Shown here piece by piece: positions 1 to 64,000 of a stretch of 64,000 nt of DNA. The stretch lies in NCBI GenBank assembly GCA_965644315.1, contig CBFFRQ010000087.1:1-64000 (forward strand). The letters are read 5' to 3'. Under the pieces are notes generated by a model. That model was not told the DNA's origin, ran no database searches, and saw nothing but the letters and a program-made list of their open reading frames with translations. Both the position numbers and the translations under genes were made by a program. The stretch's first letter is position 1. Each line of letters begins with the position of its first letter. Origin of the DNA: Caecitellus pseudoparvulus. Taxonomy: Eukaryota; Protista; Bigyra: Bicosoecida.

Positions 1-3000
1 AGTACACAAAGAAGAGGTCCACATCTTCTGGTCGAGAGATGGAGTCAATGAAGGTGGCAGCGCGTCGCCCATCTTCGCCACAGGATCCAGCGCTGGCCGT
101 CGAGGCCTCCGCTTCAGCCTCCAGCACTTTGCGCACATGCTCTTGCAGTTCCGATCTGTGTTCACTGCCCACAATTTCAGGCCGCATGCTGAGCACGGGT
201 TGACCGCCTTCGTTCCTGCGGATGTGGCCTGGGACTGCAACGGGGACGCCAAAGCTCCACAGAACACTGCTCGCTAAGCTCCCGAACTTCGGCTCAGCAT
301 GGCCCCAAAGCTCAGCACCGTCTCCACTGCTGCAGCTCAAGGCCATTGTTTGGGCGAGATGGCCAGGCTGGACATGCCAGGATTCATCTGCAATGAGCCT
401 CACGAAGCGCATGAGTGAGCCAGAGTTGAGGAGCTCTGCTGCCTCTGCCTCCCCAACTTCACTCTTCAAGTTCTGGAGTGGCTGGAGGTTGGTCTTGAAT
501 GACAGTGGCGCAGTGGTCGTGACCATGAAGCAGACTTGGAGCCTGTCGCGGCCATCTTGATTGGCTCGACGAAAGACGACAAAGTCGAGGTTGGGGAACG
601 CCTCGTGCATCTGGGCTGCATGAACGCCGTCCACTGGGAGCCCATGCAGCGCAGCAATGTCGGTGAAGGCAACAGTATTCGTGCCCTCGTAGTTCTCGCA
701 GTCCCAGTCCCACATCCGGCGGTGTTGCAGGAACCCCGAGCATCGCTGAGGGGTGAGGGCCCAGTTGCCCAGCATCTGCTCTGGCGTCGGTCCGCCTGCG
801 ATGGACAGCTGGTCGTACTGCCCACCGAACAGCCCCATCTTGAGGAGCATTGCAACACACAGTGCATATTGCTGCATCATGCGCAAAGTTTGGCACAGTC
901 TGCTATCAGTTGCTCCATCGCTCGCCTCTGTTGCTTTTGATAGTATACTCTTGTTCGTTGCTGTGGCTGGACTGGCTTCGGTCTTGAGCACGGGTCCTGA
1001 GCAAAGCCTTCAAGCCCATGGGTGTTGCAAGCTGTGTGTTGCCAACAAGATCCATGTCCAGCGGGTTCTTGCGTTGAAGAATGGAGTAGCTCATCAGCAT
1101 GTCTGTGCTCATCAGTTGCGGGTAGACAGTCGCATCTGCCCCTTCGGCGATGCGTTGCTTGACGCGATACATGCATCGCCCTCTCAAATGAGCCCGCTGA
1201 CTGTCGACTAAATCCTTTAGCTTCTCAATCACATGTAGCTTGGAAGACCTACTGCTGCCGATGCCTCGCGCGAGCCAGCTCAGCATTCGTTGTCCGGCCG
1301 CGACATTATTGACGTACTTGTGCAACATGGCGTGAACCTCAGGATCATGGCACAGCATGTCGCGATGGCTTGTTGGCAATAAGAAGGCAATGTCTGCCCC
1401 AACCTTAGTAGTTTCACAACTTTCTTCCTTTCGAGAGTGGCCGGTGCTCGTTGGGGCATGCAGGCCATGCCCACACAGCAAGTGGATCGCCAAGTTGTGT
1501 GAGAAGTACCCCAGCTCCATGAAAATGCTCTGCGTGTCAAGGCCAGTCGGGAACTTGGACAGTGCCTCACCGTCTTTCTTTCCCAAGTCGCTCAGGAAGT
1601 GAACCTCTGGGCCGTACGCAATCACTTTGTTGCTTGGTTCAGCCCACGTCAGGAGCTGCTGCACCACTTGCCAACGTTCAGCTCAAGTTTGTGCATCACG
1701 GTGCTCCAGCAGCTTGGCGTGGAGTTCGATAAGTGCTCGTCAACAATCAGCGTTTGGGGTGGGGCTACCGGCATCGCCTCGTTTGGCAGTAAAGTGTCCC
1801 TTGGTTGGGTGAAGGAGCTTCGCCAACGCCCGCCAGCGCTTCGCGCTGGAGTTCAACTCCCCAAACAAAGAGTGCAGCTCTTCACTGACGAGTGCCTCTC
1901 CGCATGAGTACCCCAGGCTCAGGTGGGCAAAATTCTCGCCCAGTTCTTCCATGTTACCTTCTGAAGAGAGGATTTCTGAAGATGGAAGGTACAGCAGGTC
2001 ACCTCCGGCTCCCACGGTGAGCATCAAAGCGAGGGCTTGCAAAGTTGCAGTCTTGCCAGAGCCAACAGCTCCGGTAATCATCAACCCATGACTACATTTT
2101 CTTTGAACTTCAATGGCTCTGGACAGGAACTGTGCCCGTTGGGGTGTCAAAACGAATGTCTGAAACCCCAAGCGGTCGCGGTGGTCGTCAATCTCCTGGT
2201 TGTTCTCTGCGATTTCGCCAAACCCAACAAGAAGTGGGCGGAGCCGTAACTCGCTGTCAGATAGTTGAAAACGATTTGCCGTTTTCTCTGTTCGATGCCA
2301 GAGGAAGCTCTTCATGTACGGCAAGCGCAGCACCACAGCTTCCAGTTTCCCATCCACGACTACGGGTCGGCAGCCAGGAGTCCACAGGTCGCTGAGCTCA
2401 TCCGCCAAACCCTCGGCAAGGTGGTTTGGTGTGGGGTCCACACTTTCTGGGTCGGTGAGCATGCTGAGTTTGTGCAAGAGGGGCCAGGCTTTGGGGTCGC
2501 GGGCAAGGAACGCTTGCTCCGCGTCGCGAAGCCAGCCGAAGTTGTCCCGGACCATATCCAAGTCTGCCGCGCTCAGCCCTTCGAACATTTTCCTTGCATC
2601 CTCCTCGGAGCACCCAAGTATCTGCAGGGCGGGGGGCACTTGCAGGTTGCTTTGGCTTTCTCCTGACAGGCTTGCCTGGATCAGCGCTCGCAGCGTGACT
2701 CCACAGTTCGCCACAGCACTGATTGCCGCTTCATCTTCAAGACCATATCGGAGCCACATCCAATTTTTGCACGGCTTCTGCCTGGTAGGCTTCAAATTCT
2801 TGTGAATGAACGATTTCCATAGCCCAGGGCTCACACTGAGCGGCCCACTGTCTGCCGCAGCGTGTAGGTCGAAAAATGACCTCCAGCCACCGTTCCGAAG
2901 GCAGTGCTGGAGGGTGTCGAGGAAGCGGGCACCAACCAGCTCACCAAAAGCAGGGGGAGCAAAGAGACTGAAAGCTGCGCCCAGTACGTTCGGATCCAGA

Positions 3001-4002
3001 AGGGGGAGGACGTGGGAGACGCCTCCCGGTGCCTGTGCGTTCCGAGAAGCTGGGTGTAACGGGAGTGTGCTGCGTAAGGCACTGCTGGCGCACGCATCGG
3101 GCTGTGAACGAATACGTGCTTGACAGTTAGCTTTGCTGCATCACAGCAGAAACTTGCGTCCAGTTTGGACAGTGCCGCTTTCAGCCTCTCTTGGCCGCCC
3201 AAGCCAAACTTGGCGGCACACTCAAGCACGGCAGCATTCTGAACACCGTGCATGCTCGCGAGCTCTGCAGCATACAAGGCAGCGCGTCGAGCTCCAGGCG
3301 GCAAATTCATGAATGCCTGTGTTTCTAGTGCTGGAGTCCCCGCGCCCCACGGCACCCTTGTGCCATATACTCGAGACACGAAGCTCGCGTCCCAAAGCCC
3401 GGCTCCGTGTGGTCCAAGGAAGGCTGACAAGCATGCCTCCAGCCCGCCCAACGCTGCCACGTGGGATGTGTTTACAGTGTCATGGCACATCACGCTCCCG
3501 ATGAAGGCTGGTGACATCAGCTCGCATGCAGCATCAATGCACGGGGGTGCGGCCTGTGCACAAGCAAACACACCCGCCGCTCGTGACGCTCGCCGTCCCC
3601 AAGTCGCGCTCAAGGCGGCGCTCGCACCTCGCAACCCATCAACACGCCCAACGCCACCTCCACAGCTTGACCATCTGCCGCACTCGACTCCAGCGCATCC
3701 ACTGCGCCCGCCAGACGCAACTGATCACTTCCGCTCAGGGCTGCCCACCACGATACACCCTCCAGCCGCGCCCGCCACACCCCGCCCCCCTCACCACACA
3801 CATCCCTGCCCTGCCCACTACCTGCCACACTACACAGTGACAAGCGGGGGCTGAACACCACCGCAAGGTTCGGCGCGGGTAGGAGCCCCGGCACAGCAGC
3901 TGGTGTGGCTGCGCCAACTTCCGCCCTGCCACCACGCAGGCGCCGCCAGCGCGGCCGCCCTACAGCCTGACATGCCCTCACTAGTCTTGCAGTGTGCAGC
4001 AT
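1..4002 (-). pseudogene. Copy 1 of the tandem NTPase + PD-(D/E)xK-like family; frameshifted (pseudogene or assembly errors); 3' end runs off the window
   Basis: Exon 1 4002-3628 (MLHTARLVRACQAVGRPRWRRLRGG...SWWAALSGSDQ...GCE), GT-AG intron 3627-3554, exon 3553-3158, GC-AG intron 3157-3102. Walker A GAVGSGKT (~2049-2072). Walker B TLIVDE (~1736-1753) lies in a shifted frame. In-frame TGA at 1683-1685 and another frame change near 880-990. An open frame from ~880 to base 1 (FPNLDFVVFRR...LWSFGVPV...DVDLFFVY) is colinear with copy 3 (FPAVDFVVFRR...LWTFGVPI...DVEFFFIY). Confidence 0.75.
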
Positions 4003-5308
4003 GATTGGCTTGGGTGTGAAGTGCCTCCCCTGCAGTGCGGGGAGGAGGTGTCGGTGACGGTGTTGTTGTGTCTTGAGGCACTCTTTGCCGGCGAGTCACA
4101 AGTGAAACGCAACGCCTAATTCCCGGCGCCAAGAGGATCCGGAAACGCCTCATTTCTGGCCCAAAGTTTGTACCTCTTGCATAACCATGTGGCAACCGGC
4201 CGCGATCTGAGCAGCAGCTTCAACCTGCACGCTGTTCGAGGGCACGTGCTGCGCCAAACATCCATCTTGGCTGCAAGCGCCGCGAAGATCGCTGTCGCAA
4301 GCCAAGCCGCAGCGGGAAAGGTTCGAGCTTCACACAGACCCGCAAGCTCACAACAACCGAGTCGGTTCCTTCCTTTCATGCCAGCCCAAAACCCAGCTTC
4401 AAGCACCTGTCGATCGGCCGCGTGCAGCTCCTGGGCTCGCTTGGTCGGCTCAAACATGCCAGCACCTCTCCCACAGCGCACATTGGGCCAAGGCGGTAGG
4501 CAGGGTCAAAGTAACACCCCATCCAGACGAATTCAATTCCATAAGCATGCAGTGCTGGGCTACTGACCTCCCACCAGTGCTCGTGGTCACCAAGCAGCCA
4601 TTGACACCTGGAATCCAAGATCGTGGCAAAGGCCATCTCGCCCTGCATCAGCGGCACCAGGAAAGAGACCCAGCCGTCAAACCTCAACACAACGATTACA
4701 TACACAGGTAAAAACTCACTTGCAACTGCAGCCTGCCCCACCTTCCACCAGTTCTACAGAATCGCGTGCATCATGTCTGATATCCACAACCGATTTCCGC
4801 AGCACAGTTCGAAGCCCAGCATAACCCCCTGGCGGCCTTTCACCCAGCGGTGGTAGGAACCTTGACCTTATATCAATCTAAATTGCGGCAAGATCTGACA
4901 CTTGCCGCCCTAGCCTCCCACTCCAGCTTCCGTCGTTTCCAGGCTGCATTGCACTGTTGACTGGCTCAGCTCACCAGCAGCAACGGATGTTGGAAGTCGC
5001 CGTTGACGAAGGCATGGCTGATCACGCGTGAGTTCTCCAATCCAAATCAAGTGGCATCTTATTATAGAACGGAAATTGCAAGCTTGCTTCTTTGGTCAGC
5101 CCCAATGGCGGTGCAGCCTCGACTTATACACCGGTCAGCCGTGCAATGCGCGTCGAGCCCGGCAAGCTGCTTTGCGTTGCGCATGCTTCACATGCTCAAG
5201 CTCACTGGAAGATGAATGCCATGCACAAGGAGAGTCTTGCCGAAAAGCCCCACCACACTTTGGCCATTGCAGTCACTGCCGAACGTTTCTGGGCAGCTCT
5301 GTAGGCTG

Positions 5309-8300
5309 TCAGCCGTCAGGTGCAGGTGCAGGTGCAGGCATGAAGTCGTCGCCCATCATCGCATGCACCAGCGGGGAGTCCAGGTACTTCGCACATTGCT
5401 CCAAGTATCTTTTGTTTGTCACAAGGTCTGCGTTCGTGACGTACAGCATGTGCACCCGCCACTCTGGCTTGCTTGCACCCTCCAGAGGCTCTGCAGTCAC
5501 CCTCAACTTGCTGAGCTTGCCACTCCCATACTCGCAGCCAGCCATTCCAGCAGCACCACCTGCATCACTCTCAGACACCAGCTCTGCCTTAATCCGCACG
5601 TCTGCCTCCAGCAGCTTCAGCCAGGAGTTGGCAACAGACATAGGCCCCTTTGAGCCCTGTGCACTCGCTGGACCAGAAGCGGGCGTTTTCCTCTGGCCCT
5701 CTGCGTGCGACAGCATCACGCTCCCATCCGAGAGAAGCTCATGACGTGACTCCTCTGAGAGCACCACCTGTGCGATGCCACGCAAGGCAGGGGGGACACC
5801 CGTAGGTGCGCCTTTCTCTTTTGCGTGGGTGTACAAGTCGGAGTGTGTCACTTCCACAAGCACTGCATGCTTTCCTCCCGTTCTGTCGCAATATACCATC
5901 AAAGCGTCCATACCGGGGCTATTGTCCCAAGTATGGATGACCCAGGACTCGCCTGGCCCGATGTTGCGTAAGGATGCCAGCACATCTGCTGGCACCTCGG
6001 AGTTGTCGAGCCTGACCAGGGTCGGTGGAGCGCCGAGGTCCACCTGCACATCCTTTTGGCCTTTCTTTGCTTTCGACAGATTGAGCCGCGATTGCAAATG
6101 ACTAAAATCGAGCAGTGATGAAGGCGACATCACCTCCATCAGCTCCGACGTGCTTTGGTTCTTGGGGTACTCAACGTGTTGGCATACCTCCTCGAGAGCG
6201 AACTTCTGGCCCACACCCAGCGCACGGTGTCCACACACACCAAGCGCCATGAGCGATATCACCTTACGCTCCAAGGTTTCCTGATTTGACGGGAAACGTC
6301 GCAACAAGTTCGACATCTTGCGCCGGTCAGTGCCTAGAACGTCCCTGAACGTGACCGACTCAAGTAAAGCATGTCTGGCAGCTAAGGACGCAAACAGCGC
6401 GTTGCCAGCAACAGCTGCGCGAGTCACGTTGATGCGGGACACCATGGACGCGTGCACCAGTCCGGAAAGTGGACCTTCGACCTGCGCTCCCCATGTGGCT
6501 GCTGTGAAGGTTGGCCAGGTGAGGTCATTCTTCAGCACGCCAGTTTTGAGATGCAGTTGCTTCATGCGCCGTTTGAGCATTGACAATTGTTTGGTATACT
6601 CATTAAAGAGGGCTCCACTGTGCCCCATGCGCTCTAGATCGTGAGAGTAGCGCAAGATAGCGCGCGGGATACAGCCAAAGTACACCAGCGCTTCCTTGAG
6701 CTCACGATCAGTTGGGCTCGGTGTTGTACAATCCATCTCGGTGCCTGGCAGCAAAAGCTCTGCATCCGCACGGCTGCGCAGCACTGCCACCATGGTTTCT
6801 ATAGTGGTTGGCCCCAGATCGTAGAGCACATCCCACGATTGGCTATTTGTTGTGACCTCCAGGCTGGAGTCTGTGGAGCATGCCATCACGCGCAACGTGC
6901 CGATGGCTTCATGCTGGCCCTTCCAATCACACCAAGAATCAAGGGCCTTCTGCAGGAGGCTCTGCTTTCCATCCTTCACGTACTCAAACAAACCATTCGC
7001 TTCATCCACCACCACCACGCGTGGACTGCGTAGAGGTCCCTTGCCTGGCACACCAAACAGACCTTGCAGTGCGTCCATGACTGCCTGCGGAGACGGCTCT
7101 GAAGAGCCCCGCAGGGGAAGCATGTGCGCCTGCAGCTCGTGTCCACTCAGCGCGTCCCCTGTACACGTGCTCAAGCCCCGCAGCAGCGTGTCTACTTCGT
7201 CATGAACAAATCTGCCGCCATCGGACATGTACAGCACGTCAGCCCCGAGTCCCACAGCCGAGATGCTGGCCAGCGATGCCAGTATGATGCTCTTGCCGCA
7301 CCCAGGCACCCCGGTCAGTAAATGCCCTGGACGCTCGGACACCAACGCTTGTGCACAGCTTGCAAGGAAGGCAATGCGCTCTGGCGTCCACACGATGCTT
7401 AGTGTGCGGACCAACTTGCGCGGCAGCTGCTCCAGCGTGCCATCCAGGCGCGGTCGCACGGCATGCACCTGAACGAAGTCTGAATCGTTCTGCCTGAGCG
7501 TGAGTGGATGCGATGTCGGTGGTGCGTCCTCGTCAATCGCCGCGCAGATAACATACTCGCTCTGGTAGTCTCTGAACGGCAAACCTGTGCGGCTGACGGG
7601 TGTAACGAGGCGTGTCGCGAATGCGACAACCTCGCGATTCTTGTCCAGCACAGGACTCAGTCCAGTGATGTCCACAGTTTCGTGGGGTGCTTCTTCGCTT
7701 CCTGTGGCACCAATTGCATCTTTCGCCAATCCCCCGTGTTCCCTCTGCAGTTCAGCTTTGGCTTTCTCAAACCATTCCAACACCCCGTCCTTGCCTCTCA
7801 GCATCGCTTGTCCCAGATCAAGCTTCCAGCCCAGCACATGCTGCACCGCCTGACGGTGGCTAGCATCTGGCATGTACTCCTGCCCAGCTGCAGTGTCAAG
7901 CAGCACTTCCCGCAGTGGCAGCACCACATTCGAGACACCTGCATAGGAGAGTGCAGAAGCCCATGCAGCCTCGTCTCTTTCTCTCTTCTCAGCAGCAGCA
8001 GCCTCCCTCTTTGCCTTCTCCTTGGCAGCAGCAGCTTCCTTTTTTGCCTTCTCCTTGGCAGCAGCAGCCTCCTTTTTTGCCTTCTCCTTGGCAGCAGCAG
8101 CCTCCTCCTTTTCCTTCTTCTTTGCAGCAGCAGCTTCCTTTTTTGCCTTCTCCTTGGCAGCAGCAGCTTCCTTTTTTGCCTTCTCCTTGGCAGCAGCAGC
8201 TTCCTTTTTTGCCTTCTCCTTGGCAGCAGCAGCCTCCTTTTTTGCCTTCTCCTTGGCAGCAGCAGCCTCCTCCTTTTCCTTCTTCTTTGCAGCAGCAGCC

Positions 8301-9228
8301 TCCTTTTTTGCCTTCTCCTTGGCAGCAGCAGCTTCCTTTTTTGCCTTCTCCTTGGCAGCAGCAGCTTCCTTTTTTGCCTTCTCCTTGGCAGCAGCAGCCT
8401 CCTCCTTTTCCTTCTTCTTTGCAGCAGCAGCCTCCTTTTTTGCCTTCTCCTTGGCAGCAGCAGCTTCCTTTTTTGCCTTCTTCTTTGCACTCTTCCTTGC
8501 ATCAGCATCCGCAGCTGCAGCAAGACTCAACTGCTCAGAGAGGAGGGTGTGCAATGGTCGTGCAACTCGATGCGGTTTCACTTTGAAGAGGTATTGAAGG
8601 GCCCGGTTGTCCATTATATCAGCAGGCAGGAAGAGCAGCGTCTTCATGCCGCGCGCTATCTTTCGCTCTGCAGCCTTTCGAGTTGGTCCGTCCAGGTCCC
8701 GCAGGAGACCTGGCAGCGCAGGACAAGCCAGTGCAAGAGCTGTTGCAGTTTCAGGCAAGGACCACTGCGCCAGGTGCAAAAGTGAAGTGCGACAACGCTT
8801 GCGGCAGCAGGCAAGCACAAATGCCACCACATCAAAGCACTTACCCGTGGCAGCTCAGGAGGCAGATACTCCACAGCCTCGTCCAGTCCAAGATCACGTA
8901 GTGCAGTGTGCAGTCCCCCAGGCTCATACGCAGATGGCGATACCATCGCCTGAAGGACAGAGTCACGGTTCGGCCGCACTACGCCGCTGCTGCTGAAGCA
9001 CGCTGCACCCGTGCCCTGCCAGGAGCGCCACACCTGAGCAGTTGACGCATACCCTCGTTGTGGAACACAGCCCACTCTGCCTTCCCAGGCATGCGCCATG
9101 AAGGCGGCGACTTCGACGGAAGAGGCGTGACTTGAAACGCCGAGTGAAACGCCACTGAGCAAACCGCTCGCAGCGGCCCCCCTGATCGCACTTTGGCATA
9201 CAGCTGCTGTGCAAATAGTTACTTTCAT
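5309..9228 (-). CDS. Copy 2: P-loop NTPase + PD-(D/E)xK-like nuclease protein with an internal K/E/A helical repeat (~1,279 aa if started at 9228; start uncertain)
   Basis: Exon 9228-8845 joined by intron 8844-8765 (GTAAGT...GCAG) to the long ORF ending at 5309. Walker A GVPGCGKS (~7289-7312), Walker B VVVVDEAN. C-terminal ETLERKV...PGMDALMVY...VLVEVTHS fits an E...D...ExT restriction-endonuclease-like motif. Confidence 0.75.
7983..8480 (-). repeat. 15 tandem 33-nt coding repeats (AKKEAAAAKEK and variants AKKEAAAAKKK / EKEEAAAAKEK)
   Basis: Visible units such as GCAGCAGCAGCTTCCTTTTTTGCCTTCTCCTTG on the + strand; 15 EAAAA-containing 11-mers in the translation; no spacers. Confidence 0.95.
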
Positions 9229-9598
9229 GATTCAGATGGTATGCCAGATGGGTTTTCCAAGACGCGCCGGTGCTCGATGCGAAGGTCGGGTTGGTGTGGA
9301 GTTGTGCTGACAGCTGAACCGCAGCAGTCTTCAAAGCTGCCAGAGCCTCGTGGCGCTTAGAGATGAGCTTGTACGTATCCCCCATGACCAACGCTAGAGT
9401 TTTCTGGCTGCCAAGCTAGAGTTTGTTTTCATTTTTGGCCGTGTCAAAGTGTCCCTATGCTCACAGTGTGTGCATGTGTTCACTTGCTTTCAAGCGGCAG
9501 ACACGGCTGCCGCCAAGCCACCTCGCTCCTGGACTGTGCAGCATGGGAGAGGAAAGTTATGGGCTGAATGTGGTGGAACCCACGTGCAAATCAATGGA

Positions 9599-12500
9599 TT
9601 AGTCCTTCTCTAGGGCTGGCACAGCGACATCCAGGGAATTCATTCGTGGTGGAAGGAACCCCAGTTCAAATACTCCGAAAAAGCCAGGGATTTCTGCGTC
9701 CACCAGCGAGTGACTTTCTTCGTCTTCTGGCTGTGGTGTGCAGTAGATGAAGAAGAACTCAACATCACTGCTTTCCTGGATGGCTGCCGCAAGCGGAAGG
9801 TTCTTCAACTCTTCCTTTACTTCGACTGCCCCTGCTCCGCTCCCACTGGTCTCGACAGCAACCGTCCCTTCGTCTGCATGCCCACCATCAAGGATTAGTC
9901 TGATATTCAATCTTGGGGTTCTCACCTCAACATCCCTTTCATCAGCATTTTCCTCTGTCTGGAGCAACTGAGCAGCATTTGCAAGAGCCTTGTTTCGCGA
10001 TGTGCCGGACAATACTCGTGGCTCCATGAGAAGCTTGTCGAACTCCCTCTCAGAATCGCACTGAACTGTGCAGTTGAGATCAATGGGCACGCCAAATGTC
10101 CACAGGATGGCGTTCGCCATCGTGGACTTCCCCCGACGTGGACGCTTTGACATCGTGAACTTCACCTGGGACCCTTCGACATCTGTGAAGTACTTGACGT
10201 CGCAGGCAAGGTCCGCAATGTCCCTCAGGGACTGTGGTAGTACAACCTCCTCCATTGAAAGCGAACCCCCTGAAGAAACGACAAGGCTCTTCAGTATATG
10301 GCTTTGGCCGTGAGAAACCAGGGAAGACACGGTGGTCTTAATGAAAGCCACCTCAAGCTTTGCTCCATTGGGATCCTCACGTGGACTCGGCAAGGGTGGA
10401 CGCCGGAAAACAACAAAGTCCACAGCCGGAAAGTTGTGGGGTGTCCGTACCACATGCACGCTTCCGGGTTTCAGGGTCTGCACGGCATGCACATCAGTGG
10501 CTGACAGCCCAGAATCCTCAGGAGCTTGCGTTGTTTGGGCTTTGGGAAATGCGTTGGTTCCCTCGAAGAAGCAGCTCCCAAGCATTTCAGCTGGCCATCT
10601 GCTTCGCTTGCAAGATAAAGGCGTGTACTCAGAGCCAAACATGCCCATCTCCAACAATGTTGCCACAGTGTGCTCAAAATGCGTGCCATCACCAAGGAGT
10701 GCCACGCCGTTCAGCAGTCGCTTCCAAGCATCTTCTGTTGTCTGGTCAGCGTTTGACCCGGCAAGTTCTCGTTGGCGCCTAAGCAGCGCTCTCATGAGAG
10801 CATGCCTCGCTGTGTGAGACCCAAACTCAACGTTCCGGTTCAACTTTAGCAGGCTCGGGTGGATCCTGGAGAGGATCGACGCAGCAGCCAGGGTGTGAGC
10901 CAGGAGCATGGGCACACTTTGCTTTCTGTCCAACAGATTCTCTACAGACAAAGCCTGGAGTCCCTCGAGGCAGCGCTTTTCCATCGCACCCCTTTCCTCT
11001 GCCCACGCTTCGCACACGGCGGAGGAGAGGGGTGCAGGAGCAACAGCCGTGCTTGCTCTTGCCATTTCTGAAGCATGGCTCAGCGGACCAGCAACACCGT
11101 CAACTGAGTAAATGAAGTCCGTGAGCAGCTTGAAATTGCTCTTCGTGCGCAGGGCTTCCATTGCCCGAGGGGGCAGCTGAAAGGAGCAATCCTGGCCTGC
11201 TGGCATGTCTGCAACTACATCCACCTTCTTTGACCAACCGAGTGAGCTTCTGCCATCGTTTGGTCCCAGCATGAGCCGCAGCGCAAGCTCGGGCCTCATG
11301 GCTTCCATCTCGCAGAATGGATGGAGCAGGTCACGGGACCTGCCCGCATCAAAGAGCTCTTCCACTGGCTTGAACACACCCTTCTCAAAGATGCTCGCGT
11401 TGACATCAGGCGAAAAGGCAAGGACCTTGCTCGAGCGCCCCCTCCACTTGAACAGCTCCTCCAGCTCGTGCCACCACTGTGCATGTTCAAAAACAGCAAA
11501 GCATATACCGCTTCTGCGGTGCAGCTCGCCTTGCACACTGTTGGCTTCGTCGATGATGAGCAAGCTGGGACAGAAGAAGTTCCCCGCTTGCTGACCAGTA
11601 TGATGGTAGACTGAGCCACCGCGAATCATTATGCGTTTCAGGGTTTCGTGTGCATCAGCACCCTGCAGGCCAATCGACGCCATGTCTTGGCACAACTCAG
11701 GCTTCTTGAGACTTCTCGCGCAGGACAGCGCAAACCCACCTTGCATCAGACTGCGAGGAAGCTCTTTAAATGCGTCCTTGCCCGGCACCAACACTTCTGA
11801 CTTGGGCAAGTACATCACATCGCCACCCGCACCGACGCTTGCCATCAGCGCCAATGCCCGCAATGACGCAGACTTGCCAGTTCCGCGAGGGGCTGTTGTC
11901 AAGACTCCCAGCTCGATTCCGAAGCAAGTCTTCGCGGCCTTCACAAACAGCATCATTCGTCCACGAGTCAGAACATACGTTGTCACGGAAAGGTCTTGGG
12001 GTGGCATGGTCGAAGGTGATTCAGGGCGGATGCCGAACGTTGTTGGTCGCAGGCCTTGCAGAGACAAGTCTCCAAAGGGAACCTTTGTCAAGCCTGCCTC
12101 GTCGTGCCCAACGCAAAACGGCTGGGCTCTCCAAGCAGGCAAACGCAGCACTACAGCCTCTAAAATGCCGTCCATGAAGATGGGAGAGCACCCTGGCGTC
12201 CAGTTGATCCCCTTCTCGCCTTCTTCGGCATTTGGAAGGCACTTTTCCTCGGCGAGCCCTGTCATTAGCGCTTCGAAAACGTCCCACACTGTCGCCTTTT
12301 GTCGTCGGAAGGCATCCCCTGCGTCAATCATCCAGCCGAAGTTGTCGGTCAAGGCCTCCAAAGTTGCTTCATCTGTGTTGAGGAGTCCTTGGATGAACTG
12401 CTCATCCTCGACACCTGCATCTTGCAGCTGCTTCTTGGCCGCATCTTCGCCCCGCTTCTTCAGCAGCAGCATTGCACGGAGTGGCACGGCCAAGTTCACA

Positions 12501-13487
12501 ACTTCCAGCGCACGAGCTTGGCTGTTGAACCACGCAGTGCGAACAGCCAGTCCAAGCGTTGCCTTGAAGTCGGAAACCATGCTTGCAGAGACATGCTCCG
12601 GCACATGATCTTCAAATAGCTTGTCGATGTCACACTTGGCCAGTGAGTCCACAGAGTGCGAGCAAACTTTCTCCAGGATCTCAACCGTGGCCAGTCCTTT
12701 CGCCGCACTCTGCATCATCTCCAGGGCGGTCTTCACAACCCCAGACCGCTCCAGGATCTCCCACAACTCAGCACCACCAGTTTCCTGTGCTTCAATCCTC
12801 AACAGTTCGGCCTTTGCTTTGCACAAGAACGTCGGCAACTTCTTCGCCCACACTTGAGCCACGCGATTGTCGAACTTTACCCCAATCGAGCTGATTAGTT
12901 CTCCTCCGTGAGCCAGTTTCAAGCTGAGGTCGATTGGCATTTCAAGAAGGGAAGCAAGAAGCTCCAATTGTCTGATCTTTCTGAAGGGTTCGAACCGAAG
13001 GCCAAGATCAATCTGAGCAATGACGCCGCTTGAGACGAGGGCTTGAAGCAAGTTTGCGTCGGGAGGTGTCTGTAAACAAGGCCAATCGAAGTGCAGTTCG
13101 TGGTGACTCGCGCAAGCACCGTCCATGCACAATCCAACGTACTTTACACCTCTCGAGGGCAGCAAGGGTCAACTTCGCAACCTGTCCTCGTGGATTCAGT
13201 TTAGCAAATGTCGTCAGCAGCTTCTCTTGCTGGCTCCCCTCAAGTTCAGTCCACCACGAGGTGCCCGAGAGCACTTTCCTGTCCGACCCAGGTCCTTCCA
13301 CCGCAGAACCAGCCACAGATGAAGCATGGCGTGACAAACTGGGTGCCTGGTGCGGCATCGGCACACATAGTGGCCGCCAGTGCACAGCGGCAGCAGCCAA
13401 TTCCGCCCCTGCACTGCGCAACGCCAACAGAGGCCGCACTGACGCTCCCACAGCACGTGACAGAGTCAGTGCAGCTTTAAAGCTCAT
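9599..13487 (-). CDS. Copy 3: presequence-like N-terminus + P-loop NTPase + PD-(D/E)xK-like domain (1,271 aa)
   Basis: ATG 13487 (MSFKAALTLSRAVGASVRPLLALRS...). Intron 13142-13070 (GTACGT...TTTACAG) joins LERCK|TPPDAN in frame. Walker A APRGTGKS, Walker B LLIIDEAN, C-terminal FEHTV...FPAVDFVVF...AFIKTTVS. Confidence 0.8.
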
Positions 13488-14083
13488 TGCGTTCCTGAAA
13501 AGTAGGCGAGCGCGGAAGGTGCTGTAAGTGCAGGCCCCCTCTTCAAGGCTGCGCTGGTGCGGAAGTGTGGCCGAAGGTTTGAAGCGCAGAGCTGCACGTT
13601 GAGCGGAGGTGAGGCAAGTCTGGGCACGATGTGCCAGGTGTGCAGCATATGTGGTATGCTGCAGGATTCGCTTGGGATTCAAAATTTGTCTGGGAGGGCG
13701 AATCTGATTCTGGCACTTCCCAAGCCAAATTCCGCAACTCTCAGTGACTCCCGCGGTCCACGAATGATGCAAAGACTAGTCCGCAGAAGCAGAAGCGACC
13801 GACATCACCCCCAAACTGAGAGGAAACTCTTACACTGCCAGCAATCGCAGATGAGCCAAGTGTCGGGAACCGTGAGCCCTCACAACCTCAGCAGCATGGC
13901 GTGGCTGTACTCGCGGCGCACCAGCACAGCCGCGCCCACAGTCAGGCAGCCTTGAAGCGCACCAAGTGTGCACTTGATGAAAGGCTAACCCAACAAACAG
14001 TGTGCGATCGTCTCAAGTCCTTGCTTACCAAGGCCAAGGGTTCTGCATGTCTGGTCGAGCACCCTTGGCTGTGTGCCCTGGTA

Positions 14084-17000
14084 TCACTTGCCCCACTGCC
14101 TGTGCCATGCGACAGTTGTATCTTTCAACTTGCTTGTATAAAACTGCAGCTTGAAGAGCAGGTGCTGCTGCTGCCCCGTCAGACAACCGAGCAGCGCCTC
14201 CATCCCCAGCAGCTCTGTGCCGACGGCTTGCGCTGCAGCCTCACCCTCCGGCAGCTGTGCGGCGTGCAAGAGGCGTGCCAACACCGACGTTGCTTCGGGA
14301 GTAGGTGGGCGGATGGCCGCGCACGCATCTGTGAGCTGTGCGACTTTCACCTGTGCCTCGCGTCGCTCTTGCATCCAGCCCCGCAGCCAGGCAGCTCGTG
14401 TTTGGTGGCTTTGCGCAGTGGCAGTGAGCACCTGCACCGCATGTTCGGCCTCTTGAGCTTCTGGAGTACCTCCTTCTGCAGCTTGCAGCTCTGCTGCCAC
14501 GAGATCACACTCGTGTCGTGTCTCGGCAACCACTTCTTCCAGTGCAGCAAGTTTGGCGCCTGCTGCAGCGAGGAGCTGGTCATGCTGCAGGGCAGCTTCC
14601 AGCGACTTGACACGTCGGTGTTCGGCGTGGTGCACAGCTTCGGACTCGGCATGTGCCGTCAATTCAGCTGCCGCTGCATCTGATTCGCGTTCGCTAGGAA
14701 GGCCAGGCGAGGCTCCTGGCGGGGGCATGTCGCTCGTCTCAGCTGCCGCAATAGTTCCCGGGCTGCCACCCTCATCGGGGAGAAACTCGCCAGAAATCGG
14801 CGACTCCAACGCAGTGGGGGCATCCGCGCCACAATCAGGGCCAGCGTCGCTCTCCACCTCCTCCGCACCCGCACTCTCGTGGGGTGGTTGGCCGAAGCCG
14901 TCCCGCTCCAAACTCCAGCCAGCAGCGTCGTCGTCACTGTCGCCCTCCTTCCCGTCGACCTCCTTGCTCTCTTGGCTGCATACACTGGGTAGCGATGAGT
15001 CAAGCACATCCTCGCTGACTGCGTGGTGCTCTCCCTGCTCCAACAGTCCACTGCCTTTACCGTGGCTCTCAGATGACCCTCCCGAGTCTACCCATGCTGA
15101 TGGGGCTTGCACGGGAGCAGCCATCCCACCGCTAGCCCCATGAACACCACCCCCTGTCTGCACTCGCCGTGGCTGCGCTGGGCTGTGGCCTTGACGACTT
15201 GCCAGGCGTGCTGTGGCGGCAGCTGCGTCACGCTCGGTCGTCTCACCGCCACTGGCAGTGGGCGGGCGCTGGGCGGAGGAAGCCTGTTGCACAGCAAACT
15301 GGCCATTCGGCGGGGCATGCGGCCGCTCTTCGGGATAGGCGTGTGCGGGGAGGGGGCGCCCTGTTCGAGGCCGTCCCGGCTCTGCACCCACGCCCCCCAG
15401 GCTCTGCCCCGCCACCGCCAGGACACGCACAGCCCCCGCCTCGCCCCACCGCCCCTCCAGCTCCACGGGTGTTTGGGGCGGTGAGTAGGCCACTTTGGAT
15501 GCAGAAAGTGGGCGGACACCGCCCCCCCCTCCCCCAACTTGCCGGCGCTCGCCCCCCCCGCGCTGTCCCCGCTGTGACCCTGGCGGGGCGCGGCGGCGTC
15601 CGTGCTCACGCTGGGCTGGGTGGGACACGCCCCCCCCCCTGCCTCGCGCAGCTCGCCGCTGGGCAGCTTGCTCCGCCGCTCTCTCCGCCTTCGCTGCAGC
15701 CTTGGCGGCAGTGTGGGAGAGAGGCCTCACTCGGCTGGTGCGGGTGGTGGTCTGCCTCCGACCCCCCCTCCCGCGACCAACGAGGGGGGTTCCAGACACC
15801 ACCACCCCCCCACGCATGTGCCCCCGTCTTACAGAGCCTCGCAGGGGGCTCGGCGGCACTGCCCCAGTCAACGGGTCCACCACTGGCGTAAAGGCAGCTG
15901 GCGCCACCCCCCCTTGGCCAGCTGTCGGCCCCAGCCTCAAGCTGCCAGTTCCACTTCCAATGGAGGGCAGTGCACTGTGCACGCGGGCATGCTTGCCTTG
16001 GGCTGTGGCGCCTGGCTGCTGCCCGCCCGCCTTGGCTGACTCCGAGTCACTCCGTGCTGCGCTGGCTGAGCTGGAGCTGCGTCGTGGCCGCGCCAGCCGC
16101 AGCATGGCTTCATCCTGCCTCACAGCCCGCAGCACCCGCTCTTCAGCCAGGCGTGCCTTGGCCAGCGCGCTCTGGTGCATGTGCAGGGCGGCGGGGGGCA
16201 GGGTGATGTCCAGGTCCCGCGCTGCGCTGACCACCGGCGCACTTGCGAGGAGCTGCAGGCAGTCAGGGCGGGCGCCGACGTCTTTCTGCAGCAGCCACGT
16301 GACAGTGTCCCGCAGCGCGGCAGAGTACTGCGTCTCCGCCACTGGCTCGTACGTGCCCATAACGATCTTCAGCACCAGGGCACCCTGGTTCGATGCCTCG
16401 AAGGGGTGCTGCAGCGTGGCCATCTCGTACAACACACAGCCCAGCGCCCACAAGTCACTCTTGGCGTTGTACGCGTGGCCTTGGCACAGCTCGGGGCTCA
16501 AGTAATACGGCGTGCCGACACAGGTCTTGGCGAACTGGCTTTGTGTGCCGAGAAGACGCGCCACCCCCAGGTCACCGATCTTCACCTCGGCGGTGCTCTT
16601 CATGAACACATTGGCGGACTTCATGTCTCGGTGCAGGATGCGGGCTGCGTGCAGGTCGTGCAGGCCCAGTGCGATTTGAATGAAGACCCCCCAAATCGTC
16701 TCCTCTGGCACTGGCTTCCCCCCTTGCCGCTTCAGTGCTTGCTGCAGGTCGCCCCGGTCGCAGTACTCCATGACGATGTTCAGGCGGTCATCGTCCAAGA
16801 AGGAGTCGTAATACTCCACCACGTACGGCGAGTCCATCTCATACAGCAGCCGCACTTCGGTGTATGCAGCTTGCTGCTCCTTGTCGCTCATGCCTTCCAG
16901 AGCCAGTTGCTTCAACACGTACACTTGTCCGTCAGCTTTGCGGCGGACCTGTGCAAGGAGGCGCAACATGAAATGCAATTCATACCTCAGGGCGTTGTTT

Positions 17001-17307
17001 CCGAGGCAAACAGCGCATTTTACGCCCGCCCCGGCGGGAGTGCGTGGGCGTTTCGCCTGCCGTTTCACTCCGCTCGTACCCTGCACCACCCAGGCACAGC
17101 CTGCGTCCCATTGCAGGCCAAGCCCCAACCCCTTCAGCGCACCAGCTCACAGACACCAACACATTACATACGCACCATGTACACAACCCCGAAGGACCCC
17201 GCTCCCAGGCGCTTCAGCTTGACAAAGTCTGACAGCTTGCTTGCGCTGGAGGCCTTCAGGCGACCATGACTTGCAAGGGAGTCCGCGGCCAAAGCAGACG
17301 CTGCCAT
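14084..17307 (-). CDS. NEK: NIMA-related (NEK) Ser/Thr kinase with a long low-complexity C-terminus
   Basis: Exon 17307-17176 encodes LGAGSFGVVYM; intron 17175-16949; then VLKQ, HRDMKSANVF, IGDLGVAR, GTPYYLSPE, KSDLWALGC, typical of NEK kinases. Confidence 0.92.
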
Positions 17308-17596
17308 GCCACAGGGCCCAATAAGTGCACACGTTTGAAGCCACTGGGCTCTGGTGCATCAGCAAGAGGGCGCAGCAATTGTCGTGGAGCAGAGGACGTC
17401 GCAAACCTGCCCACGGCACGTGAGCAGTTGCAACCTGCGGGACACGAGCGGAAACACACACGCTACAAGGCAATTGTGCGCATTGCCAATGCATTGCACA
17501 GGGCATCACGGCATGGGGCGGGCCCCTGCCAGGGAGAGGGCCCCCAGACCCTCACCAGGGGGGGGCAACGGCGCCACGCCGTCCTCCGTGCTCTGC

Positions 17597-19383
17597 TTAC
17601 AGGTACTCAGCCACGGACATGGGCATCTCCTCGATCTGGGTGTGGTAGAAAGACTCAATGTCCTGCATGAAGGTGACATCCTCGCCGGTGACGAAGTTGA
17701 TGGCGACACCCTTGCGGCCGAAGCGGCCAGAGCGCCCGATGCGGTGGATGTAGTTCTCGCGGTTGTTGGGCAGGTCGTAGTTGATGACCAGAGACACCTG
17801 CTGCACGTCAATGCCGCGGGCCAGGAGGTCGGTGGTGATGAGGACGCGGCTGGAGCCGGAGCGGAACTCCTGCATGACCAGCTCGCGGTCGCGCTGCTCC
17901 ATCTCGCCGTGCGTGCAGGAGACGGTGAAGTCCTTGGACTTCATGCGGGCGACCAGCCAGTCCACCTTCCGGCGGGTGTTGCAGTAGATGATGCTCTGGG
18001 TGATGGTCATGCTCTTGTACAGGTCGCACAGCACGTCGAACTTGAACTCCTCGCGGTCCACCTTGATGTAGAACTGCTTGATGCCATCCAGCGTCAGCTC
18101 TTGGCGCTTGACCAGGATGATGGCCTGGTCCCGCATGAACTTGGTGGTCAGCTCCAGGGCCTCAGAGGGCATGGTGGCGGAGAACAGGGCAACCTGCATG
18201 TCCTTGGGCAGGCCAGCAGAGAAGATCTCGTAGATCTGCTCCTTGAAGCCGCGGTCCAGCATCTGGTCGGCCTCGTCCAGGATGAAGAGCTTCAGGTGCT
18301 CCACAGCCAGGGCACGGCGGTTGATCATGTCAAAGACACGGCCGGGGGTGCCCACCACCACCTGGACGCCGGAGCGCAGGGCGGCGATGTCGTCAGCCAC
18401 GGCAGTGCCGCCGACGCACGCGTGCACCTTGACGGACATGTACTCGCCGATGGCGGAGACGACCTTCTCGATCTGCTGGGCCAGCTCGCGAGCAGGGGCC
18501 AGGATCAGGGCCTGCACCTGGGGCAGGGACTCATCGATGCGCTGCAGCATGCCGATGGTGAAGGTGCCGGTCTTGCCAGTGCCAGACTGGGCCTGTGGTG
18601 GGGGGGGAGGAGAGCCAGGGGCAGGTGAAGTGCACGTGAAGCTGCTGTGTCTTCAGCTGGCGAATGTGGGGCGCTAGTACGGCAGAAAATTACACCAAAC
18701 GAAGAGGACACACTGAAGCGGTCACTTTGCTGGACAGCCACGCCACACAAAACTCCATGAGCGCGCTGTTTGGGACTGCCCGCGCAGGCGCTTTGAGCTG
18801 CACAGACATGACACGCACCTGTGCGATGGTGTCACGGCCCTCAATGACGGGCATGATGGCGCGCTGCTGGATAGCAGAGGGCTTCTCGAAACCGTAGGCT
18901 GCATGGGGGCGGGGGTGGGGCGAGTGCCGTTCCTGCCCGGCAACAAAGTTTGGGGGGCGGCGTGGGGCTGAAACGCCACGGCGTTCCCCTCCAGCGCACT
19001 GCCCTCTCTCCATCACGCACCGCGGATGCCACGCTGCAAAGGGCGGAAGAGGGGAATTCGTGCAAGTTAAGCTCCTTGTTTCATCGCAGAGGGCACCGAG
19101 GGCGCGCTGCCTTTGCGCAAGCAGCTGTGCAACGTGGTGCACTGCCGCTGCCAACAAAACGCTGCTCCGGAAAGGCCACGCACCAGCAGGTCGTCCTTGA
19201 GCTCCATGTCATCGAAGGACTCGACGATCTTCTCGTAGTTGGTCTTCACCTCACCGGAGTCATCGACACCAGGGGCGGCCTCTGCACGAGCAGGTGAGCA
19301 TGACTTGGTGTGGAGAGCAGAACACGAAGGGGTTGGCTGGCGCACGCACCGGTGGCGGCGGGGGCGGGGGCATCAGCAGCCAT
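17597..19383 (-). CDS. EIF4A: Eukaryotic initiation factor 4A (DEAD-box helicase), 5 exons, 406 aa
   Basis: Exons 19383-19350, 19281-19184, 19033-19021 (13-nt micro-exon), 18898-18819, 18592-17597, summing to 1,221 nt. Motifs [48 protein letters not shown]. Confidence 0.97.
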
Positions 19384-19864
19384 GTTGGAAGTTTGGGGGA
19401 AACTTGGGGGGAAGTTTGGGGGCACAGAAAAAGCTTGGGGAATCGTTGAAGGGCATTGAAAAAGTGCTTCGCGCTGGGAGACTGAGCCTGCCTTCAGCTG
19501 GAGCTGCACCCCCCTCCTTCGCTTGTGGCAACATTGTGCCGGGGACCTGGGCTGCCCCCGCAGTAAGGCAAAGCGGGGGGGCTGGCCAATGGGGCAGTCA
19601 TGCCTCGGTGCCCCCGATGACCTCCATGTCACTGTTCTTTCTAAAACTGACGAGCGAATGCGGCGCTGGCCAGCGTCTGCACAGCAGCCGCGCCAAGGCA
19701 AGACAGGACCCAACCTGCAAATGAAGCAGACCAGCATGCATTGCAACAGACATGGTGCTGCTTGCCTTGTGTGGTGTTCACAGCGTGCGAACAGGGGTGC
19801 AGAGCGCCATACGCGCTCGCACCCCCGTCTCATTGCCACGGCGTACAACCCCAAGCAGCTGGGC

Positions 19865-22800
19865 TCAGTCCACCTTGACAGCGGAAGCAGATGGAGCAAA
19901 CGCGCTCCCGGCCCCAGCACTGCCAGGGCCGTCTTGCTGGGCTCCATGGTGGTGGTGGTGGTGGTGGTGGTGGTGGTGCCGGTGGGTGCCACCTCGCCCC
20001 ACACACGTCGGCAGCACCACCCGCAGTGGCAGGCGCACCAGCACCACAGCCGCCGGCGCAATGACAGCCTGGGCCACCGACAGCGGCTGCATGCCATCCC
20101 CCACCTCCACTGGTCCGCCGTCGTTGGAGCCCTGCATGTGCCACGGCGCCGCCGCCACCACAGCCACGATCCCAGCCACCGCCGCTGCGACATCCAGGCA
20201 CGTCGCCCAGTGTGGCTGCCCCCTGATGCAGCGCTCCCCCCAGCAGTGGCCAAACCATGCACTGTGCAAAGGTGTGTGGTGGTGGTGCTGCGTGTACCCC
20301 ACCGCCGCCGCCACAAGCACCGCACATGCCTCCAACACCAGCACTACTGACAGCAGCAGCAGCGGCGTGTAGAAGGCCTCTCGCCCACGCTGCTCCAGCC
20401 AGTTGGACGTGAGGATGGTGATGAGGGCGAACTGCGCCAGGAGCAGCACGCTGATGATGGGCAGGGGCAGGGCGAGGTGCGAGTGGCTGTACCAGTCCTG
20501 CAGGTCATGCGCTGTGCCCTGTGCCCAGCCCGGCAACCACGTCACCCGTCGGTGGTGCCGGTGGTGGTGGTGATGATGGTGATGGTGGTGGTGGTGATGG
20601 TGGCGTGTTTGTGGCTCGCCTGGTGCGTGAGGGGGCTGGCTGCCAGGAGCCGGCGGCGGCCCCACTGCTGACAGCTGCGCCTCAGACCTACGCGCGACGA
20701 TGCGAGGGGTGGGAGTCTCCCACACGTCCTCCTCGCCCTCCTCCTCGCTGGAGCCCATGTCTGGCCGAGGACTGTCCACATCTGGCAGGCTGCGGGTGCT
20801 GGAGATGTCGCTGTAGGAGCCCGAGTCTGACAGCGCCTCATCCTGGGCCGCCGCCTCTGCCTCCACCGCCGCGGCGATTTCAAGCAGGTGCAGGTGCCGC
20901 TGCACGACCTCAGGTCGCGTGACACCCATGCTCAGGAGCGTGGCAGCACGCGGCAGCTGCCCACTCCACACGTCCCCGTGTCCCTGGGGCGCCAGCTGGT
21001 CCACGCTGTGCAGGGCCCGGTGCATGGAGGGTGCTGCGCCGTGTGGCCTGCCCATCACGCTCACTGCGCGTCTGCGGGCCTGCTCCACACCCAGGCTTGC
21101 ATGGGCGTCGCCCGAGGCCGAGCGCGTGCGAGCATGAGCCGTGGAGGGCGTGACGAGGGTTCTGGTGTGGGGAGCCGTGGCGACGAGAGTCATGGTGCTG
21201 GGCGGCGGACCAGCTGCCGCAGACGCGCCACTGGACAGCACTTCGCACCCCACCACTGGCCCCTGCTCACTGCAGCTCTGGACGGCAGGCACGACGGCGT
21301 CACGGGGCGCCTCAGGCTGGGTTGCCGGCGGCGCTGGTGGCTGGGTAGCCAGAGCTTCAGAGCCATGCCTGGCCAGGGGGGACGCTGGGAAGTGCCGTGG
21401 GGTGACGGACACGCTGCGCGAGCTAGGCGTGCGGCTGCCTTGTGACGTCAGCGTGCTCAGTCCCGACTGCAGCCCCGCCCCTTCATCCAGCGTCATGCTC
21501 AGCCCCCGCACAGCACGCACAGCCGAGTGCGTGGGGGAGGGAGCCACACCCCCCTGGGGTGGCGGTGCGGGGGAGTAGCCTTGCAGCTGCACTGGCGCAG
21601 AGGGTAGCGCAGTGGGCAGCGAGTGTGTGGAGGAGTGGGGCAGCGAGGTGGAGGAGGAGGGTGCGCCGTGGGCCTTGGGCGCGGGCGGGTGGGTGGACCG
21701 CGCCACCTCCTCCCGCAGCTGCTCCAGCAGGGTCGCCTCCACCAGGTGCTTGTCCACCAGCTCGCCGATGTGCATGGAGAGGATGAAGGAGGGGATGACG
21801 CTCTGCAGGGACAGGACGAGGCTGGCGAGGGCGGTGATCATGGCCACCACCAGCGCCGCGATGAGCACCACCTGCGCCGACTTGCTCTCCTGCGCCAGCC
21901 CAGTCTTGCCGGACGTGTCTGGCACGAACACCCGCACGGCCAGGGCGCAGAGCAGGGCGGCTGCCAGGACCGCCCCCTGCAGCGACCGCCCGATGAAGCT
22001 GGGCCGCCCGCACCAGAACAGCCGCATCTGGGCCCTGCGGCGTTCACTGAGGCTGGGCTGACCCGCCTTGGCCAGCTGAGCCTCCAGGTCAGTGGCGTGG
22101 CTGCCTCGGGCGTGGGCGGCGGGGGCGAACCCCGTGGAGCGCGTGGAGGCTGTGGAGGCGAAGGAGGGCGCCGTCGGCACGCGGATGCTGCCTCGGAACA
22201 CGTGTTCCGCGCTGGCCGAGGGCGCCGTCGGCGGTTGGATCTGGTGTGGCAGCAGGCCGCTGGCGCTGCGATACCGCGCTGCCGTGATAGCGAGGAGGTC
22301 ACGACTGCTGCCGCTGCGGGAGACAGCGGGGCGGGACGCGCTGTGCCCCCCTGCCCGGGGGCGGTTGGCGCCCACGCCGAGACTCTGCACCCCTGAGCGA
22401 GCGGGGGGCAGGGCGGCAGGGCGCCCGCCCCCAAACGACCCGGATCGACTGCGGCTGTGGTCTGCCGGGGAGAGGGGTCTCTCTCCGGAAACGATGGTGA
22501 GGGGCGTGGACTCGGGTGCTGACGCGAGCTGCAAGGCCGGGGCTGACATGGAGCTGGCTGCCGCGATGGTATTGGCTGCGGCGCGGGTGTTCTGGCGCCG
22601 TCCAGGCTCTGCCGCCTCCGCTGCTGCCACACAGGCACGGTGCAGGGCACGGCGCGTGACGCGCGCCACTGCCTCCTGGGTGGAGATGGTGTGCTCCACA
22701 GTGTACATCTTCCACCGCGTGGCAGTGGCCAGCACCGTGACGCCTGCAGACAGCAGGAACATGGCCACGGACAGGTTCACTGCGCCCGCATACGACACGA

Positions 22801-23761
22801 TGATAGATCGCAGGTACAGGTCGGTGGACAGCAGCCAGCACGTGGCCAGCCAGAACTGCACAGGGATCTCCACCAGGTCCCTGAAAATGACGATGGAGGC
22901 CCGGTTCAAGTAGTTCGCGAAGGAAAAGTGGAACTCCCCCAAGTGCAGGTGTGCGTGGTCTTGCATGAACTGCAGGCGGTGGTCAGCGAACTTCAGCGCC
23001 TCGGCCAGGCGTGCATGGCGCCGAGCGACGCAGGGCTGAGACACCATGTACGCCATGCGCACCAGGGGTGGCGCCGTCACAGCCACCTCCCCATCCTCCC
23101 CACCTGTCTCCAGTGATGCGGCGGGGGTGCTGTACCCGAGTGGGGTTTCCGGTGGTTCGCTGACCACGCGCCACGCACAGCAGCTGCCACAGGGGGAGGT
23201 GGCGTCAGAACCCAGTCGCAAGCGCCCTGCAGAGTCCAGGCCCAGCTTGTACCGCAGCAGGGCCACTTGCATGCGCAGGCGAGCGTGTGCGGAGTCTGAG
23301 CCGTACTTGGCTTCCCACGTCCGCCACTGCCGCACGGTGTACTGCCAATCAGCGATGAGCCCCGCGGTGAAGAGGATGTAGAAGCCCGCCACGGTGAAGA
23401 GGGTGATGTGGATGTGTTCGAACTCCAGCGCGGCACTGTTGGAGTGGCTGAACACCTCCGATCCCGCCAACTCGAACACGAACACGACGAAGGCGATGAG
23501 GCCAAGGATCAGCACTTCCCGGTACGCGGACCGCAGCATCTCCTTGGCGGCAGGCTTGTGCCGCACTGCATGCTCCAAGCGCTGGAGCAGCCACTGGATC
23601 ACCAGCACTCCGCCTGGGGGGTCGGGGGGGGGCGGACGGTGTGTGCGCCGCTTGCTTACGGGTCACGGAGCAGGGCAGGCGGCTAGCAGCCAGCACGCAC
23701 AGATGGTGACGATAGTCAGCATCTCCGGCACTGCAGGGTGCAACTGCTCGTCCACAGCCAT
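19865..23761 (-). CDS. MLO: MLO-like multi-pass membrane protein with a C-terminal extra 4-TM domain and two poly-His tracts
   Basis: ATG 23761, intron 23700-23614. Motifs match MLO-family TM regions: YREVLILGLIAF (cf. ELMLLGFIS), FEHIHITLF, WRTWE, FSFANYLNRA..IFRDLVEI...FW, LFWCGRP. Confidence 0.78.
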
Positions 23762-24669
23762 GGTTGCAGCAGGTCGCGGTGTCGTGCTGCCCGGGCAGGG
23801 GGGGCGCGATGCAGAATCTCGGGAGCTGTCTGGCGAAGTGAACCACTGCCCTGCGAGTCTTCGTCCCCTGCACTGCCACCAGCCCAACAGCTGAGGCACG
23901 GTGGTGGGAAAGGTGACAGTGACAAGATAAACTGGCCACCTAGCCGGAAGCTGCCTTGTTGAGTCTGCTGTCTCGCAAGGTGCAGCGAGTGGCGCTGTAG
24001 CTTGCGGAGTTTGGACTCCCTCACACTCTGCCCTCCCGCACAGCAGCAGCGCTGCTTTGTCTGGGGCTGGAAAGAGTCTTCGGAAACCAATACACGCATG
24101 TAGTAATGAAGGGATGTGGAGCTGCGTTCGATTTGGTCCCACTCTTGCTCTGCCCGGGTGCGGCTCAGAAGCGTTGGAGCGCTCTGCCGCATGCCTCGTT
24201 CGTTTGCCGGCTGGCCTGTGCAGTGTACCTGCTGGTCACTGCAGCTATCCCAAGGATGCGGGTGAAGCATGCTCGCAAGAGACTCGGTCAGTACACTCTG
24301 TGCCGCCCTTTCCACGGGGCTGAGAGCCGGCAAGGCGCCGAGTCAAGGAAGGCAAACCCTGTGCTGGGCTCAGCTCCCCCCTCTCCAGTTCACGCCAAAC
24401 ACCTGTCAAGAGAGTGCGTCTTCAAATCGTTGCAAGCTCCGGGTGTCGCCCCTTCGCAGCTCCGGGAGAGTGCTGCCACTTCACTCGCCAGACCACTCTC
24501 ACGCCCAAGCCGCCCCCTCACAAGCCCCTGCCCTCCTGACGACAAAGCAAGCATGGGGTTCACCTTGCTTTACCCAAAACTCAATCCACACATCAATTTC
24601 CCAATCCCCATCCCCAGCACCCGCTGTGCTGTGGACAGTGGTTGACTGTGCGCACACCACGCCGAAATC

Positions 24670-26344
24670 ATGCGGTCGTTGGCTGTCACGCTGGCTGCGC
24701 TGGCCGGCACGCTGGCCGCGGCCCAGACAACGCTTGACCTGTGGCCCCATCCCCAGCAAGTGCTGGTGGCAGACCCGTCCACCTCTGTCAGCTTTGCGCC
24801 TGGCTTCACGGCCAAGTGTGTCGGGCTGTGCCCTGCGCCCCTCCCTCAAGCCATTGGCAGGTACACTAACAAGCTGTTTTTCGCGGCGGGGACGGCCACA
24901 GGGACTAAGCATGCCCTGACCTTGGATTCCTGCTCCATTTCAGTGGACGCAGAGGCACCCCTCACCACAAACGTGCGATGGCAGCGCGTCGTGCGCAGGT
25001 GCAGTGCACTTGGCACCCGGCGCGCCCGTCCCCCTCCTCTCGCAGAGTGACGAGAGCTACAGCCTGTCCATTTCCGCGCCTGGCTGCAAGATCCACGCTG
25101 CCCAACAGTGGGGCGCACTGCGAGCTCTGGAGACGCTGTCCCAGCTGGTGCAGTGGCAGCACAACGACACGAGCGGGACGTTCTACGACTTGGCTGGTGG
25201 CAACGGCATCACCATCACCGACGCGCCTCGCTTCCCCTGGCGCGGCATGCTGCTGGACTCCTCCCGAAACTACCTCACCACGTCCATCATCAAGCACGTC
25301 CTGGATGCCATGTCCTACAACAAGTTCAACACCATGCACTGGCACCTCACCGACGACCAGAGCTGGCCCCTGCAGAGCAAGACTTACCCCCGCTTCAGTG
25401 AGGTGGGTGCATACACCGCCCAGGCCGTGTACACACACGAGGACGTGCAGGAGATCGTGGGGTATGCCTGGGAACGCGGCATCCGCGTCGTGCCTGAGTT
25501 CGACATGCCCGCTCACGCCACCATTTGGGGGGCCGCATACCCCAACCTCACCATCCCCTGCCCTGGCGACCAAGTGCTGCTGAACCCGACGGGGCCCGTG
25601 TACCCCGTGCTGCAGGGCCTGCTGGAGGAGTTCAAGCCTCTCTTCAACACCAGCGACTACATCCACATCGGCGGCGACGAGGTGCTGAACTACAAGTGCT
25701 GGGAGCAGAGCGAGGAGGTGACGGCCTTCATGCAGGACTTCGGGTACACCAACTACTACGAGGTGCGGGACTACTTCGAAGGCCGCGTGCAGAACATCGT
25801 GGAGCAGTTCCACAGCAAGCCCATGGTGTGGGAGGAGGTCTTCAACGGCAACTTCTCCCTGCACCCCAACACCGTCGTGAATGCGTGGGACGGCGCCACC
25901 ACCACCAACAAGGCCGCCCAGGCCGGCTTCTTCGTCGTGAACAACTACGGCCACTACCTGGACCAACAGCAGCCCCCTGGACCCAGCCACTACCTGTGGG
26001 TGGACACGTGGCAGAACTTCTACCTGAACGACCCCCTGGACGGCACGAACCTGACGCCAGCCCAGGAGAAGCTGGTGCTGGGTGGGGAGATGTCCCAGTG
26101 GGGCGAGCAGGTGGACGCCACGAACATCGACAGCCGCATGTGGCCCCGTGCCTGCGGCGGTGCCGAGCGCTTCTGGTCCCCTGCCTCGTACAAGGACGTC
26201 ACCACAGCCGCCTTCCGCCTGTCCAACCAGCGTTGCCGCATGGTGCAGCGCGGAGTGGGAGCGGGGCCCATTCGCCCGGCAGCGGACTATGGCTACTGCT
26301 TCCTGCCCCCCACCTCTCCGTGGCTGAACATGGCTGAGATGTGA
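24670..26344 (+). CDS. HEX: Beta-hexosaminidase (GH20), secreted/lysosomal
   Basis: Signal peptide MRSLAVTLAALAG; intron 24973-25045; DESYSL, PRFPWRGMLLDSSRNY, HWHLTDDQSWP, PEFDMPAH, catalytic HIGGDEV, WGEQVD, WPRA. Confidence 0.95.
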
Positions 26345-26580
26345 TGCAATGCAGGCTGCAACTTGGGAGGCGCGTGGTGCCGCTTCGGCCTTGCCAGGCA
26401 CACCCCCCCCCCAATGCAAGCAAACCTGAGAGCAGGGAACGCAAAGCGTGCACTGCTCGAGAGAAAATGACTGGTTTGCAGATTGAACCAGGCCCTCCGC
26501 CCAAGTTCTCTTCATCAGCACCCTCACACTGCCTGTGCGGACTTTGCGTGAGAACGAGCAAGCACGCTATCTCCGCAGCC

Positions 26581-27835
26581 ATGGCAGCCAAGCGGCGCTC
26601 CACCAGCGCTGTCATCGGCACAGCGCACCTGAACCCCGAGGCTCAAGTGCCATCCCGTTCGCGCACACTGCGTCCTCATGACGCAAGCGTCACTAGCTTC
26701 ACTCGAAAAGTGCCGGCAGCGCCAGTGGCACTGGTGCACGCACGAGCACTGAAGCCGCATGCAGCCGTGAGTGACAGGCCTGCCCTGCGCTGGCCAGGAA
26801 GAACCTGCGCGTCACTTCAAGCGCGCGATTGAACTAGCGTGTTGTGCTCTGTGCCACATTCCCCTTCCTTGCCCCCTCCCGCCGCAGAGTAAAGTCGACA
26901 GCGGCCAGGCATACCACGTTGAGGTGTGCGGAAATCGGGCCGCACCTTCAGACTACTCCATCTCCGGGCGGCAGGGGCGGGGCAAGAGGGTGGTGAAGGA
27001 AATTAGCCCAGACGGCCTCGGCATTCGATCCCGTGTGGAGTACTTCCGCACCGTGTCCCCCGCCGCTGCGCTGCAGGCAGCCAGTGACCTGCACGCCTCT
27101 TCTGGCAGTGACTTGCACCCTGCCGCCATCCACCAGCCCCCACAGCCACACAGCCCGGGATTCAGGGCCAGCCCCAGCCACAGCATGGAGCACCTTCGTG
27201 TGGCCCATTGGGCTGCTGACCCTCTGGCGCAGCAGAGCCCCGTGCGAGTGACTCTCTCACCTGGTCAACGCAGCTCGACCAGTCCGGCCAGTGCCAGAAC
27301 ACCCAGCACAGCTGTGCGCCTGCCAGGCAACCGCGTCGTACACGACTTGCAGCAGGCACAGGCCTCTGCACTGCGTGCCAGCCACCCTGGCTTCGGCACT
27401 CCCTCTGCTCGGCGCACCAGTCCTGGTCGCTTCACACCCCATAGCACCCACGCCCGGGCAGCGCTGCCGACCTTTAAGGCCACTGAACTGCAGGGCCGAG
27501 CCCTGTTCTCCCCTGCTCAGACACAGGGCACTGCAGCACACACCAGCCCAGCACATTGGTACACACCCGCCCACCTGCACGCTTCACGTGCTCTCACGGA
27601 AGCTGGCTCAGGCGCGTCCGGGCAGTCCAGTGGTCGGTTCTCCACTGCCGTCTCTGCCGCCATCGCACAAAAGGCAGCGTCAGCATACAAGGGACAAGGC
27701 GCACACACCCCCGCCGCTCATGGGGCCCAAGTGGCCAGTGGCGTATCCCCCTCTGACTCAGCTCCCCTTCCAACGCTGCGGTGGTCAGGTGCATTGGACC
27801 CAGCAACTGCCCGCACAATGTCGGCTGACCCGTGA
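26581..27835 (+). CDS. Hypothetical Ser/Pro/Ala-rich protein (~377 aa)
   Basis: ATG 26581; intron 26767-26887 (GTGAGT...CCGCAG) joins in frame to the ORF ending 27835. No recognisable domain. Confidence 0.55.
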
Positions 27836-27916
27836 TGTAGACCCCCCTTCCCCCAGAAATGGCCCACTGTGGAACTGCTGGCCGTGCGCTGTCCTGCAGT
27901 GGCAGACGTCGCCCCA

Positions 27917-29515
27917 TCACCGTGAGAAGATGCTGTCCACATCAGCAGGCAGGTGTGGCATTTGGATGGCCAAGAACACTTCCAACTCCGGGATATCTTC
28001 GACGGTAGCCACTAGGATGCTCGCAGTCGGCCCTTGCTTTGGCGACTGCACCCGCTCCAAATTGTCTGCGTAGCCAGCCAGGGCGACGGGGCGCCCCCAG
28101 TGCACAGCGACCTCCGCATACCCTAAGCGGGCGGCACCGCTGCCCAAGCCAGCCACAAGCAAGGTGCCTGCGGTGCTGGCGCTCCAGGCCTGCACTGTGG
28201 CTTCGAGCTCTGCTGCCTGTGTGTCCGCAGTCACTAAGTACACGTCTTGCAAGTCGGCTGCCGGAGCTGCCTGCGCCACCTGCTGCGCCTGTTCTGCGTC
28301 GCGAAAGAACACTGCCACACGGCGCTGCTTGATGGCAGGTAGCTGCAGGACTTCAATCACATCCTCCAAGCGCTCCGTGGTGTCCATGAGGATGCTGTGG
28401 TGCGACGCCGCTGCCTGCGGAGCTCGCCGCCAATGGCACACCTCCACAAACACGGGCTGCCGCATGTGTCGTGCCACTTGTGGCAGCCCGTCCAGCCCTC
28501 TTGCAGAAGCCGATGCCAGAATCTGGCACTTTGCAGGCAGCGAGGCCAGGATGTCCTCTATCGTCTCTCCGTACCCCATGTCCAGCAGCTCGTCCACGGC
28601 GTACAGAATGCAGCAGCGCAACGCATCCATGTCCAAGGGGCCACGCTGCATCAGGTCCAGCGAGCGCCCTGGGGTTCCAAACACCACCTGCGCGCCACCT
28701 TGCAAGGCTTGCACGTCCTGCAGGACAGACCTGCCCCCCACACACGCGTGCATGTGCAGCGGCACCGTCCCCGCCATGGCCTGTACTTGACCCTGCAGGT
28801 TAAACACCCACTCGCGCGTGGGCGCCAGGAACAGCACCTGCACCTCTGGAATATCCGCATCAGCACATTGCAGTGCGCGGATGGACAGTGCCACTGACTT
28901 GCCTGACCCTGACGCGCTCTGCGGAGCGCACATTGCGAGTCAAACAAAAGCCTTGGAAACAGACAGCACACACGCGCCCAACCACGCACCTTCACGAACA
29001 CATCTTCGCCTTGCAACATCGGGACTATGCAGAGCTGCTGCACTACCGAAGGTTTCTCAATGCCGTGACCTGCGCATGTACAGAATGACTAGCGTGTTGG
29101 GCAAACACTGCCACCAGCGTTTCACACGCATGCAGCGGCAGTAGCGCAGGCCTCTCACCTTCCACACCTTCCTGCGCATAGAAGCATCGAATGAACGTGT
29201 CCTCGTCGCGGCAGTGGTTTGGGCATGCGCTCGGCATGGCACGTGTGCACTGCACTGTGACACTGAAGCCCAGAGCCAGAGCCAGACACGCACCAGCAGG
29301 CTCGGTGGCAGCCCCATGTCTTTGAAGCTGCGGCACTTGGAGTCATCAGATGCTTCAGTCAGTACTCTCACCCCTGTCTTGCCGTCAGGGCCGCTTGCTT
29401 GACTCTCTTCGCTGCCGCTGCCCTGGCTTTGGCCCTGTGAGTCTGCTGCCGCGGCGACCACGCCTTCGGTGTAGGCGGAGTACGAGGGCGCCCCCGCAGG
29501 CTGTCCACTGGCCAT
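27917..29515 (-). CDS. Divergent eIF4A-derived DEAD-box pseudo-helicase (438 aa), catalytic motifs degenerate
   Basis: Exons 29515-29294, 29171-29159 (13 nt), 29069-28990 (80 nt), 28918-27917; frame intact. Keeps GIEKPSVVQQ, SGSGKS, APTRE, HACVGG, GTPGR, but DEAD reads YAVD and HRIGRSGR reads DNLERVQS. Confidence 0.85.
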
Positions 29516-29902
29516 TGAGAAAACCTTAAATGGTTAAATGTGTGTGCTATTCTGCTGGAACTCTGAGCCAAGCGCTGTGCACAAAGGCTTTGCATTGTAT
29601 CAAGCCGCAGGGAATACAGCGTGCCACACGAGAAAGACGCTTCAGCTGCCCCAATGACGATCAGGCCGCACGACCCAGAACAGCACAGCAGCGTCTATAG
29701 TGAAAAGTGACACGTGGCCAACTCCCTGCTGCACTGGCCCCTGCGCAGTGCCCAGCCAGTCGTTGCCAATGGACTGCTTCGCACAGAGCTCCAACGCAGC
29801 AGAAAGACAGTGGGCCAGACGCGACGCCTGGCACCCGCCCTGCGCTACACAGTGTATGTAGCCTTGCCCGGGCCTCGACTTGGCTCATGCGCAGCCACAC
29901 GC

Positions 29903-30665
29903 TCAGCGCTTGCCCTCACCATCAGACCTGTGCGAGTGCAAGCCTGTGGCCTGGCGGCTGCGAGCAAAGCTCTCGTGAGCATACTGATCTGACGCCACCT
30001 CGAACTGGGCCTCTGCCAGGCTGCCCTTGGTAGTGGCGGGGGCTGCCTCCTTTGTGGCGCTTCCCTTCTCCGTGGAAGCGTCCAGCACCCAGATGTGACC
30101 ATCCACAGTGCGGGTTCGGTGCACGCGCTGCTTGAGACCCTTGCTCTTCACAATGCGGCAAGGCTTGCCATCAGCCCCCTTGTTGAACGGGTCAATCCCA
30201 ATGTACATGCCTTCCCCTGCGAATCAGCGCCACCGAATGCTGCGAGGCGGCTGGCAGCGGCGGCGTTTCGCCGCGAAACGCGCACCTGTCTCCAGATTCA
30301 GCTTGTACTTGTGCCAGGGACAGACAAGGCACGTGCTTCCCCCGAGATCCTCTGCAATTCAGTTTGGTTCCTTTGAGCGCGGCTATCATGCTGCGTATTG
30401 CTCCGCTTTGCTCACCAATGTCGCCCGTCGCGAGTGGTGCTCCGTGGTGGTAGCAGGCGTGGTCCATGGCAAAGACCTGGCCCCCGTGCCGCAGCAACAG
30501 CACTCCACGCCCTGTGCTGAGCCGCACGAGCTTGCGGCTGCCTTCGGCCAGTGCTTCTGCTGCGAGGCACTTCTCGAACCCATCACTGTCCAAGGTGCCT
30601 GACCCGGCATGTGCTGGGTTGTCAGCGGTGGGGTCCTCTGCCGTCCCCGGTGCCGCAGACGCCAT
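29903..30665 (-). CDS. RFESD: Rieske [2Fe-2S] domain-containing protein (RFESD-like)
   Basis: CYHHGAPL...CPWH ligands across introns 30415-30352 and 30285-30217; ETGEGMY and SKGLKQRVH match RFESD-type proteins. Confidence 0.88.
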
Positions 30666-30980
30666 GGCAGGGAAATGGGGGAACACAGGAGCAGGGGTAT
30701 GAGTAAAGCGAAGCGCAGGAACAGCTGGGTACACACGGGCTCAACACTTTCTTGTTGCGGATATTGAATTGATCCACCGTGGGAGTAAGCCGTGCATCCA
30801 CCCGACCTCCACACAGCCCCGCCAAGGCTGGCCGAGCTCCTTGTGCAGCCACAGCCGACTAGAAGCACTGCGTTCGCCCACAGTCGGGCAGTGCACTGCA
30901 GCTGACTTGCCGAGCGGCGTGGCGAGTCGAACTCGCTTGCCCACCGCCACAACACCCACAGCCACCGAAGCGCACAGCGT

Positions 30981-31628
30981 TCACCCCAGGCCTGCCGCAG
31001 CCACCTTGGGCACGTCGTTGTGGACCGGCATGGCCGCCAGGTATGCGTTCATGTCGTCGATGCGTTGGCGGTACGACTTCTTGGCGCGTTTCGGCAGCTC
31101 GCGAGGTTCCTGTGAAGTGAGACGGGTGTGCAGAGGGTGCAGGACAGGAGTTGTGCGACAGACGCCAACGAACACGTCACGCACCACCACTCGCTTCTGG
31201 TGCTCCAGGAAAGCGCGCTCGGCTGCCGTCATGGAAGCGGGTAGCGAGTCGTCGCCTGTGCCGCCCTTGCCCGAAGCCTCCGCCGCATCGCCGCGGGAGC
31301 GTTTCTTTCCCCGCCGAGCACGCTCAAAGGTGTCCAAGTGGTCGCCGTCATCGTGCAGTTTGTCGGGTTGGGCGGTACTGCAGCAGGGAAGGCGTCGCGG
31401 GCGGGTGTGCGCGCTGGGGAAAGACAAGGGCAGCCGGCGTTTCAGCGATGAAACGCCACGCGTTGCGCACCGCTTTGGGGCTGCAGCTGCCGCAGCAAGG
31501 ACGCCAGACTTGGGTGCCGCCTCAGCATTGGGTTCTTTCTTGCTTTTCTTGTTCTTCTTGCTCTTCTTGGACTTGAGCTTGAGCTTGCTGCCACCCACCA
31601 CATGTGCGTATGGATCGCTGCTGTCCAT
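30981..31628 (-). CDS. FAM32A: FAM32A-like (DUF1754) protein; possible longer start at ATG 31928
   Basis: PYAHVVGGSKLKLK, MTAAERAF, KSYRQRIDDMNAYLAAMPVHNDVPKV; two in-frame GTGCG...CAG introns. Confidence 0.8.
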   Translation of the reverse strand: MDSSDPYAHVVGGSKLKLKSKKSKKNKKSKKEPNAEAAPKSGVLAAAAAAPKRCATRGVSSLKRRLPLSFPSAHTRPRRLPCCSTAQPDKLHDDGDHLDTFERARRGKKRSRGDAAEASGKGGTGDDSLPASMTAAERAFLEHQKRVVVRDVFVGVCRTTPVLHPLHTRLTSQEPRELPKRAKKSYRQRIDDMNAYLAAMPVHNDVPKVAAAGLG

Positions 31629-32032
31629 GCTGTCGTTGTGGTCCGTTCTCACAGTGCACTTCGTGCTGTCAAGTGTGCCAGTGCTGTCAGTGTCGTCACT
31701 GCTGTCAGTATCGTCACTGCCGCTCAAATCTGAAAGGCCCGGGACCGGAGGAAAGGCAGGGTGGATTCCCAGCGCAAGCAGAACCGCGTCGTCGTCGTCC
31801 GAATCACACAGGTGCAAGAGCCACCCAAACTGCTGCCAATCCATGACAAGATGGAGCACTTGCCGAAGTGGAGTTTCATGCTCAGCATCAAGCGATTTTG
31901 GGAATTGAAAGTAAGTGCCGTCTGCCATGGGCGCCACTACTGCGCCTTCACTCTCTGCGGCCACGCCAAGTCACCGCTGCCAATAACAGCACTTCGACCC
32001 TGACTCAACGGTGCATTGCGCGGGCCCGCGCT

Positions 32033-34689
32033 TTACATCGCGCCCACCTGCTTCGCCACGCCCTCCAGCGCACTGCCCCGCGGAATGGCGCCATCGTAGT
32101 TCTGCTGCAGGGATTGCATCACCTCCCGCACTCGGTCTGCGAACCAAGGCCCCTGCGCAGCCGTCTCGGCCAGCCACTGCACAGCCACATCGGCGGCGGC
32201 GGTGTCAATTTCCGCACCCTCCCCAGGGTTGTGGACGAGGAAGAGACTGCCCACGAGGGTGGGTGCGCCGAAGATGTGCCCTGCTGCAGCACTGTCCACC
32301 TCCACCAGACGACGCAGCACAGCGACAGAGACAGGTGCAGTGTCGCCACTACACAGGCCCACGAAGACCAGGTCCAGGATGCCCAGGAGGGGCGACACGA
32401 CCCCCCCTCGAGCGGACGCGGGACCCCCCTCCTTGCCCTCGCTGTCCTTGGAGTCACTGTGGCGTGAGTCACCGCCGTCCTCCAGCAACGCCAGCATGAG
32501 CTCCAGCAACCCCCCCTCCACCTGCTGCAACCCCCCCTCCACCACGTGATGTGCCAGAGCCTGAGCCACAGTCACAGGCTCCCAACTGGCGGGGACGGGG
32601 GGCAGGGGCAGTGGGCCCATGGCGGCACTGCGCAGGTGTAACGCAGCAGGTGCACTGCCCTTGCCCAGTGCCGCCATCTGAGCCGCCTGGGGCAGACCCA
32701 GCAGCGCTTCCAGCCACAGTGACGTCAGGTCTGCGTGCGAACTCAGGCAACCAGCCAGGTACGCCACACCCACCCGCAGCACAGTGGACGACGCGTCTGT
32801 CGTCAGGATGTCCCCCACCATGCCCCGTGCGGTGGACACTGCTTTGGCCGCCACATCGGCCACTTGGGGTGGCGCGCCAGCCACATCCTCTTCACGCAGG
32901 AGAGGCAGGAGTGACCCTACCAGCACCAGCAGGTAGCACTGCACTTCCCACCAGGCATCACGGGCGAGGCCGGTGAGGTCGGGGAGAATGCCGCCCACCA
33001 GGACCGGGTCGTGGGGCGCGATGACAGATAGGATGTTGAGGGAGCAGGCGCGAAGGGAGGGGGATGGGAGCGCGGCGCCAATTTGCGCGTAATACGCGTA
33101 CAGGTCCAGCAACGCTGCATCGAACTCCGGCTCCAAGTACACCAGCACTGCCAGGCAACGCAGCAGGGTGGCCTGCGACGGCAGGCGCTCCTGCAACGCA
33201 CGAATAACACCCAGACGCGCAGCACTGGTGGCAGGCGTGAATGCATACACCACCTGCAGCACAGCATGGCGAGTGCCCGGCCTGCCCTCCAGCAACGGCA
33301 GCCACAGCGGCATGCCCACATCCGCCGCCAAGGCCGCGGTGGTGTGGGAGTCAGCGCCCACCATGGCCTGCCCGACCGCTGCCAACGCACCAGCGGCAGC
33401 GTGAAACGCAGGAGACGACTCTGGCAACGCCTTCAAGCATGGCCCCAGCACTGCCAAGGTGTGGTGGAAGCCGTTGGGCACAGCCAGGCATGCCGACGCG
33501 ACTGCTGGCGCGTCTGAGGCCAATTTCCGCAGCACTGCCACGACACTCTCCTCACTCAGCGCGTGCTCCTCGTCCACGGCGCCAGTGGCAGCGTCCACCC
33601 AGGCAAAGGCTGGGGGCAGACCCCCCCTGTCCCCCCCCTCACACACCCGCTGTGCAGCGACGTCGCCTTCCCTCACAAACGGCGCCAAGCACTCCACCAC
33701 AGCGCCGGACAGCACCTGCAGTGCGTCCTCAGCGGGCGCACTGTGCACTACAGCAGCAGCAGTTGGTGCACTTGGACCACTGCCCTGCCCTGTAGCCTCA
33801 GTGGGGCGTGGTCGGGAAACAGGCGCCGCCGCCGCCGCAGTAGTGGCAGTGGCAGTGCGACTGCCACCCAGGCCCAGGCGCTGGGAGATCTCAGCGCCTG
33901 GGATGTGGGCCTTCACAGCCCGTGGGGCGGTGGGGTCGTACCGCTCTGGCTGTGCTGCCTTGTGCTGCAGCGTGCCGACGTGGTGCGAGGCCAGAGCCCC
34001 TCGAGCCAGCATGCCTCGCGTGCTGTCATCCGTGACAGTGGACACACGAGGGTCGCGCAGAGTTTGCAGCACATCACGGGCAGCGGTGTTACGGGCATAA
34101 CTGGGCTGGCTGCGCACACGCCGCGCTGCGACAGGTTTCGGGGCCCTGTGCAGGGGGAAGCGTGCTGGGTGTAAGGGGTTTCCGCGCGATCACAACTCGA
34201 CCGGCGGCACGCACTTCTTCCCCGAGAGAAACTCGTACACACGGTTGATGAACGACACAACAGCCTCTGCCCGAGAGTGGATGATGCCTTCCACTTCTTC
34301 CTTGGTCACTGGGCGGCCGCCTGGCTCCACCCCACGCTTCGCAAAGAACTTCCCCAGCTGGTCCCAGTTGTCTCGCTTGCTGTCCAGGGAGTTGCCATTG
34401 TCGTACGAGTGCATCGTGATGTCCTTGGGGTAGTACCGCGAGAAAATCTCAGCCACAAGGAAACCATTCGAGAAGTCCCTGCAGCAGCAGTGCGGAGGGG
34501 GCTCGTGTCGAAGCATGCACCCGACAACGTGCGCAGAGCTGCCGCCGGAGTGGCAGCAACCAATTTCCGCCGCACGCCTCACCGCTTCGGGTTCTTCACG
34601 GAGTACACTAGGTCCAGGCTCTGCACCCACTTGATGACGTCCCTTGACAGGGACGTCGGGGCCCGGCTGCCAGAGCTGTGAGATGCCAT
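32033..34689 (-). CDS. SPATA4: SPATA4/SPEF1-type calponin-homology protein with a long helical C-terminus (likely flagellar)
   Basis: [14 protein letters not shown]...KNPKR|[17 protein letters not shown]...SYDNGNS...KRDNW; introns 34582-34479 and 34214-34146 join to the ORF ending 32033. Confidence 0.88.
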
Positions 34690-35331
34690 GGTGTCCCGGC
34701 TGCGCCACAACAAGCTGGCTGCAGGAGCTGGACCGCGGCGGCTTGACAGTGTGAGGGCAGGGCACGCCTGGCGGGAGAAAGACCTGAAGCACTTCCAAAC
34801 ACTTCTGAGGCTGCCAACATCTGGCAGGTTTGCAGTGTCCCAGTCGAGATTTCACTGGCGCGCTAAGTTTTGCCAGTGACGTAGAATAGTCGAGCGTGCT
34901 TCCCCAACCCGCTCTTTCGTGCCCAGAACGTGCCAAATGGAACGGCTCCTGGAGGCACACAGGTAAAGAATGCTGGAGTTTTGTACCATCTTTAGGTTTG
35001 AACCTCCTCTTTGCCCGCCTCGGCGAGGGGGTAATATTCTTCCCTTCAGTGATACCCGCCGCAGACCACTGCCAAATCACAACGACTGGCACACCCAAAG
35101 ACGGCACGCTGCTGAACTCTTTCATATCCGTGCACTGATTGAAGTCGATTCGTTGACATTTTTCGCCTTCCCGGCACCAAGAAGCGTCAGCTGGGGTGGC
35201 GTTTCGCCAAGCTGCGTTTCTGCCCCAGCTGCACGCTGGCACCGAAGCGCGCGAAGCCACCCTCGACTCTGCTGATCTAGAAGCATACCAAGCTGGGAGA
35301 CCAACTGTCCATGCTGGAGGGAAAGGTGGAC

Positions 35332-38300
35332 ATGCGCTTCCACGGCGGCCAACGCGTCTCATCTTCCCGGCTGGGACTCCTGCCAGCTGCCCTAGTGACT
35401 TTCTCACTGGCCCTGCTGTGCTGCACGGAGGGTGGGTGAGCCGCCGGGTGACACAGGGCACACGTACAACTGCATCATAACATGCACACTTCCCATGTTT
35501 CACGTCACAGTGCACGCAGGTGGTGGCAGTATTTCTCCTCCAGCCCCATCCCCCCCCAGCCAAGGTGTGCACTCGCACCGCTCAAGCACGCGGCTCTTCG
35601 CCCAACCCACTGCACCGTGCCAATCGCGCTTTGCTGCTTCACAGTGTGTCCCGTGGGCACGGCTCTCAACACCTCCTCTGCCTTGTGTGTCAGCTGCCCA
35701 CCAGGCAGGTACGGTGTGAGTGGCACAGGTACCCCTTGTGCCTGCTGCCCAGCGGGGCGATTTGCAGACTCGCCTGGACAAGTTCAATGCGAGACGACCC
35801 CGGGAGGGCACTTTTCTGAGGCATGTGCCGCTATACCATCCCCGTGTACTGATGGCTATTTTGCTCCCCCTGGCGCTTCTACCTGCTCCGCATGCCAGCA
35901 AGGCAGAGTGGGGTCCGGACCTGGAGTGGACACCACAGAGCAATGCGGCAAGGCGTGTCCAGCTGGGTACTGGTGCCCAGCAGGAACGGCTTCGCATCTC
36001 AAACAGTCCGAAGAGTGTGGCGCAGCTCCTGCATACTGCCCTGCAGGGGCTGCGTCCCGGAAAGTTGCTGAGGCAGGCCGTTACGTCTTCCCACCTCCGC
36101 CGCTTGGCAGCTCTGCAGCTTCCTGTCCAAAAGGGCACTGGTGTCTGAAGGGCATCAAACACCCGTGCCCTGATGGTACCATTCAGAACTTCACAGGTGC
36201 CTCTACATGCACAACTTGTAGACCTGGTACAGTTGCGGATGGCAGACATGAGCTGTGTGTCAAGCCAACATCGTCGGCAAGTTCGACAGCCTTTCCATCT
36301 CCATCACCCTCGGGTACCCCATCCACGTCAGGCACGCCCACCTCCACCGGCACGCCATCCACGTCAGGCACGCCCACCTCCACCGGCACGCCATCCACGT
36401 CAGGCACGCCCACCTCCACCGGCACGCCATCCACATCAGGCACGCCCACCTCCACCGGCACGCCATCCACATCAGGCACGCCCACCTCCACCGGCACGCC
36501 ATCCACGTCAGGCACGCCCACCTCCACCGGCACGCCATCCACGTCAGGCACGCCCACTGCTGCGGCAACAGGCACACCGACACCATCAGGTGATGCCACA
36601 CCATCCAGCACGCGTTCCCCCACCTCCACGAGCTCGGCCACGTCGTCTGTGTCGCCCACTGGCACACCCTCGGGTACGCCATCCACATCAGGCACGCCCA
36701 CCTCCACCGGCACGCCATCCGTATCCAGAACTCCAACTACTTCCGCGTCAATGACGCAAGCCCCCGTCTGCCAGAAAGGATTCGAACCTGTGGGCATCGT
36801 CTGCGAGGCCTGTAGCCCGGGCAGGTACGCTGATGAAGTTGGAAGCAATCCCTGCAAGCTGTGTCACGCAGGAACGTTCAGCGATAAGACGGGAAGCAGC
36901 GCGTGCAGCCCATGCCCTGCAGGTCGGACGTCAGAGGCTGGTGCTGCTTCGTGCCAAGGCTGCCCCAGGGGATTCTACAAAACACCGCAGATGCTTGCCT
37001 GTGAGGCATGTACTCCGGGAACGTACTCTTCCGATGAAGGCGAGACAGTGTGCAGAACATGCAGACCTGGCACAGCGAGCGCCGCCCACGGCGCTTCCAC
37101 TTGCACCGCCTGCAGGCCTGGATTCTTTTCCAATGGTCACCTACCCGCTCACGTCCAGGTCTGCACACGTTGCGACCCGGGAACGGGTAGCATGCAGGGC
37201 TACCATACTTGCATGCGCTGCAACGCAGACCAGCCGCAAGTGAAGGGTTTCACCTGTATTTCGACATCTGCTTCCCCAACTCCGACAACAAGCAAGAGTG
37301 CAAGCCCTTCTCTCAGGGAAGAAGCCCCCGTGACACACGCTGGCACGACTACCCCCACTGCGTCAGTTTCGGCGACACCAACGGTTTCGCCTTCACCCTC
37401 CGTGAGCCAAACCGCAAGTCACAGTGGGCTCCCCCTCCGCGAAATTCCGCTTCGCGAAGAATCGCCGAAACCCTCATCCTCCGTCACAGCGACCACCAGT
37501 CCGTCTCAACTCAGCAGCAACGATGCAGCGTCCACTGAGGCACTGGTGAGCGGCTCCCCTCCAGCATCCCCCTCACCCTTGCGCACTGCGGCGGCCACAC
37601 ACTCGGCGACAGTGTCCGCTGCCTCAGCGCCAACCACCTCCTCAACCCAAATACCAACTCCGAGCACAGCCCTCTCAGGTTCGCCCTCTCCCTCAAGGTC
37701 ACCCACTTCATCAGTCAGTGAGTCAGCCACCGGTACGCCAGCCATCACCCACTCTGCGACTGGATCCAGCATTCCAACACGCACCGCATCTGGCACGCCC
37801 ACCGCAACGTCCACCAGCTCGCCATCGCCGACAGCTACTGCCTCAATCACCAAAGATGCGAGTACTCCAACAAACCCTTCAAGTACACGTCGTGTAGGAA
37901 GCAGGACGCCCCAGCCTTCGCCATCCGCTCAGGCGGCCGCATCCCCAAGCAAGGGTACCGAGGCACCCGAAATGCCGACTCACTCCAACCTCCCGCAACA
38001 GCCATCAGCATCGCAGGCTGCAGCACAGAGCCCCCACGTCCGCACTTCGTCAAACATCACAGCCACCCCGAGCATGTCCTCGGCAGCCACTGCATCAAGG
38101 GGGGCAAAATCATGCCAGTCGGCATGGTGGGTGGTGTGTAGCGAGGAAGATGACCTGGACCCGGCCAATGGCAGGGGCACTCGCGTGGCCCTGCTGCCAG
38201 GAACCATGTGGACACACGAGGAAAACACAGAGACAGGGCTCCTTGATCTTTCCCCAGAAGAGGTGCAGCTCTGTCCGCGCTTCGGGGCCTGCCAAACAGG

Positions 38301-41300
38301 TGGTGTTGGGGGAGCTCAGACACGGTGCACTCGTGGCCACACAGGGGGGCTTTGCGCCGCCTGCCAAGCTGGATTCGGGGCTGAGACGAGCCTTCTAGGC
38401 ACGCTCTCAGCAGACTGCCGCCCTTGCCAGCCTTGCTCAGAGTGGGCCTTGCCGACGTGGCCTTGGGCGCTCGCCATTTTCGTCGTCGTGTCCGCTGCAG
38501 TCCTGATCGCGTCACATTGCTGTGTCAGCAAGCGAGGCACGCCTGCTGGAGACCTAGCGGCCGGCTCTGCCTTCATCCTGACAAGTTTCATCTTCACCCT
38601 GGCAGTTGGGACCCTGGCAGGTGCACAGCGGGATGAAACCCTACCTAGCGTGGGCGCAGCTGCGACATCTGCCACTGACTGGGCCGCAGCGTGCGGGCGA
38701 ACGCCAGAGAAGGTGGCCGTGTTTTCTGAGGGATACGTGCCTCCTGTGGATAACGTGACGTGGGTAAGCGACGCAGGCTCTGTGCCCCCCGCAGGCGCGT
38801 CAGTGTACGATCTGGACCTCCCGCTGGTCATGCGGCGACTGCCAGTGCTCCTTGCGACATCGCTGGGCTTGCTCCCCGCCACAAGCAGCCCTGTTTTCAG
38901 CTGTGTTGTAAGCGCCCTTGGGGCACCCTGGGTGGTGAACTCCACGTACGTTTTCGGGTCCATCCATTTGGCGGGAGCCCTAGCTTGCCTGGCACTGGTA
39001 GCCATGTGTGTGAACACCACGCTGCTGGTGACGGAACATGGCTTGGCCAGTCCCAGAGACTACGTGTGGAGCCTACACTTACCCCAAGGCAAGCAAGAGC
39101 GGGTAGACGAAGAGACACAGTACAGTCGGCCACTACTCAGGGGCCTGTTGGCCTCATGGACGTGTGTGCGAGCAGCCTTGAACGTGTACCTGCTCACGTG
39201 GGGGGCAGTTCTGGGCAGCATCCTCCTGTTGCTGGGGCCGCTGTGGAGCAAGCGTGGCACGGACGTGCTGGTAGCCCTCGGCATGACTTGGGGGCCCGGC
39301 GCAGTGCCCTGGCTCCGTGAGGTGTTGTGGATCCTGTTCGGACTGCATGGCGTCGTTGTCCCGCTCCTCCTCGCGACCATGCTAGGCTGCTGGGCGCCTG
39401 ACATGCTGCACAAGTGCCACCACACAAGCGCCACAATGGCTGCCTTAGCACCTGGCATCCGGGTGGAGCTCAACCCGCGTGTTGCAGCATGGCTATCAGA
39501 CGCAGTGCTGGAGGGGAACGCGTGGGTGCCGCGTGGGCTGGAGTCAACGCCGCACTTGCAGCTTGGCCGCCGCGTGGCCAGCGCCGTCGCACGCCGCACA
39601 GCAGCTGAGCTCCGCAACCGCTCCTGCATGCTGGGAAGCTGCTGTCCCGCACACTGGCTCGTGCCCAGCCGCATGCTGCTTGGTTCGTTGATGATGTCTG
39701 CACTGTGGCTTGCCCAGCCCGGAGCACTGCGCCTCCGCATGGTGCTCATCCCCCTCATCCTGTCAGCTGCGATCACAGCTCTGCGCCAGCCCTACGCGGT
39801 ACACGAACTCAACGCCATGGACTTGTACGCGCATGTGGTCGCACTTCTGCATGTTTCAGCTGTATTCTCAGATGCTTCACCTGGCAGCCTCACGATTCTG
39901 GCGATCCTTGAGCTGCTTGTACTGTTGCGGCTGTCTCTTGCCATGGCTCGTGCGACGTGCAGACCAGTGCACCTTTCCATGGTGGGAGTGACTGCAGCTT
40001 TCAGCGTCGCCTTGGAGAGTCTCCCGCAGCACTTGGCGCGGGAGGACGCGCTGACGGCATCAGACTGGTGCGACCCCGTCGATTGCATCCGCGCTGGGTT
40101 TGTGGATCGGGGCTGCCAAAGATGTGGCTGGCCGCTGCAAGGCATGCGCAGGGCAGCATCTGCCAGCGCGACGCAGCAGTGGAGAGACTTAGTGTCGCAA
40201 GTGGCTGCCATTACCATTCAGCAAGCCAGCCGGGGGGACGACGTCGATCCCCAGCAGCTGCTTCAGGCAGTCATGCGAGTGCTGGACTTGTCCCTGCTCA
40301 TGCCTGTGGGGCCTGTGGAGTGCTTGTTGCGGCGACCCATTGTGGGTGCCAAGTTCAAGGCCGACATTGCAGAATCAATCGTGGAAGCCTTGTCTTCCAC
40401 GCCACCCCCATCCCGCCAGCTGTCACCAAAGGCTCGCCAGAAGCACACCAAGCACTTGGGACTGCACCACACATTGCAGCAGGGTGGTCGCTGGCACGAC
40501 GCTGACGAACTACCGTCGAGCTCTGCCACCCAAGTTGTATTCATCCCGTGTGACGATGGCGGGGATGAATCTGTGGATGGCCAAGCTACACAGCAGGTGA
40601 AAGTGCTCAGCGCGGCTGCAGGGAGTCCGGCGCGCACACAAGAAATGGAGCCTGCACACCTTCACCATGTACAGCTGGATATCCCAGTCGAAGATTCAAG
40701 TGCAAGAACTGCGTCGACTGCCTCGTGGGAAGCCCTTCCCGGTGAAGCAACGCTTCTGCACTTTCACGCTGAGCCGCTCGCTGACGGAGGTTCCGAGGCT
40801 CACAACACATCGGGGGCCTTCCTAACACCTATGACAAAGACAGAAGTGCATGAAGGGGAACGCAGGCGCGGAATGTGGTCAAGCATGGATGCAAAGGCGG
40901 CCCCAGCCCAGGCCTTGGGCGATGGCAGCGGATGGTTGGCAAGCTCGCCACGAGCAGAGCAGCAACCCAACTCCTTCCCGGAGGTCAGAACGCCAGAACC
41001 ACTTGCAAGCATGAGCAGACGAAGTGCAAGGACTCAATCATCGATAACTCAAGCTCAGCGCGATGGGGAGTCCTGCATAAGGCGTGAAAGCAAGTCTGGC
41101 ACGGAAGAGCAATCGCCAGTGGAACTGCCGGCAACCTCGAGCACCGCACGTGAACAAGAAAGCCAGTGGGTAGCTCCACACCAGCTACCCTCACATAGTC
41201 CACCTTCCCTGGCAATACCAGGAACACGCGAGCGGCCGGCAGAAGTAGCTTCAAGCGCAGACGCAAGCACACAGTCGGACTCTTACTCCGGTGCACCACA

Positions 41301-42186
41301 GCACCTCGAATCAGAGCAGAGCACCGGCACCACTTCCCGCACTAGTCTGGGAGCCTGTGAATCAGAGCAAAGAAATCTTCATTCAAGCACTGCCGAAGGG
41401 GGGTCGTGTCCTTCCCAACAGAGCGCAGTCACTGGGGAGGCAGAGATCGCACGTGGCCAGCGCCCGACCCACAAGCACACGCACACAGCTGATCCTGCTG
41501 ACACTGCATCGCCACTTGGAGTAGCAGCACAGCACACAAGCGTGCGTGATGTGGTCGAAGAGGAGGACTGTGATTCACCTGAGGAGGCTGAATCCCTGCA
41601 GCCGACTCCTGCAGCGACAGACGAGTCGACCACTCCCAAGCCGGGGGAAGCGGGAGTCACTGGCCCCGGCACACCTCCTTGTGTCAAGCAGCGCAGTGAC
41701 GATGCGACCGCCAGCACTCAAGCCACCACGCGCAAGACAGATTTAGGTGGGCGTGCCGAAAGCGAGGGTGCATCAACTGCATCCCAGCCGGCGCAGGGTC
41801 CAGGCAGGGCGGCATCGGACTCGACCAGCAGCGTCCAGACTATGGCGAGTCGGGGGCAAGCTGCCAAGGCCAGGTGGAAGCAAGCCAGCCTTAAAGTATC
41901 AGCTGCACGTGCGGCATACCTCGCCGCTGCGGGAGTTGGCAAGGACTGCAAGTTGCCAGTGCCGCGGACTCCCGCTGGACAGCGGGAGGCTTCGGCGGCA
42001 GAGCAAGTGGCACCATCTCCCATGCTTTCTCAAGGCACAGTAGCCCGCATCGCAGCCAAGTTCATGAGAGGAGGCGCTCAGAAGAAACCCCGTGGCACCA
42101 TTCGACACAGTCCTCCGCGGGTCAGCCTTCCTACACCCTCGGCAGCGGTAGCGGCAACAGCGACTGAGGAAAGGGACCCGAACTGA
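35332..42186 (+). CDS. Large cell-surface protein: signal peptide, Cys-rich GCC2/GCC3 (ephrin-receptor/TNFR-like) repeats, Ser/Thr mucin tracts, multi-TM region, disordered tail
   Basis: Proposed exon 1 [33 protein letters not shown]; two phase-1 introns lead to VCPVGT; many CxxCxxGxY/F repeats; [13 protein letters not shown] just before hydrophobic segments at ~38450-39950. 5' exons tentative. Confidence 0.75.
36325..36720 (+). repeat. 36-nt tandem coding repeat ([12 protein letters not shown]), ~6.5 copies plus one detached copy
   Basis: Unit ACGTCAGGCACGCCCACCTCCACCGGCACGCCATCC from 36325 to ~36557 and again at ~36685-36720. Confidence 0.92.
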
Positions 42187-42636
42187 CACTGGCCTGGGAA
42201 CGCGAAGCTGAGTCCACGAGTGGGATGTATCCTGACTCTACATGGACAAAGGATAATGTTCCGGGAGAAAATGTAGATTGTCTGGCGTCACAAAGCATGT
42301 TGCAAGACGCGCAGCCCCAGCAAGGCAGGGGCTGCGCCACAGCTGTGAGGTTCACGCCAGCTGAACGCAGAGTGGCCTGCCACGACAAATCACAAGGCCA
42401 CTCCCCCTCGGCCCCAAGGGGTGGTGACAGGCAAACTCCCACCGATCTCATTCATCGCATGAGCACAGACTGGCCCAGTGTCAGCTCACCCCTTGTCGTC
42501 TTTCGGCTGCGAAGTTTGCCATTTGAAGAGGCTCGTTGCGCCGTCCAAAATCCGCAGGCACCACTTCCTCTGCTCTACATTCACGACTAGGGGCGCTTGA
42601 GAGGGAACAAAAGGAAAAATCCCTTTCAAATCCATC

Positions 42637-45180
42637 ATGTCCAGCGCCATCTACCCCCGCTCAGCTTGGGCAACTCCACCTCGCCTCGCTGCAGCTGCCG
42701 TCATCGCGACAGTCTGCCTGGCCTGCGCACCTCTGCTCCTTGATCCATCCACACAACAGGGCATGGACCAAGCCGCTCGTTTTGACGAAGTTCCAGCGAC
42801 GCTGCAGAACCCCTTGGTGACGCAGCCCTCCTTCGACTTGCCAAGGCTGCTGGCCAGCGATTTCTGGGGCACTGACATGCACTCGGCTGGCTCCCACCGC
42901 TCGTGGCGCCCGGCTGCCAGCGCCTGGTTCTGGCTGCTGTGGCGAGTGGGGGGTGCGCAGGCCTGGCCCTTTCGCGTTGCATCATTTCTGCTGCGGTGTT
43001 TGCTCTGCCTCTTGCTCCTGCACACTGCCCACGGCGCTGTAACGTGGCGGGCAGCACTGGGGGAGACACAGGCTTGGGCTGTAGCTGGCTCCGCGGCCTG
43101 TCTTTTCGCTGCCCATGCACTGCATTCAGACACTGTGGCCTTCGCAGTGGGACAGGCGGACATGTTTGCTGCGTGTGTGACCCTGTACGGCGTCAACTTG
43201 CACCTGGCCTGGCTCAAGGCACCTGACCAGCCCAGTCTGCTATCTGGAGCGCTGCAAGGGCTGAAGATTGCAGCACTCACCGTCCTGGCCTGCAGCTTCA
43301 AGGAGACTGGCGTGGCCCTGGCCGGCATTGTGCTGGTCCTTGACGTGGGCCTGCTGCTGCTGCCTGCGCTGGTGCAGGCAAAGGAGGGGCGGCATCCGCC
43401 GCTGTCTGGACCCGACGCCCGAGCTGGCGTGTTGGCGCTGGGCACGGCGCTGTGGCTGTACGTCCGACTCAAGGTCGTGCAGCCGGGGCCGCCCACCTTC
43501 CCTCCCCACATGAACCCCATCGCCACGCACCCAAACACTGCCGTGCGCCTGGCCACGTATGCCTGGACTGCGTCCCAGCACTTTGCGTGGCTGGTGCTGC
43601 CGTGGCCGCTGTGTGTGGACTGGGCCAACAACGCCATCGCCCCCATCACGACTGTTGCTGATGCCAGGAACGTCATGACGGTTCTCGTACTGAGCTTTGT
43701 CGCTGGCGCCACCGCACTGGCCATCATGCGCTGGGCTCGATGGGTGGCGGCAGGCGCCCAACACCGCACCATGCCCCTCGCGACCACGCTCGCTGCCGCG
43801 CTCACTTTGCTGCCGTTCCTGCCAGGCAGCAACTTGCTGTTCCCAGTGGGGTTCGTGCTGGCTGAACGCATCATGCTGCTTCCCAGCGCAGGCGCTGCGG
43901 TGGCCCTGGCGGTGGCGCTGAGCACGGCGGGTGGCGGCGGCCTTGCCCACTCCTTCCGCACACGAGTCATGCCCCTGTGCATCCTAGCCATGCTGCTGTA
44001 CACTGCACAGCGCATGTACATCCTCAGTGACACTGATCGCATGGCTGCAGACTGGCTGGCCACGACTCCGCACTCGCAGAAGGCGTGGCAGAACATGCTG
44101 CGACCGCTGGAAGGGCAGGGGCTGTTCTTGCCGAGCGACATGCCAAGCGAACGCCAGCACTGCTACGCCATGCCGGGCACACAGGACGCACAGCACAACT
44201 GTAGCGGTGTGCGCTTGAATACCCTGCGCGGCATGATGGAGATCATGGCTCGCCCCCCCTCCCGTCCCTGTGACGATGAGCCTGAAACCGACTGCGATGT
44301 GTGGGCGTACGACGTCGCCCGTCCTCGCCCCAGCACCGGCACGCTGGCCCTCCAAGCCTGGTGTGCTGCCAGCGCAGCACGCGGATGGCATGCACACCCC
44401 CCGTCGCCTGAAGCTGCACACTGGCCGCTCATCCCCGTGCACAGCATGAGTGCGGTGGAGGTGGCCGTGTGCAGTTACAGTCTGGATCCTAGCACTGGCT
44501 CTGCCGCCTACATTATCAGCCAAAGCATCCTGCGTGACGAAAGAGCCGCACACTTACACGCATCAGCTATGAAGGTACTCGAAGGTACGCTCGCCCGGTT
44601 CAAAGCAGCCCACAAAGAAGGCCACAGCCGCATCGGGCAGTCTCAAATCTTCGTTGCAGTCAGCACCGCTGCACGGCTGGCAGGGCACAGCATGCGCGCT
44701 GCCAGGCAGGCGCAGGGCATCCTGGAGGGGCCCAACAGCTATGTTCTTTGGGCACAAGACCTCCTTCGCGAGTTCCCTGCCGTGGCTGCTCAGACGGCAG
44801 CAGCCATGACGAAGCACGTCGCCTTCGCCGACCTGCGAGCTGCAGACGCATCACCCGACATTCTGACGCCGCAGGGGCCGAACCATGGCCCCACTGTGGA
44901 CATGCTAGTGGCGCTTGTGGCCGCGAATATGTACAGTGCTGCAGGACACGTCAAGGAGGCTGCCAACGTCCTGGGCACACTGCTGCTGCGTCATTATTGC
45001 TTCGCACCTCAGCCCGCAGAGCTAGCCGTGTGCTGTGAAGCTGTCTTGGTGCAGCGAGCAGCTGATGCATACATGGCCCTGGCGAAGGCGGTGCCTGCCA
45101 TGGCCGCCTTTGGGCAGGAAAACGCCGCCCACATCGTGGCACACTTCAACAGCGCCTGTGTCAGCGGCGCAAGTCAGTGA
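42637..45180 (+). CDS. TMTC: TMTC-like GT-C protein O-mannosyltransferase (DUF1736)
   Basis: DFWG...SAGSHRSWRP, FAAH..HSDTVA..VGQAD, KETG, PWPLCVDW, VGFVLAERIMLLPSAG; apparently a single exon. Confidence 0.85.
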   Translation: MSSAIYPRSAWATPPRLAAAAVIATVCLACAPLLLDPSTQQGMDQAARFDEVPATLQNPLVTQPSFDLPRLLASDFWGTDMHSAGSHRSWRPAASAWFWLLWRVGGAQAWPFRVASFLLRCLLCLLLLHTAHGAVTWRAALGETQAWAVAGSAACLFAAHALHSDTVAFAVGQADMFAACVTLYGVNLHLAWLKAPDQPSLLSGALQGLKIAALTVLACSFKETGVALAGIVLVLDVGLLLLPALVQAKEGRHPPLSGPDARAGVLALGTALWLYVRLKVVQPGPPTFPPHMNPIATHPNTAVRLATYAWTASQHFAWLVLPWPLCVDWANNAIAPITTVADARNVMTVLVLSFVAGATALAIMRWARWVAAGAQHRTMPLATTLAAALTLLPFLPGSNLLFPVGFVLAERIMLLPSAGAAVALAVALSTAGGGGLAHSFRTRVMPLCILAMLLYTAQRMYILSDTDRMAADWLATTPHSQKAWQNMLRPLEGQGLFLPSDMPSERQHCYAMPGTQDAQHNCSGVRLNTLRGMMEIMARPPSRPCDDEPETDCDVWAYDVARPRPSTGTLALQAWCAASAARGWHAHPPSPEAAHWPLIPVHSMSAVEVAVCSYSLDPSTGSAAYIISQSILRDERAAHLHASAMKVLEGTLARFKAAHKEGHSRIGQSQIFVAVSTAARLAGHSMRAARQAQGILEGPNSYVLWAQDLLREFPAVAAQTAAAMTKHVAFADLRAADASPDILTPQGPNHGPTVDMLVALVAANMYSAAGHVKEAANVLGTLLLRHYCFAPQPAELAVCCEAVLVQRAADAYMALAKAVPAMAAFGQENAAHIVAHFNSACVSGASQ

Positions 45181-45226
45181 CGGACACACCTCGCCACGCT
45201 ACGCGGGACGATGAGTGCGTGAGCCA

Positions 45227-46052
45227 ATGCATGATCGGCTCATTTCTCTGCTGGGGGCCAAGACTCCAAACGTACCCTTCGTCTCCACCCCGACACATCG
45301 TGGTTGCAGCCGGGGGGTGTTTGAGCTGCCTGCAACGCCTCCAGGAAGCGAACTCGCTGCGCAAGAATCACCCGCCATCGCAACGCCTACCAGACCAGTC
45401 CGGATTGCTGCCCTTACAGCAAGCATTGCCAGGAGGATGAAGACAAACGCTAAGGAACAACTGGAAGCTTTCGGTTCGTTTTCATTTCCGCTGTGTGAAA
45501 CTCCGAAACGCTTCTCGCAAACACGCCTTCCTGACTCTGCCCGCAGACGAGGTCGTTGACATGAGTGGTGATGAGGGCAAGAGTGACAGTTCAAGTCCTG
45601 ACTTGGAGAGTGGTGGTGTGTCCTGGACAGCTGGCAGCCCTTCCCCACCACGGAGTGCTGCTGGTGCCGTCGGCGCGACACCAGCTGCCACTTCCCCTGC
45701 CCGTGCGTTGATGCGTCTCGACTCAGCGAGCCCAATTCCGTGGGCCTCTACTGATCGAGCTCTGTTGCAAACACCGTCCAAGAATGGGGTGCAGACGCAC
45801 CCTGACAAGAAGGAGTTCGCCACCAAGCCTCACAGGCGCAGTGCCCGGGCTGGCGAACATTCCAAAACACGAACCAGGTCGGTTTTCAGAGTGCAGCATT
45901 CCTTGGATGCTCCGGCTGCCCTGCTCAGGCTCGCCCCGCTCGCCTCCCAGTGGCCAGCGTCAGGGTACCAAGCCAGTCCTCGCTGGCCTACGAGACTGAG
46001 CGCTCTAGCCCGACAGCAGCAAGGTCAGCGCTGCAGGGCGGAAGTTTTGTGA
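45227..46052 (+). CDS. Possible hypothetical low-complexity protein (two exons)
   Basis: ORF ...KEQLEAF can splice (G|GTTCG...CCGCAG|AC) to DEVVDMSGDEG...; no homology recognised. Confidence 0.3.
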
Positions 46053-46120
46053 CAGCTGCAAGTTGACCCAGTTGAGAGGGGCCCTCTCGCGTCCGAAACA
46101 TTGCTTGGCAGTGCTGCAGC

Positions 46121-47339
46121 ATGAACGGCTTCTGTGCGTGGCGAGGCGTTGTCAGGCACAGCGCTGTTTTGACGCCACCCACATGCACACACTGCCTGAG
46201 CACAGACAAGGCGCCAGTATCGAAGGGGCTCATTGGCACGGTGGGTGTGGCTTCTGTGGCAGCATGGATGCTGGACGTGACCGCAGGAAACCTGGAGCTG
46301 AGTGAGTGCTGGCGGCACGTGAAACGCAAGTGGCACGCCCCGCACGACTGCCCCGTCCCTCCACGCCTCAACGGCAGATTCCGCGAAAGTCTTTGAGGGG
46401 GAGGTTTGGCGTGTGTTCATGAGCCACTTCGTCGCTGCCAGGTGCGTGGGCTGCCTCCCAGCCTGTGCGACGCTTCACTCGGCAGACATGCCACCTGGCT
46501 CACTCCGCACCCATCACAGCCCTGTGCACTTGGTGTTCAGCCTGGGGCTGCTGTACAACTTCAGACACTTCGAGCGCTTGCTGGGCAGCAACAAGTTTTC
46601 CCTCTTCTTGCTCCTCGCTGGCCTGGCCGGCTCTGGCGCGCTACTGGCTGCTCAGGCGGCGGGCTTGGCGCCCCCCCTCACTGGCCCCACACTGCTGCTC
46701 TTCGCGCTGTTTCCACTGTACATGCGCCTCGTGCCGCGCCGCGTGCCAGCGCAGTTCACCCTGCTCGGCATTTCCTTCTCCGACAAAGCCATGGTGTACC
46801 TGGCCGGCCTCCAGCTGGCTTTCGCCGACGGTGCCAAGTCACTCCTCCCAGCAGTAGTGGGCACTGTGCTGGGGGCGCTGTACTTGGCCAACGTAGCTGG
46901 CGTCGGCGCTGCCCGTTGGCCGGCAGCTCTGCACTCCACTGCAGAAGCGGCGTTCCTGCCCGTGCTGGGCGAGGAGCACCCCAGCCGGGTCGCAGCGCGA
47001 CGTGCCGCGGCGCGAGCCCAACGCGAGCGTCAGCAGTTGCAGGCGCAAGCCATGGCAATGGCTCGGCAGGGAGGTGCACGTGGTGAGCAGCTGAGGGCTC
47101 TGCAGGCCATGCTGGCTGCGCAGGGGGGGGCTGGTGCAGAGGGGGGTGGAGGGGGGGTGCCCATGGGCGGCACGGGGGGGGGTCCCACCCCCCCTCCACC
47201 CATGCCCCGTGTGGAGCCGGACGAGGCAGCAGTGCAGCAGCTGATGGCCATGGGCTTCGACCGCGCGGAGTCAGAGGCGGCCCTGGCGGCCACAGGGAAC
47301 AACGCTGACGCGGCCGCGGCCAGACTGCTGGGCGACTGA
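46121..47339 (+). CDS. UBAC2: UBAC2/Dsc2-like rhomboid pseudoprotease with C-terminal UBA domain
   Basis: Spliced N-terminus MNGF-Y-KAPVSKGL (cf. YKAPLSK), VWRVF.SHF, LYNFRHFERLLGSNKF, SDKAMVYL.GLQL, UBA QLMAMGFDR...AL.ATGNN; three introns. Confidence 0.88.
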
Positions 47340-47483
47340 GCACGCCACACCCTGTCAGAGGCTCTCTCTCACCGCACAATGCATGTGGCTCGACCCACCC
47401 CCATCCCCCACGCACAGCGGCACAGCAGCACAGCAAGGATGCATTTGCACACAGACAGCAGCAGCGCAGAGCAGCCCCCCCCC

Positions 47484-49034
47484 TCACGCCTCCTTCACCA
47501 GCTTGGACACTCCGAAACGCTGCCGAATCTCCCGTCGGATGTCCTTGGAGCCATGCAGAGTGTCCAGGAAACCCGCCAACTTCAACAGTTCCGTGTCAGC
47601 TCGGTCGTCGAACCAGGACTCGATGGGCACGCCGTTGTCGATTTGGTAGCCAAAGGCGTGTGGCGAGTTGTCCACCAGCAGCGTCTGCTTCAAATCTCGC
47701 CCCAGCACGTGCAGGTCTTTCAAATAGTTCCCCTCCACGCACAAGCATGAGTCACGGTACAAGCGGTGCTGGATGTACTTGCCCTTGGGGTCCAGCAAGT
47801 TCAACAGGCGCTCCGCGTACACTTGCTGACTGGCCGTGAAGATCGTGACTTCGAATTTCCCCGCAATTGCCCGCAGGAACTTGTCCAGGTATGGCCGCTT
47901 GCGCACATACACCTGGTAGTTGACGCCGTTGAAGTTCACGGGGAAGGTCAGGTCTGCGTCAGCGATGGGGTCCACGCTGCAGTGTACGAGCGTTTCATCC
48001 AGGTCCAGGACCAGGTTGATGGGGGGTGCCGTCGCACTCTTGGCTGGCAGCACAGCCCGCGGCAACACTGGTCGCACGGTGTGGTACGCTGGCAGCAGCT
48101 TCATGAACAGGTACGGGTTGAACTCCTCGTACTCGTAGTCGCCGTCCTCCGTGGATGCGGCCGCTGCAGGCGCTGGTGCTGGTGCTGGTGCAGGTGCTGG
48201 GGATCTGGCCGCGGCGCCATAGCCATACGTGGTGGTGGCTGCTGCAGGGGCTGGGGCCTGTGAGTACGATGCGTAATAGGCGCTGGATGTCGCTGTGCCC
48301 GCTGTGGCGTAGGAGCCCACACCGTAGGAGCCGCCGACAGAGGCAGACGCGCGAGCAGCGGGTGCTGGTGACAAGTCAACTGCAGCGGCGGCTTGGGCCA
48401 GGGAAGTCTGAGGGTGGCGGGGCAAGGCATGGCAAGTGCATGGAGTGGCGTGCAGGTGAACGGTCCTCGCGCAACGCACGTGGTGGCCGTGAACGCCAGC
48501 AGCATCAGCCTCATCTGTGCAGGGAGGCAAGATTGCGTTGCACGCGAAACGCCGGGGCAGCAGGCTCCCCTGCAACGACGTACCTTGGCCCTGTAAGGTC
48601 GGCGAAAACATAGCCCCAGTTCCACCGCCAATGTCCCTGTGATATTGCGCCGCACACAGGGGTGAAGGGGCCAGTGTCCAGGAAGAAGCGCACGCGGACT
48701 GTGTGCAGTTTCAGTTTCCGCTCGCGACACCGCAACGCACCCAGCTCCATCACGACGCAACACTGCCGTGTGACCCGGGCCGTGCATGGGACTCAGTGCT
48801 CCAGCTGTCGGTGTGGCTGTGCGCGGCAGGCGGGCGGTGAGAGGGTGCAGTGTGCCGGGGCGTGGCCGCTCTGCTCCGCCGCGCGCAAAGTGCCGCTGCG
48901 CAGAGGCAGGCGCACGCACCAGCCCCACGGTTCGACGGGCGACGCTGGGGTGTGGAGGCGATGGGGGAGGAGGCATCTGCATAGTACCCTCCAGACCCCG
49001 ACCATTGCCGGTGAGGAGTGCTGGAAGCACTCAT
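47484..49034 (-). CDS. CTDSPL2: CTD small phosphatase-like (SCP/FCP1 HAD family, CTDSPL2-like); 5' exons uncertain
   Basis: FNPYLFMKLLP, LVLDLDETLVHCS, VYVRKRPYL, FTAS..YA, YLKDL.VLGRDL, VDNSP, GVPIESWFDD. Confidence 0.88.
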
Positions 49035-49479
49035 GCTGCGAGCCACGTGCGGGCGGCGTTTCAGCGGCGTTGCCAGGAGCACTGTGCACCGCAGGTGCCG
49101 CTGGCTTGTGTTGAAGACGGCTGGGGAGGCAGCCGCGGCGTTTTTGTGGACACAGAACAGAATAGATTGTGTTGTGCAGTGAAAAGTGAAGGTCGCCCCC
49201 TCCCCCGCGGCACGTGGACTGGGGTCACTGGCTCGCCGCGTGACTCCTCCCGACCCCTGCACAACAGTGAAGCAAAACGCATGCAGTGCAGGGGCAGGGC
49301 ATCCACACGCCCACCGACCCATCGATTTCTCAGCAGCACGGGCAGCGCAGCATACCTGGGTCCCAGCAGCTGCTACGCGGGAGTCACCTGTGTGGAAGCA
49401 GCAGCAGCGAGCACTGCCTTGCTGTCCCACACATCCCTGCGCTGCCAGGAATCTGCGCGGCGCAAGCAGGCGCCATGGC

Positions 49480-51911
49480 TCACTGCGCCGCGTGTCCTGC
49501 ACCTTCTGGCTCAGTTTCACCGTTCAACAGCGGCATGGCACTGGAGTGCCACGTCGACGCAGCCTGTGCGTCCAGTTGAGTCAACTGCCGCAGCAGCTCG
49601 GCATGTGGACTGCTCGCTGGTGCCATGTCACCGCCACTAGGCAGTGCGTCGGCATACTGCACAGTGTCAAAGTTGTACTCTGCTGAAAATGCACCAATGT
49701 CCATGTACGCATTGGCCAGTTCGCCCTCCAGGCGCCGCGCAAAGGCGTGTGAGTCAAGGCGAGAAACGGCCGCGCGAGCGTACGGCGGCAACGCGTCAAA
49801 GTCGACCGTGTGACGCGGCAAGAAATTTCTACCGTCATGGAACCAGTCTTGCACCCAGGTCGTGTACAGGATGCTGCGCCAGGTGCGCGTTTGGCGGTTG
49901 GCGCCCCCCCTATGTTCCACACGCACGTCAAACAGAATCACATCCCCTTCCTGCGCCTCACCGAAAAGGAAGTCCCTGGCAGACACGGGGGAACGAGTGC
50001 GATTGGCCCAGCCGCCCACCGTCTGGCCTGCTGCGTCGGTCATCTCCCGATCATAAATCATGTCTTTCACGTTCAGCTCCTCTGGCAGAAACGCGTGACT
50101 GCCGGGCACGAAGGTCGTGGGCTGTGAAGGGGGGGGGGTGGATGCTGCACTGCGCTGTGTGCTGTGCCCGTGCAGTGCTGGCGCCACTCACGCCTGTCTC
50201 AGCTGTCATGTTCACAAGGGGTGTCACGACAGCCACAGAAAACGCCGGCTGCGTCACGCTGCCGTCCCAGAAACCGTGGGTGGAGTGACTCATCGCGGCG
50301 ATGAACTGGCGCGGCGTGAGCTGCCATGGGTACCACACCGGCAGTGTCGCGTCTGTCGTCGCATTCGCCTTCACAGTGGCAGCTCGAAGCAGCGCTCGCT
50401 TGGCAGCGCGTGCGTGTGGCGCGGCGGCAGGGGGGGGCGAGGGGGCAGGCTCTGGGTCGCGCGATCCAAGGTCGGAAGTTTGGGGCGGGAACATGCTGGC
50501 CACATACGCGTGGGAGAATTCGGCCAGGCGCGTCAGGTTGCCGGGTGGTGCGCCCAGCACATGTCGCAGGCGCCGAGCGACGATCGCCCGCGACCAAGGT
50601 GGTGTTTGCGCCGCCTGGTACAAGTGCCCCACGTCGCGGTGGATGTGCTGGGAGGGGCTGCCAGGGAGACTCGTGATGCCTGTGGGATGCGGTGGGGCGC
50701 CTGTGGTGATTCGGGGGCAGGGCGTGGCGCGAGCGATGCGGCGACACACCTGACAGCATGTCCAGCTGCAAGGAATAGGAGTCCATGGCGTGTGCCAGGA
50801 CCGGCCTGACCCACGGGTTGGCCAGCAACTCATCCCGCAGAAACTCCCCGGTGAGGGGGATCTGGTACTCATACCTCCCGCTGGAGCGCACGGAGTAGTC
50901 GTCGCCGTACATGTGGGGCGTGTGCGCCAGGTCGGCGTGTTGGGCTGCTTGCTTGGCGAAGAAATCGGTGAAGTACGCGTCGTTGCGCCGTTTCAGAAAA
51001 CGCACGAAGTCCACCGGCATGGCCCCCTGCAGCACCACAAAGCCACACACCTTCAGCACTGTCGCGGCGTCCAGGGCCAGGTCGGGCGGCAGTGCGCCAG
51101 AGGAGATGTTCTGTTCGCGCGCCGGCACGGCAACACGCACGTGCCGGTGCGTGCACAGTTCTTGCACGGCTCGCTGCTTGAAACCCATGTCCCACAACTG
51201 GTCGGCACGGGCGTAGGGGTCTGCCTCCAGACGGGGCACTTCTGGGAGGTGTGCGTTGAGGTGGGCGCGAGTTGCGGCAGCGGCGGCATCCTGCTGCTCC
51301 AGCGCCACTTTCACTTCGGGGTGGGGGCCTTGCGCATCAGACACCCCCCCCTCCTCCTCAGCAGCAGTGATAGAGGGGTGCAGGAGGTGTGTGCGTCGTC
51401 GGGCGTGGCGTGTGGGCCCGGAGATGTAGTGCTTCAAGTGCAGGGTGCGAATGACGCGTGTGCCGACGGTGTCGCTCTCGGCTTTTGCGACGTGCCCCAG
51501 CATGCCTCGCAGGCCCTCTGCCGCCGTCGCGTCCCACGGCGAATACGACAAGGCCCGCTTAAAGCCTGTCGTGGCCAGTGTGTAGTGGCGTGCGGCCGCT
51601 GCCTCTTGTGCGTGTGAGCGCTGTGGCGGGGGAGGCAGATCTGCCACAGCGGCCCAATGTGCGATGCCTGCTGCCAGCTGGGTCTCGGCGGAGGTGGGGT
51701 CGATGCGCAGAGCATGTCGCGCAGCGAGCAGCGCACCCGCCACGTCACCGTCCAGCGCTGCCTGGTTGGACGCCGCCACCAGCTCTGGCACTGTGGCTGT
51801 CGCAGCCACTTCACTACCCCTCGCTCGCGGAAGCAGCAGCAGCAGCAGCAGCAGCAGTGGCAGGCTGAGCGACAGACAAGTCACGCGAGAGGGGTGATGG
51901 GCAGGTGGCAT
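49480..51911 (-). CDS. Secreted Fe(II)/2-oxoglutarate dioxygenase (PhyH-like) with N-terminal TPR-like helices
   Basis: Poly-Leu signal peptide; ALRIDPTSAE / ALSYSPWD TPR-like motifs; CGFVVL, RSSGRYE, QHIHRD (HxD), PLVNMT.ETGPT.FVPGSH, GDVILFD.RVEHRGGAN; introns 50749-50680 and 50191-50122. Confidence 0.8.
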
Positions 51912-52698
51912 GCTGGGTGTGTGTGTTGGGCGATGGGATGCCGCCTGGTGCCCCTGCACGCGACACTGCGGGGTGAGGCGGCCAGTGCGGTCGCTCGTCG
52001 AAGGCGGTCGCTGTGCGACGCAGAGCGGCCTGTGCCGGGGCAGGTGCGCCACAGCAACGTGCAATGACGAGGCAGAGGGCCCTGGAACTGCAACTCCACG
52101 AACGGCTCTAGTTGTTGTGGCGGAGGGTGTACTGGGCAGGTTTGATTCTGGGCACGCGGCTGATGTGCAGTGTTGACATGCGCAGCATCACTGGCCGCAC
52201 ACCAAGCCAGCCCTGCCACACTGCTTTACCGGTCCATGCGGCCTCGCAGCTGCGCCTTGGAACGGTGCACTGAAGAAGTGTGTGCAAGGCATGAAGTGGA
52301 TAGAATAACGGAGATATAGCCCTCGGGGAACAAGCTTACACTTGAACCACACCCCTCCAAATACACAGATGCCCACAGGGTTCTAGCATATCCTGCAATT
52401 CCCCACATGCTTGCTCTCATGCACGCGATAGCTTCACAAGCGACAGATTCGGGAAGAAGACGACACTAAATTGTCCCTCAGCCGACTTTTAGGCGAAGCG
52501 ACATCCTGCTTTGTCCAGCGGCGCGCTTCGCGTGCGTCGTTTCACGCACGTTTCACTGTGCAGGGTGTCGCTCAAACCCATGCAAATCCGTCGTCAAATC
52601 ACAATTCCAACGCCCACAACAACCCCATTCTACTTCCTCTTCCAACTCCTCGCCTCCCTCCCCGTGCCTGCCAGACGCTTGCAGTGTCTGGACCCCGG

Positions 52699-54572
52699 AT
52701 GAAACGAGCTCGTGAAGGCAGCTCAGCAGGTGACGCAGCTGCACACGCCAACAAGAAGCGCGCCATGGCAGCGAGTGAAGACAACCACTATGACTTGATC
52801 GTGATTGGGTGCGTGGCGTGCGGTGTGTGCGGCGCGGGGGCAGCGGGCGGGTGCGGCTTTTGAAAGAACAAGGCGCGGAATCCCCCACCACGCGCACGTC
52901 AGCGGGGCAGCCTGACCGCGCCCGCCGCTGCCCACAGCAGCCCCCGCCCGTTCCTGCTCACACAAGCAGCAGACACCTCTTTGCACTCGTGAAGTCTGCT
53001 CCTGTTCACAGCGGGGGGTCCGGCGGGCTGGCTGCATCGAAGCAAGCCACCGCCAATGGTGCCAAGAAGGTTGCGCTGCTGGACTACGTGAAGCCCAGCC
53101 CTGCAGGGACGACATGGGGCCTGGGCGGCACCTGCGTGAACGTCGGGTGCATCCCCAAGAAGCTCATGCACCACGTGGCGCTGCTGGGCGAGGCACGCGC
53201 CGCCAGCGGCAAGTTGGGTTGGACCCCTGAGGAAACGCCCGCCACGCTCAGCTGGGAAGCGATGACGTCGGAAGTCTCCAACGTGCGCATGAGCAGCAAC
53301 TTCATGTACCGCGTCGCCCTGCGTGACAACAAGGTCAAGTACATCAACGGCTACGGTTCCTTTGTGGACGCGCACACGGTGAAGGTTTCTCACGACAAAA
53401 AAGCCAAAGGTGCGGAGTACACCCTGACAGCTGACAACATCCTCGTGGCTCCCGGCGGCCGCCCCCGCCCCCTCAGCGTGCCTGGTGGCGAGCACGCCAT
53501 CTCCAGCGACGACCTGTTCCAGCTGCCGTCAGCCCCTGGCCGCGTCGTGGTCATTGGCGCCAGCTACGTGGCGTTGGAGTGCGCGGGTTTTCTGGCTGGC
53601 ATGGGGTACCCCGTCACCGTGATCGTGCGGTCCATTCTCCTGCGGGGCTTCGACCAGGAGTTCGCGGAGAAGATCGGCAGTCACATGGCGGAGCATGGCG
53701 TGACGTTCGTGCGCCCCGCCACCCCCACGCGCCTGGAAAAGGGCGACGCCGGCATCACCGTGCACTACACGACGGAGGACGGCACCGAGGGGTCAGTGGA
53801 AGCGGACACGGTGCTGAACGCGACGGGGCGCGCCCCCTTCACGGAGGGCTTGAACCTGGCCGCTGCCGGCGTGGAGGTGAACGCCAAGGGCGAGATCATC
53901 GTCGCTGAGCCGGGCACGGACGCGACGACTGCGGAGGGTGTGTATGCCATTGGCGATGCGGTGGCGGGAGTACCGGAGCTGACTCCTGTGGCCATCAAGG
54001 CTGGCCTGCTGCTGGCTGACCGCCTCTTCGCGGGCTCCACCGCCAAGGTGAACTACGAACACATCCCCACGGCCGTCTTTACGCCGCTGGAGTATGGCGC
54101 TGTGGGCCCAGCAGAGGAGGCTGCTCGCGCCAAGTACGGTGACGCGCGCATTGAGGTGTACCGCACCAACCTGACCCCCACTGAGTGGGCGCCACCAGCG
54201 CTGTGGAAGCCCAAGAACCTCTGCTCCGCCAAGGTCATCGTGCTGCTGCCGGAGGACGCCGAGGCGCGCCTGGAAGCGGCAAAGGCAACTGCAACTGCAA
54301 CTGCAACCGGGGAGGGCGAAGCACCTGCCGCACCCGTGCACGCCAGCAGTGTCGTGCCAGCCGCCGAGCAGCAAGTGATCGGCCTGCACTTCTTCGGACC
54401 CAACGCGGGGGAGGTAGTGCAGGGGTACGCAGTTGCCGTGAAGGCGGGTGCAACCTGGGCAACCTTCCAAGACACCATCGGCATCCACCCCACCACCAGT
54501 GAGGAGTTCGTGTACCTGACCGTGACCAGGTCCAGCGGTGCCTCTGCCGACAAGCAGCTGTGCTGTGGGTAA
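52699..54572 (+). CDS. TXNRD: High-Mr thioredoxin reductase with C-terminal LCCG
   Basis: YDLIVIG|GGSGGLA (intron 52809-53011), GGTCVNVGCIPKKLMH, GASYVALECAGFL, GIHPTTSEEF, ending ADKQLCCG-stop. Confidence 0.95.
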
Positions 54573-54618
54573 GCCGTCTGCAGCTGCATTCAGCCTGCAA
54601 TGCATTGCCGGTGGTGAC

Positions 54619-55536
54619 TCAGTGCGTGCCTTCCGCCTTCACCGCCATGCCGACACCGTCGCCCACTGGCACGATGCACCAGTGCACCCGCGCATCCCCC
54701 TGCATCTTGGCGTTCAGGGAGCGCAGCGTGACTGTGGCGGGGTCCTGGTGCGCCTCGTCCGCCACCTTGCCGTGCCAGATGACGTTGTCGATGAGCAGGA
54801 CACCGCCCGGTCGCAGCGCCGTCAAGCACGCCTCCACGTAGGCGGGGTACCCCTCCTTATCAGCGTCGATGAAGGCGAAGTCAGCCCAGCCAGAGCCCCG
54901 GTGAGCCACCTCGGCAGCCAGCAGGTCCTTGGCGTCGCCGATGTGCTCCACGATGCGCCCCGACACACCAGCCGCCTGCCAGTGGGGGCGGCCTTTGGAC
55001 ACGAATTCGTCTGAAATGTCGAACACGTGCAGCTGCCCATCACGCGGCAGGGCCGACGCGAAACACAGAGCGCTGTACCCAGTGAAGGTCCCCACTTCAA
55101 TGCCCACCTGTGCAGCGTGGCGGTGGAGACAGGCGGTGTGCGGCAGGCGGGGTGTGGTGTCGGAGTCCGCTCGCAGGGAATGACGCACCTTGCCGTCGAT
55201 GGCCCGCACAAGAGCGTGCAGGAACGCGCCCTCGTCTGGGGAGATCTGCATCATGCGCTGCGGCATGGCGTCTGTCAACTCCCGGATGGCCACCAGCTCC
55301 TTGCTCTCCCGGGTCCCCACGCGCAGCAAGTACTCGTACAGGGGCGTCGGCAGGCCCAGGCGCTTGTCCACCACGCCGCCGCCGGTCTTGGCCTCCACAC
55401 CGCCGCCCTTGGCTGAGGACCCACCGAACAGCAGGTACCCCACACCGACGCCCAGCGCTACACCCGCTCCCAGTGCTGCAGCGCCGATCGCCAGGGCTTT
55501 GGACGCGTTCGAGGCGGCTTGGCCTTCAGCTGCCAT
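54619..55536 (-). CDS. COMTD1: Membrane-anchored class I SAM-dependent O-methyltransferase (COMTD1/CCoAOMT-like)
   Basis: N-terminal TM; MQISPDEG, IEVGTFTGYSAL, DFAFIDADK, LRPGGVLLIDNVIWHG, VPVGDG; in-frame 81-nt intron 55188-55108. Confidence 0.92.
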   Translation of the reverse strand: MAAEGQAASNASKALAIGAAALGAGVALGVGVGYLLFGGSSAKGGGVEAKTGGGVVDKRLGLPTPLYEYLLRVGTRESKELVAIRELTDAMPQRMMQISPDEGAFLHALVRAIDGKVRHSLRADSDTTPRLPHTACLHRHAAQVGIEVGTFTGYSALCFASALPRDGQLHVFDISDEFVSKGRPHWQAAGVSGRIVEHIGDAKDLLAAEVAHRGSGWADFAFIDADKEGYPAYVEACLTALRPGGVLLIDNVIWHGKVADEAHQDPATVTLRSLNAKMQGDARVHWCIVPVGDGVGMAVKAEGTH

Positions 55537-55745
55537 GGTGCTGCGGAAATCGAGAGAATCACGCTCACTTCGACGGTCACAGGCGCTTGCAGAGCATTCC
55601 AGAGAGCATGTACGGAGCAAGGGTGATAGTTTTGGCGATTACACTGCGCGGTGCCTGCTTATACTAGCACCTTGCCTGCCCCCCCCCCGCATGTGCGTTG
55701 TCAACGCACCCACGCACGCCTGCCGCACCTGCACGTGTGGTGCAT

Positions 55746-56336
55746 TCACTGCTGCTTCTTCTGCTCTCCCGAGGCGTCTGCGCCCTGGGGCAGGGGGGCC
55801 CCCGGCACTTGGCTGGCCCAGTACTTCGTCACCGCCATGGCCGCGTTGAAGACGTTGGCGCCCACCAGCAGCACGTACAACGTGGAGAGGGAGGCGATGG
55901 CGCCAGCGTCGGCGGGGGCGCCTGCCGCCACGACAGCCTGCTCCAGCGGCGTCACCTGCGTCACCAGCACAGTCACCAGCGTCACCAGCATGAGGAAGGC
56001 AGCTGTGCCAGCGGTGTGGCGAGCCCACCCGGCAGGCCGGTACACCAGCCCCAGCACGTCCTCCTTCACGGCTCGGAAGATCTCAAAAGGCAGCAGCAAC
56101 ACGAGCACCAGCATGATGTGTGAGATGATGGGCATGGCGTTGGACGTCTTCCACTGCAAGTAATGCGGCAGGAGCTGCGGCGCATTTTCCGCAAGGGCCA
56201 CGCTGGCGTCCACCAGAGCCAGGCCGAGGAAGATGCCGCCCAGCAGGGACCCTGTGATGACATCAGCCACGCCCATGGCAGGGAGGACGTTCACTGACCC
56301 CGCCACGGGCGCCTTCTTCGCGTCTGCCCCGGCCAT
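55746..56336 (-). CDS. Hypothetical 4-TM membrane protein
   Basis: 196-aa ATG ORF with four hydrophobic segments and coding-like codon usage. Confidence 0.65.
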   Translation of the reverse strand: MAGADAKKAPVAGSVNVLPAMGVADVITGSLLGGIFLGLALVDASVALAENAPQLLPHYLQWKTSNAMPIISHIMLVLVLLLPFEIFRAVKEDVLGLVYRPAGWARHTAGTAAFLMLVTLVTVLVTQVTPLEQAVVAAGAPADAGAIASLSTLYVLLVGANVFNAAMAVTKYWASQVPGAPLPQGADASGEQKKQQ

Positions 56337-56793
56337 GCTTGAGCTGCCAATTTCCGCTAACGCCAGAGCCTGCTGCGGGGTTCAATGGCAGGCCTGCCAG
56401 GTACCTTTCTGGAGTTGCGTGTGGCTGATGTGCGTGCCTACACTTTATTGTTTATTTTGAAATTCTGGGTTTCCTGCGAAGGGACTCTGGTCGGCCTGCG
56501 CCCCTGCAAGAAGCATGTGCCATTGAGGGCAGCACACAGCCTCACACCCCGCTCCCTCAGGGCACTATGCTCACTCTGCTACAATCATACTCCCCCAACA
56601 AGCTCCAGCAATCACACCTTCTCACAGCATACCATTCGCCCTAGGACCTCTGACAGCTCACTGCCACTCGCCACCTTCTGCACGCCGCTTTCAGCACCTG
56701 CACACCCACGTCATCATCAGGCCAGCATCAACACGCCGGCCACTCCCACGCCGTTGAAACGCCCTCAACCAGCAACATAACAGCACTCCCAAC

Positions 56794-57263
56794 ATGCGAG
56801 CCTCCATTGCAACTCGATGCATGGCATTCTTTGCTGCCCAGGCTGAACCTGTACGTGCTAGCGCCCTCCGACGACTGATGCTGGCGGCGGCAGAAACGCT
56901 CACGTGGCGGCCCTTGCACGCTCCGCAGATTGCCAGTGCCGCCAGCACGGCCAGTGCCGGAGGCATGTCCGTCAACTCAGGGACCATGGCCATCGGCATT
57001 CTTGCCTCCTGTGCTGCCGGTGAGTGCAGGGGTGACGTGCGGGGGAGTGGCAGCTGATGGCATCAGCTGCCTTGCCTGCGCTTGGCTCGTCACACCCACC
57101 CCCCCCCCCCCTCACAGTGGCAGCAGGGGCCATTGCCGGCACTGCAGATGGCAGGGCAGAGCAAAGCACATACCCCATGCACGCCGTGCTGTTCGTGGGC
57201 GGTACCAAGCTCAGCCTCATCAACCGTCTCCCTGCACCAGTGCACAGCGCTGAGCAACGCTGA
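56794..57263 (+). CDS. Hypothetical small protein with presequence-like N-terminus and one hydrophobic segment
   Basis: MRASIATRCMAFF...; intron 57019-57117 (GTGAGT...CTCACAG) joins ILASCAA|VAAGAIAG in frame to TGA at 57261-57263. Confidence 0.5.
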
Positions 57264-57276
57264 GCTGTGTCACACC

Positions 57277-57625
57277 ATGCACCCGCCTCTGTTCAAGCCC
57301 CACCCCCTGTGCCAAGACCAAATCAAGGCCCTGGTCACTTGCCACGAGCAGAACAAGGTTCTCAAGTTCCTGGGCGTCTGCAACACGCCCAAGGCTGAGC
57401 TGGACGCCTGCTTCCGAGTGCGTATCGCGGCGCACCAGACGCCGCGTTGATGCGCACCGCGCTGCAATCACCCTCACCGGCACGCCCTCCCCCACCACTG
57501 CGCAGCGCGAGAAGCAAGCTCGGCGCGCCATCAACGCACAGCGAGCCACCAAGAGCCGGGCAGGTGACTGGGCAGCTGTGCTGGCGGCAGAGACGGGTGA
57601 GCAGCCCGGAAAGCCGGGACAGTGA
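57277..57625 (+). CDS. CMC2: COX assembly mitochondrial protein 2 (twin CX9C), 86 aa
   Basis: MHPPL..PHPLC...IKAL..CH..N...KFLGVCN..KAELDACFR; intron 57418-57505. Confidence 0.92.
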
Positions 57626-57724
57626 CGTGCGCAGCGTTGCAAGACGGACCCGTGACAGCCAGAGCACAGCAAGCGGCTAAAAGGTCTTGTCCTAGGATTA
57701 AGACCTGTGTATACTCCAGCCACG

Positions 57725-58690
57725 ATGGCAGCTGTGAAGGCCGGCGCTGAAACCGGCGCCGAAGGAGGTGCCGATGGCGCCGGCGAAACGCCGATGAAAC
57801 CCTGCGCCGACCTGTCCGCCGGCACGCTGACCCTGAACAACGGCGCAGTGATGCCGCTGATGGGACTGGGCACGTGGCAGGTGAAGGGGGAGACGTGTGT
57901 GGAGACGGTGCGGGCTGCTCTGGAGGCAGGCTACCGCCACATCGACACGGCGTCCATTTACCGCAATGAAGCCGAGGTGGCCGCCGGCATCAAGGCCTCA
58001 GGGGTGCCCCGCAGTGACATCTGGATCACCTCCAAGCTGTCCCCCAAGCAGCAGGGCGAGGAGCGTGCCTACCAGGCGTGCCTGGACTCCCTCGCAGCCC
58101 TGGACACGTCCTACCTGGACCTGTACCTCATCCACTGGCCTGGCGCCAAGGGGCACAAACCCCATGACCCAGCCGTCGTGCAGGCACGGCATGGCAGCTG
58201 GCTGGCCCTGCAGCGTCTGTACGCAGAAGGCAAGGTGCGCTGTATCGGCGTGTCCAACTTCATGCCGCACCACCTGGAGGCCCTGCTGGCACAGCCCACC
58301 ACCACCATCACGCCAGCCGTGAACCAATTCGAGGCGCACCCACTGCTGCCCAGTGCTGCCGCCGTCGCTGCCTGCCGTGCCTCTGGCGTCTCTGTGACTG
58401 CATATGCACCGCTGGCCCAGGCGGCCCCCGCCCTGCTGCAGGCGTCAGCGGTGCAAGGCATCGCGAAGCGACTGGGGGTCACACCCGCCACGGTGGTGCT
58501 GCGTTGGGGCCTGCAGCAGGGCTGGGCGCTCATCCCGCGGTCGACGAATGCGGGGCGCCTGGCGGAGAACTTGCGTGCGCTGGACAGCGCTGCTGCGTTG
58601 AGCGAGGAGGACATGGCAGCGGTGAGCGCGTTGGAGGTGGAAGAGGGGGGGGGGCGCGTGTGCTGGGACCCCAACAACGTCACACACTGA
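57725..58690 (+). CDS. Aldo-keto reductase
   Basis: LNNG..MP.MGLGTW, GYRHIDTASIY.NE, ITSKL, YLDLYLIHWP, IGVSNF, NQFE.HP. Confidence 0.95.
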   Translation: MAAVKAGAETGAEGGADGAGETPMKPCADLSAGTLTLNNGAVMPLMGLGTWQVKGETCVETVRAALEAGYRHIDTASIYRNEAEVAAGIKASGVPRSDIWITSKLSPKQQGEERAYQACLDSLAALDTSYLDLYLIHWPGAKGHKPHDPAVVQARHGSWLALQRLYAEGKVRCIGVSNFMPHHLEALLAQPTTTITPAVNQFEAHPLLPSAAAVAACRASGVSVTAYAPLAQAAPALLQASAVQGIAKRLGVTPATVVLRWGLQQGWALIPRSTNAGRLAENLRALDSAAALSEEDMAAVSALEVEEGGGRVCWDPNNVTH

Positions 58691-58736
58691 GTAGAATGCA
58701 AAGACAACGACAACCAACCGCACGCTCACGCCCTGT

Positions 58737-59955
58737 ATGAGGCAGGGTGCCGCTGCGTCATGTGTCGGGAAGTTGCCTGACCAGGCAGAGCCCCCACACG
58801 CACCACTCTGCGAAGAGCGCAGGCAGCTAACGGGCAGGCATACCCACGTGTACATTGATTTCCCTGGCAGCACCGTGCAGCCGGCGGTAGCTGCATGGCG
58901 GCCCAGCTTCCAGGTGCGCTGGCTTGCCTGCGGATTTCGAGCACTCCCTGCCACACCTCTGCGCTCCGCCACAGCCCCCCTGCCGGGGTCCTTCATTGAT
59001 CTGGGCTCCACAGAAAGCGAGAGTGATGCAGAGTACTCCCTGCCGCTGCCTACACTGCCAAAACGTGTGCCACCCTCGCCCACCGCCCACAAACCTCCAC
59101 GTCGGGCTGGCACAGCCTCGGCGCACAGTGCCTCAGCACGCCCCCCGCCCACCAAGCGCGCTGTGAGAGCCGAGCACATGCTGCGTGCTGCGGGGGGGCG
59201 CAAACCCCCCACGCCCCCGCCACCTGCACACCGACACAGCAGCTTGCTGCACCGAGCCCTCGCAACGCTGCAGGCGTTCGCCCCGAAACGCATGACAGCG
59301 CTGCAGGTGCGCCACCACATGCATGTGGGGGGGGGCGTGCCGCTGCAAGCTGTCACCAAGGCTCTCCTGGCTGCTGCACGAGACACGGCAGCTCACCCCT
59401 TCCTGCTGCAGCACCGGCCGCAGGGGGGGGGTGGTGGACACCTGACGTGGAGTTGGGAGGGGGGGTGCGCCACCCCCCGCACCAGCACCCACCCCCCCCC
59501 CTCCACCTATGGGGGGGCACAAGCGCTCCCGACCACTGTCCCAGGCGGAGTTGCTGTCGCGGGCGGCCGCCGAAGTGGAGCACGTCGCAGCTGCCGAGGC
59601 CGCCGCTCGCAGTAAGCGCCAAGCCCAAGCCGACGCCGCTCTCGCAGCAGCCCAGCGACGGGCGGCGCCACACACCGCCCTGCCACTGCTGCCTCTGCAG
59701 TTGCTGCAGGGGATGTCTGATGCGCAGCTGATGCGAGTCATGGCCGACCGCCTGCCCAGCACGCCCCCCCCCGAGGCGGCAGCGGCGTCAGTGGTTGCAG
59801 GCGTGCTGGGGCTGGGGGCTACCGCCAGCCAGCGCGAGGTGCGACAGCGGTACCTGCAGCTGGCACGTCGCCTGCACCCAGACAAGTGCCGGGTGCCGGG
59901 GGCCCAGAGCGTCTTCACAGTGCTGCAAGGGCTGTACGAGCGCGTCAAGGCGTAA
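58737..59955 (+). CDS. DnaJ/J-domain protein; frame break in homopolymer runs near 59490-59520
   Basis: VLGLGATASQREVRQRYLQLARRLHPDKC...AQSVF..LQ.LYE in ORF 59509-59955; upstream ORF 58737-59615 probably belongs to the same gene. Confidence 0.7.
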
Positions 59956-60087
59956 GGTGGACGCATGCAGCCAACAGTGCGCTGCAATTCAATTCGCCCA
60001 GCGATCCTGCACACAGGACGAGCGGGGTTGAGGACAGGGCCATGGTCACGACAGGCGAAAACTGTCGTCTTTCCTGCAAAGACAGAC

Positions 60088-61770
60088 ATGACAGAGGAGG
60101 GCGAGCGTGGCCCGGCGCAGGGCAGTGCGGTAATTGGTCACAGCCAGCACGGCTCCCCTGAAGCAGACGACGACACGCACTCGCTGGACCACCACAGCGA
60201 GGGCAGTGTGGACAGTGATGAACAGACTGAGGAGGGCGATGGCGCAGGCGATGTGAGCCCAGACCCACAGCCCACCCCACCCACGCCCCTCCAACGAGCC
60301 AAGGCCTTCGCGCTGAAGTGGCATCTGCCGATCCTCCTGGTGCTGGCGCTGGTGCTGGGCGTGGCGGTGCCGCACCCAGCGCAGGCCGCCAACGACACAC
60401 CCCTCTCCTTCGCCTGCGTCGTCATCATCTTCTTCATCTCTGGCCTCAAACTCAAAACCGACGACCTGCTCGCTGCTCTGGCGGAAGTCAAGGCCTGGGT
60501 GTTCGGTCTGGCAACCATCCTGCTGCTGACGCCCACGGCAGGCTTCGCCCTCGCCGCCCTGCCGCTGCAGAAGGACGAGTTCTCCCTGGGCCTGGCCCTC
60601 TTCGCAGCCATGCCCACCACCATCTCCTCCTGCATCGTCCTTACCGGCGGCGCTAAGGGCAACGTCGCACTGGCGCTGTTCTTGTCGGTGGCCACAAACC
60701 TCGCGTCCATCGCCAGCGTGCCGCTGTGGCTGTCTGCAATCCTCACCTCCGTCGGCACCGTGCGCCTGGACGTCGTCGCGCTCCTGCTCAAGCTCGTGTA
60801 CACCATCCTCCTCCCACTGTTGGCGGGTCGCGCTGCCCAGCTGCTGCCCGGCGTGCCGCACCTGGTCGCACAACACAAGAACACGCTCAAGGTCGCCTCC
60901 TCCCTCTTCCTCGCCCTCATTCCCTGGACCAAGGCCGGGTCAGCGGCATCCGACCTCCTCGCCACCTCTGCAGGCGCAATTTTCACAATGCTGGCGCTGG
61001 GCGTGCTGCTGCACTTTGTGTACTTGGCGCTCAACACCGCCGCCACACAGGCACTTGGACTGCCCTGGCCCGAGCGCGCTGCAGTGCTGCTGGCAGGCTC
61101 ACAGAAGACGCTGTCTGTAGCTGTGGCCGTCATCGATGCGGCGCCGCCGGCACTGGGCAACCCCGGCCTTCTGCTCCTGCCCTGCATTCTCGCGCACTTC
61201 ACACAGATCGTCATCGACGCGGTGTTGTTCAGTGTACTGCGCAGCCGCATGGCGGCAGGGGGGGGTGCGGATGAGGCCAAGGACGCTGCTGGCGAGGAGG
61301 ATTCGGGAGAGACAGAGAGTGGGCCCATCGTGGATGCTGGCGCCGCCGCGGCAGGTGCGGCGGAAGGCGTGGATGTCGAGTTGGGGCGAGTAGAGACTGA
61401 CGGCACAGGCAGTGTTGAGAGTGGAGACGGGGCCAGTGATGCTGCCAGCACACTGCACGCTGCCACAGCCGTCAATTCCACCGCGTTCCGTGAAATCCTC
61501 ACGGCAGCCAGCGCCGAACGGCACGACACACACCAGCCCCAAAGTGGTGCGGCCCCGGCTGCCGCAGGCGCTTCCTTCAGCACGGACGTGACCACAGCTG
61601 CTGCTGCCACAGGCCACGAACACCTGGGTGACGTGCTTGTGCAGGATTTGCTGCGCGATGACCCCCTGACGGAGGACGCTGTGCCCAGCAGGGCACCCCG
61701 CGTTGGGCCGCAGTTCCAGGTGGCAGAACTTCCGCAGGCGGCCAAACCGCCCACGCCCCCATCCCCATAA
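60088..61770 (+). CDS. Bile acid:Na+ symporter family (BASS4/SLC10A7-like) transporter
   Basis: IFFISGLKLKT, FAAMPTTISSCIVLT..AKGN.ALALFL.V.TN, SQKTL.VAVAVI, PCILAHFTQIVIDA. Confidence 0.9.
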   Translation: MTEEGERGPAQGSAVIGHSQHGSPEADDDTHSLDHHSEGSVDSDEQTEEGDGAGDVSPDPQPTPPTPLQRAKAFALKWHLPILLVLALVLGVAVPHPAQAANDTPLSFACVVIIFFISGLKLKTDDLLAALAEVKAWVFGLATILLLTPTAGFALAALPLQKDEFSLGLALFAAMPTTISSCIVLTGGAKGNVALALFLSVATNLASIASVPLWLSAILTSVGTVRLDVVALLLKLVYTILLPLLAGRAAQLLPGVPHLVAQHKNTLKVASSLFLALIPWTKAGSAASDLLATSAGAIFTMLALGVLLHFVYLALNTAATQALGLPWPERAAVLLAGSQKTLSVAVAVIDAAPPALGNPGLLLLPCILAHFTQIVIDAVLFSVLRSRMAAGGGADEAKDAAGEEDSGETESGPIVDAGAAAAGAAEGVDVELGRVETDGTGSVESGDGASDAASTLHAATAVNSTAFREILTAASAERHDTHQPQSGAAPAAAGASFSTDVTTAAAATGHEHLGDVLVQDLLRDDPLTEDAVPSRAPRVGPQFQVAELPQAAKPPTPPSP

Positions 61771-61775
61771 ATTCA

Positions 61776-62675
61776 ATGCATCCATGTTGCATCGTGCTGC
61801 TGCCCAGTCTACCCGCGAGCGCGAGCTGCAGGCAGCCTTTAGGCAAAGTGCGCAGCATGGCACACCGCCCTCCACCCCCAGTTGGCGTTGAAAGCGAAGC
61901 ATCCCTTGGGCACCCGAGCCTGGCATCGGGACTGCACCAACTCCTGGTTCCAGGATGCTTGTTGCTTTTGCTGTTCATGTTCCGACAGCTCCCAGTCGGC
62001 GCGCCGTGGAACTGGGTGGGTGCGCCGGCGCAGGCTTGCAGTGACTTCAAAAGCCGCACCTCCCCCGCTGCTCCACAGGTACCCAGCACCATCCTACACA
62101 AAGTCTGCGGATCCTTCAACGTCCCTGATCGAGGTGACAGCGGTGGAAAAGGCGGTGTTGATCTACGTGCTTCCGACAGCCACCCGTCACGTAGTGCCCC
62201 GCTGGCTGCGTTGGACATTGCTGAGCAAGAGTACCAACCCACCTGGCGCCGCCGCTCCCAGGGGCGAAGAGGCCGACCAAAGGTGCCCCCACGCCCCAAG
62301 CCTGCTGCAGTGCAGGAGCCAGCCGTGGCGCATGGCGCAAAGCGCACAGCTCCTGCGACAACCGCTGCCCACGCCAAGGCCCTGCCTCGAGATGCCCTCA
62401 TCCACTGCCGTTCGCCGACGGCATGCCTCGAAGCGCTGCTGGCGCAGGTTGATGTGCCCCCCACAGTCGTCAAGGCCCTCGTGCACTCGCGCCTGCGATA
62501 CCCAGACGTGCTCAGTCACCTCGCCCGCCGGCAACCCGTGCAGCTGCTCGATGCCCTGCGCAACCTCCCAGGCATGACCCACCCAGACGCACTCCTCGTG
62601 TTGTTTGCATTCCAGGCCTCCGGAAACCCCTGTTCTTGCCGACCTACACCTCCCCAGCCTCGTCATACGCCTTGA
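61776..62675 (+). CDS. Possible hypothetical protein; 5' structure unresolved
   Basis: 299-codon ORF whose last ~80 aa look globular/helical; overlaps the end of the minus-strand WW gene by 32 nt. Confidence 0.3.
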   Translation: MHPCCIVLLPSLPASASCRQPLGKVRSMAHRPPPPVGVESEASLGHPSLASGLHQLLVPGCLLLLLFMFRQLPVGAPWNWVGAPAQACSDFKSRTSPAAPQVPSTILHKVCGSFNVPDRGDSGGKGGVDLRASDSHPSRSAPLAALDIAEQEYQPTWRRRSQGRRGRPKVPPRPKPAAVQEPAVAHGAKRTAPATTAAHAKALPRDALIHCRSPTACLEALLAQVDVPPTVVKALVHSRLRYPDVLSHLARRQPVQLLDALRNLPGMTHPDALLVLFAFQASGNPCSCRPTPPQPRHTP

Positions 62676-64000
62676 AGTCAGGGGGTGCCTGCCACGTTGA
62701 CTGCCCCGTGGCCAGGTTTGCGTAGAAGTACGCCCCGGTCTCCTCGTCGAACAGCTCCATCCACACGTCGTCCTTCAAGATGTACCCCTCCCGCTCCCCA
62801 TTCCGGTGGAAGTCCACCAACCCCTGCCCTGTCGCCCGCGCCGCCGACTCATGCGCGGAAATGGCGTGGTCGCCGCCTTGCGGAGCGGCTGCCGCCTCCA
62901 GCACCATGCCCGCAACCTTGTACCCGAACAGGTCCGCCAGCACGTGGTGCATGTAGTAGTCGGCCTGTGCGCTGAAACCTGTGTTGAGTGTCTTGGGCGG
63001 CAAATCGCTCTCATCCGGCAAGGACGCCCCCACAACCACCTTGGTTGCGGGGTACAGCGCAGACCGTGGCTTGGCCTTGGGGTTGCTGCGCAGCCGCTCC
63101 GCTCTCTGCTTGGCAGCCAGGGCAGCCCCTAGGTCGACCACAGACGTGTCCCCTGTGGCGCTCTCCATCGTGTGGGTGCTGGTCTTGGGCACCTCCACCG
63201 CCATGCCCAGCACATCGCTGAGCTGTGCCTCGGCCACCTCCAACTGTGACGGCACGCGCCGCAGCCCCGCCACTGACCTGCGGCCTGGACTGGAGGTAGC
63301 GCTGCTCTCCGACTGGGCGTCCGCAGCCTGTGCCTTACTGCCCCACTCCCCCTCCGCACCAGGCTGACCGACAAAGGACACAGCCCGCGACAGTGCCTCC
63401 AGCTGCGCCATGTCTGCACGCACCTCTGCAGCTTGCTTGTAATCCGCGGCTGCCTGCTCAGCGGCTGCCAGGCGCTCTGCCTGCTGATCGGCCTCCCTCT
63501 CCCTGGTGGTGTCCAGGGTCAGGAGGCTCCTGCCCGAAGCCTGCGACAGTCGGCGCCGGAGTGGGCTCCGTGCAGGGCTGCTGCCGCCAGAGCTGGCCAG
63601 CCGCCCCAGGTCCCGGCTGCTGCCAGCACTCAGCGAAGCTGGTGGGCTGTCAGCTTCTTTCCCAGGCAGGCGCAAAGCCTCGCCTTGCTGAAGGTCCTGC
63701 GTGGCGTGAGGGGTCTCCTTGGCGTCACCCACCTGGTCGCGCAGCGATGCAGACTGCTGCTTGGGCCTTGACCCGGCCCCGGGTGCACCCGGCCCAACGC
63801 TCACATAATTGTCATCCTCATGGTCATCCACAGGGTGCAGTTGTCGGGGGCGGGGGGCTACGAAGCCTCCTCGAGGGGCCATGCGCCGCGCCCTGGCCCG
63901 CTCCCGCTCCCGCCGCAGCTGCGCGAATTTACCACCCGCACCCTCTCCCCGCGCCAGTGCGGCGGCCTTCACAGTGTCCACACGCCGCTCCACATTCACC
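62644..64000 (-). CDS. WW-domain protein, 3' part (5' end outside window)
   Basis: C-terminal WMELFDEETGAYFYANLATGQSTWQAPP is a canonical WW domain; frame open to the window edge. Confidence 0.85.
   Translation of the reverse strand, partial: VNVERRVDTVKAAALARGEGAGGKFAQLRRERERARARRMAPRGGFVAPRPRQLHPVDDHEDDNYVSVGPGAPGAGSRPKQQSASLRDQVGDAKETPHATQDLQQGEALRLPGKEADSPPASLSAGSSRDLGRLASSGGSSPARSPLRRRLSQASGRSLLTLDTTREREADQQAERLAAAEQAAADYKQAAEVRADMAQLEALSRAVSFVGQPGAEGEWGSKAQAADAQSESSATSSPGRRSVAGLRRVPSQLEVAEAQLSDVLGMAVEVPKTSTHTMESATGDTSVVDLGAALAAKQRAERLRSNPKAKPRSALYPATKVVVGASLPDESDLPPKTLNTGFSAQADYYMHHVLADLFGYKVAGMVLEAAAAPQGGDHAISAHESAARATGQGLVDFHRNGEREGYILKDDVWMELFDEETGAYFYANLATGQSTWQAPPDFKAYDEAGEV

Follow-up and report, generated by a model that had tools for sequence, protein, structure and literature searches.

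The window analysed here, 64,000 nucleotides from a single contig of Caecitellus pseudoparvulus, carries two genes of the eIF4A family on the minus strand, 8.5 kb apart. The first is a canonical eIF4A gene (19383-17597) with five exons of 34, 98, 13, 80 and 996 nt that encode 406 amino acids, and it is the likely parent of the second. The latter, an eIF4A-derived copy (29515-27917), consists of four exons (29515-29294, 29171-29159, 29069-28990 and 28918-27917; 222, 13, 80 and 1002 nt, respectively) that together give a frame of 438 codons, open and free of stops as originally predicted. Exon 1 begins with the ATG and encodes a 62-residue acidic head rich in Ser, Gly, Gln and Ala (pI 4.3), followed by the first helix before the Q motif. 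The 13-nt micro-exon encodes EGVE-G (KGVE-G in a contig of sequencing run X1) and is homologous to positions 19033-19021 of eIF4A, the third exon carries the Q motif at 29064-29038, and exon 4, with 333 codons plus the stop, encodes the remainder of RecA domain 1 and the whole of RecA domain 2. The three introns are all GT-AG and lie at 29172-29293 (122 nt, phase 0), 29070-29158 (89 nt, phase 1) and 28919-28989 (71 nt, phase 0). By aligned codon and phase, they correspond to eIF4A introns 2, 3 and 4, respectively (3/3), and the 13-nt and 80-nt exons are likewise common to the two genes. The claim of an identical exon architecture holds for these three introns and two small exons, but not for the additional 5'-most intron of eIF4A (68 nt), which has no counterpart in the copy.

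Contigs from the RNA-type runs X1 and X2 read through 29294-29540 without a break (29294-29406 in X1 and 29322-29540 in X2). A 44-nt intron-like stretch within exon 1 was ruled out, as it is out of frame and is read through by both runs. In a further contig (169 nt, depth 3.7) of X1, a seawater metatranscriptome, exon 1 is followed by 11 letters and then by exon 3. Together with two ambiguous border bases, these letters make up the 13-nt micro-exon; therefore, introns 1 and 2 have been removed as predicted. The joint of intron 3 appeared in none of the contigs. Such a spliced contig of the copy was present in one of the three RNA-type runs compared. No run that contains the stretch is recorded as RNA; for X1, X3 and X5, spliced eIF4A joints served to judge the RNA content. 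At the joints listed, eIF4A contigs from all three runs had intron 4 removed at CT..AC and carried the letters of the micro-exon where exon 2 gives way to exon 4, indicating that these runs contain spliced RNA of this species. Near-identical pieces of exon 4 of the copy also occur in X1 (401 nt, one difference), X3, X4 and X5, and these could be DNA. The single X1 contig supports transcription of the copy with correct splicing at introns 1 and 2.

Elsewhere in the window, a tandem family of P-loop proteins occupies the minus strand at 2-1009, 909-1682, 1743-3140, 9602-13168 and probably 5312-8854, the last of which contains a long KEKAKKEAAAA-type repeat. This family is large and intron-poor, with 24-33% mutual identity, and lies in a lower-GC stretch; its members had no Pfam match above the cut-off, and weak AAA_16 and nSTAND matches were seen. 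A minus-strand frame of 1,265 codons (19868-23662) has membrane-like segments, runs of His and a weak match to Mlo (E 0.008, below the cut-off). A plus-strand frame of 2,244 codons (35452-42186) contains a Cys repeat of the ephrin-receptor-like kind, together with a tandem repeat of 36 nt at 36305-36720.

Helicase motifs and predicted fold

The copy and the neighbouring eIF4A share 112 of 402 aligned residues (27.9%), and this identity is distributed unequally between 77 of 201 residues in domain 1 (38%) and 26 of 169 in domain 2 (15%; Fisher p 8e-7). Motif names and roles are the established ones and were compared with the list in PMC9539457. Relative to the family consensus, the copy retains the upstream Phe, the Gln of the Q motif, the P-loop, PTRE, GG and TPGR. 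The Q motif reads GIEKPSVVQ, its aromatic residue being changed from Phe to Ile, the P-loop of motif I (SASGSGKS, 28895-28918) is intact, and the RNA-contact motifs of domain 1 are kept within 28664-28822 (PTRE at 28822-28811, GG at 28738-28733 and TPGR at 28675-28664). All 10 residues of these three contact motifs are retained, compared to 49 of the 87 invariant columns of domain 1 as a whole; a caveat is that Gly, Pro and Arg, which a GC bias favours, abound in the motifs that are kept.

The remaining motifs are lost. Motif II has changed from DEAD to YAVD (28592-28603), so that both catalytic (Walker B) acids are gone, and motifs IV, IVa/QxxR, V and VI of domain 2 (28043-28315) have all disappeared. 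The stretches that now stand at motifs III, IV, V and VI read ASA, VFFRDAEQA, GLGSGAARL and DNLERVQS, the last in place of HRIGRSGR, and even its sole remaining Arg is a Leu in run X7 and in P0001, a database protein 96% identical to the copy. The original prediction was correct in the motifs that it listed as kept and in the changes at motifs II and VI. It was also right that motifs III and V are lost, although its registers were off by one or two residues: in the family alignment, SAT faces ASA rather than SAS, and ARGID faces SGAAR rather than AARLG. Motif IV, the HG/QxxR stretch and the aromatic residue of the Q motif are losses beyond that list. Only 11 of the 81 family-invariant columns of domain 2 are kept, and the domain is acidic (net -9 vs. 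-1) with an Ala content of 18.5% vs. 2.4%. The Pfam DEAD family matched the copy with an E value of 2.9e-20, and Helicase_C gave no match.

In eIF4A itself, each of the single changes DQAD, R362K and R365K is reported to abolish helicase activity (PMC7470955). Because single changes in motif II or VI are already sufficient, the copy is predicted from its motifs to have lost both ATP hydrolysis and RNA unwinding, which supports its earlier description as catalytically dead. Of the features of an active DEAD-box helicase, it has the two RecA domains, the Q motif and motif I, and it lacks motifs II, III, IV, V and VI. Loss of the catalytic residues with retention of the fold, by which PMC9539457 characterizes a pseudohelicase, describes the copy well.

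An AlphaFold2 model built with an 82-row alignment consists of two RecA domains (pLDDT 84.5, pTM 0.54); the alignment is rich in eIF4A, and the model leans on those rows. Modelled domain 1 aligned with DDX20 (Z 23.1, rmsd 1.5 over 159 residues) and modelled domain 2 with eIF4A3's C-terminal domain (Z 17.7, rmsd 2.6 over 155 residues; both by VIA-align). Domain 2 folded alone from its single sequence was uninformative (pLDDT 44). Language-model features of residues 165-333 alone, which are free of any alignment, matched Helicase_C clusters at 0.95. In a search of solved structures, the first 25 rows for the copy were all eIF4A or eIF4A-III chains, the best being eIF4A with an E value of 1e-27 over residues 2-330; the neighbouring eIF4A was closest to human eIF4A-I (487 bits vs. 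468 for eIF4A-III).

Selection and strain variation

The open frame is more than chance would leave. When eIF4A was allowed to drift neutrally to 28% identity, the frame stayed open in 0 of 300 runs at a GC content of 0.6 and in 1 of 300 at 0.7, in simulations of substitutions only, with indels ignored. When scored against a profile of 70 eIF4As, all of them from other lineages, domain 1 of the copy reached 167.5 bits; neutral sequences of equal identity averaged 76 bits, with 106.5 as their maximum, and none attained the observed score (0/200 in each of two settings). Identity in this domain also differs among codon positions (0.51/0.67/0.39), and a three-sequence branch model rejected omega = 1 under both frequency models (2dL 95 and 53). 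Domain 1 is clearly under purifying selection.

The record of domain 2 is mixed. Its score on the same profile was -0.3 bits vs. a neutral mean of -8, a value reached by 25/200 and 14/200 neutral sequences and hence not significant, and the outcome of the branch model depended on the frequency model used (p 1e-4 vs. 0.13). Nevertheless, domain 2 keeps its hydrophobic core pattern despite 15% identity. Among changed positions, hydrophobic columns stayed hydrophobic at 28 of 52 (54%) in domain 2 and at 23 of 37 (62%) in domain 1, compared to 32% and 41%, respectively, in neutral runs, and the contrast between hydrophobic and polar columns was matched in 0/300 runs for either domain, although the placement of gaps may favour the real alignment in this test. 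Since dS was saturated, standing at its upper bound in five of the six fits, we quote neither an omega value nor an age. At odds with that saturation, 27 of 55 fourfold sites are identical between the copy and eIF4A, slightly above the expectation from composition (p 0.016).

The question that follows is whether constraint continues. Between the copy and DNA run X7, the listed coding differences comprise 9 synonymous and 12 non-synonymous changes, among them the non-conservative L194Q and G249R, and the resulting pN/pS of 0.44-0.55 is not significantly below 1 (p 0.055-0.125); 31 of the 47 strain differences are listed, 16 near piece ends being left out. This value, the flat identity of domain 2 across codon positions (0.38/0.39/0.40) and the restriction of orthologues to one species cluster in the protein searches would all suit a paralogue that once had a function and is now being released from constraint: although still transcribed and with its frame open, it would be turning into a pseudogene, with a selection signal inherited from an earlier phase. 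We regard such decay as unlikely, although it is the alternative that survives best. The differences listed for X7, X1 and X4 include no stop or frameshift, exon 4 of P0001 and of P0121 has none either, and the 13-nt micro-exon is kept even in a divergent haplotype. In addition, the core pattern of domain 2 and the frame survived the fall to 15% identity, which indicates that selection outlasted the loss of the motifs. Long-term constraint on the copy is therefore clear, and present-day constraint is suggested. A pseudohelicase should also be expressed and under selection, and the copy offers one spliced contig and long-term selection in this regard, together with the non-significant strain ratio.

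A 180-nt block at 29027-29207 differs sharply between the window and runs X1 and X7: exon 3 has 8 differences within 45 nt, intron 1 another 8 within 26 nt, and the micro-exon the change of Glu to Lys. The flanks of the block differ by 1-2%. In DNA run X7, 75 nt of intron 2 are replaced by 77 other letters. Either the block is an allele of old standing, or gene conversion brought it in from another copy as yet unseen.

Contacts with eIF4G, RNA and rocaglates

The original prediction proposed a pseudo-helicase that acts as a translation regulator, and noted that eIF4A mutants of this kind can be dominant-negative. A dominant-negative eIF4A mutant acts on eIF4F (PMC7470955), and eIF4G has its anchor on eIF4A's C-terminal RecA domain, which binds it alone with a Kd of 1.3 μM, whereas the N-terminal domain showed no binding (PMC3064780). 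In human eIF4A, the combined change D265R/E268K/D296A/T298K impairs eIF4G binding (PMC7470955). At human D265, E268, D296, T298 and R45, the copy has Glu, Gln, Asp, Gln and Glu, so that one of five residues is identical, compared to four of five in the neighbouring eIF4A; this numbering was transferred by hand, and the alignment of domain 2 is uncertain. Because the domain that anchors eIF4G is the most altered part of the protein and its contact residues are changed, entry of the copy into eIF4F, which a dominant-negative effect would need, appears unlikely from the sequence. As a separate observation, the eIF4A of the window (17597-19383) has PARE at motif Ia, where the family has PTRE, and a Lys at human E268, a position changed in the human mutant impaired in eIF4G binding.

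A regulator or decoy that binds host eIF4G, or the vIF4G of a giant virus, and stalls cap-dependent initiation, for example under stress or infection, is accordingly quite improbable in our estimation. Two of the four domain-2 contacts are still acidic (D265 to Glu, and D296), helicase-dead eIF4A mutants do not support initiation and the PRRVAA mutant is dominant-negative (PMC7470955), Mimivirus-like viruses rely on their own IF4F (10.1101/2025.09.30.678621), and a conflict between host and virus could be expected to yield fast, lineage-restricted change. However, T298 is changed to Gln and R45 to Glu (Lys in the X1 haplotype), and the anchor domain has 11 of 81 invariant columns left. Furthermore, the PTRE motif whose alteration makes PRRVAA dominant-negative is intact in the copy, and the study of viral IF4F considers a chimeric host-virus IF4F unlikely (10.1101/2025.09.30.678621). 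The branch model, finally, gave no sign of omega above 1.

Two further roles suggested at the outset fare no better. An ATP-dependent RNA clamp needs the RNA motifs of domain 2 and the arginines of motif VI, and the copy has lost both. As a decoy for toxins, the copy would have to present the rocaglate pocket, which in human eIF4A comprises residues 158, 159, 163, 192, 195 and 199 and in which F163L is a resistance change (PMC10250355). In the copy, the pocket reads T-P-L-Y-T-I, including F163L, and would make a poor toxin sink.

Ancestry and likely role

Protein phylogeny alone does not reveal which family member gave rise to the copy. In a tree of 37 rows, the copy sits next to the outgroup with a branch length of 10, which is a long-branch artefact. 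Placement on a 25-row backbone left 31 of 49 positions unrejected with domain 1 and 34 of 49 with all columns, including the eIF4AIII stem (AU p 0.07 and 0.48) as well as a number of placements within the host lineage. The all-column set rejected a direct sister relationship to the neighbouring eIF4A, and the inner eIF4AIII branches were mostly rejected, with an eIF4AIII sample of five to seven partial rows, none of them from this lineage. These trees do not tell eIF4A from eIF4AIII as the parent. In addition, a one-residue insertion and a DEAD-Q variant that are common to the neighbouring eIF4A and its relatives are absent from the copy. Among the 120 matches listed, the nearest eIF4A with a name is from Bicosoecida sp. 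ms1 (78%), followed by oomycetes at 72-74%; this one gene points to a marine, bicosoecid-like stramenopile as the probable host.

Because the trees leave the placement open, descent from eIF4A rests on the introns. All three, together with the micro-exon, also occur in a related species' eIF4A gene (L001, the sole locus from a pattern scan for eIF4A of the lineage; at 5.2 kb, it is too short to show a neighbouring copy). Two eIF4A proteins that carry the insertion, P0129 and P0132, read straight through all three intron positions on contigs that are probably genomic (7.2 kb and 13.3 kb, too long for mRNA), so the introns look lineage-specific. Sequence homology between the introns of the two genes was not detected, as the three matching pairs among the 12 tested gave p values of 0.11, 0.012 and 0.95, none of which remained significant after correction. 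Nor was there a segmental duplication of flanking genes: when the window was compared with itself, the only pairings were those of the two helicases and of the P-loop family at 1-13 kb. The simplest history that we infer is a gain of introns in the lineage, followed by duplication and then by loss of the insertion.

This lineage has multiplied eIF4A, since the intact paralogues P0128, P0137 and P0410 form a sister clade to the neighbouring eIF4A (100/97). By eye, the copy shares ALQC, a His before the Q motif and a Leu at F163 with P0128 and P0410. The copy would be a local genomic duplicate, and the most extreme of a set of eIF4A paralogues restricted to this lineage. In their own right, P0128, P0137/P0411, P0410, P0123 and P0125 are catalytically intact, mosaic eIF4A paralogues; P0137 and P0410 have at human F163 the Leu that is the rocaglate-resistance change, and P0123 and P0125 share patches with P0128, which suggests either chimeric assembly or gene conversion. 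The source of P0410 names it Symbiodinium sp. KB8, but the protein nests in this lineage and is likely a contaminant of that assembly.

Descent from eIF4AIII, with a role in an exon-junction or splicing context, is very unlikely by our reckoning. It would account for the absence of the insertion typical of eIF4A in this lineage, the unrejected eIF4AIII stem agrees with it, and among solved structures the copy scores higher against human eIF4AIII (96 bits) than against human eIF4A-I (82 bits), albeit with yeast eIF4A at 100. However, three shared and seemingly lineage-specific introns, the tandem position beside eIF4A and the residues in common with the eIF4A-derived P0128 and P0410 all argue against it. 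The original statement that the copy arose by duplication of eIF4A is thus sustained by the introns as far as genomic duplication within the eIF4A family is concerned, but the trees do not single out eIF4A; its closest relatives are eIF4A and eIF4AIII, not an unrelated, active DEAD-box subfamily.

Relatives of the copy itself are confined to strains of 96% identity. A word-based search through 5.8 billion proteins, in which 7,996 candidates were scored, found no orthologue beyond these, a full HMMER scan of 1.84 billion representatives returned only P0001 (96%), and the single match among 4,049 candidates in a search with domain 2 alone was again P0001. After P0001, the best full-length matches are eIF4As, and a metagenome scan with exon 4 gave 359 pattern matches with no relative among them. 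The cluster of P0001 has two members, on contigs of 23,099 and 17,090 nt, and contigs of the same sizes carry the eIF4As P0125 and P0123, which are 97-98% identical; the linkage of copy and eIF4A is probably kept in these two further assemblies.

Few pseudo-helicases, namely Utp25, bacterial PriA and MUT-15, are described in the sources consulted. Like eIF4A (eIF4A-I/II; yeast Tif1/2, PDB 1FUU/2VSO), the copy is a two-RecA core without extra domains and has motifs Q, I, Ia, GG and Ib. Unlike eIF4A, it lacks DEAD, SAT, IV, QxxR, V and VI, its eIF4G and rocaglate contacts are changed, its acidic head is longer, and it is known from one species cluster only. The engineered eIF4A mutants PRRVAA, DQAD, R362K and R365K (PMC7470955) resemble it in having lost motif II and VI function, but they keep the whole eIF4G-binding surface, whereas domain 2 of the copy is 15% identical. 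Utp25/Def likewise combines a DEAD-box fold with vestigial motifs and has been proposed to serve as a cofactor or scaffold; as described in PMC9539457, it is a protein of 721 amino acids, conserved from yeast to man, essential and tested by mutation. In contrast, the copy is lineage-restricted, recognisably eIF4A and retains its P-loop. MUT-15 of C. elegans, a dead helicase that acts as a scaffold in an RNA pathway, provides a precedent for an adaptor role; unlike the copy, it has known partners and a structure, and its abstract gives no tie to eIF4A (10.64898/2026.09.04.749402). A literature search that covered main texts and few subscription journals found no published description of an eIF4A-derived pseudo-helicase. 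The copy is a real, lineage-restricted gene and a candidate pseudo-helicase undescribed in the literature searched.

With moderate confidence, we favour the reading that the copy is a spliced and selectively kept derivative of eIF4A, predicted neither to hydrolyse ATP nor to unwind RNA, and likely a non-enzymatic adaptor outside eIF4F. An adaptor role appears likeliest because selection kept the nucleotide pocket and RNA-contact motifs of domain 1 and the core of domain 2. Domain 1 would still hold nucleotide through the P-loop Lys and the Q-motif Gln, probably without Mg2+, and would contact the RNA backbone via PTRE, GG and TPGR, with weak binding of nucleotide, RNA or both. Domain 2 would fold and present a new acidic, Ala-rich surface to a putative partner other than eIF4G.

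More speculatively, and with little probability in our view, the copy could be a host decoy drawn from a fast-changing family. Giant viruses infect bicosoecids, and a remodelled domain 2 might capture a viral eIF4G-like scaffold, or the domain-1 motifs might capture viral mRNA, and so poison viral IF4F while sparing host eIF4F. If this were true, dead eIF4A copies recurring in unrelated protists would represent a convergent antiviral device. Weak or non-canonical ATPase activity is the least credible alternative, for although the P-loop and the Q-motif Gln are intact and acids follow the altered motif II (YAVDE), both Walker B acids have disappeared along with the His and Arg of motif VI, strains differ in the last Arg of that motif, and any one of the DQAD, R362K and R365K changes is enough to abolish the helicase activity of eIF4A (PMC7470955).

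Since the parent gene lies close by and the sister paralogues are intact and only mildly diverged, the path from enzyme to non-enzyme can be traced one residue at a time. The copy splits the helicase cleanly, with domain 1 keeping its nucleotide and RNA contacts and domain 2 only its core, and it offers a direct test of what the eIF4A shell can do without ATP turnover.
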